NCBI GenBank assembly: GCA_964408195.1 | Contig: CAYOYO010000001.1 | Span: 2,479 to 50,676 of the forward strand | Source of the DNA: an uncultured Oscillospiraceae bacterium | GTDB lineage: Bacteria > Bacillota > Clostridia > Peptostreptococcales > Anaerovoracaceae | Length of the DNA stretch: 48,198 bases | Direction: 5' to 3' | Part shown: positions 1 through 48,198 of the stretch, piece after piece | Numbering within the stretch: position 1 is the first letter of the stretch | Layout: the number at the start of each line of letters is the position of its first letter | Position numbers and translations under genes: made by a program | The notes under the pieces: model-generated | Database searches by the model: none | Told to the model about the DNA's origin: nothing | Seen by the model: the letters and a program-made list of their open reading frames with translations, nothing else

Positions 1-1251
1 GGTGGATTTCGATTGGGATTTGTTGCAGATGACGGCAGTTTCACCGAGCTGCTTCCTCTCCCTGCCTATAGGGAACTGACAGCCTATCCCAGAGATGGCC
101 ATGTAGAGCTGATGGACAGCGCCGGGGTTCTCATATCTGCCGATATTGGAATCAACGGTTGCCTTATGCCTTATATGGAAGGAGAAGGGAACTTTCTTCT
201 GATTGACGGGGCAGAATATCGAGGTGGAATCCTGTTCAAAGTCGGAGAAAGCAATGGGTTGACGGTAATCAATCATCTCACTATGGATGAGTATCTCTAT
301 GGAGTCATTCACAGAGAAATGGGGATGACAAATCCTCTTGAAGCACTGAAGGCTCAGTCGGTTGCTGCACGGACCTTTGCCGTTGTGAACAGAGATCGCC
401 ATGCTTCCGAAGGGTTTGATGTGTGTTCCACGATACACTGTCAGGTATACGGCGGCCGCAAAGACGAGTATGAAAGCACCTGCAAGGCGGTAGACGAGAC
501 AAGCGGAAGGATCCTTCGCTACCGGGGGGAAGCAGCCGAGAGTTATTACCACAAGAACAGCGGGGGTTACACACAAAACTCAGAGGATGAATGGTCTACC
601 AGAGCGCCACATTTAAGAGGAGTCGCCGACACATACAGCCCAGTGTACCCATGGCAGGCCGTCATCAGCTTTGACACCCTGCGGCAAAAATTAATTCTGG
701 CTCAAATGGACCCGGGAGCCGTAAAATCCGTAAGGATAGAAAGCTATGACGGTTCCGGAGCGGTATCTTCTCTGTTTATTGAAGGAAGCGACAGACAAGT
801 AGACTTAAGTAAATCAATGATCCGAGCCGTTCTGGGCAGTTCTTTGGTCCGATCAAGGCATTTCAGCCTGGGGGATTTGTATCTGGGAGGTACAAATCAG
901 GCAGGAACCATTCATTTGAGCATTCTCTCCGGTACGGGTGTAAAAAAAATGGATGGATCCGCAGCCATCTCTATCCTGTCGGCAGTAGGGAAGCAATCCA
1001 CTGCAGCGATAGAGACTCTGTCGTTCACCAACGGGAGGGAAACCGCGAAACTACAGCCTTCTGCTGAAAGCCCGGCCCCCGGAGGCGATGATATAAACAA
1101 AACGGTCACCGGAGGAACTTTGACGGTAACCGGTGTAGGGTACGGTCACGGGGTTGGCATGTCTCAGGACGGAGCCATAGAAATGGCGAAACAGGGGATG
1201 GACTACGAGGAGATATTGAAATTTTACTTTACCGACATTGAGGTATATTGA
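1..1251 (+). CDS. spoIID: SpoIID/LytB-domain protein (stage II sporulation protein D-like), 5' end probably outside the window
   Basis: The frame is open from nt 1, with no stop before the TTG at 13. Hallmark SpoIID motifs are present: [12 protein letters not shown]...[14 protein letters not shown] and the C-terminal [31 protein letters not shown]. Confidence 0.8.
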
Positions 1252-2285
1252 TGCATATTGATGATTTTGACTATGAATTGCCTGAAGCTCTCATCGCCCA
1301 ATACCCATCGGAAAAGAGGGACAATGCCAGGCTGATGGTGCTTGGCAGAGAGAATGGAACCATTGAACACAGACATTTCTACGATATCCTTGATTACATC
1401 TCTCCGGGAGATTGCCTTGTATTAAACAATTCGAAAGTTCTGCCGGCAAGGCTCCTTGGAAGAAAGGAGGCCACAGGTCTTTCGGTGGAGTTCCTTCTGC
1501 AGAAGAGAATCGAAGGGGATATCTGGGAAACCATGGTCCGCCCGGGCAGGAGGCTGAAACCGGGTGACGTCATTTGCTTTTCGGAAACACCCCGTCTTTC
1601 GGCAACCATTTTGGACTACGGTGGGGAAGGCACCCGTATTGTGGAATTTCAACACGAGGGAGCTTTTGTAGAGGTGTTGGATCAAGTAGGGAGAATGCCC
1701 TTGCCTCCCTATATTCACAGAGACAGTGAAGGGGGAGACAAGGAAAGATATCAGACGGTCTACTGTAGAGACGAGGGGTCTGTAGCAGCTCCTACCGCAG
1801 GGCTCCACTTCACCGAAGAACTCCTGGAAAAGGCCAGGGCAAAGGGTGTCCGTCTAGCTTTCGTTACCTTGCATGTTGGAATCGGAACCTTTCGCCCAGT
1901 GAAATGCGAAAGGATTGAAGACCATAAAATGCATTTTGAAGAGTATCGCATCGATGACCAAACGGCAGAAGTCATCAACAACACCAAAGCGTCAGGGGGA
2001 AGAGTTTTTTCTGTTGGGACCACCTCCACAAGAACTCTGGAGAGCGCAGCAGACAAAGATGGTAGGGTGAAAGCGGGCTTTGGGAATACGGACATCTTTA
2101 TTTATCCGGGCTATTCCTTTCGCATCGTTGACAGCCAGATTACCAACTTCCATTTACCCAAATCTACTTTAATGATGCTCGTATCCGCTTTTTACGACAG
2201 GGAGAAAATCCTGGAAGCCTATGAGGCAGCCATAAGGCAGAAATACCGGTTTTTTAGCTACGGGGATGCCATGCTCATTTTATAG
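1251..2285 (+). CDS. queA: S-adenosylmethionine:tRNA ribosyltransferase-isomerase
   Basis: N-terminus [26 protein letters not shown] plus [11 protein letters not shown] and [12 protein letters not shown] are typical QueA. I prefer the ATG at 1251 over the TTG at 1248; it abuts the spoIID stop codon (1249-1251). Confidence 0.95.
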
Positions 2286-2309
2286 AGTGGGGCGCCGAGA
2301 ACAGGATAG

Positions 2310-3440
<1,131 letters not shown>

Positions 3441-3442
3441 GC

Positions 3443-3510
3443 AAACCTGCCACGGGGACAGACCCTTTGTCAGGAAAACCTGACAAAGGGTCTGTCCCCG
3501 TGGCAGGTTT
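3443..3510 (+). terminator. 32-bp perfect inverted repeat with a 4-nt loop after tgt; possible terminator or palindromic element
   Basis: Left arm 3443-3474 (aaacctgccacggggacagaccctttgtcagg), loop aaaa, right arm 3479-3510. The right arm is the exact reverse complement, checked base by base. Only a weak T-run follows. Confidence 0.5.
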
Positions 3511-3537
3511 ATGTTATTTAAGAAGGAGTGAACGCAT

Positions 3538-4464
3538 ATGCCTATTATTGTCCCTAAGGGATTGCCTGCTTTTAAAATACTGAAAGAAGAAAACGTCTTC
3601 GTGATGAATGAAGTGCGTGCCCAAACCCAAGACATAAGACCCTTAAAAATTGCCATCGTCAACCTGATGCCTACAAAGGAGGTTACAGAGACACAGCTGA
3701 TACGGCTTTTGGCAAATACCCCCCTTCAGGTGAATCTGAAACTACTGACAATGGATTCCCACGATTCGAAAAATACCAAGAGAGATCATCTGGAGAACTT
3801 CTACAATACGTTTGAGGAAATCAAAAACCACCGCTTTGACGGCATGATCATCACCGGAGCCCCGGTGGAATTCCTTCCCTATGAAGAGGTGGACTATTGG
3901 AAAGAGCTGACGGAGATCATGGAATACACAAAGGATCACGTATTCAGCGTCCTGCACATCTGCTGGGGAGCCCAGGCTGCTCTCTATTACCACTACGGAA
4001 TCGATAAATATGTGCTCCCGGAGAAATTATTCGGCGTTTACCCGCATAAACTGAAGGACAGGAAATCCGAATTGATGCGTGGATTTGACGAAGTTTTCTA
4101 CGCCCCTCACAGTCGCCACACCCAGGTGATGAAAGAGGATATCCTTGGATTCCCCGAATTGAAAATCCTGGCGGAGTCAGAAATCGCGGGCCCTCATATC
4201 ATCTCCACGAAGGATAAACGCATGATCTTTGTACAGGGCCATGCCGAATACGACAGTGATACCCTGCGGCTTGAGTATGAACGGGATGTGAAAAAAGGAC
4301 TTCCCATAAATGTTCCGGCTAACTATTTTGAACAAGATAACCCGTCCGGAAAGATTCTGGTTCGCTGGAGGGGACACGCCAATCTGTTTTTTGCAAACTG
4401 GCTTAACTATGTGTACCAGGAGACTCCCTACGACCTGAATAAATTGGAACTGTTAAGAAAATAA
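3538..4464 (+). CDS. metA: Homoserine O-acyltransferase (MetA family)
   Basis: [38 protein letters not shown] (active-site Cys region) and HSRHT are present. An AGGAG RBS lies upstream of the ATG. Confidence 0.9.
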
Positions 4465-4490
4465 GAGAAAATCGAAAGGAGAAACGGCCC

Positions 4491-5684
4491 TTGGATTTAT
4501 GCGAACATCGGTCCCAATGCGGGGGCTGCATCTATCAGGAAATCCCATATAAAGACCAACTGCAGATGAAAGCAAAGGATGTCCTTCGCCATCTCAACGA
4601 CAATCTGATTTCATGCCACCGCTTCCTCGGTATCGAGGGGAGTCCTAAGCTTTATGCCTATCGAAATAAAATGGAGTATACTTTCGGAGACGAGGTGAAG
4701 GGCGGAGAGATGACTCTGGGACTCCATCAGCAGGGACGCCACATGTCTGTTATTACCACGGACCGGTGTCAGCTGGTGGATCCGGATTTTAATCTGATTT
4801 TAAGAGAGACACTTGGATTTTGTCGGGAAAAGGGTTATCCACTCTATCATAAGAAAAGTCATGCCGGGCTTCTTAGGCATCTGATCCTACGAAAGGGAGA
4901 GCATACGAGAGAAATTCTCATAAATATAGTGACCAGCACTGCAATGCCATTTGATGGAGAAGAATTTGTTTCCCGGATTCAGGGGTTAGACTTGCAAAAC
5001 AAGGTGGTGGGCATCCTGCATACAGAAAATGACAGTCCCGCCGATGCAGTGGTTTGCCAGAGCTTGCATATCCTGTGGGGAAGGGACTATTACCGGGAGG
5101 AACTTCTGGGTCTTACGTTCCGTGTCAGTGCCTTTTCCTTTTTCCAAACCAATGTATCGGCTGTGGAACGTCTTTATACAGAAGCTTTATCACTGATTCC
5201 CGAGCTATCCGGAAAGATCGTATTCGACCTGTATTCGGGAACAGGTACCATCACCCAGGCGGCAGCCCTGCGTGCAGAGAAAGCCATCGGTATAGAGCTT
5301 GTACCGGAAGCGGTGGAAGCGGCGAAAGCAAATGCTAAGATGAATGATTTGTCAAACTGTACATTTATTGCAGGTGATGTGCTGAACGTGTTGGACGGTA
5401 TTGCTGAAAAGCCGGATGTAATCATTCTGGACCCGCCTAGATCAGGGGTGCATCCAAAAGCGCTGGAAAAAATATTAAACTATGAGGTAAAGCAAATTCT
5501 TTACATCTCCTGCAACCCGAAAACCCTTGCGCAAAACCTGGCAACGGCAGAACTTTTCGGGTATCGTGCAATCACGTTGAAAGCCTATGACAATTTTCCC
5601 TTTACCAGGCATTGCGAATGCGTCTGCCTGCTGGAGAATGGATCGGATATGACTTCTGAGGAAAGCGGGCAGCCATGCGAATAG
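4491..5684 (+). CDS. SAM-dependent RNA (uracil-5)-methyltransferase, TrmA/RlmD (RumA) family, with no obvious TRAM domain
   Basis: It has an N-terminal Cys cluster (CxxxxxCGGC ... DRCQL) typical of the Fe-S site. It also has FFQTN, the SAM motif DLYSGTGTI, DPPRSG, and the catalytic YISCNP. The start is TTG with an AAGGAG RBS 9 nt upstream. Confidence 0.8.
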   Translation: MDLCEHRSQCGGCIYQEIPYKDQLQMKAKDVLRHLNDNLISCHRFLGIEGSPKLYAYRNKMEYTFGDEVKGGEMTLGLHQQGRHMSVITTDRCQLVDPDFNLILRETLGFCREKGYPLYHKKSHAGLLRHLILRKGEHTREILINIVTSTAMPFDGEEFVSRIQGLDLQNKVVGILHTENDSPADAVVCQSLHILWGRDYYREELLGLTFRVSAFSFFQTNVSAVERLYTEALSLIPELSGKIVFDLYSGTGTITQAAALRAEKAIGIELVPEAVEAAKANAKMNDLSNCTFIAGDVLNVLDGIAEKPDVIILDPPRSGVHPKALEKILNYEVKQILYISCNPKTLAQNLATAELFGYRAITLKAYDNFPFTRHCECVCLLENGSDMTSEESGQPCE

Positions 5685-6931
5685 GGTATGCCTGTCTTAC
5701 GGTAGGAGTGCAAAACACAGATATTCGGACTTGCGCGCAAAAGAATGCCAGCGAAGAGAAGCTGAAGGAGTTGATTTCCCACAACCTGACGTCTCTTGAA
5801 AACATCATAGATTACAACATCAAAAACGATATTTTGCTCTTTCGTATCAGCTCCGACCTGATTCCCTTCGGCTCAAGCCCAGTGAACCGGATCCCCTGGT
5901 GGGATTTGTTTCGCCACCGCCTCCAAGTAATCGGAGAGAAAATAAAAAGCCACGGCATGCGGGTATCCATGCATCCCGGACAATACACTGTGATTAATTC
6001 CCCCCATGAGGATGTGGTTGAACGATCAATTACTGACCTGGACTACCATGCCCGTGTTTTAGAGAGCCTTAACCTTAACCGGGAACACAAGATCATTCTC
6101 CACATCGGAGGGATTTACGGCGACAAAGGACAGGCCATAAGAAGATTTGAAAAGAGTTACAAGAAATTGACGGAGCCGGTCAAGGAGAGGCTTGTCATAG
6201 AAAATGATGACAGGTCTTATACCATTTCCGATGTACTGGAAATCGGAACCAAAATGGGTATCCCCGTAGTGTTCGACAACCTTCACCACAGAGTGAACCC
6301 CAGCCTTGAAAAGGAGACAGATGCTTTTCTTATCAACGCGTGTAAAAACACCTGGAAGAAGGAGGATGGTCCCCCAAAAATCCATTATTCGCAGCAGGAT
6401 CGGACGAAAAAGCCGGGAGCGCATTCGTCAACCATCAAGATTGATGAATTCCTCCGATATATGGACAATCTGGGGGAAATGGCACCGGATCTCATGCTGG
6501 AAGTCAAGGACAAGAATTTATCTGCCTTAAAATGCGTCAACTGCATGGGGAAGGACAAAAGGATTTTAGTACTTGAACGGGAATGGGGTCGCTATAAATA
6601 CAGTGTCCTGGAGAAAGCGCCCGCCGCCTACCAAGAAGTTCGCAACCTCCTTAAGGACAAAGACCAATACCCGGCTCTCGATTTTTATCACATATTGGAA
6701 GAAGCTCTCAATCAGCCGGAAGCTCCCGGTAATACAGAAAATGCAGCCCTCCACGTCTTCGGGTATTTTAAGGAACTGGCAACGATTAAAGAAAAGGACC
6801 GGTTTTTCCGACTTCTTGACTCCTACAAGCAGGGGAAGATTCACTCTCGGAGTATGAAAAATCTGTTATGGATGTTAACCCAAAAATACGGACAGCCTTA
6901 TCTTTTGGATTCCCTTTATTTTATTCTTTAA
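5675..6931 (+). CDS. uvsE: UV damage endonuclease UvsE with a roughly 120-aa C-terminal extension
   Basis: The N-terminus MRIGYACL..G, FRISSDLIPF, MHPGQYTVINSP, ILHIGG, ENDD and MLEVKDKN match the UvdE TIM-barrel family. It overlaps the upstream gene by 10 nt. Confidence 0.85.
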   Translation: MRIGYACLTVGVQNTDIRTCAQKNASEEKLKELISHNLTSLENIIDYNIKNDILLFRISSDLIPFGSSPVNRIPWWDLFRHRLQVIGEKIKSHGMRVSMHPGQYTVINSPHEDVVERSITDLDYHARVLESLNLNREHKIILHIGGIYGDKGQAIRRFEKSYKKLTEPVKERLVIENDDRSYTISDVLEIGTKMGIPVVFDNLHHRVNPSLEKETDAFLINACKNTWKKEDGPPKIHYSQQDRTKKPGAHSSTIKIDEFLRYMDNLGEMAPDLMLEVKDKNLSALKCVNCMGKDKRILVLEREWGRYKYSVLEKAPAAYQEVRNLLKDKDQYPALDFYHILEEALNQPEAPGNTENAALHVFGYFKELATIKEKDRFFRLLDSYKQGKIHSRSMKNLLWMLTQKYGQPYLLDSLYFIL

Positions 6932-7217
6932 TAACTCTTTTTTTCTTTCAAGTGGGCAGAGTTACTGTGAATACTCCGGTCTGTCGGATCCGGGGATGTG
7001 AACAGCAACGGGTCAGGAAAAAACTGTCGAATCATGTAGATTTTTAGGATATGCAAGAGTATAATATAATACAACATTCAACCGACAAAAATACAGGAAA
7101 GCGGAATTGTAACCTTAAATCTTCCAATTCTTCTACAGTATCAAGAATTCAACCCCCGGACTTATTATAAGAAATCCACACCATGCTTTAGTGCTAGCGC
7201 GATAACGAGGTGTTCCT

Positions 7218-10046
7218 ATGGCAATCCACAGTAAAGGGTTAAAGAAAGAAAAGGGCGAGAAGAACTCAGAGGCTTACAGCTTTCCCGGCCGGCCTGGAAG
7301 CGCAAGAGCCATTGCTTTCGCTATTGTTGTTCTGCTGCTCAGTGGTGTTTATCTGGGATTTGCCTATAACAGATATCGGAGCATAGCCACTCGTGAAGCC
7401 ATCATACTGGCCGAGTCTCTAGAGTCCCTCCTGCATACGGAACATATCGCCGAGCTCATCGGCAGCGCAGAAGATCTACAGAAACCCGAATACATTATAA
7501 CAAAAGAAAGTCTGATCAGTTTAGTGGAGACTATAAATCCCATACGCTTTGCTTACTTACTGGGAGAACGTAAAGGAAATCTGGTCTTTCTTCTGGATTC
7601 CGAAACGCCCGATTCCCCGGGGTACTCGCCTCCCGGGCAAATCTATAGCGAAGCGGCCAATGTATACAGGGAGCCGTTCCGAACAGGGAAAACCGCCATA
7701 GCAGATCGAAAAGAAGACCGTTGGGGCACATGGGTCAGCATCCTGGTGCCGGTCACAGACCCTGTTGACGGCAGCGTAGTTGCCGTGTTTGTAATCGACT
7801 ACGATGCCGCCGAATGGTACCGGGGAATTCGAAAGCATATGATTCCGGATATCATCATTGTACTTTCGATTCTCATGCTCCTGACAGCTTTGGTTTACTC
7901 TCTTTTCCAGAGAAATACTCTAAAGAAACTCAGCGAAAAGTTGGCATTTGATGAAGCCTTGTATCACAATGTGTTTAAGCAGGCCCCCATCGGCATTGCC
8001 ATTGTCAATAACAAGAATTTTGTTGTCCGATCCCAATACGGGTCCATGAATATCAATCCCATGTTTGAACGGATTTTAGGCAGAACCGGAACAGAATTGA
8101 GTGAAGTACAGTGGACGGAAATCACGCACCCTGAAGACTTGGCGGAGGATCTGGATAAGTTCGACAGATTCCAGAGCTGCGAAATCAACGGTTATTCCAT
8201 GGAAAAGCGGTTCCTCAAGCCGGATGGCTCCAGCGTCTGGACCCATATGAAAATCGTTCATCTCTTAGGAGGGGACCAGAAGTTCCCCATGCACTTGTGC
8301 CTGCTGGAAGACATCTCTGCCCGAAAGGCTTCGGAGACCAATTTAAAAGAAAGCGAACGAAGCAAATCCGTGCTTCTCTCTAATCTCCCCGGAATGGCCT
8401 ACCGCTGCAAATACGACTACCAGGGAACCATGCTCTATGTATCGGCAGGCTGTTATCACCTGACCGGCTATCTGCCGGAGAGTTTTCTCAACAACAAAGA
8501 TCTTGCGTTTAACGATATCATCACACCGGGATACCGGAACATCCTCCTGGAAGAATGGAATCGAACCGTACCCAATAAGCTCCCCTATAAATGTGAATAT
8601 GAAATCATTACCGCACATGGTCAGCATAAGTGGGTTCTGGAGATGGGAGAGGGTGTTTATGATGATGAGGGAGAGGTTGAGGCTCTCGAAGGAATTATAC
8701 TGGATATATCAGACAGGAAAGAGATGGAGGACATCTTAAAATACAATAGCGAACACGATATGTGGACCGGCCTCTATAACCGCCGTTACCTGGAGGACCT
8801 TCTGAAGAAGGACAGCAAATCCGAGTACGCCGGGAAAAGCGCCCTGGTGAGCATCAACCTGACCGGGGTCAACTCCCTCAGCCTGATCTACGGTTTTCAT
8901 TACAGTCGTGATTTGATTAAAAAAGCGGCGGAATCCTTAAGCGAGCTCTGCAGCGAAAAACACCGTCTCTTCAACACCTATGAAAACCGGTTTGTATTTT
9001 ATATCAAGGACTATGAAGCCGACTGGGAGGTGCCCGCATTCTGCGAAGCGGTGGCTCAAAGGCTGGATGTTATATTCTCAGTGGAAAGAGTCAGCATCGG
9101 AATCGGTGTCATTGAGATTCAGGACCACAACAGGCATGATATCGGCCTTCTGCTGAAAAACCTGCTGGTAGCGTCTGAAAAAGCCATCGACAGCATGGAG
9201 ACGGATGTGGGGATCTGTTTTTTCGATAGTGAGGTGGAAGCTCAGATTCTTCGAGAAGAAGCAATTATAAGAGAATTGGATCAAATCGCAGCACAGGATC
9301 ATATGGGCGGGCTTTATCTCCAATACCAACCCATACTGGAACTCGCCACTGACAGAATCTGTGGTTTTGAAGCTCTGGCCAGGCTGAACAGTGACAAACT
9401 GGGGCTGGTGATGCCCATGGAATTCATCCCCCTGGCAGAGAAGACGAAGCTCATTCTCCCTTTGGGGGAAAAATTGCTCCTCTGCGCTCTTGGCTTTCTC
9501 CGTCAATTGAAGGAAAAAGGGTTGGAACATGTGAGCATATCCGTGAACATTTCCGCCATTCAGCTGCTTAGAAGAGGCTTTGCGGAACGGTTGTTTGAGA
9601 TGATAGAAGAGATGGGCGTAAATCCGGAAAGACTCTGCATTGAGATCACCGAGACGGTCTTTGCCTCAAACTACCAGGAAATAAACATCATCCTCAGCAA
9701 GTTCCGCCAAATGGGTATCAACATTGCCATCGACGATTTCGGCACCGAGTATTCCTCTCTCGCCAGAGAAAGGGAGCTGAATGTGACCTGCCTCAAGATT
9801 GACAGATATTTCATCGACAAACTGCTGAAAATCGACCCGGAACAAGCCATCACCGGCGACATCATATCCATGGCTCACAAGCTTGGACACTGCGTCACGG
9901 CAGAAGGAGTAGAAGAGGAAAGACAGCTTAAGTATCTGCGAGATCACGGCTGCGACAAAATTCAAGGGTATCTGATCAGCAAGCCCGTGGATGAGGAAGA
10001 AGCCCTTGCCTTTCTTTCTACAATTAACGATGAGGATTGCCTCTAG
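7218..10046 (+). CDS. Membrane sensor protein: extracytoplasmic sensor domain, 2 PAS domains, degenerate GGDEF, and EAL (c-di-GMP phosphodiesterase)
   Basis: Two TM segments flank a roughly 170-aa loop. The EAL domain has all its signature residues (GFEALARL, SVNIS, EITE, DDFGTEYSSL, KIDRYFI, EGVEEE, QGY). The GGDEF domain starts at WTGLYNRRYL, but its signature position reads YENRF. Confidence 0.85.
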   Translation: MAIHSKGLKKEKGEKNSEAYSFPGRPGSARAIAFAIVVLLLSGVYLGFAYNRYRSIATREAIILAESLESLLHTEHIAELIGSAEDLQKPEYIITKESLISLVETINPIRFAYLLGERKGNLVFLLDSETPDSPGYSPPGQIYSEAANVYREPFRTGKTAIADRKEDRWGTWVSILVPVTDPVDGSVVAVFVIDYDAAEWYRGIRKHMIPDIIIVLSILMLLTALVYSLFQRNTLKKLSEKLAFDEALYHNVFKQAPIGIAIVNNKNFVVRSQYGSMNINPMFERILGRTGTELSEVQWTEITHPEDLAEDLDKFDRFQSCEINGYSMEKRFLKPDGSSVWTHMKIVHLLGGDQKFPMHLCLLEDISARKASETNLKESERSKSVLLSNLPGMAYRCKYDYQGTMLYVSAGCYHLTGYLPESFLNNKDLAFNDIITPGYRNILLEEWNRTVPNKLPYKCEYEIITAHGQHKWVLEMGEGVYDDEGEVEALEGIILDISDRKEMEDILKYNSEHDMWTGLYNRRYLEDLLKKDSKSEYAGKSALVSINLTGVNSLSLIYGFHYSRDLIKKAAESLSELCSEKHRLFNTYENRFVFYIKDYEADWEVPAFCEAVAQRLDVIFSVERVSIGIGVIEIQDHNRHDIGLLLKNLLVASEKAIDSMETDVGICFFDSEVEAQILREEAIIRELDQIAAQDHMGGLYLQYQPILELATDRICGFEALARLNSDKLGLVMPMEFIPLAEKTKLILPLGEKLLLCALGFLRQLKEKGLEHVSISVNISAIQLLRRGFAERLFEMIEEMGVNPERLCIEITETVFASNYQEINIILSKFRQMGINIAIDDFGTEYSSLARERELNVTCLKIDRYFIDKLLKIDPEQAITGDIISMAHKLGHCVTAEGVEEERQLKYLRDHGCDKIQGYLISKPVDEEEALAFLSTINDEDCL

Positions 10047-10078
10047 ACGGACAACCCACTATTAAGGGGAGAAGATTC

Positions 10079-12787
10079 ATGAAAAACGGAAAAACCGGCT
10101 TTACAATAAAAAGGATCATTTTACTCACCTTTACAGCCTCCTTATTGGTTTCTTTCGCCTGCTGCGGAGCGGTAATCTTTTCAAACTGGATCACCTCTTC
10201 AATGGAAGCGGCGGCGGCCACGTCGGCGGAAATCAACGAAGATTTGCGTGAACGGGTGATCGCTTTTATGGAGGTGCCTTATCATCTCAATGATATGAAC
10301 CATAAAATCATCGAAAACGGAATGCTTGATTTGTCCCTTGCCACTGAGCGGGAGAAATTTTTTGCCGGTGTGTTGAGTTCAGTGAAGGAGGATATCTACA
10401 GCTTTAGTTACGGCACTACAAAGGGAGAATACTACGGCGCCAGGCGAAATGAGAAGGGTCAGATTGAAATCATGAGGAATGACGCCTATACAGGAGGAAA
10501 TTCCTGGTACTATGCGATAAAGGACGATTTAACAGCGGGGGCGCTTTCGGTTCAGGCAGGTCCATTTGATCCACGTACCAGAGCCTGGTATAAAGCGGCT
10601 GTTGAAGCCGCGGGGCCGGTTTTCTCCCCTATCTACAAGCATTTTGTCATGAATGATTTGACGGTATCTGCTGCATGGCCCGTCTACGATGATGGGGGAG
10701 AACTTTCGGGAGTATTGGGAACCCACCTGCTTCTGTCGGATATGGGTGCATATCTACAAAATGCAGTTACCAAATATGAGGGGATCGCCGTCATTATAGA
10801 AAAAAGTACCGGCCTGCTTATCGCAAATTCAATGGGCGTAGATAATTTTACCATGGGGAAAGATGGGACTCCGGAGCGTTTGGGGTTGGATGCTCTGGAC
10901 AGCGAAGATTTAAAAAAAGCCTACGAGGAATCTTTCATCACGGGCAAATCTCTTCAAAAGGTTTATAAAGGTAAGCTGGACAACTTTTTTTTAGACACAT
11001 CGGAGATACAAATGGAGGGAATCCAATGGATTCTCATTTCCGCTATTCCCCAATCCACGTTTTTGGGGGATGCAATGACCGGCATGGGTTGGGCGGCCCT
11101 TCTGGCCATTGTATTTTTCATATTATCGGTTTTGACCTATCATCTGATTATGAGGAAGTTCTTGAAGCCTATGTATCAATTGCTCCGGATATCTGAACAA
11201 TTGGCCGCCGGAGATCTGACAAAAAGAGCTCAAATCGTAAGAGAAGATGAAATCGGATTTCTCGCAAAAGGGTTCAACAGCGTGGCAGATAAGATGCAAT
11301 CTCTCATAGACAATCTGGAAGCAACGGTGGAGACGCGTACCCGTGAGCTTACCGAAGCAAATCTGGCCTTGCAGGAAAGCAAAGACCAGCTTCGGCTGAT
11401 CCTGGATTCCGCTGCAGAAGCCATTTATGGCATCGATCTTCAGGGAAACTGCACCTTCTGCAATGCCAGCTGCATAAAAATACTGGGGTACAGCAGCCAG
11501 GAAGATTTACTGGGAAGAAATATGCATTGGCAGATTCACCATACAAGAAGAGACGGGACTCCTTTCCCGATTGATGATTGCAGTATTTTCAAAGCCTTTC
11601 TGAAAGGGGAAGGTTCCCATGTGGACGAAGAGGTGTTCTTTAGGGCCGACGGCACTTCCTTTGATGTGGAATACTACTCCTATCCCCAGATTAGGGATGG
11701 AAAAATAATCGGCGCCGTCATCACCTTTATGGATATCTCAGACCGGAAAGAAAGAGAAGCGGAAATTGAATACCTGAGTTGTCATGACCCGCTGACGAGT
11801 CTCAAGAACAGGAGGTGTCTGGAGGACAATCTCCCTAAAATCGACATAACCGACAATCTGCCTCTTTCAGTTATCTTTGGAGACATCAATGGCCTAAAGA
11901 TGACAAACGACGTGTTCGGACATGCCGCCGGTGATGAATTGATTAAAAAATCGGCGGAGATCCTGCAGCAATCCTGCAGAGACAAGGATACCGTAGCACG
12001 CATGGGAGGAGACGAATTTATCATCCTTTTGCCCAAAACCACCGGAGAGAATGCACAAAAGATCATTGAGCGTATCCGAGCCGGATTTGAAGACGCCCAT
12101 GTAGAGGCGATCAAGTGCAGCATCTCACTGGGTCTTGACACAAAGACAAGCTCGGAACAACCCCTGGACGAGATTATGGGAAACGCAGAAAACGCTATGT
12201 ACAGGGACAAGACCATGAATCGAAAAACCATAAATGCCACCATCATCGATACCTTGCTGAAATCCCTGCATACCGCTTGCCCTAGGGAAAAACAACATTC
12301 GGAAGCTGTCAGCAGTCTATGCGAAGAAGTGTGTTCTACTCTCGGCCTTCCCGAAACAGAAATAGCTACCCTGAAACGAGCAGGATACCTTCACGACATC
12401 GGAAAAATCGTGCTGGAGAAAAACATGCTCTTCAAGGATTCACTCAACGACTTAGAAATGGAAAAAATGCAGCAGCATTCCGCCGTGGGCTATCGGATTC
12501 TCAGTCTCTTTGACGATACGTTGGACCTGGCCGAACTTGTGTACGGACACCACGAGAGGTGGGATGGAACCGGTTATCCCAGAGGATTGAAAGAGAAGCA
12601 GATTCCCTTGCTTTCAAGAATCATCGCGGTGGTGGAGACTTACGACCGGGTGGTTAACAGGGGAATCTTGTCTTTCAATGAAAGAAAAAATGATGCGCTG
12701 GAGGTTATAAAATCCGGTGCGGGGACCCAGTTCGACCCGGAAGTCGCCGCTGCATTTCTCCGGGAGATCAAGAAATCTGCAGTGTGA
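10079..12787 (+). CDS. Membrane sensor protein: Cache-like domain, HAMP, PAS, GGDEF and HD-GYP (both a c-di-GMP synthase and a hydrolase domain)
   Basis: It has an intact GGDEF (ARMGGDEFIILLP) preceded by HDPLTSLKNRR. The HD-GYP signatures are YLHDIGK and HHERWDGTGYPRG. I prefer the ATG at 10079 (RBS AAGGGGAG) over the track's TTG at 10037, which overlaps the upstream gene. Confidence 0.85.
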   Translation: MKNGKTGFTIKRIILLTFTASLLVSFACCGAVIFSNWITSSMEAAAATSAEINEDLRERVIAFMEVPYHLNDMNHKIIENGMLDLSLATEREKFFAGVLSSVKEDIYSFSYGTTKGEYYGARRNEKGQIEIMRNDAYTGGNSWYYAIKDDLTAGALSVQAGPFDPRTRAWYKAAVEAAGPVFSPIYKHFVMNDLTVSAAWPVYDDGGELSGVLGTHLLLSDMGAYLQNAVTKYEGIAVIIEKSTGLLIANSMGVDNFTMGKDGTPERLGLDALDSEDLKKAYEESFITGKSLQKVYKGKLDNFFLDTSEIQMEGIQWILISAIPQSTFLGDAMTGMGWAALLAIVFFILSVLTYHLIMRKFLKPMYQLLRISEQLAAGDLTKRAQIVREDEIGFLAKGFNSVADKMQSLIDNLEATVETRTRELTEANLALQESKDQLRLILDSAAEAIYGIDLQGNCTFCNASCIKILGYSSQEDLLGRNMHWQIHHTRRDGTPFPIDDCSIFKAFLKGEGSHVDEEVFFRADGTSFDVEYYSYPQIRDGKIIGAVITFMDISDRKEREAEIEYLSCHDPLTSLKNRRCLEDNLPKIDITDNLPLSVIFGDINGLKMTNDVFGHAAGDELIKKSAEILQQSCRDKDTVARMGGDEFIILLPKTTGENAQKIIERIRAGFEDAHVEAIKCSISLGLDTKTSSEQPLDEIMGNAENAMYRDKTMNRKTINATIIDTLLKSLHTACPREKQHSEAVSSLCEEVCSTLGLPETEIATLKRAGYLHDIGKIVLEKNMLFKDSLNDLEMEKMQQHSAVGYRILSLFDDTLDLAELVYGHHERWDGTGYPRGLKEKQIPLLSRIIAVVETYDRVVNRGILSFNERKNDALEVIKSGAGTQFDPEVAAAFLREIKKSAV

Positions 12788-13084
12788 GGACGTTCCGTTC
12801 CTTGCAAAGAAAAATGCAGAAAAAATGGGAACACACAGGACAATTTCACCTTGGCCATTGAAGAAAAAGGTACAGCATTCAGTAAGATGCGATGAAACCT
12901 TTAATCGAGGATTTCAAATCTCCAGAATTTTAATCTCAACATTTACAGGAAAGAAATTTTGTGGTAAAGTCAAAAGCATATTGCATTATTGTATACATGT
13001 TTTTATTTTGGACTCATGGGGTTTGTTTCGGTTTGAAGGCCCAAGCCGTTTTCCTACTTCATGAGTCCCGGCGAGGAGTTACTT

Positions 13085-14650
13085 ATGATTGGAGACAAAG
13101 GACAAATACTGATTGCGATGGTTCTGTACATCGCTGTAGTAATCGGGATCGGCGTTTACTACGCAAAGAGAGCGGGGGAGAGCAGCCACAATTACCTCAT
13201 CGGAGGCAGATCCCTGGGACCCTGGATTACCGCTATGGGAGCAGAAGCTTCGGATATGAGCGGCTGGCTTCTCATGGGCTTGCCCGGTGTAGCTTATTGG
13301 TACGGGTTAAGCGATGCGATCTGGACAGCCATCGGACTGCTGGTCGGAACCTACCTGAACTGGCTCTTTGTATCGAAGCGATTGCGGAACTATACAGTCA
13401 TTGCAGGAGATTCCATAACGATTCCCGACTTTTTCAGCAACCGTTTCAGAGAGAAGAAAAAAGTGCTTATGACCATAGCTGCCTTGTTCATCTTGATTTT
13501 CTTCACCGTGTACGCAGCCAGCTGTCTGGTAACAGTGGGAAAACTGTTCAGCACCTTGTTTGATGTGAAGTATCAATACATGATGATTGCGGGAGCTGTA
13601 TTTGTTGTCTGTTATACATATATTGGCGGGTTTCTTGCTGAAAGTGCCTCGGACTTCATGCAGGGCATCGTCATGTTCTTTTCTCTTGCCATCGTAATGA
13701 TTGCGGGTGTAACCACCGCGGGCGGAGTGTCTGCAGTGATTGAAAATGTACAACAGATCCCCGGATTCTTTGAATTTTTCGGCATTGCCCAACCGGTTAT
13801 GGCGGAGGGTGTCCAGCAAGTAGGAGAAGGAGGCATGCCGCTCTTTGGCGACAGGGCCTCTTACGGGCTTCTTACCATCATTTCTACCCTTTCCTGGGGG
13901 TTGGGATATTTCGGTATGCCCCAGGTGCTCTTGAAGTTCATGGCTATTAAAAATCCCGGAGAACTGAAGATGTCCAGGCGCATCGCTACAATCTGGTGCG
14001 CCATATCGCTGATGGCAGCGGTTTCCATCGGCATCATCGGCAGGGCGCTGTATCCGGATGCTTTCCTGACCCAGGGCTCAGCAGAGAGTATTTTCATCCT
14101 GCTTTCCACAAGCTTTTTCCTTCCGATTGTAGCGGGTGTTGTAATGGCAGGTGTTCTGGCAGCCACAATCAGTTCTTCCGACTCCTACCTGCTCATCGCT
14201 GCCTCCGCATTTTCCAAGAATATCTTTCATGGATTGCTGAAAAAGGATGCTTCCGACAAGGCGATTCTCCATAGCACCAGAATTACTCTCATCGTTATAG
14301 CCATATGCGCCATGATTATTGCACTGGACGAAAACAGCGTTATTTTCACGGTAGTCTCCTTTGCCTGGGCCGGGTTCGGTGCCACCTTCGGCCCCACCAT
14401 GCTCTTTTCCCTCTTCTGGAAACGAATCACCAGAGCGGGGGCGATTGCAGGCATGCTCAGCGGCGGCAGTATGGTCTTTTTGTGGAAGCTGGTGCTGAAA
14501 CCCATGGGAGGAATCTTTGGAATCTATGAACTGTTTCCTGCATTTGTTACATCCTGTCTATTTATAGTCATCGTGTCCATGCTTACGAAAGAGCCGGATG
14601 AGAAGATCCTGAAGGAATTCGAAGCAGCGAAAAAGGTCAGTTCAAACTAA
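13085..14650 (+). CDS. putP: Sodium:proline symporter (SSS family)
   Basis: YLIGGRSLGPWITAMGAEASDMSGWLLMGLPG closely matches my recollection of E. coli PutP. It is polytopic throughout. The ATG at 13085 has a GGAGG-like RBS; the track start at 13061 is less likely. Confidence 0.85.
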   Translation: MIGDKGQILIAMVLYIAVVIGIGVYYAKRAGESSHNYLIGGRSLGPWITAMGAEASDMSGWLLMGLPGVAYWYGLSDAIWTAIGLLVGTYLNWLFVSKRLRNYTVIAGDSITIPDFFSNRFREKKKVLMTIAALFILIFFTVYAASCLVTVGKLFSTLFDVKYQYMMIAGAVFVVCYTYIGGFLAESASDFMQGIVMFFSLAIVMIAGVTTAGGVSAVIENVQQIPGFFEFFGIAQPVMAEGVQQVGEGGMPLFGDRASYGLLTIISTLSWGLGYFGMPQVLLKFMAIKNPGELKMSRRIATIWCAISLMAAVSIGIIGRALYPDAFLTQGSAESIFILLSTSFFLPIVAGVVMAGVLAATISSSDSYLLIAASAFSKNIFHGLLKKDASDKAILHSTRITLIVIAICAMIIALDENSVIFTVVSFAWAGFGATFGPTMLFSLFWKRITRAGAIAGMLSGGSMVFLWKLVLKPMGGIFGIYELFPAFVTSCLFIVIVSMLTKEPDEKILKEFEAAKKVSSN

Positions 14651-14659
14651 GGTAAGGGC

Positions 14660-14683
14660 AAAGGCCGATGATTTTCGGCCTTT
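14660..14683 (+). terminator. 9-bp hairpin immediately after the putP stop
   Basis: aaaggccga / tcggccttt with a 6-nt loop. The T-run is weak. Confidence 0.4.
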
Positions 14684-14704
14684 CTTGGCGTATTGTGTAA
14701 GAAG

Positions 14705-14746
14705 AAGGGGAAATTTCCGAAATGCCGGGGATTTCCCCTTTTATTT
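14705..14746 (+). terminator. Intrinsic terminator-like hairpin
   Basis: A 10-bp stem (aaggggaaat / atttcccctt) with a 16-nt loop, followed by ttatttg. Confidence 0.5.
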
Positions 14747-14781
14747 GTCTATGGAAAAAACTTGCCTGACAACCTGACGGT

Positions 14782-14810
14782 TTGTAAAATTTTATTGAAG
14801 AGAATATAAC
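14782..14810 (+). promoter_or_regulatory. Putative sigma-A-type promoter for the response-regulator / fibre locus
   Basis: TTGTAA, a 17-nt spacer, then TATAAC. It lies about 40 nt upstream of the TTG start at 14850. Confidence 0.3.
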
Positions 14811-14849
14811 CGCCTTTTCGTGGATACGATTAAACGGAGGTCGTGACGA

Positions 14850-15467
14850 TTGAACATTCTCATTGTAGATGATCAACCTCTTTTGAGGAAAGGAGTTTCA
14901 CAGGTGTTGCTGTCTGAGAAAGGCGGCCAGCATTTCGCAGAGGCGGCAACAGTAGCCGAAGCCATAGAAATCCACAAGAAAAACCCGGCGGATTTGATTT
15001 TTCTCGAGTTGCATCTGATAGACGGAAGCGGGTTTGACCTGATTAGCAGCGTCCGTGCTCTTCCGGGAAAATCCCCGAAATTCATGTTGTTAGCCTCATC
15101 CATCAGCGTCTTTGAGTTTCGGAGGGCAAAAGAACTGGATGTGGATGGGTATCTCCTGAAGGAGGCAGATGGGGATGAGTTGAAATACGCATTTAGACAA
15201 ATCCTTCGGGGAGAAAAATATTATCCTTCCAGGTTGGTAGAAAAAGCCTTAAGCGGAAGGGAGGCAGACGGTATACGTCTCCTGACGGACAGGGAGATGG
15301 ATGTGCTGGCAGAGCTGAGCAAGGGGTTGACCAATTCACAAATCGGAGACAATTTGTATATCTCAGAAGGAACGGCAAAAAAACACATCAGCAACATTTT
15401 ATCGAAGCTGAATTTATCAAACCGCATGGAAGTACTGGTGTATGCCAGTAAATTATCCGGCAAATAA
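14850..15467 (+). CDS. Orphan NarL/LuxR-family response regulator with an atypical receiver (Glu at the phospho-acceptor position)
   Basis: The receiver is MNILIVDDQPLLRKG...DLIFLELHL, and the C-terminal LuxR HTH is REMDVLAELSKGLTNSQIGDNLYISEGTAKKHISNILSKL. The start is TTG with a GGAGG RBS. No histidine kinase gene is adjacent. Confidence 0.85.
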   Translation: MNILIVDDQPLLRKGVSQVLLSEKGGQHFAEAATVAEAIEIHKKNPADLIFLELHLIDGSGFDLISSVRALPGKSPKFMLLASSISVFEFRRAKELDVDGYLLKEADGDELKYAFRQILRGEKYYPSRLVEKALSGREADGIRLLTDREMDVLAELSKGLTNSQIGDNLYISEGTAKKHISNILSKLNLSNRMEVLVYASKLSGK

Positions 15468-15518
15468 TAAAAGAAGAATTGCCATGATTGGTTTCCTTAG
15501 GATCCACCGGAGGAGAAG

Positions 15519-16307
15519 ATGAAAAAGATATTCAGCAGAGCGGGACTTCTGTTCCTGGCAGCAGCCACCATGGGAATGCTTGGAGTCAGCTATGCAGGTT
15601 ATACCGACAGTTTGAAAGTGGATACGGAGCTGTCCGCAGGAAGCATGAGCTTTGAATTCATGGACAGCGGGAAGGACCGGGATTTTATAATTGGCATACA
15701 AGAGAGCGAGAAAGAGAAGGTTACGAAGCTCGATGCAAAGATAAACTACGACGGAAAGACTCTTACCATCACGGATATGGATCCCATTGATATGTCTTTT
15801 TTAAAGAATGGGAAGTTGCAAATCCTCATCCGTTATATTGTGGAAGTCACAGAAGAGGAGAGTGTTCTAATGGCGGCGAGTATCATAGAAAAGGATCAGA
15901 GAAGCTACCTGGGAGAGATTCCTTTTCAGCTTATATCAAGTACGCCCCTGTGGTCTATAGAAGGCAAATCTGCAAGCTGGGGATTGGGAGATGGAGACTT
16001 GGGCGGGGTTCCGCAAGTCATTTATGAGCTTCTTCCTCAAACTCTGGCAAACTTCCGTGCATCTCATACCCTATGGTTCAATGAGAAAAAGGATAGGATG
16101 GAGGGAACCATTCTTTTGGAACAAATAGACATTCCAAAATTACTATCCATTAAAAAAGTAGAACTGAGTGCTTTTGGTTTACCGGATGATATTCTAAAAG
16201 AAATGGCTGCAGAGAAGAAGCTGAACCTGACTATGGTAGGCAGCTATGGTTTCGAAATCCCGCTGGTCCTGGATCAATTCAATGCAGAAGGGGAGGGATT
16301 GTTATGA
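15519..16307 (+). CDS. Secreted protein with a SipW-cognate-type signal peptide (candidate fibre or accessory subunit)
   Basis: The N-terminus is MKKIFSRAGLLFLAAATMGMLGVSYAGYTDSLKV: a basic n-region, an h-region, then the YAGYTDSL junction shared with the two paralogues. The C-terminal LDQFNAEG resembles the WDQFNVG of the 18057 protein. The RBS is GGAGGAG. Confidence 0.7.
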   Translation: MKKIFSRAGLLFLAAATMGMLGVSYAGYTDSLKVDTELSAGSMSFEFMDSGKDRDFIIGIQESEKEKVTKLDAKINYDGKTLTITDMDPIDMSFLKNGKLQILIRYIVEVTEEESVLMAASIIEKDQRSYLGEIPFQLISSTPLWSIEGKSASWGLGDGDLGGVPQVIYELLPQTLANFRASHTLWFNEKKDRMEGTILLEQIDIPKLLSIKKVELSAFGLPDDILKEMAAEKKLNLTMVGSYGFEIPLVLDQFNAEGEGLL

Positions 16308-16732
16308 ATCGCAGAAAGCTGATAATAGCCATATCCGCAATGATTGCAATGACTTATGCAATCGTTTCCACCAGCTACGGATACTGGACGGACCAGCTTC
16401 ATATATCCGGTGAAGCCGGCTTTGTGTTTCAAATACCTGTGGTGAACGATGTTAAAATGCCGTTGGAGATACCTTTGGAAGGAATGAGCGCACTTGTAAT
16501 AGAGACGAACAGCGATGAGCCGGAAACAGGGATTGAACCAACGGAGGATATTCAACCGGAAACGACTCCGGAAACAGAAGAACAAACAGCCCCGGTAGCA
16601 GAAGAACAAACAGATCCGGCAATAGCGGATGAAGGGGATGTGGAGACAAGGCCTGTTACAGTCGATGAGAAACAGCCGGAATCTACAGAAGCAGAAGGAT
16701 CAGCAACCGATGAAAGTGCAGAACTACAATAA
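16304..16732 (+). CDS. Small secreted protein with a SipW-cognate-type signal peptide and an acidic Glu/Pro/Thr-rich tail
   Basis: The N-terminus MNRRKLIIAISAMIAMTYAIVSTSYGYWTDQLHI carries the same junction motif at the same residue positions (25-32) as the upstream protein. It overlaps the upstream stop in an ATGA. The C-terminal half is low-complexity and acidic. Confidence 0.65.
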   Translation: MNRRKLIIAISAMIAMTYAIVSTSYGYWTDQLHISGEAGFVFQIPVVNDVKMPLEIPLEGMSALVIETNSDEPETGIEPTEDIQPETTPETEEQTAPVAEEQTDPAIADEGDVETRPVTVDEKQPESTEAEGSATDESAELQ

Positions 16733-17921
16733 ATATCGAAGAATCAGCAACCTATTGCTGATTCTCTTTATAGGAATTGCTCTGCTGCCTTATCTTGTTG
16801 AACTGGCACAGGGCAGTTCTTATCAATTGGCCCGGAAAGTGATTCCGGCAATCTGGTGTGCTTTTTTAGTCATAATGTTCTTTTTTGTTCCAAAAGTCCA
16901 TGCGGCCAGCAGGCTGGTGAAGCGGGATACAATTTATATGGAAGCGGTGATCTGTGCGGTAATCCTCATCTCAGCCAGGATATTATTGGGATCCATGCTG
17001 GGCCAGCTGGGCTCCAGCCCCTATGACCTGTCTCTCTCCGGAATTGCCGGAAATCTGTTCTTTGTTTTGCCGGCTATGGCTGCCAGAGAGGTCATACGGA
17101 GCTATGTGCTGGGCACCTATTGCAGTGTACATAATTTGAAGGTATTTATCTTTATCACTTTGCTGATGACCGTTTCCGGCTTGAATTATTCCAACCTGTT
17201 GCTGGTATCTGACATGGAGGAAATGTCCATATTTCTTGCTAAGGAAGCAGGCCCTATGCTTTGCCAGAATATCATGCTGTCTTACTTGGCCCTCTACGGC
17301 GGCCCCATAGCTGCAATCCTGTATGGAGGTATTTTGGAACTCTTCCACTGGATTTCTCCTATACTTTCCTCACTGAACTGGTTGGCGGAAGGTGCTGTGG
17401 GTATTCTCGTCCCCGTGGGCTTTATCCTTTTTCTCATAGGGAAATACGAAGAACAGAAGAATCGATCCAAGACTCTGAAAGAGCGAAAAGGAGGGCTGGT
17501 GGGATGGTCTGCCACCGCGCTTTTCTCCATAGGTCTTCTCTGGTTTATCGCCGGTGTCTTTCCCATCGTACCCTCTGTGGTGGTCACCGGTAGTATGGAG
17601 CCGCTGATCTACCCGGGGGATGTGATACTTTTAAAGCAGATGAAGACGGAAGAGCAAATGCGCAGCCTCCATGCCGGAGATGTGATTCAATTTCAAAGAG
17701 ATGAGATCCGCATCACCCATCGTATCGTAGAAATCCTGGATGATGGTATCGGAAATCTGACATTTCGCACCAGGGGAGACAACAACTCTGCTGAGGATAG
17801 CCGGCTTGTTCATCCAAATGATATTAAGGGGGAATTGGTTCAAGTGATTCCAAAGATCGGTTATCCGTCTCTTTTCATCAAGGGGTCCGGCCAAAAGGAA
17901 ACCGGAGATTTTGAATTCTGA
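16710..17921 (+). CDS. sipW: Signal peptidase I, SipW/ER/archaeal type, fused to an N-terminal polytopic membrane domain of about 270 aa
   Basis: The C-terminal domain has VVTGSMEPLIYPGDVILL (Ser codon 17592-17594), RITHRIVEI (His codon 17718-17720) and TRGDNNSAED. These closely match the B. subtilis SipW boxes as I recall them. About 7 hydrophobic segments precede the peptidase anchor. I prefer the start at 16710 (MKVQNYNKY) over the track's 16629. Confidence 0.8.
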   Translation: MKVQNYNKYRRISNLLLILFIGIALLPYLVELAQGSSYQLARKVIPAIWCAFLVIMFFFVPKVHAASRLVKRDTIYMEAVICAVILISARILLGSMLGQLGSSPYDLSLSGIAGNLFFVLPAMAAREVIRSYVLGTYCSVHNLKVFIFITLLMTVSGLNYSNLLLVSDMEEMSIFLAKEAGPMLCQNIMLSYLALYGGPIAAILYGGILELFHWISPILSSLNWLAEGAVGILVPVGFILFLIGKYEEQKNRSKTLKERKGGLVGWSATALFSIGLLWFIAGVFPIVPSVVVTGSMEPLIYPGDVILLKQMKTEEQMRSLHAGDVIQFQRDEIRITHRIVEILDDGIGNLTFRTRGDNNSAEDSRLVHPNDIKGELVQVIPKIGYPSLFIKGSGQKETGDFEF

Positions 17922-18056
17922 GCCTACCTCCAAAGGAGTAGGGAAATGGGCAGAAAGGAAACCGTAAGATTGAACCTCCAGGTAATTTTGAGGTGATTGT
18001 CATCGGTATATAATAGCTTCAGGTGAAAACCAATAACTTCAAAAGGAGAAACGGAA

Positions 18057-19025
18057 ATGAAGAGAAAAGTATTAGCATGTGTTCTTGCTTGTGCGATGTT
18101 GTTCCTGGGCATGGGGTACGCCTACTGGACGGATAGCCTGCAAATCGACAATGCAGTAACCACAGGGGAGCTTCAAGTAAAATTTGTTGACCTGGCTCTC
18201 TATGGCCAGTATGCCGGACAGGACAACGAAAAGTCATGGGCAATTATCGATGGTGTGGGTACGCCGGGCTATGTAGACAACTATTTCTTTGATCGGGGCG
18301 ATGAAAACAACGGCAATGGATTATACAATATCATTGCAACCCCAGCTGATCTAGCTGCCTACAATGCCAGAGTACACGGATTTACACAGACTGACTTTAC
18401 TGCGGCTTTGGATGACCCCCAAAAGATGGATGTAGTTGTTGGCCCTTATGGACTAAACACAGATTCTTCCAGTAAAATCAACATCGCGATTAATAAGATG
18501 TATCCCGGTTATGCACAGGTCTTCCAGGCTGACATCGTCAATGTGGGAACCATAGCTGCAAAACTCAGCGACATCGATGTTGCTGTTACCGACATGCCCA
18601 ACAACGATATTAAAAGCATGATTGGTGTATCTCTTAGAGTGCTCAGGGAATACGCGGGAACTGAGGGGCATGTTGATGTATTCTCAACATTAGATCTTCC
18701 CACATCTGCTTACTTCACCCTGGGCGGCGTTTGCTTCATCCGTCTCTCCGCTCTGGAAAGCCTGAATTTGGCCAGCGTGATCGACAGATCTCACGACCTC
18801 CTCTATATCACACCGGATGATGATAACAGGATGGACATTTATCTGGGAATCGCCATGGATCCGGATGAAGATGGTGTTTATACCAGCGGTATTTCCAGCG
18901 ACCTGTCCGGTAAGTCCGATGACAGCACAGAGAATATCAATACAGCCAAATTCAATCTGAACTTCTTATGGGATCAATTCAATGTTGGAGTTCCCGTGGG
19001 AGGAGACCACATTCATTTAGAGTAG
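18057..19025 (+). CDS. TasA/camelysin-like secreted protein with a SipW-cognate-type signal peptide; probable major subunit
   Basis: The N-terminus is MKRKVLACVLACAMLFLGMGYAYWTDSLQI. The internal MYPGYAQVFQADIVNVGTIAAKL resembles the TasA-family PGD...N.G strand motif. It has a strong RBS (AAAGGAGA), its own upstream intergenic region, and a perfect hairpin downstream. Confidence 0.7.
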   Translation: MKRKVLACVLACAMLFLGMGYAYWTDSLQIDNAVTTGELQVKFVDLALYGQYAGQDNEKSWAIIDGVGTPGYVDNYFFDRGDENNGNGLYNIIATPADLAAYNARVHGFTQTDFTAALDDPQKMDVVVGPYGLNTDSSSKINIAINKMYPGYAQVFQADIVNVGTIAAKLSDIDVAVTDMPNNDIKSMIGVSLRVLREYAGTEGHVDVFSTLDLPTSAYFTLGGVCFIRLSALESLNLASVIDRSHDLLYITPDDDNRMDIYLGIAMDPDEDGVYTSGISSDLSGKSDDSTENINTAKFNLNFLWDQFNVGVPVGGDHIHLE

Positions 19026-19064
19026 ATTCGATAAATGCAACGACTACAGTGAAATAGAAAAGCC

Positions 19065-19098
19065 ACAGGGTGCCTTAAACTCCTTTAAGGCACCCTGT
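19065..19098 (+). terminator. Perfect 15-bp hairpin between the major-subunit gene and the next gene (attenuator or partial terminator)
   Basis: acagggtgccttaaa, loop ctcc, tttaaggcaccctgt. No T-run follows. Confidence 0.45.
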
Positions 19099-19136
19099 CA
19101 TTACCGAAGATGATGCGATGAGAAACGGGGTAAGAT

Positions 19137-20177
19137 ATGAAACTCACATTACATAAAAAGACAAAGAAATATATCTTGGCCATCCTGCTCTTTCTTCTGC
19201 TCTTTACGGCAGTCCAAACATATAATACCGTGAAAAACCAGGAGATAGTCACAGAAGAAAAAGTCATTTTCGAATACAGTTGTGAGCAGGCTCTGGATTA
19301 CAGTGTAAACATCCGGCCCAATGAACTGTATCCGGGAACCGTGCTGGAGGAAGGGAACTATTACAGCAAGCTACTGCTGGACAACATTCAGGCACATTTC
19401 ACGATTGATTATGAGAGCAGTGACTCTACGCCTATCAAGATAGAGTACCAGGTTATTGCAAGGGTGAACGGTTATCAGGGTCAGGCGCCGGAGCAAACGA
19501 TCTATTGGTCTAAAGATTTTCCGCTGATACAAAATAAAATTGTTGAGATAGAAGAAAATAGCTGGACCGGAGAAGAGCAGATTCGTTTTACCTTAGGGGA
19601 ATATGACGCATTTGCCGTGAGAGCAAAGGAAATCTCAGGGATGAAAGTATCCAATGAGGTTGTGGTAGAACTGTTTGGCACCATTACTGCCATGACGGAA
19701 AGCGAGGAAGTGGCAATTCCCCTTTCTTCTTCTCTGCAAATTCCTCTGCTGGAAGATGTGTTTCAGGTGACCAAGAATGCAGGAGAGGCGATTCAAGGCT
19801 CCGTAAAGCAGACAGAAGAAACCATCCTTCCTTTTGACCGTACAAAAGTTTCTCTGTTAGCCGTACTCATGTTGTTAAATGTGGCCGCAATACCCGTGCT
19901 CATGGTTGTGATTAAGGAGCCGGATGAACTCACCATCCAGCGGAGAAAAAACAATGGGCTCATTCGGAATTATGGCAGTCGTCTGGTGGCAATGAAAGAA
20001 ATTCCTGCTCAGGAGTACAGGGGGCTCTATCAGGTGCATAGCATCAAAGACATGATTAAGATTGCCGATGAAATGCAGAGACCGATTTTCTATATTCCCG
20101 ACGATACCACGCTTTTGCGAAACAACGAACTCTTTCTTATCAGTGAAAATACCCTTTATCGATGGAATTCCGCATGA
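19137..20177 (+). CDS. Bitopic membrane protein of unknown function (architecture resembles DUF5305, from recollection)
   Basis: An N-terminal TM (ILAILLFLLLFTAV), an external domain of about 210 aa, a second TM (VSLLAVLMLLNVAAIPVLMVVI), and a cytoplasmic tail of about 90 aa. It is the last gene of the SipW locus. Confidence 0.6.
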   Translation: MKLTLHKKTKKYILAILLFLLLFTAVQTYNTVKNQEIVTEEKVIFEYSCEQALDYSVNIRPNELYPGTVLEEGNYYSKLLLDNIQAHFTIDYESSDSTPIKIEYQVIARVNGYQGQAPEQTIYWSKDFPLIQNKIVEIEENSWTGEEQIRFTLGEYDAFAVRAKEISGMKVSNEVVVELFGTITAMTESEEVAIPLSSSLQIPLLEDVFQVTKNAGEAIQGSVKQTEETILPFDRTKVSLLAVLMLLNVAAIPVLMVVIKEPDELTIQRRKNNGLIRNYGSRLVAMKEIPAQEYRGLYQVHSIKDMIKIADEMQRPIFYIPDDTTLLRNNELFLISENTLYRWNSA

Positions 20178-20200
20178 GGGATAAAATTTCACATAGTAAA

Positions 20201-21448
20201 TCAGAGCTCCGGAACAGTTATGCGACCTGCAATGGCGCTGGCTGCAGCCACTGCGGGAGAAGTCAGATAGATCTCCACCGAGGCCGGTCCCATACGACCC
20301 AAGAAATTTCTGTTGTTGGTAGCTACCACACGCTCTCCTTCGCTGAGGATGCCGCCGCTCCTCCCACAGCAGAGGCCACAGCCCGGATGTGTTACAATCG
20401 CGCCGGCTTGCAACAGGGTTTCAAGAATGCCTGCCTGGGAAGCTTCACGATAAACTTTCCGGCTTGCAGGAGTTATGATTAGTTTCACATAGTCTGCAAC
20501 CTTTCTGCCATTGAAGATTCTTGCGGCTGTTTCCAGGTCTTCCAGCCTACCGTTGGTGCAGGAGCCGATAAAGACCTGGTCGATAGGCAGCCCCGCAAGC
20601 TCACTTACCGGCTTGATGTGATCCACGGCTGGAGGGCAGGCAAGGACAGGTACCAACTCTTCTGCGTTATAATGGATATGGGCAGTGTAAGTAGCATCCG
20701 CATCAGCAGTAATATCTGGGATGTCTGTTAAAGAGACACCGCAGTAATCGGCGGTCTTTTCGTCGGGAGCGATAATAGCTGCTTTCGCGCCGGCTTCCAC
20801 CGCCATGTTCGCCATGGTCATGCGGGAGGCAATGCTCATGTCGGAAACGGTGGTTCCTGCGAATTCCAGGGCTTTATAATTGGCTCCGTCCGAACCCAGG
20901 TCGCCAATCAAGCGCAGTATGATATCTTTTGACATGACATTGGACGGGAGCTTGCCATCTATGGTCACTCGGATGGTTTCGGGAACTTTTACCCAAAGCT
21001 GGCCCGTACCCAGAATCGCTGCCATCTCCGTATATCCCACACCAGAAGAAAAGGCACCTACGCTTCCGTAGGTAGTAGTATGGGAGTCGGTGCCGAACAC
21101 AATATAGCCCGGCTTCACATGGCCGGCTTCCGGCATCAGCTGGTGACAGATGCCGTCGCTTCGATGGACTTTTCTGATCCCGTATTTCGCTGCAAAGGCA
21201 TCTCCAATTTCAAAGTGCCGCACGTCTTCCACTCTGCTTGTGGGTACGAGGTGGTCATAAATCAAAACTACTTTATCCGGATTCCAGATCTTTGTAAATC
21301 CCATCTCCTTAAATTTGTCAGCGACAAAAGGGATGAAAATATCATGAATCATGACACGGTCCACACTTACCGTCACGATATGGTTTGCGTGAACCGCCTT
21401 TCCTTGCAAGTTGTTCCTGATTATTTTTTCAATGGCTGTATATCCCAT
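20201..21448 (-). CDS. Aconitase-family dehydratase large subunit (LeuC/HacA type), paralogue 2
   Basis: It has VDRVMIHDI, GTDSHTTTYG and NMAVEAGAKA, plus the Fe-S ligand regions GSCTNGR and PGCGLCCG. Confidence 0.85.
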   Translation of the reverse strand: MGYTAIEKIIRNNLQGKAVHANHIVTVSVDRVMIHDIFIPFVADKFKEMGFTKIWNPDKVVLIYDHLVPTSRVEDVRHFEIGDAFAAKYGIRKVHRSDGICHQLMPEAGHVKPGYIVFGTDSHTTTYGSVGAFSSGVGYTEMAAILGTGQLWVKVPETIRVTIDGKLPSNVMSKDIILRLIGDLGSDGANYKALEFAGTTVSDMSIASRMTMANMAVEAGAKAAIIAPDEKTADYCGVSLTDIPDITADADATYTAHIHYNAEELVPVLACPPAVDHIKPVSELAGLPIDQVFIGSCTNGRLEDLETAARIFNGRKVADYVKLIITPASRKVYREASQAGILETLLQAGAIVTHPGCGLCCGRSGGILSEGERVVATNNRNFLGRMGPASVEIYLTSPAVAAASAIAGRITVPEL

Positions 21449-21491
21449 TTCCTATCCTCTCTTATACTCACTGCACGCTGCAGTACTTATT

Positions 21492-21986
21492 CTATCTTAA
21501 TATTATCCCGTTCTTTTTCTTCATGGCCTCTACAAGACCGCCGGCACCGATGATTTCCATGAGATTTTCCGGAAGGGGAGAGATGGGGTACCTATGGCCC
21601 CTGTGCTCGATGAATTGATTCAGACAGACTGTGATGGAATCTCCTTCTTCCACCTGATCGGGCAAACGATCCTGCTCTATGAGAAGGAGTCCGTTATTTA
21701 TGGCATTGCGATAGAAGATTCTTGCGAAGGATTTGGCGATGACGCAGCCCACCTGCAGGCTCTTGATGATCTCCGGCGCCTGCTCCCTGGACGACCCGCA
21801 GCCGAAGTTTTTCCCCGCCACTAGAATATCTCCCGGTTGGATCAAACCGGCAAGTTCCGGTCGCAGTGGAGAAAAAGCGAATTTTCTCATGTCCCCAATG
21901 CTCTTCATTGCCAAATATTCTGTGGGTATGATGATATCCGTATCGATGTCATCGCCCAATAAAAAGACCTTCCCTTTCATCTCCAT
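21492..21986 (-). CDS. Aconitase-family dehydratase small subunit (LeuD/HacB type), paralogue 2
   Basis: It has DDIDTDIIIPTEYL and GKNFGCGSSREQAP. The ATG at 21986 (MEMKGK) has a GGAGG RBS 6 nt upstream; the track start at 22037 is rejected. Confidence 0.85.
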   Translation of the reverse strand: MEMKGKVFLLGDDIDTDIIIPTEYLAMKSIGDMRKFAFSPLRPELAGLIQPGDILVAGKNFGCGSSREQAPEIIKSLQVGCVIAKSFARIFYRNAINNGLLLIEQDRLPDQVEEGDSITVCLNQFIEHRGHRYPISPLPENLMEIIGAGGLVEAMKKKNGIILR

Positions 21987-22036
21987 ATGATTCCTCCATA
22001 TATTACGTATCCGGGCAATGGCACAATCATTATGCA

Positions 22037-23281
22037 TCAGATTGGCGATACGATTTTCCCTGCAAGAGCCGAAGCTGCCACCGTTGCTGCAGATGCCAGA
22101 TAGACCTTTGAATCCTTGTGTCCCGCTCTGCCTTTAAAGTTCCGCGTGCCGGTTGAAATCAATACTTCTCCTTCGCCGATCACACCCTGACAACTGCCCC
22201 AGCAGACGCTGCAGTTGCTGTTCATGATCATTGCTCCGGCATCCATAAAGATGTCCATGAGCCCTTCCTGCAAGGCTTGCAGATAAACACTGTCTGAAGC
22301 GGGGGATATGAGGAGTCTGACATCCGGGTGGATTTTTCTTCCTTTCAGCAGGGATGCTGCGGTGCGAAGTTCCTCGATACGGCCGTTGTTGCAGGAGCCG
22401 ATAAATCCCTGATCAATCTTTATTTTCCCAATGGAATCTACCTTTACCACGTCATCTACATTGTCGGGTATTGCCACCACCGGGTCGATTTTGCCCAGAT
22501 CGTAATAGAACTCTTTTTCATAGACTGCATCTTCATCACTGTAAAAGAGAGCTTTTGGTTCCCGCCTGCAAACGGCCAGGTATTCAGCGGTTTTTTCATC
22601 CGGTTCGAATATACCGGTCTTTGCACCGGCCTCAACGGCCATATTGGTCAACACCATGCGCTCGTTGATACTCAATGCTTTGGCACCTTCTCCGGTAAAT
22701 TCCATCACCTTATAGGTTGCCCCGTCGGCTCCCAGGTCTCCGATGATGGTCAGGATCAGATCTCTGGGATAAACGCCGTCTTTCAGCTGCCCGGTAAGAT
22801 GAAAGCGAAGGGTAGGGGGGACCAGAACCCAGGACTTGCCCGTTACCATGGAATAGAGAAAATCCGTATTGCCCACACCCGTGCCGAATGCTCCCAGCGC
22901 TCCGTAGGTGCAGGTATGAGAGTCCGCGCCGAAAATCAATTCACCGGGACGCACATATTCTTCCATCATAATCTGATGACATACGCCCTTTCCCTCATAA
23001 AAGGCGATTTCATTAGCCTTTGCAAAATCCCTCATCTTTTTGTGGACTGCTGCAGTCTTGGGATTGTCCGCAGGCATATTGTGATCAATGATGAATACCA
23101 GCTTATCCTTGTCGGCAATTCTGGGCTTTTTCAACATCCGGTTGTACATATCGATGGTCAGGTGGGTGGTACCGTCGTTGCTCATCAAACGATCCACATT
23201 CACCGTATGAATTTCTCCCGCTGCCACTTTCTCTATGCCTGCAGCCGCGGCGATAATCTTTTCGCTGATGGTCATTCCCAT
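22037..23281 (-). CDS. Aconitase-family dehydratase large subunit (LeuC/HacA type), paralogue 1
   Basis: It has VDRLMSNDGT, GADSHTCTYG, NMAVEAGAKT, GSCNNGR and CSVCWGSC. Its start overlaps the upstream small-subunit stop (TAATG). Confidence 0.85.
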   Translation of the reverse strand: MGMTISEKIIAAAAGIEKVAAGEIHTVNVDRLMSNDGTTHLTIDMYNRMLKKPRIADKDKLVFIIDHNMPADNPKTAAVHKKMRDFAKANEIAFYEGKGVCHQIMMEEYVRPGELIFGADSHTCTYGALGAFGTGVGNTDFLYSMVTGKSWVLVPPTLRFHLTGQLKDGVYPRDLILTIIGDLGADGATYKVMEFTGEGAKALSINERMVLTNMAVEAGAKTGIFEPDEKTAEYLAVCRREPKALFYSDEDAVYEKEFYYDLGKIDPVVAIPDNVDDVVKVDSIGKIKIDQGFIGSCNNGRIEELRTAASLLKGRKIHPDVRLLISPASDSVYLQALQEGLMDIFMDAGAMIMNSNCSVCWGSCQGVIGEGEVLISTGTRNFKGRAGHKDSKVYLASAATVAASALAGKIVSPI

Positions 23282-23766
23282 TATTCTGCATCCTCCTTGT
23301 TGAGAAACTCCAAAAGGCCGCCTTCATCCAGGATACTCTTCATGTAGGGGGGCAGCTTGGTACAGACAAGTGTTCGATCTCCGGTTTTGATGAGTCCTTC
23401 TGCTAAATCCAGCTCTATCACATCATCCTGGGAGATTGCCTCATAGGCATCTTTTGAAATAATGGCAGGAAGTCCGATGTTGATGGCATTTCGAAAGAAA
23501 ATTCTGGCAAAAGACCCGGCTACAACGGCACGAATACCCAATTCCTTTAATACTCTGGGTGCTTGCTCCCTGGAAGAACCGCAGCCGAAGTTCTCCCCGG
23601 CAACGATTACATCACCCACCCCTACTTTTTGAGCAAAATCTTTGGTCAGCGGCTCAAACGCATAAGCCTTCATTTCTTCGATTGATGGCAGCAGCAGGTA
23701 TTGGGACGGTATAATCTGATCCGTATCCACATTGTGATTATATTTCCAGACTCTGGATCTATCCAT
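23281..23766 (-). CDS. Aconitase-family dehydratase small subunit (LeuD/HacB type), paralogue 1
   Basis: It has HNVDTDQIIPSQYL and GENFGCGSSREQAP. The ATG at 23766 (MDRSRVW) has an AGGGAGG RBS; the track start at 23850 is rejected. Confidence 0.85.
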   Translation of the reverse strand: MDRSRVWKYNHNVDTDQIIPSQYLLLPSIEEMKAYAFEPLTKDFAQKVGVGDVIVAGENFGCGSSREQAPRVLKELGIRAVVAGSFARIFFRNAINIGLPAIISKDAYEAISQDDVIELDLAEGLIKTGDRTLVCTKLPPYMKSILDEGGLLEFLNKEDAE

Positions 23767-24003
23767 TTTGATCCTCCCTTTGATATTTCTTTGGCTCGAA
23801 AGGAAGCTCGGTAGACACCTTCCGAAGAATGATATTTTGAAATTATACACTATTTTTTATAAGTATTAAACGGATTCTGTAATACAATTGTAAAATCTTT
23901 TGAAAAGGTCTCCCAGTGTTCATTACAGCTTGCGGGGCAGAGGGGAAGTGGTATAATCGTAAGCAGATGGTTTCAAAATATTTGAAAAAGGAACAGTAGA
24001 ACA

Positions 24004-24648
24004 TTGGTGACAGATATGTCTTCTCTTATCATGTCAAACGGTGAATACGGTGAATCCCACTGGTATGAACTGCAAAAAAACGATTTTCACCATATACTCT
24101 GCACGGACGGTGCGGCAGCAAAGGCCAGAAAATGGGGCATGATTCCGGATGTCGTTGTGGGAGATATGGATTCCATCCATCCGGAGGATCTGGATTTTAT
24201 GGAAAAAAATCTGGTTAAGATTCATCGGTATCCCACGAAAAAGGATTATACCGATACATTTCTGGCCCTACTGCAGGCAGAAGAAAACAAATGGGATACC
24301 ATTACTGTCTGGGGAGGAACCGGAGGACGACTCGATCACACCCTGGCCAATTTATTAGGGACCCTATCCTTTGTTCGGCGGGGAATGCGCCTTGTTTTTG
24401 ACAACCCGGAGCTTACGATCTCTATGATCGGGAATTATTTGGAACTACTGGGGACCGAGGGGAATACGGTTTCCCTTTTCCCCATGGGAGGAAAAGCAAC
24501 AGGAGTCACATTGGACGGTTTTAAATACCCGCTTAAAAATGCCTTGTTGGATCCTGAGCTTCCTATCGGCATTTCAAACATATTGACAAAGAATGAAGCC
24601 CATGTATCTGTAGAATCGGGAATTTTAGCGGTTTTTCACTACAAGTAG
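24004..24648 (+). CDS. thiN: Thiamine pyrophosphokinase
   Basis: It has CTDGAA, PDVVVGDMDSI, KDYTD and GGTGGRLDHTLAN. The start could be the TTG at 24004 or the ATG at 24016. Confidence 0.85.
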   Translation: MVTDMSSLIMSNGEYGESHWYELQKNDFHHILCTDGAAAKARKWGMIPDVVVGDMDSIHPEDLDFMEKNLVKIHRYPTKKDYTDTFLALLQAEENKWDTITVWGGTGGRLDHTLANLLGTLSFVRRGMRLVFDNPELTISMIGNYLELLGTEGNTVSLFPMGGKATGVTLDGFKYPLKNALLDPELPIGISNILTKNEAHVSVESGILAVFHYK

Positions 24649-24739
24649 AAGCCTGTCGTTGCACTTTGCTCCGATAAAGTGTATAATTTAACCAGTAGAA
24701 ACATCCGAACTCTCTTTGAAAAATCCTTGGAGGTGCTCT

Positions 24740-25282
24740 ATGGAGTCTGCAAACCTAGTCATACGTGAAACTGTATTTTCTGACTGCCTGCTCTTCGCGG
24801 AATGGGAGAACAAAGAATACATCCAGGAAGGCTTTACCATGTCGAAAGACAGGGATTATGAAGAAATCGTGAAGGAGTATGTAATACGAACTCTGGAGCC
24901 GGATAAGCTTCAATTCACCATTGTCTTCCGGGAGGAGGAAAAGCCCATAGGCCGGATATACATCAGCCGCATAGATACCCATGCCGATTCCCTGGACATT
25001 ACACGCATCTACATCGGTGAGGAGGAATATCTGGGAAAAGGATTGGGAGAAGAAGCCATGCGACTCATTTTGGAGTATTGCTATATCCAGCTTCATACGG
25101 AGCGGGTGACCTTGGATCATCTCCCTTCCAATGAACGAGCGGCCTCTCTCTACAAAAAACTGGGGTTCCAATACGAAGGGATTTTGCGGAACGGCGGAAA
25201 GAAGAACGGACGCTATGTGGATTTGCATCTCATGTCTATGCTCAGAGCGGAGTATTATGAAAAATGCAGGCGCGTCCTATAG
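24740..25282 (+). CDS. GNAT-family N-acetyltransferase (RimJ/RimL-like)
   Basis: LVIRETV..D...F..W sits at the N-terminus, the acetyl-CoA region is GKGLGEEAMRLILEY, and LYKKLGFQYEG follows. I chose the ATG at 24740, which has a GGAGG RBS. Confidence 0.75.
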   Translation: MESANLVIRETVFSDCLLFAEWENKEYIQEGFTMSKDRDYEEIVKEYVIRTLEPDKLQFTIVFREEEKPIGRIYISRIDTHADSLDITRIYIGEEEYLGKGLGEEAMRLILEYCYIQLHTERVTLDHLPSNERAASLYKKLGFQYEGILRNGGKKNGRYVDLHLMSMLRAEYYEKCRRVL

Positions 25283-25303
25283 AGCTAAGAAAACGGAGAT
25301 AAT

Positions 25304-27181
25304 GTGGATAAAAACCTGGAAATGCCAATTTACCTGTTTCACCAGGGAACCGCAACCAGAGCATATGAGTTGTTGGGCGCCCACCCTTGTCAAAAAGGTG
25401 GGGAGACGGGATATGTTTTCCGCCTTTGGGCTCCAAACGCCAGGAATGTTTTTTTAACGGGAGATTTCAACAACTGGGATATAGGGGCCGACCCTATGAA
25501 GAAAATAACGGAACAAGGGATTTGGGAGATTTTCCGTCCGGAAGTAAACCAATTTGATCTGTATAAATATGCCGTAGAGGATTCCGCAGGGACATTGCAT
25601 TCAAAGGCGGACCCCTACGGCTTTCATATGGAGACTAGACCTGCAACCGCTACAAGGGTTTATGACATTTCCGGCTATGCCTGGCAGGATAGCCAATGGA
25701 TGGAATCCCGAAGGGAAACGTCACCTTATGGCAGGCCGTTAAACACTTACGAAGTCCATCTGGGTTCCTGGCGAAAGTATTCTGACGGTAATTTTTTTGA
25801 TTATAAAAAAATGGCCTCCGAATTGATTCCCTATGTGCTGGAAATGGGGTATACCCATATCGAACTCATGCCTGTGAGCGAATATCCTCTGGATGCCTCC
25901 TGGGGCTACCAGGTGCTGGGATACTATGCACCAAGTTCAAGGTACGGTACGCCGGAAGAATTTATGGCCTTTGTGGATCGATGTCACCTGGCAGGACTGG
26001 GAGTTATACTGGACTGGGTCCCCGGCCATTTTCCCAAAGACAGGGAAGGACTCATTCTTTTTGACGGAACTCCTTGCTATGAATACGAAGACCGGTTAAA
26101 AAACAGTCATGAGGAATGGGGCACCATGCTATTTGACTGGGGCCGAAATGAAGTGCGTAGTTTTCTCATCTCCAACGCCATGTTCTGGTTTGATCTGTAT
26201 CACGCAGATGGACTTCGAGTGGATGCAGTGGCTTCCATGCTCTATCTGGATTACGGCAGAAAGGAAGGGCAGTGGCGTCCAAATCGTTTCGGCGGAAGGG
26301 AGAACCTGGAAGCGGTTTCTTTCTTGCAAGATTTGAATAAAGCCGTCTTCGCCGCCTATCCCGATGCATTAATGATTGCGGAAGAATCCACCGCATGGCC
26401 ACTCGTCACCTCGCCGGTGGAGGTGGGGGGACTGGGATTCAACTTCAAATGGAATATGGGCTGGATGAACGACAGCCTGGATTACATGAAGACGGACCCT
26501 CTCTTTCGTAAAGGAAAACATGGGGCTTTAACCTTTCCCCTAACTTATGCTTTTTCCGAAAATTTCATATTGCCACTGTCACATGATGAGGTGGTCCACG
26601 GCAAAAGGTCTCTGCTGAATAAAATGCCCGGATCTTATGAGGAAAAGTTCGCCGGGTTACGTGCTTATTTTGGATACATGATGGCCCATCCGGGAAAAAA
26701 ACTCCTCTTCATGGGAGGAGAGTTCGGTCAGTTTTCCGAATGGAATTTTGCAGGGGAATTGGACTGGATCCTCCTGGAATATGAACAGCATCGTAAGATG
26801 AAGGAGTACGTAGCGGATTTAAACCACCTTTATCTGAAGCAGGAGCCCCTATGGCAGATGGAAAGAGATTGGAATGGATTTCGTTGGTTGGCCGCCGATG
26901 ATGCGGACATGAATATCATCGCATTTTCCAGAATAGGTATAGAAGGACAAGAGCTGTTGGTACTGTGCAATTTTGCTCCCGTGGGAAGAAGGAACTACCC
27001 CTTGCAAGCGGAAGGTCCCGGGGACTATGTTCTCCTGCTGGATTCAAATAACCGGAAGTACGGAGGAGACGGCCTGGGGGCCAGAAAAGTCCTTCGAACC
27101 GAGAATCCGACACTCTCTCCGGAGAACATTATATTGGCGGATTTGCCGCCTTTATCCACACTGTATTATAAGCGGAGGTGA
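25304..27181 (+). CDS. glgB: 1,4-alpha-glucan branching enzyme
   Basis: The GH13 regions are [31 protein letters not shown] and [10 protein letters not shown]. An N-terminal CBM48-like region (FRLWAPNA) is present. The start is GTG at 25304; the ATG at 25322 is also possible. Confidence 0.9.
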
Positions 27182-27185
27182 TTTT

Positions 27186-28412
27186 ATGTCGTACGGGCAG
27201 AAAAAGGAAATGATCGCCATGCTTCTTGCGGGAGGCCAGGGAAGCCGCCTTGGAATCCTTACAAAAGACGTGGCAAAGCCGGCGGTACCCTTTGGGGGGA
27301 AATACAGGATCATTGACTTTCCCCTGTCAAACTGCATCAATTCAGGTATCGATACCATCGGCGTTCTCACTCAGTATCGTCCTCTTGAGTTGAATGCCTA
27401 CATCGGAAGCGGACAGCCCTGGGATCTGGACCGTCTATATGGAGGTGTATTCATCCTTCCTCCCTATATGGACGGAAAAGGAGGGGAATGGTATAAAGGA
27501 ACCGCCAATGCCATTTACCAAAACATGAACTTCATAGACCTTTATGCGCCGGAGTATGTACTGATCCTGTCGGGGGATCATATCTACAAGATGAACTACA
27601 GTATGATGCTGGATTACCACAAAGTGAAACATGCAGATTGTACCATTGCGGTCATCCAGGTTCCATGGGAGGAAGCGAGCAGGTTCGGTGTGATGAACAC
27701 CTATGAAGATGGGAGAGTTGCAGAATTTCAGGAAAAGCCTAAGGAGCCGAAAAGTAATCTTGCTTCTATGGGAGTCTATATCTTTCGGTGGGAAAAGCTA
27801 AAGGAATATCTCATTAAAGATGAAGAAGAGGAAGGTTCGGATAAGGATTTCGGTAAAAATCTTATACCTGCCATGCTTCAAGCCGGGGAAAACATGTTCG
27901 CTTACGAATTCAAAGGATATTGGAAGGATGTGGGAACGGTTTTCTCTCTTTGGGAAGCTAACATGGATACACTGGATCCCAATGTACCTCTGGAGCTTGA
28001 CGATCCCCCCTGGAGGATTTATTCCAGGAGTGCAAATATGCCTCCACAATACATAGGTGAATGTGCAACACTTTTCAACTCCAGTATTGCAGACGGATGC
28101 ATCATCGAGGGAACGGTTGAAAACAGCATCCTCTTCCCGGGTGTTACCGTGAAAAAAGGCGCAAGAGTATTTCACTCTATCCTGATGCACGGAGTCACCA
28201 TAGAAGAAAATGCAATCGTCGACTATACCATAGTATCATCGGGAGCAAAAATCGGAAGAGCAGCCTGTCTTGGATATTGGAATCAGCCGGAAATCGGTAA
28301 ACCACACGGGGAGATTACCCTGGTGGGAGAACAGGTGGAAGTGGGCGAACGGGCGGTGGTGCCCGCCGGTGCTTCCGTTGGTGAAAATATCTTGGAGGAG
28401 GTGGAAAAATGA
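27186..28412 (+). CDS. glgC: Glucose-1-phosphate adenylyltransferase, catalytic subunit
   Basis: It has [43 protein letters not shown] and GYWKDVGT. The ATG at 27186 lies just after the glgB stop. I rejected the longer track ORF from 26973, which overlaps glgB. Confidence 0.92.
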
Positions 28413-29533
28413 GTATTTTGGGGATCGTTCTTTCCTATTCGGAAAGGGAAAATCTTCGCGAATTGACAAGGCTTCGTACCATCGGCTCCTTGCCCATGGC
28501 AGGGAAATATCGAATGATTGACTTCGTCATATCTAACATGGTAAACGACGGCATTTACGATGTGGCTGTCATTGCCCGGGATAACTACCACTCCCTTATG
28601 GATCACCTGGGAGCTGGAAAAGAATGGGATCTGATTCGAAAGCGGGGAGGACTTAGAGTACTGACACCCTATGCTAAGTCGGAAACCGGCCGAAACGGGT
28701 TTTATCGGGGAACCATAGAGGCTTTGGCAAATCACATGCATTCCTTTCGGCGTTCCATGGCGGACCTGGTAATTCTGGCGGAGACCAGCATTCTATACAG
28801 CTTGGACTTCAACCATCTTGTGAAAACCCATCTGGACAGCAATGCAGATATCACGGCCGTTTATACAAGACAACTGAACGGCCATCCAACCGTTCCCATG
28901 GGTGTGGCGATTCTCCGATTTAATGAAGAAAACAGGCTTTACGATCTTAATATCAATAAAGAGGATATGAGCAATCAGGAAGCCTGCTGGAGCACCGGTG
29001 TGTTCGTTATCAAAAAGTCCCTGCTGGAAAGTCTGGTGGCTGACGCAATGGCATACGGCAAATATGACTTCTATGAGGATATTCTTCATCGTCTTGCCGG
29101 CAATCTGGCTATAAAGGGCTATGAGTATAAGGGGCACCTGTTGGAGGTGAGCAGCGTGGCCGGTTATATGAAGGCCAATATGAATTTCCTCAACCCTGAA
29201 TTCAGGCAAAAGGCTTTTCATCGACCCATATACACGAAAAGCAAAGATAGCGTTCCTGCCAGATATTTTGCCGGATGTAAGGTAATAAACTCTATCATCT
29301 CCGATGGATGCCGCATCGAGGGAACCGTAGAAAACTCTATTATATCCCGCAATGTGGTGATCGGAAAAGATGCTGTGGTACGAAATTCTATAATCATGCA
29401 GAACACAGAGATTATGAGAGGTGTAAGCCTGGATCACGTGATATTGGATAAGGATGTTATCGTACGGGAAAACAGGCAGCTCAGCGGTCATGTTACATAC
29501 CCTGTAGTTGTGGAAAAGGCCAGTATTATATAA
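28409..29533 (+). CDS. glgD: Glucose-1-phosphate adenylyltransferase, GlgD subunit
   Basis: It is a paralogue of GlgC ([18 protein letters not shown]) but lacks the GGxGxRL motif. It overlaps the glgC stop by 4 nt. Its position matches the Firmicute glgBCDAP order. Confidence 0.85.
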
Positions 29534-29557
29534 CGGTGCAGGTCTAAGGAGGTCCCA

Positions 29558-30982
29558 TTGAATATATTGTTTATCAGTTCGGAAGCCGTGCCGTTTGCAA
29601 AGACCGGCGGTCTGGGTGATGTGATTGGCTCTCTCCCCGGGGAATTATTGAAACAAGGCGTGGATGCCAGAGTAGTGCTCCCTTTGTATAAGACCGTTAA
29701 GGAGAAGTTCGGAGCATCCCTTATCTTCCATAGCTCCTTTACTGTTGCCCTGAGCTGGAGGAACTGCTATTGCGGACTGTACTCCATGGAGCATGAAGGA
29801 GTCACCTATTACTTTCTGGATAATGAACAGTATTTCCTGAGGGACGGTTACTACGGACATTACGATGACGGGGAGCGGTTTGCCTATTTTAGCAAAGCAG
29901 CTCTCGAAGCATTGCGCCATCTGGACTTCGAACCGGACATCCTCCATTGCAGTGAATGGCAGAGTGCTTTGGTACCTGTTTTTCTTAAGACGTTCTATCG
30001 GCAAGAATCGGCGTATGACAAACTGCGGACTGTTTTCACCATACACAACATCGAATACCAGGGGATCTTTGGAAAGGAGATACAAAAAGACTTGTTAGGA
30101 CTCAGTGAAGAACGGGGCAGCCTGCTTCTCATGGGCGGTGCAGTGAACTATATGAAGGGAGCCATCGTTACCTGTGATAGGTTGACAACAGTGAGTCCAT
30201 CTTATGCAGAAGAAATCACCTATCCCTTCTTTGCCCATGGACTCCACACCGTCATCGGGGAAAACAGGTACAAGCTTTCGGGAATCATTAACGGCATCGA
30301 CTACAAAGTGTACAATCCCTATCGGGATAAGGCTCTTGTTGTTAAGTATTCAAAGAACACATGGGAAAAAAAGCGACTAAACAAACAAGCCCTGAAGGAA
30401 GAAGTGGGTCTGAAAGAACATGAAGATAGGCCTCTAATAGGAATGGTAGGGCGCTTGGTTGAACATAAAGGACTTTCTCTCGTCACCGGTATTTTCGATG
30501 AGATGATGCAAACCGGAGTGCAGTTCGTCCTTCTGGGAACAGGGGATGCCCGGTTTGAGAACTTTTTCAGGGCGAAGGTCAATCAGTATAAGGAGCAAGT
30601 CTCTGCAGTCACCGCCTTCTCCTCGGATCTGGCAAGTCGGATTTATGCGGGAGCAGACCTGTTTCTAATGCCATCCGTCAGCGAACCCTGCGGCCTTGCC
30701 CAGATGATTGCCCTGCGCTATGGTACCATTCCCATCGTCCGGGCTACGGGGGGCCTGAAAGATTCGGTTGTGCCATATAATTCGGATACCAAGAGGGGAA
30801 ACGGCATCCGTTTCGAGTCCATAAACGCCCACGACATGCTGGATGCCGTTCAAAGGGGAATTTCCTTGTATCGGCAGCCGGATCACTGGCATAGGTTGAT
30901 AAAAAATGCTTTTGAAACCGATTGCTCCTGGAAAAAATCTGCGATAGAATACGTAAAGCTATATGAATCCATGCTGGGATAG
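29558..30982 (+). CDS. glgA: Glycogen synthase (ADP-glucose type)
   Basis: It has SSEAVPFAKTGGLGDV, HCSEWQSAL and PSVSEPCGLAQMIALRYGTIPIV. The start is TTG with an AAGGAGG RBS. Confidence 0.92.
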   Translation: MNILFISSEAVPFAKTGGLGDVIGSLPGELLKQGVDARVVLPLYKTVKEKFGASLIFHSSFTVALSWRNCYCGLYSMEHEGVTYYFLDNEQYFLRDGYYGHYDDGERFAYFSKAALEALRHLDFEPDILHCSEWQSALVPVFLKTFYRQESAYDKLRTVFTIHNIEYQGIFGKEIQKDLLGLSEERGSLLLMGGAVNYMKGAIVTCDRLTTVSPSYAEEITYPFFAHGLHTVIGENRYKLSGIINGIDYKVYNPYRDKALVVKYSKNTWEKKRLNKQALKEEVGLKEHEDRPLIGMVGRLVEHKGLSLVTGIFDEMMQTGVQFVLLGTGDARFENFFRAKVNQYKEQVSAVTAFSSDLASRIYAGADLFLMPSVSEPCGLAQMIALRYGTIPIVRATGGLKDSVVPYNSDTKRGNGIRFESINAHDMLDAVQRGISLYRQPDHWHRLIKNAFETDCSWKKSAIEYVKLYESMLG

Positions 30983-31058
30983 AGAACAGTTCCATCCGGC
31001 GCAAGATGTCGGAACATTTCCAGAACAAATGCGGTAAGGTGCGAAGAAAGGACTTTGA

Positions 31059-33503
31059 ATGGACTCACTATGTATGAATGCTCTATGCACACCGGAAGAA
31101 CTGACTGAACTCATTCACAAGAAAATGCTGCGGCATCTGGGTACGGACCCGGATTCGGCAAACAGGGCGGAACTATATAAGGCGGTTTGTCTGGTAGTTC
31201 GTGATATCATGTCCGAAATGCAGATGAATACTTTCGAAGAGGGCAGTGCCCATCAAAAAAAAGAACTCTACTATTTATCCATGGAGTTTCTTCCCGGAAC
31301 TTCCTTAAAAAACAATCTATTCAATCTGGGTCTGGAAAGTGCAATGCGGCAAGCCGTCTCCCAACTCGGAGGGAGTTTGGACCAACTTTATGATATGGAT
31401 CCGGACGCCGGTCTGGGCAACGGGGGTCTGGGAAGGCTGGCTTCCTGTTACCTGGATGCCATTGCTACAGAAGGTATGGCGGGACATGGCATGTCTATCT
31501 GTTATGAATACGGTATTTTTAAACAGAAAATCGAAGAGGGACAGCAAAAGGAGCTTGCCGACGATTGGCTGGACTTGGGAGAAGTCTGGTTGAGAAGAAG
31601 GGAGGAAGAGGCAAAGGAAGTTCATTTCGGCGGAAAGCTAAAGGAAATCTGGAATGAAAAAGGGGAAATGAAGCTGATTCATACAGACTATACAACCGTG
31701 CTGGCCATTCCCCGGGACATGCTGATTACCGGTTTTCAAAGTCCGGTGATTAATACTCTGCGGCTCTGGGAGTCTACTTCACCGGCAGGTATCGATATGG
31801 AACTTTTTGCCAGAGGAAAATACCTCCAGTCCATGGAGAAGAAACATATGGCGGAGATCATATCCAAGATTCTCTATCCGGAGGATGCCCACAGGGAAGG
31901 GAAGACTCTGCGCATCATGCAGCAGTACTTCTTTATCTCCGCTTCCATGCAAACCATAGTAGCGAAACATCTGAGAACATTTCAAAATCTGGATAACTTC
32001 AGCGATAAGGTTGCCATTCATATCAACGATACCCATCCGGCCATGGCGATTCCCGAACTGATGCGAATCTTCATGGACGAACACGGCTATCCCTGGGATG
32101 AAGCCTGGAGAATCGTAACCGCATCGATCACCTATACCAACCATACCATCATGCCGGAAGCTCTGGAGATATGGCCGGAAGATCTGTTCGGAAAGCTGCT
32201 GCCAAGGCTCCACACTATAGTGTGGGAGATAAACCGAAGGCTGAAGGAGAAACTTCAGGCCGCCTTCCCGGAAGACGAAGTGCTTAGAAATCGCATGTCT
32301 GTCATACATGAAGAAACTCTCCGCATGGCTAACCTCTGCGTCACAGCGGCTCATCATGTCAACGGAGTATCCTCCCTCCACAGCGGCATCATACGTGATC
32401 GGCTTTTCAGCGGTTTCGCCCGGATGAGTCCCGAGAAATTTACCAATGTTACCAACGGAATCGCTTATCGCCGCTGGCTCTGTCAGGCTAACCCTCTATT
32501 GTCCGGGTTCCTGGATGAGCTCATCGGGACGGGATATCGTAAGGATGCGGGGGAACTTTCAAAACTAAGGGCATTCCTGGACGACTCTGCTGTCCTTGGA
32601 AGGCTGGACGCCATTAAGTCAGAGAATAAGAAAAGACTTGCTGCATATATACGTGAACATAATAATGTTATTGTTAATCCGGACTCCATCTTCGATGTGC
32701 AAGTGAAGCGAATCCACGAATACAAACGGCAATTGCTGAATCTTCTTCATATTATCCACTTGTACAACCAGATCAGGGAAAACCCCAACGAAGAATTTCA
32801 ACCCAGGACTTTCCTCTTTGCCGGTAAGGCTGCTGCAGGCTATTTTATTGCAAAGCAGGTCATCAGGTTGGCCTATCATCTGGCTCAGGCTATCGACAAA
32901 GACCCCCTGGTAAAAGACCGATTAAAAGTTGTCTTCTTAGAAAACTACTCTGTCAGCCAGTCGGAGATTATCATGCCTGCGGCTGAGGTCTCGGAGCAGA
33001 TTTCCCTGGCGGGTAAAGAGGCCTCCGGCACAGGCAACATGAAGCTGATGATAAACGGAGCGCTCACTGTTGGCACTTTAGATGGGGCAAATGTGGAAAT
33101 CCGCAGGGAAGTGGGAGACGATAACATTTTCCTATTCGGGATGAATGTGGATGAAGTGGAAGCCCTGCGCAATTCAGGGACCTACAGCCCATGGAGCCTC
33201 TATCAGAGCAATCCGGATATCAACAAAGTCATTGGATACATCTCCGAAAAAATAAACCTCGAGAACTTCAGCGAGCTTCTCAACTACCTTACTACCGGTT
33301 ACAACGGCGGAGCCGACCCATTTTTTGTCCTTGCTGACTTTGCGTCCTACAAGAATGTCCAGCAGGAGATTTCCACTGCTTATGCAGATAGAAACCGCTG
33401 GAACCGCATGTCACTGGTTAACATGGCATCCGCAGGCATCTTCTCGGCGGACAGAGCGGTGAAGGAGTATGCGGAGCGAATCTGGGACATCAAACCCCTA
33501 TAG
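31059..33503 (+). CDS. glgP: Glycogen/maltodextrin phosphorylase
   Basis: It has GLGNGGLGRLASCYLD, RIHEYKRQLLN and the PLP-lysine region EASGTGNMKLMINGALTVGTLDGANVEI. Confidence 0.92.
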   Translation: MDSLCMNALCTPEELTELIHKKMLRHLGTDPDSANRAELYKAVCLVVRDIMSEMQMNTFEEGSAHQKKELYYLSMEFLPGTSLKNNLFNLGLESAMRQAVSQLGGSLDQLYDMDPDAGLGNGGLGRLASCYLDAIATEGMAGHGMSICYEYGIFKQKIEEGQQKELADDWLDLGEVWLRRREEEAKEVHFGGKLKEIWNEKGEMKLIHTDYTTVLAIPRDMLITGFQSPVINTLRLWESTSPAGIDMELFARGKYLQSMEKKHMAEIISKILYPEDAHREGKTLRIMQQYFFISASMQTIVAKHLRTFQNLDNFSDKVAIHINDTHPAMAIPELMRIFMDEHGYPWDEAWRIVTASITYTNHTIMPEALEIWPEDLFGKLLPRLHTIVWEINRRLKEKLQAAFPEDEVLRNRMSVIHEETLRMANLCVTAAHHVNGVSSLHSGIIRDRLFSGFARMSPEKFTNVTNGIAYRRWLCQANPLLSGFLDELIGTGYRKDAGELSKLRAFLDDSAVLGRLDAIKSENKKRLAAYIREHNNVIVNPDSIFDVQVKRIHEYKRQLLNLLHIIHLYNQIRENPNEEFQPRTFLFAGKAAAGYFIAKQVIRLAYHLAQAIDKDPLVKDRLKVVFLENYSVSQSEIIMPAAEVSEQISLAGKEASGTGNMKLMINGALTVGTLDGANVEIRREVGDDNIFLFGMNVDEVEALRNSGTYSPWSLYQSNPDINKVIGYISEKINLENFSELLNYLTTGYNGGADPFFVLADFASYKNVQQEISTAYADRNRWNRMSLVNMASAGIFSADRAVKEYAERIWDIKPL

Positions 33504-33510
33504 GTGAACA

Positions 33511-35004
33511 ATGGAAAAGAAGCCGTTTCAATGTCCCATATGGATGACGGAAGGGGTTATGTACCAGATTTTTCCCGACCGGTTTGCAAGAAGCAGCAGC
33601 TATAAGGCTCCTCCTATGGATAAGGACTATGTCCTTCGGGAAGATTGGGGCGGCTTTCCCAACCATTTGCCCGATGAAAAAGGCACAATAAAGAACAACG
33701 ATTTCTTCGGAGGCAATCTGCGCGGTATCACTGAGAAGCTCCCCTATTTGCAGGAGTTAGGGGTAACCGTGATATACTTAAACCCCATCTTCGAAGCCTA
33801 TTCCAACCACCGTTATGATACAGGGGACTTCAAATCCATTGACCCGTTACTCGGTACGGAACAGGATTTTCGGGAGCTTTGCACCGAGGCCAAACAAGCG
33901 GGCATCCGCATTATACTCGATGGGGTGTTCAACCACACCGGCAGCGACAGCTTGTACTTTAATAAGCAAGGTCGGTATCCCGGTAAGGGGGCCTATCAAA
34001 GTAAGGATTCTCCCTATTTCAGTTGGTATCGTTTTACAGAATACCCGGATTTCTACGAATGCTGGTGGGGAATTGACACCCTTCCCCATGTCAATGAAAC
34101 GGATCCCTGTTATATGGACTATATTTTAAATCATGAGGATTCCGTTGTCCGCCACTGGCTATCCTGCGGAGCTTCGGGTTTTCGTCTGGATGTGGTAGAC
34201 GAATTGCCCGATGAATTCCTGCACCGATTCCGGGAAGTGGTGAAAGAATACGATAACGATGCCGTTATCATCGGCGAGGTCTGGGAAGATGCCAGCACAA
34301 AGGTGAGTTACGGGCAGAAGCGCCGCTATCTGGAAGGAGATCAACTGGATAGTGTAATGAATTACCCCCTTCAAAAAGGGATAATTCAGTTTTTTGGCGG
34401 CACCATTACGGGAAATCAACTGTCTGAAATCGTGGAAGGACTTTGGCGGAACTACCCGGAGACGGTGTTTTACGGCCTCATGAATATACTGGGAACCCAC
34501 GATACTCCTAGAATCCTCACTGTATTTGAAGATCGACAAAAGCTTTTCGCCGCAATGCTTATCTGGGCACTCATGCCCGGAATTCCTTGCATTTACTACG
34601 GGGATGAGATTGGAATGAGGGGTGGACGGGATCCCTTCAACCGGGGATGTTTCGTGCCGGAGGAAGGAAATCGGGAGATTTTCCTACACTATAAAAAACT
34701 CATAACCTTCCGCAGGAAGCTACAGAATCTTGAAACGTTGTTTGACTTAAAATTCCGACCGGGAAATTCTCAAACCAATCTATATACTTTTCATAGAGAG
34801 GGTAAAGCCTGCAGACTAATTGTAGCCGTCTGCAGCGAGGGCGAAGAGCTGCTCCCTCTGCACCTTGCGCCCTTCGAAAAGATTGAGGACTTCTTTATCA
34901 GTGGAGACGTGATTTTTACAGATCTTAATACCTTCCGTCTGAAGGGCTGTTCCGGCGTGGCGGTGGTCATTACGAACCTTTCTACATCATTCTGCCCCAT
35001 TTAA
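33511..35004 (+). CDS. GH13 alpha-glycosidase (neopullulanase / alpha-amylase-like)
   Basis: YQIFPDRF is present, along with GH13 regions I-IV: ILDGVFNHTG, GFRLDVVDEL, IIGEVW and LGTHDTPR. Confidence 0.8.
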   Translation: MEKKPFQCPIWMTEGVMYQIFPDRFARSSSYKAPPMDKDYVLREDWGGFPNHLPDEKGTIKNNDFFGGNLRGITEKLPYLQELGVTVIYLNPIFEAYSNHRYDTGDFKSIDPLLGTEQDFRELCTEAKQAGIRIILDGVFNHTGSDSLYFNKQGRYPGKGAYQSKDSPYFSWYRFTEYPDFYECWWGIDTLPHVNETDPCYMDYILNHEDSVVRHWLSCGASGFRLDVVDELPDEFLHRFREVVKEYDNDAVIIGEVWEDASTKVSYGQKRRYLEGDQLDSVMNYPLQKGIIQFFGGTITGNQLSEIVEGLWRNYPETVFYGLMNILGTHDTPRILTVFEDRQKLFAAMLIWALMPGIPCIYYGDEIGMRGGRDPFNRGCFVPEEGNREIFLHYKKLITFRRKLQNLETLFDLKFRPGNSQTNLYTFHREGKACRLIVAVCSEGEELLPLHLAPFEKIEDFFISGDVIFTDLNTFRLKGCSGVAVVITNLSTSFCPI

Positions 35005-35068
35005 ATCATCGATGGAAATCAATGTCCGACGATTCATAATCTGAATTATATGAAATTACGGATGGCTG

Positions 35069-35097
35069 TTGACATCGATGCTTTAGTGTAGTAGTAT
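35069..35097 (+). promoter_or_regulatory. Putative sigma-A promoter of the his operon
   Basis: TTGACA (35069-35074), a 17-nt spacer, then TAGTAT (35092-35097). It lies about 35 nt upstream of the hisZ ATG. Confidence 0.4.
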
Positions 35098-35130
35098 GGG
35101 GCAGTGATAAATCGTGAAAGGTGACTGCAG

Positions 35131-36772
35131 ATGAAGCGTTTTGATAAAATAACCCCGGAAGGCACAAAGGATCTCCTCTTTGAAGAATGCAGAATACAGA
35201 GGGAGATTACGAATTGTCTGCACACTGCGTTTGAAAATAGCGGATTCCACCAGGTGGTAACCCCCGGTTTTGAGTTTTATGATGTTTTCTCCGCTGCGGA
35301 GATGTATTATCCCCAGGAGACCATGTATAAGTCAATCGACAACAAAGGCAGGGTGTTGGTAGCAAGGCCCGACTCCACCATTCCCATCGCACAGGCTGAA
35401 GGATTATCCCATGCCCTTAAAGCTTTACTATGAGCAAAAGGTCTTTCGCAATAATCCGGGCCTTCGGGGCCGGAGCAATGAAATGCTTCAGATGGGTGTG
35501 GAACTTATAGGGGATGCATCTTTTGAGTCCGATGTAATGGTGCTGGCCTTGGGGATAAAGGCCTTGACATCTTGCTGCAAAACAGATGTCCGGTTGGAGC
35601 TTGGCCATGTTGGCATTTTCAAACTGTTAATCGAACGTCTCAGCGTGGATGAAGATGAAAAGGCCGCTATCCATCAGTTCATTTCTACGAAAAACTATGC
35701 GGCATTATCCTCAAAACTGGATAAATATCAGAGTAATCAGACCACAGCGATTTTGAGAGAGCTTCCTGAGCTTTTCGGTGGCAGGGAGGTCTTTGAAAAG
35801 ACGAGAAAGCTTTTTGACGGTTATGACGGAAAGCTGCTTAAGATGTTGGAATATCTGAAAGCCATCTACGATGCCCTGGGGGATCTGGGACTTGAGGAAA
35901 GCATAATCATAGATTTTGGATTGGTGAATCAGGCAGACTATTACAGTTCGCTTGTATTTAAAGGCTATACATCCAAAGCAAAAGAGCCGATATTGTCCGG
36001 CGGTAGGTATGACAACCTGCTGAAGGACTTCGGCTGCAATCTCCCTGCAACCGGCTTTGCAGTCAATGTGGATCAGATAGCTGCCTGCATCCTGGACCGT
36101 GAAGAAAACGATCACGAAAAAGACCGGGATAAAAGGCTGCGAATCGCACTTACGAAGGGACGATTGGAGAACAGCGCCATTGACTTGTTCGAAAAGATGG
36201 GATTTGATTGCAGTCATCTCAATGAAAAAGGAAGGAAGCTCTTCCTTACCATTCCGGATCAAAATCTGGATGTTGTCTTCGGAAAAGCCGCCGACGTAAT
36301 CACTTATGTGGAACACGGTGTCTGCGACATGGGAATCGTAGGCATGGACACCATCATGGAACAGGAAGGAACTTTTTACGAAGTGTTGGACCTGGGTTTT
36401 GGTCGGTGCCGATTCGTATTGGCAGCACCGGAAGATAAGGATTTTTACTCCGGTTATTCTGTAAAAAAGGTGGCGACAAAGTATCCGAAAGTCACCAGAG
36501 ATTTCTTTGAAGAGAAGGGCATGGACGTTCAGGTCGTGAAGATTGAAGGCTCTGTGGAACTGGCGCCTCTTTTGTCGCTGGCCGACGGGATCGTTGATCT
36601 TGTGGAAACGGGGAAGACTCTGGCAGAAAACGGTCTTGGAGTTGTAGAAGATATCCGGAAGATATCCGCCCGACTCATCGTAAACGAGACCAGTATGAAG
36701 TTGAAGAAACAAGCCATCGATGCTTTTATCAACAACATGGCTGAAAAAGTCGAACAGACGAAGATCAATTGA
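35131..36772 (+). pseudogene. hisZ: Fused hisZ-hisG (ATP phosphoribosyltransferase regulatory plus catalytic subunit), interrupted by a 1-nt frameshift; either a pseudogene or a sequencing error
   Basis: ORF 35131-35433 carries the HisZ N-terminus (PEGTKDLL...RPDSTIPIA). The +1 frame, open from 35363, continues the HisZ motif (R)LKDYPMPLKLYYEQKVFR...ELIGD. After a DREENDHEKDRDK linker, the same ORF continues into short-form HisG (RLRIALTKGRLE...VDLVETGKTLAENGL). Confidence 0.7.
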
Positions 36773-36796
36773 CAAGGAAACAATAGAGGAAAGACT

Positions 36797-38113
36797 ATGC
36801 AAGTGGAAAAGATCGATGGGAGCAATGTGTCTCCAATCTTAAAAGAAATGAAGAAAAGGCTAGCGGAAACCGACCGGGAAGTGAGGGCATCGGCGGAGGC
36901 CATCTTGAAATATGTGCGGGATAACGGGGACCAAGGAGTTCGATATTATGAGGAGAAATTCAACGGAATTTCCGCCAAACCTTTTGAAATCCCCAAAGGC
37001 GAAATGAAAGCAGCATATGATGCTGCGGATGAGGTTTTCAGACAGTCTCTGGGATATGCAGCGGAGAACATCAGGGAATACCATGAGAAGCAGGTAACAA
37101 GGGGATACGAAATAAAGAGAGGCAATGGCGCTTTCCTGGGTCAAATCATCAGAGGCTTACACCGTGTGGGGATCTATGTTCCCGGAGGAACGGCAGCTTA
37201 TCCTTCCACGGTTCTCATGAACACCATACCGGCAAGACTTGCTGGGGTAGGGGAAATTATCATGCTGACGCCGCCTGAAATTAAAAGGGAAGATGACGGA
37301 ATGTTACATGTCTGTGCAAATCAAGATATCCTGACAGCAGCCTTCATTGCCGGCGTTGACCGGGTTTTCCTTGCCGGAGGTGCCCAGGCAATCGGGGCTA
37401 TGGCTTACGGAACCGAGACAATTCCGGCGGTGGACAAGATCGTGGGACCGGGCAATCTCTATGTGGCGGCGGCAAAGAGGTTCGTCTATGGTCAGGTGGA
37501 TATCGATATGATAGCGGGGCCCAGCGAAATTCTCGTTTTAGCAGACGAAACCGCAGAACCGAAATATATAGCAGCAGATCTTCTGAGTCAGGCGGAGCAC
37601 GATCCCATGTCTGCGGCTATCCTCCTGACCACAGACAAAGCTACGGCTGAAAAAGCTATGGAACAGCTGCAAGTTCAGATTGCGTGTATGGAACGAAAGG
37701 AAACCATAAAGGCCTCGCTGGAAAACTACGGTTTCATCCTGATCTGCAATACGTTGGAGGAGATGATAGAAATCGCAAATCAAATGGCTCCGGAGCACCT
37801 GGAAATCATGACTGCAGATCCCATGGCGGTGCTTCCAAAGATTCATAATGCAGGTTCCGTCTTTTGCGGATCTTACTCTCCCGAGCCATTAGGAGATTAT
37901 TATGCGGGAACAAACCACGTTTTACCCACCTCCGGGACTGCCAGATTTGCCTCCCCACTTGGAGTGGACAGCTTCACGAAAAAGATGAGCTATACCTATT
38001 ACTCGAAAGAAGAGCTCGCATTATGTAAAGATCACATACTGGAAATCGCCCGACGTGAAGGATTGACGGCACATGGCAGATCCGTTTCCATCCGGTTTTC
38101 GGAAGAGAGGTAA
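36797..38113 (+). CDS. hisD: Histidinol dehydrogenase
   Basis: It has GIYVPGGTAAYPSTVLM, SQAEHDP, APEHLEI and GDYYAGTNHVLPT. Confidence 0.93.
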   Translation: MQVEKIDGSNVSPILKEMKKRLAETDREVRASAEAILKYVRDNGDQGVRYYEEKFNGISAKPFEIPKGEMKAAYDAADEVFRQSLGYAAENIREYHEKQVTRGYEIKRGNGAFLGQIIRGLHRVGIYVPGGTAAYPSTVLMNTIPARLAGVGEIIMLTPPEIKREDDGMLHVCANQDILTAAFIAGVDRVFLAGGAQAIGAMAYGTETIPAVDKIVGPGNLYVAAAKRFVYGQVDIDMIAGPSEILVLADETAEPKYIAADLLSQAEHDPMSAAILLTTDKATAEKAMEQLQVQIACMERKETIKASLENYGFILICNTLEEMIEIANQMAPEHLEIMTADPMAVLPKIHNAGSVFCGSYSPEPLGDYYAGTNHVLPTSGTARFASPLGVDSFTKKMSYTYYSKEELALCKDHILEIARREGLTAHGRSVSIRFSEER

Positions 38114-38116
38114 AAA

Positions 38117-39190
38117 ATGGGTTACCGGTTGCACGACAAGCTTCAGCAGCTTGAACCTTATACCGTGATTACAGAAGAATATAAAGTCAGACTGGATGCC
38201 AATGAAAGCTTCATTGACCCGGGTAAAGAGCTGAAAGAAAGACTGCTTTCTGCCTGGGGCCGTGTTCCGCTAAATCGCTATCCCGACGATAGCTACCGTG
38301 AACTACGGCGGGCCTTCGGTGAGCATTACGGCGTGGATCCGGAGCTGGTGGTAGCTGGAAACGGCTCAGATGAGTTGCTCTCTCTGCTCATCGGCTGCTT
38401 TCTGAAATCCGATGAAAAACTGTTGTTGACACAACCTGACTTTTCTATGTATGAGATTTTTGCAGCCAACTACGAAAAAAGTTTTTCTGTGATTTCGAGA
38501 ACGGAGGACGGTTTACTGGATGTTTCAGCTACTCTATTGAAAATTAAGACGGAAGGTGTGAGAGCACTATTGTTCTCCAATCCTTCCAGCGCCACATCCA
38601 CGGTTAACAAAAGGCAGGATATCCTGAAGCTTGTGGACAACACCCATGCTCTTGTGATTGTAGACGAGGCCTACATGGATTTTTCCGATCAATCGGTACT
38701 GCAAGATGCTCCGATGAAGGATAACCTGATTGTACTCAGAACCTGTTCAAAGGCTCTGGGCTGCGCAGGGATTCGTTTGGGATTTGCCGTTTCATCGAAA
38801 AAAATCTCCCATGTGATTCAAGGGCTTAGGGCTCCATATAATTTGAACGCCTTATCGGAGGCCACAGGTCGGATTGTATTATCCGATGAAAAATACATTG
38901 GAGACTCCATAAACCGTATCTTAGTAAACAGAAACGCATTATACGAAGGATTGAAAGCTCTTGGACAAAATTCCATGATAAAAAGGATCTTTTCCAGTGC
39001 AACCAATTACATCTGTATCGAAACTGACTTTGCCGAGGAAATTTATACTGCACTGAAAACCCATTCTATTCTGGTGCGAAATTTAAAGACTATGTTGCGG
39101 ATTACCGTGGGCACCACGGAAGAAAACAGGGCAGTTCTAGATGCAATGAGAGAGATAGTATACGGAGACAGAGAAGTAATCGTGACATAG
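38117..39190 (+). CDS. hisC: Histidinol-phosphate aminotransferase
   Basis: It has RLDANES, NRYPD, GNGSDELL, VDEAY and the PLP-lysine motif RTCSKALGCAGIRLGF. Confidence 0.9.
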   Translation: MGYRLHDKLQQLEPYTVITEEYKVRLDANESFIDPGKELKERLLSAWGRVPLNRYPDDSYRELRRAFGEHYGVDPELVVAGNGSDELLSLLIGCFLKSDEKLLLTQPDFSMYEIFAANYEKSFSVISRTEDGLLDVSATLLKIKTEGVRALLFSNPSSATSTVNKRQDILKLVDNTHALVIVDEAYMDFSDQSVLQDAPMKDNLIVLRTCSKALGCAGIRLGFAVSSKKISHVIQGLRAPYNLNALSEATGRIVLSDEKYIGDSINRILVNRNALYEGLKALGQNSMIKRIFSSATNYICIETDFAEEIYTALKTHSILVRNLKTMLRITVGTTEENRAVLDAMREIVYGDREVIVT

Positions 39191-39213
39191 TCACCCTAAG
39201 GAGGTCAGCGTCT

Positions 39214-39807
39214 GTGACAACCATGAAAAGAGAAAGTAAAGTAGAGCGCAGGACAAAGGAGACGGAGATTCAACTCTTCCTTTCCGTTGACGGGGAAGGA
39301 ACTTCCCACATTGATACGGGAGTGGGATTCCTGGATCATATGCTTGCGGCATTTTGCCTCCATGGAGGATTCGATATAGAGCTTAATTGTAAAGGGGACT
39401 TGAAGGTTGACTGCCACCATACCGTGGAGGATGTAGGGATTGCCCTTGGTACTGCATTTGCACAAGCACTTGGAGACAAAAAGGGTATCCGGCGTTACGG
39501 CATGTTTACCGTCCCTATGGACGAGGCTCTTGTTCACTGCAATCTGGATATCAGCAATCGTCCTTATCTGGTCTTTCATGTGGACTTTAAGACAGATAGA
39601 ATCGGCGATCTGGATACACAAACGGTAAGAGAGTTCTTTTATGCTTTTGCTATGAATGCCGGTATCACCCTCCACTTGAACCTCGCTTACGGAAGCAATG
39701 ATCATCATATTGCCGAAGGGCTTTTTAAAGCTCTTGGCCATGGGTTGAAGCAGGGAGTCGGGATAACAGAGACAAGAGGATATCTATCAACGAAAGGGAG
39801 CTTATAA
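39214..39807 (+). CDS. hisB: Imidazoleglycerol-phosphate dehydratase
   Basis: It has RRTKETEI, GFLDHML, HHTVEDVGIALG and DHHIAEGLFKALG. The start is GTG at 39214, 10 nt after a GGAGG; the ATG at 39223 is also possible. Confidence 0.92.
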   Translation: MTTMKRESKVERRTKETEIQLFLSVDGEGTSHIDTGVGFLDHMLAAFCLHGGFDIELNCKGDLKVDCHHTVEDVGIALGTAFAQALGDKKGIRRYGMFTVPMDEALVHCNLDISNRPYLVFHVDFKTDRIGDLDTQTVREFFYAFAMNAGITLHLNLAYGSNDHHIAEGLFKALGHGLKQGVGITETRGYLSTKGSL

Positions 39808-40523
39808 TGATTCTTTTACCCGCTATTGATATTTACGAAGGACAATGCGTTAGATTGGTCCAAGGAGATTTCAACCGTTCGCAGCAGGTTGCGGACAGCT
39901 GGCTGGAGACTGCAATCTCTTTTCGGGATGCCGGTGCTTTGTGGATTCATATGGTGGATTTGAACGGTGCACTGCAGGGAGAAAGAAGGAACAGCGATAT
40001 TTTTATTCAAACGGCGGAAAAGACAGGCCTCAATGTGGAACTGGGAGGAGGCATCCGCACAATGCAGGATATCTCCTTTTATCTGGACCGGGGTATCCGC
40101 AGGGTGGTATTAGGTTCCGCAGCGGTAGATAATCCATCTTTGGTTGCGGCGGCCGTAAAGAAGTACGGCGATAAAATCGCAGTAGGGATTGATGCCATGG
40201 ACGGAATTGTGAAAACTTCCGGCTGGACCAAGAAAAGCAAAAATGGCTACATAGATACCGCCAAACAAATGGAAGATCTGGGCGTCGAACTCATAATCTA
40301 TACGGACATCAATAGGGACGGGACGTTGACGGGACCGAATTTGGATCATCTGGAGCGGCTTATGGAAGCGGTGTCGTCAAAAATCATAGCAAGCGGCGGC
40401 ATACGGCACATGGAGGACATACTGGCGCTGAACTGCTCCGGTGTATACGGTGCCATATGCGGCAAGTCCATATACAGCGGCAACCTGGATTTAAAGGAAG
40501 CCATTGCGGCTGTGGATCCGTAA
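39807..40523 (+). CDS. hisA: 1-(5-phosphoribosyl)-5-[(5-phosphoribosylamino)methylideneamino]imidazole-4-carboxamide isomerase
   Basis: It has LPAIDIYEGQCVRLVQGDF, GGGIR, YTDINRDGTLTGPN and ASGGI. Its ATG shares one base (39807) with the hisB stop codon. Confidence 0.92.
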   Translation: MILLPAIDIYEGQCVRLVQGDFNRSQQVADSWLETAISFRDAGALWIHMVDLNGALQGERRNSDIFIQTAEKTGLNVELGGGIRTMQDISFYLDRGIRRVVLGSAAVDNPSLVAAAVKKYGDKIAVGIDAMDGIVKTSGWTKKSKNGYIDTAKQMEDLGVELIIYTDINRDGTLTGPNLDHLERLMEAVSSKIIASGGIRHMEDILALNCSGVYGAICGKSIYSGNLDLKEAIAAVDP

Positions 40524-40597
40524 GTTGCACTGAGGCCCGTTTCAACGGACTAAGGAACAATAGAGTAAGGGGTATGACCCTTAGAAAGGTGGAAAAA

Positions 40598-41377
40598 ATG
40601 GAAAACAAAAGGATTATACCATGTTTGGACGTGTGCAAGGGGAAAGTAGTAAAGGGCATTCATTTTGTAGGTTTCAGGGAGATCGGGGATCCGGTGGAAT
40701 ATGCGATCCAATATGAAAAACAAGGTGCCGATGAAATTGTTTTTCTAGACATCACCGCAACAATTGAGGGAAGAAGTACTATGATCGATTTGGTTCGGGA
40801 AACGGCAAAAAGCATAAAGGTTCCCTTAATCGTGGGGGGCGGGATTCGGAACATTGAGGATATGCGACGTCTATTTGAAGCGGGAGTAAGCAAGGTTTCC
40901 GTCAATACGGCTGCTGTTAAGGAACCAGAGCTTTTACGTCAAGCTGCCGCGGAATTTGGTAAGGAAAGGCTCGTTATGGCAATTGACGGAAAAAGGAGCG
41001 GGACAGATAAGTACAGCGTTATCATCAACGGGGGAAAGACCGATACCGGAATGGATCTGGTGGATTGGGCAAAGCAGGGAGAAACACTGGGAGCAGGCGA
41101 GATTCTACTTACTTCCATGGATGCGGACGGAGTAAAAAGCGGTTTCGACCTGCCTATGCTCTCCGCAGTGTGCGAAGCAGTTAAGATTCCGGTCATCGCA
41201 TCGGGAGGATGCGGCACGGTAGGCCACTTCCTGAAAGTCTTCCGGGAGACAGATTGTGACGGCGCACTGGCAGCTTCTATCTTCCACTATGGGGACCTGA
41301 CAGTCCGGTCGGTGAAAAAAGCCTTAAAAGACAGCGGTATTCCTGTTCGAATGGATGAGGCAGGGGCCTGTGCGTGA
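40598..41377 (+). CDS. hisF: Imidazole glycerol phosphate synthase, cyclase subunit
   Basis: It has [41 protein letters not shown] and ASGG. I chose the ATG at 40598 (RBS AAGGTGG); the track start at 40457 overlaps hisA and is rejected. Confidence 0.92.
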
Positions 41378-41706
41378 TGAGTCTGAAAAAATATTTTACG
41401 AAAGGAGATCTGATACCTGCCATCGTTCAGGATGCAGACTCCCATGAAGTTCTGATGCTGGCCTATATGAATGAAGAGAGCTTGAAGCGCAGCCTGAAAA
41501 CCGGTTATACTTGGTTTTTCAGCCGTTCGAGACAGGAGCTTTGGAACAAAGGGGCTACCTCCGGCCATTATCAGAAAATACATTCAATCACACCGGATTG
41601 CGATAATGATACGTTGCTCATTCAGGTATGGCAGACCGGAGCGGCCTGCCATACGGGGAATCGCAGCTGCTTTTTTCGGAAAGGAGAACTGCTTAATAAT
41701 GGATAA
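41377..41706 (+). CDS. hisI: Phosphoribosyl-AMP cyclohydrolase
   Basis: It has [31 protein letters not shown] and CDNDTLL..V...[11 protein letters not shown]. Its ATG overlaps the hisF stop (TGATG). Confidence 0.9.
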
Positions 41707-42025
41707 ATCGCTAAACAATCTATACAACGTGATACTTAACAGGAGGGAGGAACCCTCGGATGCATCCTATACCTGCTACTTGTTTCGGGAGGGACTGAAT
41801 AAAATCCTTAAGAAATGCGGAGAAGAATGCAGTGAAGTGATTATTGCTGCAAAGGATGACAACAAAGAACAAATCAAACAGGAGGTCTGCGATTTACTTT
41901 ATCATCTTGTGGTTCTTCTGGTGGATAAGGGAATCAAACCGGAGGAGATAGAAGACATATTACAGGAAAGGAGCCAAAAAATCGGAAATTTAAAGACGAC
42001 GCATCAAAGCGATCCAAACAGCTAG
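41699..42025 (+). CDS. hisE: Phosphoribosyl-ATP pyrophosphatase
   Basis: [29 protein letters not shown]...[11 protein letters not shown] is typical HisE (MazG-like). The internal ATG at 41699 overlaps the hisI stop. It is a separate gene here, not fused to hisI. Confidence 0.88.
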
Positions 42026-42045
42026 AAAGAATAGCACGTTGTTCT

Positions 42046-42084
42046 ACCCGCCGGCATACATTGTTACTGGCGGGTTTGTTTATT
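42046..42084 (+). terminator. Intrinsic terminator of the his operon
   Basis: A 9-bp stem (acccgccgg / ctggcgggt, including one G-U pair) followed by ttgtttatt. Confidence 0.5.
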
Positions 42085-42150
42085 GCATAAGTTTTGGCAT
42101 AGAAACCGGCGACGGTTTCTATTTTCTTTGACGCTCGACAGGGGAAAGCC

Positions 42151-42315
42151 ATGAAGCGTAGACGAAAGGGGAAAATACCTGCAGAGAAGGTCGTCGGTAT
42201 ATTCTTTGCGTTATCCGGCGCCATAATGATCATCCATGCGGTCCCCTTATACGTTTGGTATATAGCCTTGGCGTTTTCTGTTCTGCTCTTGCTGTTTCTG
42301 CTTTATATCACTTGA
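42151..42315 (+). CDS. Small hydrophobic protein (54 aa, 2 predicted TM), not in the ORF track
   Basis: Translated by hand: MKRRRKGKIPAEKVVGIFFALSGAIMIIHAVPLYVWYIALAFSVLLLLFLLYIT, ending in a stop. An AGGGGAAAG RBS lies upstream. It has a paralogue immediately downstream. Confidence 0.45.
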   Translation: MKRRRKGKIPAEKVVGIFFALSGAIMIIHAVPLYVWYIALAFSVLLLLFLLYIT

Positions 42316-42334
42316 TTGGAAAGGTGTGTTGTCC

Positions 42335-42505
42335 TTGGAAAAGAAAAAGCCAAAATGCAAAAAAGGGGAAGTGGAGTTACTGGGTCTTATACTTCTCATA
42401 ATCGGAGCCGTTACCATATGCGCTTTTTTGCTGCCCTCAAAAGTTTGGCTGATCCTATTGGGAGGCATTATGATTTTTTGCGGATTCAAACTGTTTACCG
42501 TATAG
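42335..42505 (+). CDS. Small hydrophobic protein (about 56 aa, 2 predicted TM), not in the ORF track
   Basis: Translated by hand: (M)EKKKPKCKKGEVELLGLILLIIGAVTICAFLLPSKVWLILLGGIMIFCGFKLFTV, ending in a stop. It shares the pattern G..(6)..GA..I....P..VW with the upstream ORF. The start is uncertain: TTG at 42335 or 42329, or GTG at 42326. Confidence 0.4.
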   Translation: MEKKKPKCKKGEVELLGLILLIIGAVTICAFLLPSKVWLILLGGIMIFCGFKLFTV

Positions 42506-42520
42506 CATAGAAGGAAACGA

Positions 42521-42547
42521 AAAACCCCCGGTGATACCGGGGGCCCA
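42521..42547 (-). terminator. GC-rich hairpin terminator for rpmB, possibly bidirectional
   Basis: A 7-bp stem (cccccgg / ccggggg) with a 5-nt loop. On the minus strand it is followed by TTTT. Confidence 0.6.
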
Positions 42548-42557
42548 TTTGCAGAAG

Positions 42558-42749
42558 TTAGATTGCTCTGTTGATCTTGTTGGAACGGATGCATCTGGTG
42601 CACACCTTTTTCCTTAGAACTGTGCCGTTTTCTTCAACTCTGACAGTCTGGATGTTGGCGTTCCATTTTCTTTTGGTATGTCTGTTGGAATGGCTTACAT
42701 TGTTTCCGGACACCTGGCCCTTTCCGCAGACCTCGCATTTGTTTGACAT
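42558..42749 (-). CDS. rpmB: 50S ribosomal protein L28
   Basis: MSNKCEVCGKGQVSGNNVSHSNRHTKRKWNANIQ is a textbook L28 sequence. The RBS is AGGGAGGTG. Confidence 0.97.
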   Translation of the reverse strand: MSNKCEVCGKGQVSGNNVSHSNRHTKRKWNANIQTVRVEENGTVLRKKVCTRCIRSNKINRAI

Positions 42750-43018
42750 CTAATACACCTCCCTTGACTGTTTATTGAAGTAATATGAACAAATCATATT
42801 AAATAGCAATTCATCCCATGCCGAACAAAAGACATTATAGCACAGGCGTTTTGTTCTGTAAAACACTTTTTTGTGTCGGTCAAAAAATAGTATACAGGGG
42901 CCGTGGGAAAAAAGCAATTCCAAAATTACCTTCAATATGCTACTATTACCCTAAGCGGACGAGAAACGGACTCGGAAATAAAACGGAGAGAGTTGTAAGT
43001 ATAACGGAGGATTCCACA

Positions 43019-43411
43019 TTGGCCTTGTATTCTATAGAAACAGAAGCCGGCATCATTAAAATCCGCAGTGCTGTCATCGGCAGGATCATAATGGAGGCTG
43101 TCCGAAAATTTCAAGGCCGAGTCAAAATTACGAACCAAAAGGGCAAAGTAATACGTACAAAGGAAAAGAACGGAATCATGGATGCTACGGATTATTTTGA
43201 CATCAGCATGAATGAAAAAGGCCTCGACATAAGGATTTATATCGCTATCCGTTTCGGGACAAGCATCGGAATGGTTACGGAGCAACTTATCCGGGACATA
43301 AAAAATGACATTGAGGCTTTGACGGGTCTTGAGGCCAACAGCATCGCTATCATAGTCACAGGCTTGATATCAAAGCAGATAGCGCCCAGAAATATTCAGG
43401 TGAAAGGATAA
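43019..43411 (+). CDS. Asp23/Gls24-family (alkaline shock) protein
   Basis: GIIKIRSAVIGRIIMEAVRKFQGRV...NSIAIIVTGL fits the Asp23 family, at about 130 aa. The start is TTG at 43019 with a GGAGG RBS at 43006-43010; the track start at 42818 is rejected. It sits next to rpmB and before recG, like B. subtilis yloU. Confidence 0.7.
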   Translation: MALYSIETEAGIIKIRSAVIGRIIMEAVRKFQGRVKITNQKGKVIRTKEKNGIMDATDYFDISMNEKGLDIRIYIAIRFGTSIGMVTEQLIRDIKNDIEALTGLEANSIAIIVTGLISKQIAPRNIQVKG

Positions 43412-43439
43412 AGGCAAAGCCGGCAAAAGGTGTATTTCA

Positions 43440-45482
43440 TTGGGAATCCGCGACAGCATAATCGGCCTTGCGGGAATCGGGCCAAAAAAAGCAAAAGCAT
43501 TGGAAAAACTGGAAATCCACACAATTGAGGATTTTCTTTCATATTACCCAAGAGATTATCAGGACCGACGCCATCGCAAATTCATTGATGAGCTAAGGGA
43601 TGGGGAGACCGCCTTGGTTCAGGGCAGGATATCTCTTATAGTGAGGGGCGGCTATGGAGCCGGGAGAAAGAGAAATCTGAAGCTTTTAGTAACAGACGAA
43701 AAGGGCAGTCTTGAGATTGTGTTCTTTCATGCAACCTATTTGGAAAAAACACTGAATCGGGAATATGAATATGAGTTTTACGGAAAAGTAACCGAAAGAG
43801 CCGGTCGCCTGCAGATGGTCCATCCCGAATTTAACCTATGCTCTAAGGACGTTCCCGGAGAAATTCTGCCGATCTATCCGCTGACCGCCGGAATCACACA
43901 AAACGATTTGCGTAAATGGATGAGACAGGCTTTGTGCTATACCCGAGAGCTGCCCGAGTATCTGCCGGAAGAAATACTGGCGAGAAATCGGTTGTGCGCA
44001 CTCCAATATGCGGTGGAAAACATTCACTTTCCAAAAGCCCCACGGAAAGCGAAAGAAGCCGCATTCCGGCTGGTTTTCGATGAGCTCTTCCTCCTTCAGA
44101 TCGGGCTTTTGTCAATTAAAAGCAGAATCAAGGAGGCCAATGCGGGCATCTCCTTCTCGTCGGAATGCAAGATGGATGAGTTCTGGAAAGCGCTTCCTTT
44201 TTCCCTTACCGATGCACAGGAAAGAGTGTTCGAGGAAATTCGAAAAGATATGGAAGCATCCAGAACCATGAATCGTCTGGTGCAAGGAGATGTGGGATCG
44301 GGAAAGACCATCATCGCAGCTGCGGCAGCTTATAAGGCCATAAAATGCGGCTATCAGGCGGTTATGATGGCACCCACGGAATTACTGGCGGAGCAGCACT
44401 ACCACAGCTTAAAATCCATATTTGACCGGTTTGGCATCCAAGTAGGATTGCTTACAGGAAGCATGAAGCCTCGTGATAGGAAAAGCATACAAATTCAATT
44501 GACAGAAGGATCAATCGACTTCCTTGTAGGCACACATGCTTTGATTCAAACCGGGGTAGAATATGCAAACCTGGGTCTTGTCATCACAGACGAACAACAT
44601 CGCTTCGGTGTCAGTCAGCGAGAGCTTCTCTCCATGAAAGGAAGGAATCCTGATGTTCTGGTTATGACGGCAACGCCGATACCCAGGACTTTGGCAGTCA
44701 TCCTTTACGGTGATTTGGATCACTCTGCCATCGATGAGTTGCCGGCGGGAAGAAAACCTATTTTGACAAAGGTTTTAACGGAAAAAGGCCGAAGCAAAGC
44801 TTATACATTCCTGGAAAGCCAGATAAGGGAAGGACGACAGGCATATATTGTGGCCCCTCTGATTGAGGACTCGGAATATATGGACGCAAAATCAGCTGCC
44901 CGAATTTATGAAGAGACAAGAAAGCGATTCCCGGAGATTCAGGTCAGGCTGCTGCACGGCAGCATGAAACAATATGAAAAGGACCTTGTCATGGAAGAAT
45001 TCTATTCCGGATTGGCGCAAATCCTGGTTTCTACTGTGGTGATAGAAGTAGGAATTAATGTTCCCAACGCTACGGTGATGGTTATTGAAAATGCCGAGAG
45101 ATTTGGTCTCGCGGCCCTTCATCAGTTAAGAGGCCGCGTCGGCAGAGGAGAATATCAATCCTATTGTCTGTTGATTTCAGATACAAAAAGCGAGATTGCA
45201 AAAGAGAGAGCTGCTGTGATGGAACAGACCAATGACGGTTTTCTCATCGCGGAAAAAGACCTTGAATTGCGAGGTCCCGGTGAGTTTTTCGGCGTGAAAC
45301 AACACGGAATTCCGGAACTTCGGATCGCAGACCTTTCCAAACATGTACACATTTTACATACCGTACGGAAGGAAGCTGAAAACCTGCTGGGAAAGGACCC
45401 ATTCCTTTCCCGACCGGAAAACGCTCCGTTAAAAGAAAAAACTGACAAACTGTTTAAAAATAATTGCAGGCTAAACATATAG
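43440..45482 (+). CDS. recG: ATP-dependent DNA helicase RecG
   Basis: It has an N-terminal wedge/OB region, plus the helicase motifs GDVGSGKT, DEQHRFGV, MTATPIPRTL and QLRGRVGRG. Confidence 0.93.
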   Translation: MGIRDSIIGLAGIGPKKAKALEKLEIHTIEDFLSYYPRDYQDRRHRKFIDELRDGETALVQGRISLIVRGGYGAGRKRNLKLLVTDEKGSLEIVFFHATYLEKTLNREYEYEFYGKVTERAGRLQMVHPEFNLCSKDVPGEILPIYPLTAGITQNDLRKWMRQALCYTRELPEYLPEEILARNRLCALQYAVENIHFPKAPRKAKEAAFRLVFDELFLLQIGLLSIKSRIKEANAGISFSSECKMDEFWKALPFSLTDAQERVFEEIRKDMEASRTMNRLVQGDVGSGKTIIAAAAAYKAIKCGYQAVMMAPTELLAEQHYHSLKSIFDRFGIQVGLLTGSMKPRDRKSIQIQLTEGSIDFLVGTHALIQTGVEYANLGLVITDEQHRFGVSQRELLSMKGRNPDVLVMTATPIPRTLAVILYGDLDHSAIDELPAGRKPILTKVLTEKGRSKAYTFLESQIREGRQAYIVAPLIEDSEYMDAKSAARIYEETRKRFPEIQVRLLHGSMKQYEKDLVMEEFYSGLAQILVSTVVIEVGINVPNATVMVIENAERFGLAALHQLRGRVGRGEYQSYCLLISDTKSEIAKERAAVMEQTNDGFLIAEKDLELRGPGEFFGVKQHGIPELRIADLSKHVHILHTVRKEAENLLGKDPFLSRPENAPLKEKTDKLFKNNCRLNI

Positions 45483-45585
45483 GAATTAAAAAAAACGTGG
45501 CAAAAGAGTCCATGATATGAAATTATTACATCACATAGTTTCACTTCCCCGGGTTAAATTAAGAGTGTAACAGGAGGTGAATACA

Positions 45586-45786
45586 ATGGCAAACGTAGTT
45601 GCAAATGCAAAGCCCGGACTTAAGAACATGAAGACAGAAATCGCCAATGAATTGGGACTTGCAAATTATGAAAGCATGGATAAGGGCAACCTTACAGCAA
45701 GGCAAAACGGTTATGTGGGTGGCTATATGACCAAAAGATTGGTCGAGATGGCCGAGCAGCAGTTATCCGGGAAAGTAAACGGCTAA
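45586..45786 (+). CDS. Alpha/beta-type small acid-soluble spore protein
   Basis: It has KTEIANELGL and TARQNGYVGGYMTKRLVEMAEQQL. The ATG at 45586 lies 7 nt after a GGAGG. Confidence 0.9.
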   Translation: MANVVANAKPGLKNMKTEIANELGLANYESMDKGNLTARQNGYVGGYMTKRLVEMAEQQLSGKVNG

Positions 45787-45820
45787 CAGCTTCTAGACAA
45801 TTGGTTATTTCAAATGAGTC

Positions 45821-45855
45821 AAAAGGGGTCTGCATAGAATGCAGGCCTCTTTTGC
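45821..45855 (+). terminator. Terminator-like hairpin after the SASP gene
   Basis: aaaaggggtctgca, loop taga, atgcaggcctctttt. The stem is imperfect and is followed by a T-run. Confidence 0.45.
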
Positions 45856-45923
45856 AGTCTTATCTTTCAGTTGCTATTTTCCCATCTTATGTTAAAATTA
45901 ATTGACGGAAAGGGGCGTTCATA

Positions 45924-46484
45924 TTGCATATTACAGCCGGGCTGTTAAAGGGCAGAAGGCTTGAAGTACCAAAGGACAGGCTCATTCGTCCCACTTCGGG
46001 TAAGGTGAAAGAAGCTCTGTTTAGCATTATTAACTACCGTTTGGAAGGCGCCGTAGTGATTGATTTGTTCTCAGGCACCGGAAATCTGGGCTTGGAGTCA
46101 ATCAGCAGGGGTGCTGAGAAGGTTTACTTCGGGGAAAAGTCAAAAGCGGGCTTGCAGTTGACGGCAAAGAACATTTCCGCCTTTGGCGTGAGCCAACAGT
46201 GTAAGCTGATCCGGGGAGACTGGGAGATGGTTCTGAACCAAATCGGCGAATCTGCAGATTTGATTTTTTTGGATCCCCCTTATAAAGCCGGTCTTATGGA
46301 ATCTTGTCTTGATAGAATCTGGCAGCGAAATTTGCTGGCGGATGACGGCATTATCGCAGCAGAGCACGATGTGCATCAGAAGCTGCCACAGTATATTGGC
46401 GGTTTTTCCATTTGGAAAGTAAAGAAATACGGAAACACGGTTATCACTTTTTATATGCATCATTCGGAGGAAGCCGCCTTATGA
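45924..46484 (+). CDS. rsmD: 16S rRNA (guanine966-N2)-methyltransferase
   Basis: It has I.AG..KGRRLEVP....RPTS.KVKEALF, DLFSGTGNLGLE and FLDPPY. It lies upstream of coaD, which is the conserved pairing. Confidence 0.88.
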   Translation: MHITAGLLKGRRLEVPKDRLIRPTSGKVKEALFSIINYRLEGAVVIDLFSGTGNLGLESISRGAEKVYFGEKSKAGLQLTAKNISAFGVSQQCKLIRGDWEMVLNQIGESADLIFLDPPYKAGLMESCLDRIWQRNLLADDGIIAAEHDVHQKLPQYIGGFSIWKVKKYGNTVITFYMHHSEEAAL

Positions 46485-46963
46485 AAAAAGTACTGTACGC
46501 AGGCACGTTTGACCCCATCACAAACGGTCATCTTGATCTGATTAACCGGGCATCCAAGCTTTGCGACAAGCTGGTAGTAGGAGTAATGGAAAACAAATCA
46601 AAAAAGCCCTTTTTCAGCTCTGAGGAACGGGTTAAAATGATTACGTCCTGTACGGCGAATCTGTCGAATGTGGAAGTGATCCGCTTTGAAGGACTTATGG
46701 CAGACTACGTGAACTGCAACCAGATTGACGCTGTAGTCCGGGGTTTAAGGGCTACTATGGATTTCGAATATGAAATCCAGATGGCTCAGATGAATGCAAG
46801 GCTTTACAACAAAGATGTAGAAACGGTCTTTCTCATGACTACACCCCAATATTCCTTTATCAGTTCCAGCATTGTAAAGGAAGTGTTTTCTTTGAACGGT
46901 GATGTGAGCGGACTTGTACCGAAAAGCGTGCTTAAGGAATTAAAGAAGAAGTTTAATAAATAA
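46481..46963 (+). CDS. coaD: Phosphopantetheine adenylyltransferase
   Basis: It has MKKVLYAGTFDPITNGHLDLI, RGLRA..DFEYE and ISSSIVKE. Its ATG overlaps the rsmD stop (ATGA); the track start at 46412 is rejected. Confidence 0.93.
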   Translation: MKKVLYAGTFDPITNGHLDLINRASKLCDKLVVGVMENKSKKPFFSSEERVKMITSCTANLSNVEVIRFEGLMADYVNCNQIDAVVRGLRATMDFEYEIQMAQMNARLYNKDVETVFLMTTPQYSFISSSIVKEVFSLNGDVSGLVPKSVLKELKKKFNK

Positions 46964-46983
46964 AATCGGGAGGGATTTGACCA

Positions 46984-47514
46984 ATGAAAGTTTTAGAACT
47001 CTTAGATGAAATCGAAGATATCATTGACACCAGTTCCGGATTTCCGCTGACAGGAAAGATTCTCGTGGATGCGGAAGAACTGCTTGAGATTGTTCGTGAA
47101 ATCCGCATCGAGTTGCCGGATGAAATTCAGCAAGCACAGTGGATTAAGGACGAGCGGCAGAGAATCCTGGACGAGGCCAAACGTGAATACGAAGCAGTTC
47201 TCAAAGAAGCCAGATCACAGGCGGAATCTTTGATTGAAAACGACGACATTACCGTGAAGGCTAAAATCAGAGCAGATGAGATCATGCGGGTGGCGGAAGC
47301 CAATGTAAAAAACCTGAAGATGAGCACCTTCGATTATATAGACAGCATCCTGTACAATTTCCAGGATAAGATGGACCAATTGAATGCAGTCTACTTTACG
47401 GATATGTTCAACGATCTGCAAAAAACCTTCGACAGCATCAACGGAACCCTGACAGACAACAGAAGCGAAATCAAAGACATGATATACAAGACCCAGATGG
47501 AAAATGATCGCTAA
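46984..47514 (+). CDS. Conserved coiled-coil protein of unknown function
   Basis: It is a clean ORF with a GGGAGGGA RBS and a charged, helical composition (DERQRILDEAKREYEAVLKEARSQAESL). I recognised no diagnostic motif. Confidence 0.5.
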   Translation: MKVLELLDEIEDIIDTSSGFPLTGKILVDAEELLEIVREIRIELPDEIQQAQWIKDERQRILDEAKREYEAVLKEARSQAESLIENDDITVKAKIRADEIMRVAEANVKNLKMSTFDYIDSILYNFQDKMDQLNAVYFTDMFNDLQKTFDSINGTLTDNRSEIKDMIYKTQMENDR

Positions 47515-47553
47515 CCGCTGAATATTCAGAGACGCCATTGAATAAGATTTTAC

Positions 47554-48198
47554 ATGAAACATTCAATGCGTCGTCCCGTAAAATACATTTTAGCGGGAAT
47601 CCTTACATCTATGGCAGCTGTCTCCATGATTTTCTTCCCTAGCCTGGTTTTGGAGTCGGCACGGCAAGGAATTGCTTTGTGGGCAGGATCCGTCCTTCCT
47701 GCTTTGCTTCCCTTTTTCATCTGTGCGGATTTTATGATGTCCCTGGGTGTTCCCGGTTTCGTAGGAACCCTTTTTGAACGGCCTTTTCGGAATCTCTTCG
47801 GAACTCCCGGTTCTTCTGCTTTTGTGTTCATTGTGAGCATTACTTCCGGCTATCCAATGGGGGCGAGAATCATCGGCCAGTTGCGAAGAAGGGGAGAGAT
47901 TACCAATAATGAAGGTATTCGGATGCTTTCCTTTTGTTCCACCTCCGGCCCTTTGTTCATGTTGGGGACAGTGGGGGCAGGCATGTTTCATTCTGCTGCG
48001 GCGGGAGCCTTGGTGGCACTTTCCCATTACGCCGGTGCGGTACTGAACGGTCTTTTGTTCCGGCTATCCGCAAAAAAGGCAAGGGGGGGAAGACGGATCT
48101 CAGACAGCCCCTATCATGAGTCGGCAGTAGATAGGAAAAGCCTCTCTGAGATGCTCACCGACGCCATCCTTTCATCATTGAAAGTCCTGGGAATTATT
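47554..48198 (+). CDS. ylbJ: Sporulation integral membrane protein YlbJ-like, 3' end outside the window
   Basis: It is not in the ORF track because no stop is reached. I translated by hand from the ATG at 47554: MKHSMRRPVKYILAGILTSMAAVSMIFFPSLVLESARQGIALWAGSVLPALLPFFICADFMM...SGYPMGARIIG...STSGPLFMLGTVG. The frame stays open to nt 48198. It follows coaD as in Bacillus (ylbH-ylbI-ylbJ). Confidence 0.75.
   Translation, partial: MKHSMRRPVKYILAGILTSMAAVSMIFFPSLVLESARQGIALWAGSVLPALLPFFICADFMMSLGVPGFVGTLFERPFRNLFGTPGSSAFVFIVSITSGYPMGARIIGQLRRRGEITNNEGIRMLSFCSTSGPLFMLGTVGAGMFHSAAAGALVALSHYAGAVLNGLLFRLSAKKARGGRRISDSPYHESAVDRKSLSEMLTDAILSSLKVLGII

Follow-up and report, generated by a model that had tools for sequence, protein, structure and literature searches.

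A candidate AbpX-type fibre locus with its own unusual signal peptidase in a member of the Clostridia

The six-gene cluster at positions 14850-20177 of the window, the whole 48-kb stretch of DNA that was analysed, most probably encodes a system that assembles extracellular protein fibres in the TasA/AbpX donor-strand mode, with an unusual signal peptidase of its own; among the fibre systems of the TasA superfamily it is probably a bacterial representative of the AbpX type. An earlier note had read the cluster as a fibre or matrix assembly locus in a form that "has not been studied"; the reading itself is supported by sequence homology, predicted fold and conserved synteny, but its novelty was overstated. 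A preprint of January 2026 (bioRxiv 10.64898/2026.01.04.697558) had already described such a cluster layout, by sequence analysis, for AbpX, a TasA-superfamily clade that it defines in Thermoproteota, Bacillota and Chloroflexota, and the window's cluster is therefore a new bacterial example, not a new kind of machine. At the bench "uncharacterised" still applies, since no bench-tested bacterial member of the AbpX-type loci was found in the literature. The features of the locus are as follows.

14762..14790, + strand: promoter-like site TTGCCT-17-TAAAAT upstream of the regulator gene (consensus scan, 9/12 matches)
14850..15467, + strand: orphan NarL/LuxR-type response regulator, 205 aa, TTG start, GGAGG 9 nt upstream
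15519..16307, + strand: P2, 262-aa secreted protein, predicted cleavage between A26 and G27 (codon 27 at 15597)
16304..16732, + strand: P3, 142-aa secreted protein, predicted cleavage between G26 and Y27 (codon 27 at 16382)
16710..17549, + strand: membrane part of the signal peptidase (residues 1-280), eight predicted helices plus its own anchor helix
17550..17921, + strand: catalytic S26B (SEC11/SipW-type) domain of the peptidase, with Ser295, His337, Asp357 and Asp363
18057..19025, + strand: P5, 322-aa candidate major fibre subunit, predicted cleavage between A22 and Y23 (codon 23 at 18123)
19065..19098, no strand assigned: perfect hairpin with a 15-bp stem (inverted repeat I9), between the P5 stop and the P6 start
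19137..20177, + strand: P6, 346-aa DUF5305 protein (TafG-like), putative accessory subunit of the signal peptidase

All six + strand genes were recovered in an ORF check of the window, and their coordinates, domains and flanks agree with the earlier description of six co-directional genes between putP, which encodes an SSF-family transporter, and a convergent operon, here of the aconitase family. A terminator-like hairpin follows putP at 14703-14742. The promoter-like site ahead of the regulator gene is a candidate only, because such sites are no commoner in the region than in shuffled sequence.

P2, P3 and P5 each carry an N-terminal hydrophobic segment, and their predicted cleavage sites (↓), SYA↓GYTDSLKV in P2, SYG↓YWTDQLHI in P3 and GYA↓YWTDSLQI in P5, fit the -3/-1 rule. 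The near-identical junctions remarked on earlier reduce to a common motif, Y-[A/G]↓x-[W/Y]-T-D, which occurs in three of the 187 ORFs of at least 60 aa in the window, namely these three. Beyond it the proteins are strongly diverged from one another, as had been judged by eye, with BLASTP similarity confined to the first 30-45 residues. In the alignment the N-terminal strand keeps the donor-strand register reported for AbpX (W2, E4, L6, L8, A10, I12), its residues at positions 2, 4, 6, 8 and 12 being W/Y, D, L, I/V and V/A/L, respectively.

P5 passes the NCBIfam model of the SipW-cognate signal peptide (TIGR04088; 22.5 bits against a cutoff of 19), one of the profile searches that the note had proposed; another, against the TasA/camelysin family Peptidase_M73, returned a weak, sub-threshold N-terminal match (residues 5-42, E 0.065). 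When the P5 family profile was compared with PDB sequences, AbpX was the only protein found (9sj2, E 0.038; 9rhp, E 0.42). This direct match is weak, and at the profile level P5 is linked to AbpX through short AbpX-like subunits encoded in related loci: their profile (A3) aligns with the P5 family over its full length (99.9 %, E 3e-31; hhalign) and detects AbpX at E 3e-18 and TasA at ~5e-4. In structural searches with Foldseek, the AF2 model of P5 retrieved the TasA fibre as its best match (8aur_A, E 2.2e-5, prob 1.00) and AbpA at rank 7 (7ueg_A), with low TM-scores (0.29/0.37) that are partly attributable to the signal peptide, the disordered strand and insertions. The donor strand (residues 20-34) has a pLDDT below 50 in this monomer model, as expected for a segment that is donated, and Y21, A22, W24, T25 and L28 are kept in 42/42 P5 homologues. 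The composition of mature P5 (pI 4.12, 14.7 % Asp+Glu) matches the description of the AbpX clade. The AbpX Ca2+ ligands beyond Asp4 show no clear conservation in P5, position 18 being Gln in the window's protein. Taken by sequence and model, P5 is an AbpX-clade TasA-superfamily protein with ~80-100 aa of insertions, and by profile comparison the closest family is AbpX, rather than B. subtilis TasA or C. perfringens BsaA.

The two smaller secreted proteins match no Pfam or NCBIfam family, and hence no TapA-type match was returned. For P2, only 39 representative clusters match among 1.84 billion proteins. It aligns with the A3 profile at 96-97.6 % (hhalign), a score driven by the N-terminus, and in the global alignment its C-terminal LDQFN lines up with the last strand of the family, Q-x-N; beyond this N-terminus-dominated alignment, nothing tied the body of P2 to the jelly-roll fold. 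The donor-strand Asp4 is not conserved within the P2 family, and P2, with its diverged core, is a candidate for a minor or tip subunit. The P3 start overlaps the P2 stop (ATGA). In P3 the signal peptide is followed by a donor-strand segment of ~30 conserved residues and then by an acidic tail of low complexity that varies (mature protein: pI 4.05, 26.7 % Asp+Glu); only residues 1-36 match the subunit profile, and across the aligned family, too, the N-terminus is conserved and the tails differ in length. P3 is a donor strand with an acidic tail and may be a TapA-like nucleator. A 24-nt tandem duplication lies within its gene at 16560-16607.

That P2, P3 and P5 are instead soluble secreted or surface proteins, such as camelysin-like proteases or adhesins, which carry a specialised signal peptide and do not polymerise, seems unlikely. 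Metalloprotease is the historical annotation of TasA/camelysin relatives and P2 and P3 lack recognised domains, but the sequence of P5 shows neither HExxH nor any other evident protease motif, the conserved strand of P5 and P3 lies in the AbpX donor-strand register and is disordered in the P5 monomer model, P5 has full-length homology to relatives of AbpX, a solved donor-strand fibre, and P3 contains no globular domain at all.

The peptidase ORF opens at 16629, but its start is most likely at 16710, as the earlier note had it, because the resulting 403 aa match almost all homologues. Its catalytic domain passes the archaeal-type signal peptidase I model (TIGR02228; 71.2 bits, cutoff 51.85), 75/75 relatives keep Ser295, His337, Asp357 and Asp363, the family profile prefers SEC11C (E 1e-17) and SEC11A (E 8e-17) to LepB (E > 1), and Foldseek matched the domain to 7p2p_A and 7p2q_A (E ~5e-4), which bears out its assignment as a Ser-His signal peptidase of the SipW/ER/archaeal type. 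The large extra membrane domain is also seen in the AF2 model (pLDDT 76.8) as about eight additional helices, the full set being 6-32, 37-59, 69-97, 109-137, 143-157, 169-197, 199-215, 224-250 and 260-280. The membrane part has no Pfam match and no stand-alone homologue was found, and its predicted fold, taken from one AF2 model and Foldseek with no sequence-level counterpart, resembles Rce1/SpdC (CPBP) proteins: it matches SpdC (6u0o_A) at E 0.021 (prob 1.00, TM-target 0.54, 256 columns) and Rce1 (4cad) at prob 0.92. Like these eight-TM intramembrane (pseudo)proteases, residues 1-250 are predicted to form eight helices with a conserved Glu/Arg motif on the fourth, here E127 and R130 (E-x-x-R), invariant in 75/75 relatives. 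The CPBP family motif is E-E-x-x-x-R, plus His residues in motifs 2 and 3. In the window's peptidase family these His residues are absent or unconserved (H213 in 24/75); unlike CPBP proteins, moreover, the peptidase does not match Pfam PF02517 and this type of membrane domain is always fused to the signal peptidase domain.

These properties bear on whether the locus could be a classical tapA-sipW-tasA operon of Bacillus, or sipW-bsaA operon of C. perfringens, with TasA/camelysin subunits and a two-TM SipW, which we judge to be very unlikely. The SipW-cognate signal of P5, its faint Peptidase_M73 match and its best fold match to the TasA fibre all agree with such an operon, as does the 23-nt overlap of the P3 end with the peptidase start, which recalls that of tapA with sipW. 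Against this, Peptidase_M73 stays below threshold, the SipW equivalog NF046067 reaches 68.8 bits against a cutoff of 190, the peptidase has its extra eight-helix domain and a DUF5305 partner, the profiles favour AbpX over TasA by ~14 orders of magnitude, and nothing of TapA type was matched. The parallel with these operons drawn by the earlier note therefore holds for the dedicated SipW-type peptidase and the TasA-fold substrates, but not for the closest family. The B. subtilis system nevertheless shares with the window's locus a dedicated Ser-His peptidase of ER/archaeal type for substrates encoded alongside it, a donor-strand fibre fold and a small upstream gene whose product may donate its N-terminal strand; TapA is the strand-donating nucleator of the TasA fibre (8aur; PMC10151520, PMC9674648). 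It differs in that TapA has an Ig-like domain, which P3 lacks, and in its regulation by SinR/SinI in place of a LuxR-type response regulator.

P6 matches Pfam DUF5305 (E 7.7e-29). Having two hydrophobic segments, 13-31 and 241-259, it is not strictly bitopic as had been claimed, and the additional protein, while present, is not distinctive, being the already-noted TafG-like DUF5305 partner, for which an accessory role has been proposed (PMC11821415, PMC12337348, bioRxiv 10.64898/2026.01.04.697558). The fused peptidase is encoded in at least 536 species genomes, and synteny was counted over the 80 related loci that were kept. The survey shows that the cassette recurs: a P6 homologue lies beside the peptidase in 73/80 loci, often immediately downstream, the P5 profile matches 140 ORFs, and the exact six-gene order is repeated in locus L081. 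The conservation of the peptidase-DUF5305 pair above all other parts, together with the invariant E-x-x-R, could suggest a protein-maturation module with varied substrates, of which fibre subunits are one cargo class, and phmmer with P5 indeed finds no subunit in distant loci such as L054, L056, L059, L063, L064, L066, L067, L070, L072, L073, L075, L078 and L079. Detectable subunits, however, always belong to one superfamily, and distant ones may be too diverged for phmmer, as in L068, where four junction-bearing ORFs missed by homology were caught by the junction motif; we hold this to be the least probable of the alternatives.

The regulator contains Response_reg (5.4e-16) and GerE (7.1e-18) domains (Pfam) and no histidine kinase gene adjoins it, in keeping with the orphan LuxR-type regulator described earlier. 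Aligned to VraR, it has Glu53 at the position of the phospho-acceptor Asp55 (FLELHL vs LMDLLM), so the loss behind its "phosphorylation-independent" look is real, and because of this loss it probably acts without phosphorylation. In 32 related loci a homologous regulator gene directly precedes the cassette. Of 33 aligned regulators, a set that includes the window's, 30 keep the Asp; that of L081, an 80 % relative, has Gly at this position. Judged from the alignment, the loss is limited to the window's sub-lineage.

AbpX loci (Pyrodictium abyssi and Bacillota/Chloroflexota homologues; bioRxiv 10.64898/2026.01.04.697558; PDB 9sj2, 9rhp) resemble the window's locus in their TasA-superfamily jelly-roll subunits (pI ~4, ~15 % Asp+Glu), a dedicated multi-TM signal peptidase I of ~ten helices, a DUF5305 accessory, extra minor/tip subunits and nearby regulators; for the window's peptidase ~nine to ten helices are predicted against the preprint's "ten TM", and the related locus L011 comes from Natronincola peptidivorans, which the preprint uses as a bacterial example. 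They differ in that P5, with 300 mature residues against 163, is roughly twice as large as AbpX, its insertions lying in the C-terminal half and between the YPG strand and the first strand, and no LPXTG or SLH anchor was found in the 48-kb window. The predicted CPBP-like membrane fold with its invariant E-x-x-R, the donor-strand-only P3 and the sub-lineage-limited loss of the phospho-acceptor were not found in the preprint's text. Haloarchaeal tafi clusters (TafA/TafE pilins, TafD peptidase, TafG DUF5305 protein, TafB regulator) follow the same logic, with assembly by strand donation, as proposed for the window's locus, and TafD deletion abolishes pilin processing and fimbriae (PMC11821415, PMC12337348). 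Their pilins, however, carry Tat rather than Sec-type signals, TafD is a four-TM protein whose extra domain is C-terminal and not an N-terminal eight-helix one, and the regulator is Lrp-like.

From the gene content, homology, catalytic residues, predicted folds and synteny computed for the locus we infer how regulation, cleavage, polymerisation and the roles of the subunits may fit together. The regulator lacking its phospho-acceptor would drive transcription of the cassette, and P2, P3 and P5 would be exported by Sec via their SipW-cognate-type signal peptides. The S26B peptidase with its CPBP-like domain, acting with the two-TM DUF5305 protein, would cut after Y-[A/G] and free an amphipathic strand (aromatic at 2, Asp at 4, hydrophobic at 6, 8 and 12). 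The large acidic jelly-roll P5 would then polymerise as this strand of one subunit slots into the groove of its neighbour, possibly assisted by Ca2+ at Asp4 as in AbpX. P2, with its diverged body and degenerate donor strand, would serve as a minor or tip subunit, and P3, which has no acceptor domain, would fill an open groove and so nucleate or cap the fibre in a TapA-like manner.

The hairpin at 19065..19098, which is 100 % complementary with a 4-nt loop and is not followed by a T-run on the + strand, may stabilise the mRNA or serve as a partial terminator.

The six co-directional genes recognized in the earlier note are borne out as a + strand cassette that extends from a putP-like transporter gene to a convergent block of aconitase-family genes, arranged as follows (window positions).

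13061-14650, SSF-family transporter, putP-like, upstream flank of the cassette
14703-14742, terminator-like hairpin 3' of the putP-like transporter gene
14850-15467, +, LuxR-type response regulator (RR), 205 aa
15519-16307, +, secreted protein P2, 262 aa
16304-16732, +, secreted protein P3, 142 aa
16710-17921, +, fused signal peptidase, 403 aa
18057-19025, +, secreted protein P5, 322 aa
19137-20177, +, DUF5305 protein P6, 346 aa
20201-23850, -, aconitase-family genes, convergent block beyond P6

The P2, P3 and peptidase genes are closely packed: P2 and P3 overlap by ATGA, the end of P3 overlaps the peptidase start by 23 nt, and a gap of 135 nt precedes P5. A longer ORF would place the peptidase start at 16629, which is unlikely since nearly all full-length homologues have ∼400 aa and a start that corresponds to 16710. 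A TATAAT sequence is located ahead of P5 (18009-18014), without a -35 box at a spacing of 16-18 nt, and the P5-P6 intergenic region contains a hairpin (19065-19098; perfect 15-bp stem, 4-nt loop, no + strand T-run) that might increase P5 mRNA stability or attenuate read-through. Rfam searches gave no match in the locus at E <= 0.1 and none window-wide at gathering thresholds for riboswitches or other RNAs; LPXTG was not found in real genes among the window ORFs, nor an SLH domain in a Pfam scan of nine neighbouring proteins. The aconitase block comprises two large-subunit genes (415 and 414 aa) and two small-subunit genes (181 and 189 aa), arranged as two tandem pairs.

BLASTP among P2, P3 and P5 detected no similarity beyond the first 30-45 residues, and the shared feature is a signal-peptide junction, which reads VSYA/GYTDSLKV in P2, TSYG/YWTDQLHI in P3 and GMGYA/YWTDSLQI in P5 (the slash marks the predicted cleavage site). 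A motif scan found this junction in 3 of the 187 ORFs of at least 60 aa in the 48-kb window, namely P2, P3 and P5 only, and both it and a C-terminal DQFN motif are also visible as short DNA repeats (D8, D11). P5 passes the NCBIfam model for SipW-cognate signals (TIGR04088), and the predicted cleavage after Y-[A/G] fits the -3/-1 rule, the residues being G/A in P5, S/G in P3 and S/A in P2. Cleavage there would yield the following mature N-termini.

P5, Y-W-T-D-S-L-Q-I, with W at position 2, D at 4, L at 6, I at 8 and V at 12
P3, Y-W-T-D-Q-L-H-I, with W at position 2, D at 4, L at 6, I at 8 and A at 12
P2, G-Y-T-D-S-L-K-V, with Y at position 2, D at 4, L at 6, V at 8 and L at 12

In the fibre protein AbpX, the donor-strand residues that matter are W2, E4, L6, L8, A10 and I12, and the AbpX clade conserves aromatic and acidic residues at positions 2 and 4, respectively (bioRxiv 10.64898/2026.01.04.697558); the predicted mature N-termini of P5, P3 and P2 all carry this signature, with Asp4 not conserved across the wider P2 family. 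The mature proteins also have the acidic composition of the AbpX clade (pI ∼4, ∼15 % Asp+Glu), with a pI of 4.12 and 14.7 % D+E for P5, 4.51 and 16.9 % for P2, and 4.05 and 26.7 % for P3. Ca2+ is bound at the AbpX strand/groove interface by E4, D18, D46, D48, E52 and E142, and such coordination is stated not to be universal (bioRxiv 10.64898/2026.01.04.697558). The window P5 has Asp4 and carries Gln at the equivalent of D18, where homologues have E, N or D; the family consensus has an Asp ten residues before the Tyr of YPG, matching the E52 offset, and the window P5 has Ser there. Conservation of the ligands other than position 4 is not clear in the P5 family.

P5 is the candidate major subunit. 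Its family (∼320 aa) comprises at least 283 clusters, the named members being Clostridia, and P5-type large subunits are encoded in the oral genera Lachnoanaerobaculum, Oribacterium, Peptoanaerobacter and Peptostreptococcus. The family contains no Pfam domain, and the motifs strongly conserved in it are GYAYWTDSL, TTGEL.V.F, MYPGYAQ.F..DI.N.GT.AAKLS, AMDPD and LWDQFN. Against the PDB sequence set, the family profile matched AbpX only (9sj2, E 0.038; 9rhp, E 0.42). A stronger connection is transitive, through a profile (A3) built from 30 short (190-260 aa) junction-bearing subunits of related loci: A3 matches AbpX 9sj2 at E 3e-18 and TasA (5of1, 8aur) at ∼5e-4, and the P5 family aligns with A3 over its full length (99.9 %, E 3e-31), the ∼80-100 extra residues of P5 appearing as insertions. 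The AF2 model of P5 (pLDDT 76.9) points to a TasA-like jelly-roll, the sole Foldseek match below E 1e-3 being the TasA fibre (8aur_A, E 2.2e-5, prob 1.00) and AbpA (7ueg_A) ranking seventh, with low TM-scores (0.29/0.37). Residues 20-34, which span the cleavage site and donor strand, have the lowest confidence in the monomer model and are disordered in it, the one indirect sign of assembly by donor-strand complementation; the strand is likewise of low confidence in AbpX monomer predictions according to the authors (bioRxiv 10.64898/2026.01.04.697558).

The earlier proposal of a TasA-like fibre locus was right in kind. For the Bacillus TasA/camelysin family (Peptidase_M73, cutoff 22.5 bits), P5 scored 13.5 bits in a match confined to residues 5-42, and Peptidase_M73 gave no match with P2 or P3, for which Pfam and NCBIfam searches as a whole were negative.

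The P2 family is scarce: 1.84 billion proteins yielded 39 representative clusters. Local hhalign against the subunit families aligned P2 at the N-terminus only, and a global profile alignment brought the C-terminal Y.F.IP..LDQFN of P2 into register with the last strand of the family, with a score that is mostly N-terminal, so that a jelly-roll fold for P2 is only putative. P3 has no globular part, and its match to the subunit profile is limited to the signal peptide and donor strand; P3 homologues have ∼30 N-terminal mature residues in common, followed by acidic tails varying in length and sequence. A 24-nt tandem duplication (79 % identity) is present within the acidic tail of the window P3 (16560-16607). 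In L081, a related locus on a MAG contig, the P3 homologue (7677-7952) contains undetermined residues (XX) encoded by N bases, so that an assembly artefact may account for its apparent shortness (88-91 aa).

The class proposed earlier for the peptidase, an ER/archaeal S26B enzyme, holds. Its C-terminal 120 residues match the archaeal-type SPase I model TIGR02228 (71.2 bits; cutoff 51.85), and conservation, followed first across 30 aligned homologues and next across 75 sequences from related loci, shows Ser295 (TGSMEP), His337 (THRI), Asp357 (GDNN) and Asp363 to be invariant (75/75). The family profile matches human SEC11C (E 1e-17) and SEC11A (8e-17), whereas E. coli LepB is reached only at E > 1, and Foldseek against the PDB likewise returned SEC11A/C for the catalytic part. 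For the Bacillus SipW equivalog (NF046067) the score was 68.8 bits and the cutoff 190; with this and Peptidase_M73 both below cutoff, the locus does not match a Bacillus-type tapA-sipW-tasA operon.

Preceding the catalytic domain, the AF2 model of the peptidase (pLDDT 76.8) has nine long helices and one short one, of which eight form a membrane domain accompanied by an anchor helix. This is the ∼ten-helix SPase I of AbpX-type loci, adjoining subunit genes, here with its gene between those of P3 and P5. In this single model the membrane domain resembles an eight-TM Rce1/SpdC-like fold: Foldseek matched the CPBP-family pseudo-protease SpdC (6u0o_A, prob 1.00, TM-target 0.54, 256 columns) and the CAAX protease Rce1 (4cad, prob 0.92, TM-target 0.42-0.44), with unrelated membrane proteins at prob <= 0.28. 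CPBP and Rce1-like proteins carry the motifs EExxxR, FxxxH and HxxxN. These are mostly absent in the peptidases, which keep only E127-x-x-R130; the motif-2 His position is occupied by T, A or S, and H213 is found in 24 of the 75. Glu127 and Arg130 lie within helix four (window 17088-17099) and are invariant in all 75 sequences, which span Clostridia, Bacilli, Chloroflexota and Actinomycetota, and are as conserved as the catalytic Ser/His/Asp. Among 30 aligned peptidases a Pfam scan found no PF02517 at E <= 5, and the N-terminal 280 residues lacked any Pfam match in all 30; the peptidase profile did not recover SpdC or Rce1 from PDB sequences, and the membrane domain used as the sole query returned fused peptidases only. 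The assignment is therefore a structural one, and on the predicted model a CPBP-like fold is moderately supported and somewhat probable. Three related loci encode a second, short (164-200 aa) SipW-like peptidase ORF besides the fused one (L016, 12500-13102; L024, 93-587; L065, 3875-4423).

The DUF5305 family, raised in the earlier note, was matched among the cassette proteins by P6 (PF17231, E 7.7e-29), whose two hydrophobic segments (13-31 and 241-259) suit a two-TM accessory protein. They are consistent with the published DUF5305 layout, which combines one extracellular and one cytoplasmic domain with two TM helices (bioRxiv 10.64898/2026.01.04.697558). TafG of the haloarchaeal tafi clusters is a DUF5305 protein and a proposed helper of the dedicated peptidase, and some DUF5305 proteins are fused to an SPase (PMC11821415; PMC12337348; bioRxiv 10.64898/2026.01.04.697558).

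Relatives of the fused peptidase were found in at least 536 loci in a scan of one genome per species, and the synteny counts cover the 80 loci kept. A DUF5305 gene is present in 73 of these, usually directly 3' of the peptidase, and a LuxR-type regulator lies immediately upstream in 32; 140 ORFs match the P5 profile, most of them 150-250 aa long, and one locus often contains several. Subunits of distant loci are under-counted by homology, as four tandem junction-bearing ORFs (of the AVGYALFSETLT... type) upstream of the peptidase in L068 (4367-6892) were found by motif scan and missed by P5 phmmer. Gene order differs among lineages, being peptidase-DUF5305-P5 in the Bovifimicola and Lachnoanaerobaculum loci (L019, L020, L026, L030), while in the window P5 is located between the peptidase and DUF5305 genes. 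L081 (GCA_002329675.1) has a peptidase 80 % identical to that of the window and the same six-gene order from putP to the aconitase genes. L011 is a locus of Natronincola peptidivorans, an organism that serves as a bacterial example in the AbpX preprint (bioRxiv 10.64898/2026.01.04.697558).

The regulator consists of REC and GerE domains, with no kinase gene adjacent, and has Glu53 at the position of the VraR phospho-acceptor Asp. Among 33 aligned cassette regulators, the window's included, 30 retain the Asp; Glu is found in the window and in L002 (4304-4924), and Gly in L081 (6221-6838), where the conserved Lys104 is also replaced by Arg. The loss of the phospho-acceptor is thus real and limited to the window sub-lineage, and since nearly all other loci have the Asp, the receiver appears to be degenerating there only. 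A VpsT-like c-di-GMP-binding regulator was considered and rejected: VpsT matches the HTH part only, and the VpsT c-di-GMP motif, W[F/L/M][T/S]R, is impossible in a protein that contains no Trp.

The AbpX fibre has been solved and assembles by donor-strand complementation plus Ca2+; its clade was defined in Thermoproteota, Bacillota and Chloroflexota, with loci that encode a dedicated ten-TM SPase I, DUF5305, minor and tip subunits and anchors, with regulatory or c-di-GMP genes in the vicinity (bioRxiv 10.64898/2026.01.04.697558, Jan 2026). By its sequence the window locus fits this description, sharing the dedicated ∼ten-TM SPase I, DUF5305, acidic subunits and donor-strand signature, and is therefore a new example of a system of a kind already known from that preprint. 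The earlier view that the locus had not been studied in such a form was overstated, the same cassette layout being present in the preprint (bioRxiv 10.64898/2026.01.04.697558). What appear to be additions are the membrane-domain fold, the invariant E-x-x-R, the donor-strand-only P3, the enlarged P5 subfamily and the degenerate regulator. The text of the AbpX preprint makes no mention of CPBP, CAAX or Rce1, and no paper was found linking CPBP with SipW; the CPBP-like domain of the model is possibly the one structural point that is new.

Gene content, homology, catalytic residues, predicted folds of monomers and synteny together point to the following pathway as the most probable. The regulator would turn the cassette on, Sec would export P2, P3 and P5, and the fused peptidase, with DUF5305, would cut after Y-[A/G]. 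P5 would then polymerise by donor-strand complementation, with P2 as a putative minor or tip subunit and P3, by analogy with TapA, nucleating or capping the fibre by donating a strand. A further proposal, which we consider improbable, is that the CPBP-like domain (Glu127/Arg130) and DUF5305 form a membrane assembly platform that holds the new donor strand, for instance through Arg130 and the Asp/Glu at mature position 4, and couples cleavage to ordered polymerisation, with P3 as nucleator or cap. If so, a pseudo-protease/SPase fusion that is widespread in gut and oral Clostridia would serve as a polymerase in the manner of an usher or a sortase.

Donor-strand fibres of the TasA superfamily are emerging as a matrix scaffold common to bacteria and archaea. 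To our knowledge, structural and genetic work has been confined to Bacillus TasA, C. perfringens BsaA and a few archaeal fibres. The locus, known here from sequence and predicted folds, represents a widespread bacterial lineage within a fibre family that was defined only recently, and the AbpX-type cassette of regulator, minor subunits, fused peptidase, major subunit and DUF5305 is common among anaerobic Clostridia. Should the fibres prove real, they would be candidates for a role in biofilm formation or aggregation in communities of the gut and mouth. The E-x-x-R membrane domain and DUF5305 are targets for the question of how such fibres mature and assemble where no chaperone-usher system takes part.

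Just upstream of putP are two genes for large c-di-GMP turnover proteins.

7218-10046, PAS-PAS-GGDEF-EAL protein
10037-12787, dCache-HAMP-PAS-GGDEF-HD-GYP protein, its start overlapping the preceding stop

Although they fit the trend described in the preprint, these enzymes were not counted as part of the fibre system, being absent, together with the gene at 5675-6931, from the syntenic stretch of L081, where putP comes directly after a tRNA-U5 methyltransferase gene. The ORF at 5675-6931 combines a UV-endonuclease UvdE domain and a C-terminal DUF1722 domain.

Follow-up and report, generated by a model that had tools for sequence, protein, structure and literature searches.

Bacillus subtilis SipW is a protein of about 190 residues with N- and C-terminal anchors only, and this S26B peptidase of the Ser-His type, encoded in the tapA-sipW-tasA operon, adjoins its substrate genes and is dedicated to TasA-type subunits. 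Bacteria very commonly have degenerate CAAX-protease homologues, for which a role as scaffold or regulator of single-pass envelope enzymes has recently been shown in the pairs SpdC-SagB, SpbR-SpsB and LnsB-LnsA. SpdC is a non-catalytic CAAX-protease homologue that scaffolds the single-pass hydrolase SagB, the interface being formed by the SagB TM helix and the TM3-TM4 loop of SpdC in an arrangement of 8+1 helices (bioRxiv 10.1101/2020.05.21.109470). SpbR of S. aureus, a degenerate CAAX-protease-like protein, binds the signal peptidase SpsB at a ratio of 1:1, an extracellular loop and the TM helix of SpsB mediating the contact, and cleavage is inhibited; active CPBP members, by comparison, need two His and the Asn/Asp of motifs 2 and 3 (PMC12260438). 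The effects of the two precedents diverge in that SpbR inhibits its partner and SpdC tunes product length. In the eukaryotic signal peptidase complex (SEC11 with SPCS1/2/3; 7p2p, 7p2q), accessory membrane subunits surround a single catalytic anchor helix. For AbpX loci, a January 2026 preprint remarked on a 'ten TM' dedicated SPase I and proposed DUF5305 as a signal-peptidase accessory subunit (bioRxiv 10.64898/2026.01.04.697558).

The locus described here lies in a 48,198-nucleotide stretch of DNA from an uncultured Oscillospiraceae bacterium, hereafter the window. Its peptidase resembles B. subtilis SipW in type, substrates and gene position, but it carries a CPBP-like domain that SipW does not have and is without the C-terminal anchor of SipW. 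With the AbpX loci it has in common an AbpX-like subunit, DUF5305, two-component and c-di-GMP regulators, occurrence in Clostridia such as Natronincola, and a dedicated TIGR02228-type peptidase with many extra TM helices. Since 'ten TM' dedicated SPases had already been reported in that preprint, the architecture is not new; however, the preprint gives the helix count only, and the fold identity of the extra domain, CAAX/CPBP or other, is not described in it. Moreover, its ten TM helices compare with 8+1, or nine, predicted here, where split and substrate-fused variants are documented as well. The concern in the original prediction that such long forms might already be a well-annotated SipW subfamily is thus justified as regards the 'ten TM' remark, but not as regards annotation, which says merely 'signal peptidase I'.

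The two CAAX-type precedents differ from this protein in several respects. SpbR-SpsB likewise pairs a polytopic CAAX-protease-like protein bearing degenerate motifs with a single-pass type I signal peptidase, but the two are separate proteins whereas here they are fused, SpsB is of the bacterial P-type (Ser-Lys) whereas the peptidase here is of the ER/archaeal Ser-His type, and SpbR matches CPBP by HMM whereas the N-domain here does not. The SpdC-SagB peptidoglycan release complex (6u0o) contains the protein that the N-domain matches best in structure and has the same combination of eight helices with one TM helix; its partner enzyme, however, is an unfused glucosaminidase, and here it is a fused peptidase. 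As for the eukaryotic complex, SEC11 is the closest solved structure of the catalytic domain and the idea of accessory membrane parts around one anchor helix is similar, but the accessory subunits are separate polypeptides with a fold unrelated to CPBP.

Results

Gene cluster and start of the peptidase gene

The peptidase gene is surrounded in the window by the following genes, for which neighbour counts refer to the 80 best of the related loci in 485 species genomes:

14850..15467, + strand: first gene of the cluster, a LuxR/NarL-type response regulator (Response_reg and GerE; homologue in 63/80 loci)
15519..16307, + strand: 262-aa secreted protein with SipW-type signal, …GVSYAGYTDSL… (sequence; homologues in 25/80 loci)
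16304..16732, + strand: 142-aa secreted protein with SipW-type signal, …TSYGYWTDQL… (sequence; homologues in 22/80 loci)
16710..17921, + strand: long SipW-type signal peptidase, 403 aa (ORF/sequence, full-length homologues, AF2 model)
18057..19025, + strand: AbpX-like (TasA-superfamily) fibre subunit, 322 aa (TIGR04088 match; homologue in 75/80 loci)
19137..20177, + strand: DUF5305 membrane protein, 346 aa (PF17231, E 7.7e-29; in 73/80 loci)

By the matches of its genes, the locus is an AbpX/TasA-type biofilm-fibre cluster with DUF5305, a protein also found in L001-L003. The 322-aa subunit has a SipW-type signal peptide (…GMGYAYWTDSL…), and its family profile (A4) matched AbpX (9sj2_C, E 1e-14) and TasA (5of1, E 0.0065). 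The 142-aa protein ends in an acidic Pro/Glu/Thr-rich tail, and the 262-aa protein, which gave no match in Pfam or PDB, is a candidate minor or tip subunit.

The peptidase ORF runs on the + strand from ATG at 16710 to TGA at 17919-17921, overlapping by 23 nt the end of the preceding 142-aa ORF, and a Shine-Dalgarno-like GAAGGA (16694-16699) is located 10 nt 5' of the ATG. A homologue search with the 403-aa protein returned more than 120 proteins of ~400 aa (85-100% query coverage, 30-84% identity), the close ones sharing the MKVQN start, and the N-terminal ~250 residues are kept in their entirety by more than 200 homologues. A profile of the N-domain only matched 1223 clusters (50% identity) at E<=1e-3, of which the best 150 were looked at. 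Relatives were found in the 485 species genomes by a scan with the full-length alignment as query, and the long form was present in 80/80 of the best loci, those inspected. The original prediction had allowed for an upstream reading frame that is non-coding and a gene that really begins near nt 17480. Because the N-terminal ~250 residues are conserved over their full length, this start is refuted; the confident AF2 fold of the upstream-encoded region and the Shine-Dalgarno-like sequence also speak against it, leaving it a negligible chance. A polytopic membrane module is therefore truly joined to a SipW-type peptidase, as predicted, in a fusion gene that is real and widely conserved.

Catalytic domain

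The product of the gene is arranged as a CPBP-like 8-TM domain, linker, anchor helix and S26B catalytic domain:

16710..17462, + strand: N-domain, aa 1-251, eight predicted TM helices (AF2, Foldseek, conservation over 226 sequences)
17085..17099, + strand: TM4 motif R126-E127-V-I-R130 (E127 98% and R130 ~100% conserved)
17463..17492, + strand: Lys/Arg-rich cytoplasmic linker, aa 252-261, low pLDDT (AF2; natural split point)
17493..17552, + strand: ninth helix, aa 262-281, type-II membrane anchor of the peptidase, W278/F279 invariant (AF2, alignment)
17553..17918, + strand: extracytoplasmic S26B (SEC11/SipW-type) catalytic domain with Ser295, His337, GDNN 356-359 and Asp363 (TIGR02228, Foldseek, invariant columns)

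The SipW catalytic signature that had been read from the sequence is present, with Ser295 in TGSMEP (nt 17592-17594), His337 in THRIV (nt 17718-17720) and the GDNN motif, and S295, H337, R338, G356, D357, N359 and D363 do not vary among 68 homologues. The signature is Ser-His rather than Ser-Lys, with the conserved GDN/Asp in addition. Residues 288-390 matched TIGR02228, the archaeal-type signal peptidase I (71 bits vs cutoff 51.85), and the Bacillus SipW equivalog NF046067 scored 68.9 bits, below its cutoff of 190. With the full-length structure model as query, the catalytic domain matched human SEC11A/C (7p2q_A, 7p2p_A; Foldseek E 3e-5, TM (target) 0.62-0.65), giving a SEC11-like fold with the type-II anchor helix 262-281 on its N-terminal side, and there is no anchor C-terminal to it, no hydrophobic segment being found beyond residue 297 of the 403-aa protein. 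On these matches, the C-terminal third is classified as an archaeal/ER-type (SipW-type) signal peptidase I with its catalytic residues intact.

Topology, conservation and fold of the N-domain

AF2 modelled the full-length protein with pLDDT 85.5 and pTM 0.70 and the N-domain alone with pLDDT 89 and pTM 0.86, and predicted TM helices in the N-domain at 6-34, 38-59, 69-97, 109-137, 143-164, 169-197, 199-215 and 224-251; the extra hydrophobic segments of the original prediction are thus predicted to be helices, but number eight instead of about seven. Among 226 sequences (26-84% identity), ~20 positions of the N-domain are at least 80% conserved, charged intramembrane residues included, and the kept polar residues are E127 (98%), R130 (~100%), N115 (97%) and Y205 (94%). 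Two predicted extracytoplasmic loops are conserved, G101-x-S103-P104-Y105 between TM3 and TM4, which is the best-conserved extracytoplasmic element of the domain, and P217-x-L-P-x-L-x-W224 between TM7 and TM8. As to the two stretches pointed out earlier for their conserved-looking polar positions, AAREVIRSY held, since it contains Glu127 and Arg130, but ILELFHW did not (Glu210 27%, His213 27%), only its Phe212 and Trp214 being moderately conserved. No conserved His or Cys was found in the whole N-domain, the maximum per column being 40% His and 31% Cys. The near-invariant Glu127/Arg130 in TM4 could mean a retained chemical function, against a pure scaffold.

When the N-domain was used as Foldseek query against PDB, the best match was SpdC (6u0o_A: E 0.033, prob 1.0, TM 0.57/0.59, 257 columns, 14% sequence identity in the structural alignment), followed by two chains of Rce1 (4cad_I/4cad_L, prob 0.77-0.85), and every further match had prob <=0.2. 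E values of the SpdC and Rce1 matches were marginal (0.03-0.4) and TM scores moderate (0.36-0.59); SpdC was matched with the full-length model as query, too. With these as the three best matches, the suspected resemblance to CPBP holds at the level of fold. At the level of sequence, neither the whole protein nor 19 N-domains gave an N-domain match in Pfam or NCBIfam even at E<=10, PF02517 included. We also compared the N-domain by hhalign with a CPBP alignment (A5, 38 bona fide sequences) built from the canonical CPBP gene in locus L025, and obtained probabilities of 11.6% (32 sequences) and 15.7% (226 sequences), a reversed control giving 3.8%. Because these values are so low, sequence homology to CPBP is not claimed. 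The alignment, though not significant, was colinear and placed E127/R130 on motif 1 (EExxxR) with a one-residue deletion; R-E127-x-I-R130 lacks the first Glu and is spaced differently. Motifs 2 (FxxxH) and 3 (HxxxN/D), whose H198, H231 and N235 are invariant in the control alignment A5, are absent from the N-domain, as is the exosortase triad, because no His or Cys is conserved. A likeness to exosortase/archaeosortase, which had been suggested together with that to CPBP, is rejected, as neither an NCBIfam match nor such a structure among the Foldseek matches accompanied the missing Cys/His. A sequence search of PDB with the N-domain profile returned one reductase at E 0.2, a chance match.

The model, then, gives the N-domain a CAAX-protease (CPBP) fold without conserved catalytic His. 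The hint that it might be an intramembrane enzyme is not supported by the Pfam, NCBIfam and hhalign results, none of them significant, nor by the conservation of His and Cys. Because of the SpdC/Rce1 fold match, the lack of a family match and the lack of conserved His/Cys, it is probably a degenerate, non-catalytic CPBP-like scaffold, comparable by analogy to those in SpdC-SagB and SpbR-SpsB.

Split and substrate-fused variants

The N-domain was also found as a separate gene beside a peptidase gene, an arrangement for which the original prediction had proposed to look. L005 and L006 each have a gene for a 263-aa N-domain and, 18 nt behind it, one for a 133-aa single-TM S26 peptidase, the pair lying downstream of three TasA-like genes, and the cut is located at the Lys/Arg-rich linker (equivalent of aa 252-261). 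This N-domain protein (P0191, in both loci) is the sole documented true split among 22 representatives without a peptidase domain, which are mostly contig-end truncations or frameshifts. In P0217 and P0235, the N-domain is followed by a Lys-rich linker and then, without peptidase, by a SipW-type signal peptide and Ig-like/dockerin domains, and in archaeal-type variants it is joined to a subunit-like protein bearing the donor-strand motif YPYWTETL; the substrate-like proteins fused to the N-domain have an apparently normal cleavage site. A putative physical partnership of N-domain and peptidase has genetic support, from fusion and from adjacent split genes, an argument of the Rosetta-stone kind drawn from gene arrangement. 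Mean-field DCA of 273 full-length sequences, aimed at contacts of the N-domain with helix 9 or the catalytic domain, gave top inter-domain couplings at 59-314 and 144/145-262/263, which were rejected as artefacts because they could be traced to gaps shared by few sequences.

Discussion

Our preferred reading, to which we assign a probability of roughly 0.55, is that an active SipW/SEC11-type peptidase is covalently tied to a non-catalytic CPBP-fold scaffold or regulator, so that, in this biofilm-fibre cluster, the role of the extra domain is most likely to hold the peptidase or to control it. The intact catalytic residues suggest that the gene product would be an active SipW/SEC11-type signal peptidase, and the eight-helix domain, its catalytic His lost, would precede the single peptidase anchor and act as membrane scaffold/regulator. 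By analogy with solved and validated complexes, this domain would pack against the anchor helix and reach the catalytic domain with its conserved loops TM3-TM4 and TM7-TM8, whereby the active site would be held in place above the membrane. A lateral groove may receive signal peptides from the AbpX/TasA-like fibre subunits that the cluster itself encodes, to which the peptidase would be dedicated or for which it would be gated, and DUF5305 is probably a further accessory subunit.

A coupling of cleavage to polymerisation or anchoring, as raised in the original prediction, is possible. In an extended form that we regard as distinctly doubtful, the CPBP-like domain would be a substrate-specific gate coupling secretion, cleavage and polymerisation in one membrane machine with DUF5305: the Glu127/Arg130/Asn115 site and the lateral groove would capture the signal peptide of an AbpX/TasA-like precursor, which would be shown to the fused peptidase only after donor-strand exchange of the preceding subunit, and the archaeal forms, with the same domain fused to a subunit, would be membrane-anchored fibre primers. 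If true, the protein would do for prokaryotes, in a single polypeptide, what the signal peptidase complex does for eukaryotes.

Other functions of the N-domain can be weighed against scaffolding of the peptidase. It could be a platform or anchor for fibre assembly, whose outer loops grip either the growing AbpX-like filament at its base or its last, still uncleaved subunit, so that cleavage and donor-strand polymerisation would take place at one site. The conserved extracytoplasmic loops, the direct fusion of archaeal-type N-domains to a subunit-like protein with the donor-strand motif, and the model for C. perfringens BsaA, in which SipW cuts after the subunit joins a membrane-held oligomer (bioRxiv 10.1101/2024.11.04.621531), are consistent with such a platform; however, the fused substrate-like proteins, with their apparently normal cleavage site, may simply be released, and the anchors proposed in the literature are DUF5305 or SLH/LPXTG proteins (bioRxiv 10.64898/2026.01.04.697558), and we consider it unlikely. 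Quite unlikely, too, is a catalytically active, atypical intramembrane protease of the glutamic type that clears or trims leftover signal peptides or re-cuts fibre precursors: the CPBP-like fold, the nearly invariant Glu127/Arg130 put on EExxxR by hhalign and Asn115 and Tyr205 as additional conserved intramembrane polar residues would suit it, and a fusion of two successive processing steps would make functional sense, but CPBP motifs 2 and 3, with their two His and Asn/Asp, are absent (at most 40% His), the E-to-R spacing is 3 and not 4 or 5, and the degenerate-motif CPBP homologues of S. aureus, SpdC, LnsB and SpbR, are all non-catalytic (PMC12260438; bioRxiv 10.1101/2020.05.21.109470).

The simplest alternative, an ordinary SipW with an enlarged inert membrane anchor, agrees with the lack of a recognisable enzymatic motif in the N-domain and with the name 'signal peptidase I' that all databases give such proteins. 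It is nevertheless very unlikely, because conservation of ~20 positions at 80% or more in 226 sequences, with intramembrane charges and two outer loops among them, would be surprising in an inert anchor, and so would its persistence as a gene of its own in split loci and its joining of another partner in other lineages.

Under the preferred scaffold/regulator reading, a natural fusion to a signal peptidase would be independent evolutionary support for the degenerate-CAAX scaffold principle, and would bring peptidases of the archaeal/ER Ser-His type under this principle beside the bacterial Ser-Lys one. A fold assignment is now given for the 'extra helices' of peptidases dedicated to AbpX/TasA-like fibres, and N115, E127, R130, Y205, the G-x-S-P-Y loop and the P-x-L-P-x-L-x-W loop are singled out as residues for mutation. 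If the domain gates cleavage, it would account for the processing of fibres apart from general secretion.

Gene context and reading frame of the long peptidase

The long SipW-type peptidase is encoded in a regulator–fibre cluster comprising the following genes.

14850–15467: LuxR-type response regulator at the cluster head
15519–16307: upstream gene with a SipW-type signal (…SYAGYTDSL…)
16304–16732 (+): 142-aa secreted protein with a SipW-type signal (…SYGYWTDQL…)
16710–17921 (+): long SipW-type peptidase of 403 aa, ATG 16710 to TGA 17919–17921
18057–19025: 322-aa AbpX-like protein with a TIGR04088 SipW-cognate signal peptide
19137–20177: DUF5305 gene, downstream

The profile of the 322-aa protein's family matched the AbpX cryo-EM structure (E 1e-14) and TasA (E 0.0065). 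Among 80 related loci, a homologue of this protein was present in 75, DUF5305 in 73 and the regulator in 63. The same gene order was observed in three loci of relatives (L001–L003) together with HisKA_3 kinases, whereas no HisKA_3 kinase adjoins the LuxR-type regulator in the window. In the 142-aa protein, a short folded part precedes a repeat-like acidic tail rich in Pro, Glu and Thr (…PETTPETEEQTAPVAEEQTDP…); homologues of the protein are 91 to 157 aa long.

A strong terminator-like hairpin at 14703–14742 (+; 17 pairs and a T-run), located 3′ of the transporter gene 13061–14650, marks the upstream limit of the cluster. A second, perfect 15-bp GC-rich hairpin (19065–19098, scored on the minus strand only) lies between the end of the AbpX-like gene at 19025 and the DUF5305 start at 19137, and may act as a partial terminator raising the mRNA of the major subunit above that of the accessory genes. 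About 2 kb 5′ of the cluster, 10037–12787 (+) encodes a 916-aa membrane sensor in which GGDEF (…RMGGDEFIILL…) and HD-GYP (…HHERWDGTGYP…) motifs were read in the sequence; c-di-GMP regulators near AbpX loci have been noted in the AbpX preprint (bioRxiv 10.64898/2026.01.04.697558). Convergent with the cluster, two ORFs of ~415 aa and one of 181 aa at 20201–23281 (−) resemble, on visual reading, the large and small subunits of aconitase-family dehydratases (isopropylmalate/homoaconitate type).

The peptidase ATG is preceded 10 nt upstream by GAAGGA, and its 23-nt overlap with the stop of the 142-aa ORF suggests translational coupling. Starting instead at the in-frame ATG 16629 would give 27 more residues, which were found in none of the homologues; close relatives start at the same MKVQN. 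The original prediction described a signal peptidase fused to a polytopic membrane domain and named a true start near 17480, with a non-coding upstream frame, as one alternative. Conservation of the N-domain across homologues excludes such a wrong start codon: the first ~250 residues are coding sequence, and they are conserved in a wide range of relatives. The fusion is confirmed.

A signal peptidase of SipW/SEC11 type makes up the C-terminal third, in which the originally noted TGSMEP (Ser295), THRIV (His337) and GDNN (356–359) motifs are all present. It scored 71 bits with NCBIfam TIGR02228 (archaeal-type signal peptidase I; cutoff 51.85) and 68.9 bits with the Bacillus SipW equivalog model, under its cutoff of 190, indicating a member of the class yet no orthologue of B. 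subtilis SipW. S295, H337, R338, G356, D357, N359 and D363 were invariant in a 68-sequence alignment. The full-length AF2 model built on this alignment (pLDDT 85.5, pTM 0.70) had as its best PDB matches the human signal peptidase complex catalytic subunits (7p2q_A and 7p2p_A, E 3e-5). We predict an active enzyme.

Distribution and topology of the N-domain

In a word-indexed search, more than 120 proteins of ~400 aa aligned over 85–100% of the query with 30–84% identity, from Natronincola, Dehalobacter, Serpentinicella, Vallitalea, Proteocatella, Clostridium thermosuccinogenes, Halobacillus and many MAGs; all homologues bearing a name were called 'signal peptidase I'. An HMM of the N-domain alone retrieved 1223 clusters at 50% identity with E≤1e-3 (757 with E≤1e-10), and among the matches listed the peptidase domain was also found in 118 of 140 new N-domain representatives. 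When each species was scanned through a single genome, relatives occurred in 485 genomes; the best 80 loci were all long forms from Bacillota, Clostridia in the majority, the closest being an Anaerovoracaceae MAG (83% identity). Long forms of 489–569 aa were also seen (P0194, P0203, P0220, P0240, P0250), some with additional 100–150 residues N-terminal to the N-domain; in P0194 ~160 residues separate the N-domain from the peptidase domain, and P0250 carries ~110 residues C-terminal to the latter.

The following elements were predicted by AF2 (N-domain alone: pLDDT 89, pTM 0.86).

aa 6–34, 38–59, 69–97, 109–137, 143–164, 169–197, 199–215, 224–251: N-domain helices
aa 99–102 (TM3–TM4 loop) and 218–221 (TM7–TM8 loop): short strands
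aa 252–261: Lys/Arg-rich linker, of low confidence
aa 262–281: anchor helix, followed by the beta-rich catalytic domain

A hydropathy scan gave several hydrophobic segments before residue 260 and one further at 262–297, with none C-terminal to the catalytic domain. The positive-inside rule, and the fact that the catalytic domain must be outside, place the N-terminus and the linker in the cytoplasm; the conserved TM3–TM4 and TM7–TM8 loops would then be extracytoplasmic, on the active-site side. Residues conserved in at least 90% of 226 N-domains were W49, G94, P104, Y105, N115, E127, R130, P182, G198, Y205, P217, L219, P220, W224 and P235; position 220 is Pro in the family and Ser in the window protein.

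A CPBP-like fold lacking catalytic residues

Searches of Pfam, NCBIfam and PDB sequences gave no match for the N-domain. The top PDB match of its model was 6u0o_A (E 0.033, probability 1.0, TM 0.57/0.59), which we read as the SpdC chain from the SagB–SpdC complex, since an eight-helix bundle aligned across 257 columns. The other two of the three best matches were 4cad chains (Methanococcus Rce1; probability 0.77–0.85, TM 0.36–0.44), and all remaining ones had probabilities of at most 0.2. SpdC and Rce1 share the CAAX-protease/CPBP fold, and no other protein with this fold was among the hits. Structure comparison therefore points to a CPBP-like fold.

As a control, we used a canonical CPBP gene met by chance in an uncultured Clostridiales genome (EEVLFRG…FGLAH…HIANN), with which PF02517 homologues were gathered and 38 aligned; E165, E166, R170, H198, H231 and N235 were invariant. 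This gene (L025, 7–906, +) lies ~4 kb upstream of a long sipW, a proximity that may be coincidental. In hhalign, CPBP versus the N-domain gave probabilities of 11.6% (32 sequences) and 15.7% (226 sequences) versus 3.8% for a reversed control, values that are not significant, and the N-domain cannot be filed in the CPBP family. The weak alignment was colinear, with R126-E127-x-I-R130 falling on EExxxR after a one-residue deletion, and N-domain positions opposite the motif 2 and motif 3 histidines were variable or hydrophobic.

No conserved His or Cys was found in the N-domain (column maximum 40% His, 31% Cys), which thus lacks residues required for CPBP catalysis; the same absence rules out an exosortase/archaeosortase. 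Accordingly, from the intramembrane-enzyme likeness originally suspected, the CPBP-like fold stands and an enzymatic role is unlikely. The two polar stretches singled out at that time fared differently across the 226 N-domains: AAREVIRSY holds the two best-conserved charged residues, and in ILELFHW neither the His (27%) nor the Glu (27%) is conserved. A rival reading, in which the N-domain is an atypical protease active within the membrane through Glu127, conserved and aligned with EExxxR as this residue is, is unlikely.

Split and substrate-fused variants

Two independent metagenomic contigs (L005 5754–6965 and L006 1197–2408; 58% GC) contain a split form, in which a stand-alone N-domain gene (P0191, 263 aa) terminates exactly within the linker and is followed 18 nt 3′ by the gene of a 133-aa single-TM S26 peptidase (…SGSMSP…HRVV…KGDAN…). 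The pair is preceded by three genes whose products carry SipW-type signal peptides (…GYASWTKDL…). In a substrate-fused form, represented by P0217 (474 aa) and P0235 (492 aa; in two samples) from separate 50% clusters, a Lys-rich linker leads from the N-domain to a hydrophobic helix and then to Ig-like or dockerin domains, and the helix terminates in a SipW-type cleavage/donor-strand motif (…SLAYPYWTETL…, …TLAYSHWTDTI…). The loci are as follows.

L004 4115–5539: substrate-fused form
L087 8001–9479: substrate-fused form
L088 1478–2956: substrate-fused form

They have TasA-like genes upstream and an HTH_45 regulator, from which they are probably archaeal, and no peptidase gene in view. In P0223 (537 aa) the N-domain is cut short after the TM7–TM8 loop and joined directly to part of a large serine recombinase (Recombinase and zinc-ribbon domains), an arrangement that looks like either a chimeric assembly or the insertion of a mobile element in a long-sipW gene.

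Fused, split and substrate-fused forms alike place one N-in/C-out helix, either peptidase anchor or signal peptide, after the N-domain, which fits a module binding such helices.

Proposed role of the N-domain

Two CAAX-protease-like proteins offer precedents. SpdC, a non-catalytic homologue, scaffolds SagB via the SagB TM helix and its own TM3–TM4 loop (bioRxiv 10.1101/2020.05.21.109470), and the degenerate SpbR pairs 1:1 with the signal peptidase SpsB in a validated complex, via the SpsB TM helix and an outer loop, and inhibits cleavage (PMC12260438). By analogy with SpdC–SagB and SpbR–SpsB, we propose that the N-domain is a non-catalytic CPBP-like scaffold or regulator that would hold the peptidase anchor helix and touch the catalytic domain through its conserved outer loops. 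A less likely rival reading makes it a platform for fibre assembly or anchoring; for C. perfringens BsaA, the SipW cut has been proposed to follow the addition of the new subunit to a membrane-held oligomer (bioRxiv 10.1101/2024.11.04.621531). Another makes it an inert anchor, which the conserved loops and the occurrence of the N-domain as a separate gene speak against.

The long architecture itself has been noticed earlier, in the AbpX preprint, which makes no mention of CAAX or CPBP, and our literature search found no paper connecting long SipW forms with this fold. Earlier work appears not to have described the split and substrate-fused variants, the fold assignment or how the architecture relates to the SpbR/SpdC principle. 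The AbpX preprint reports DUF5305–peptidase fusions and puts DUF5305 forward as an accessory subunit of the SPase (bioRxiv 10.64898/2026.01.04.697558). Together with DUF5305, the scaffolding or regulatory N-domain would yield an enzyme dedicated to, or gated for, the AbpX-like subunits of its cluster.
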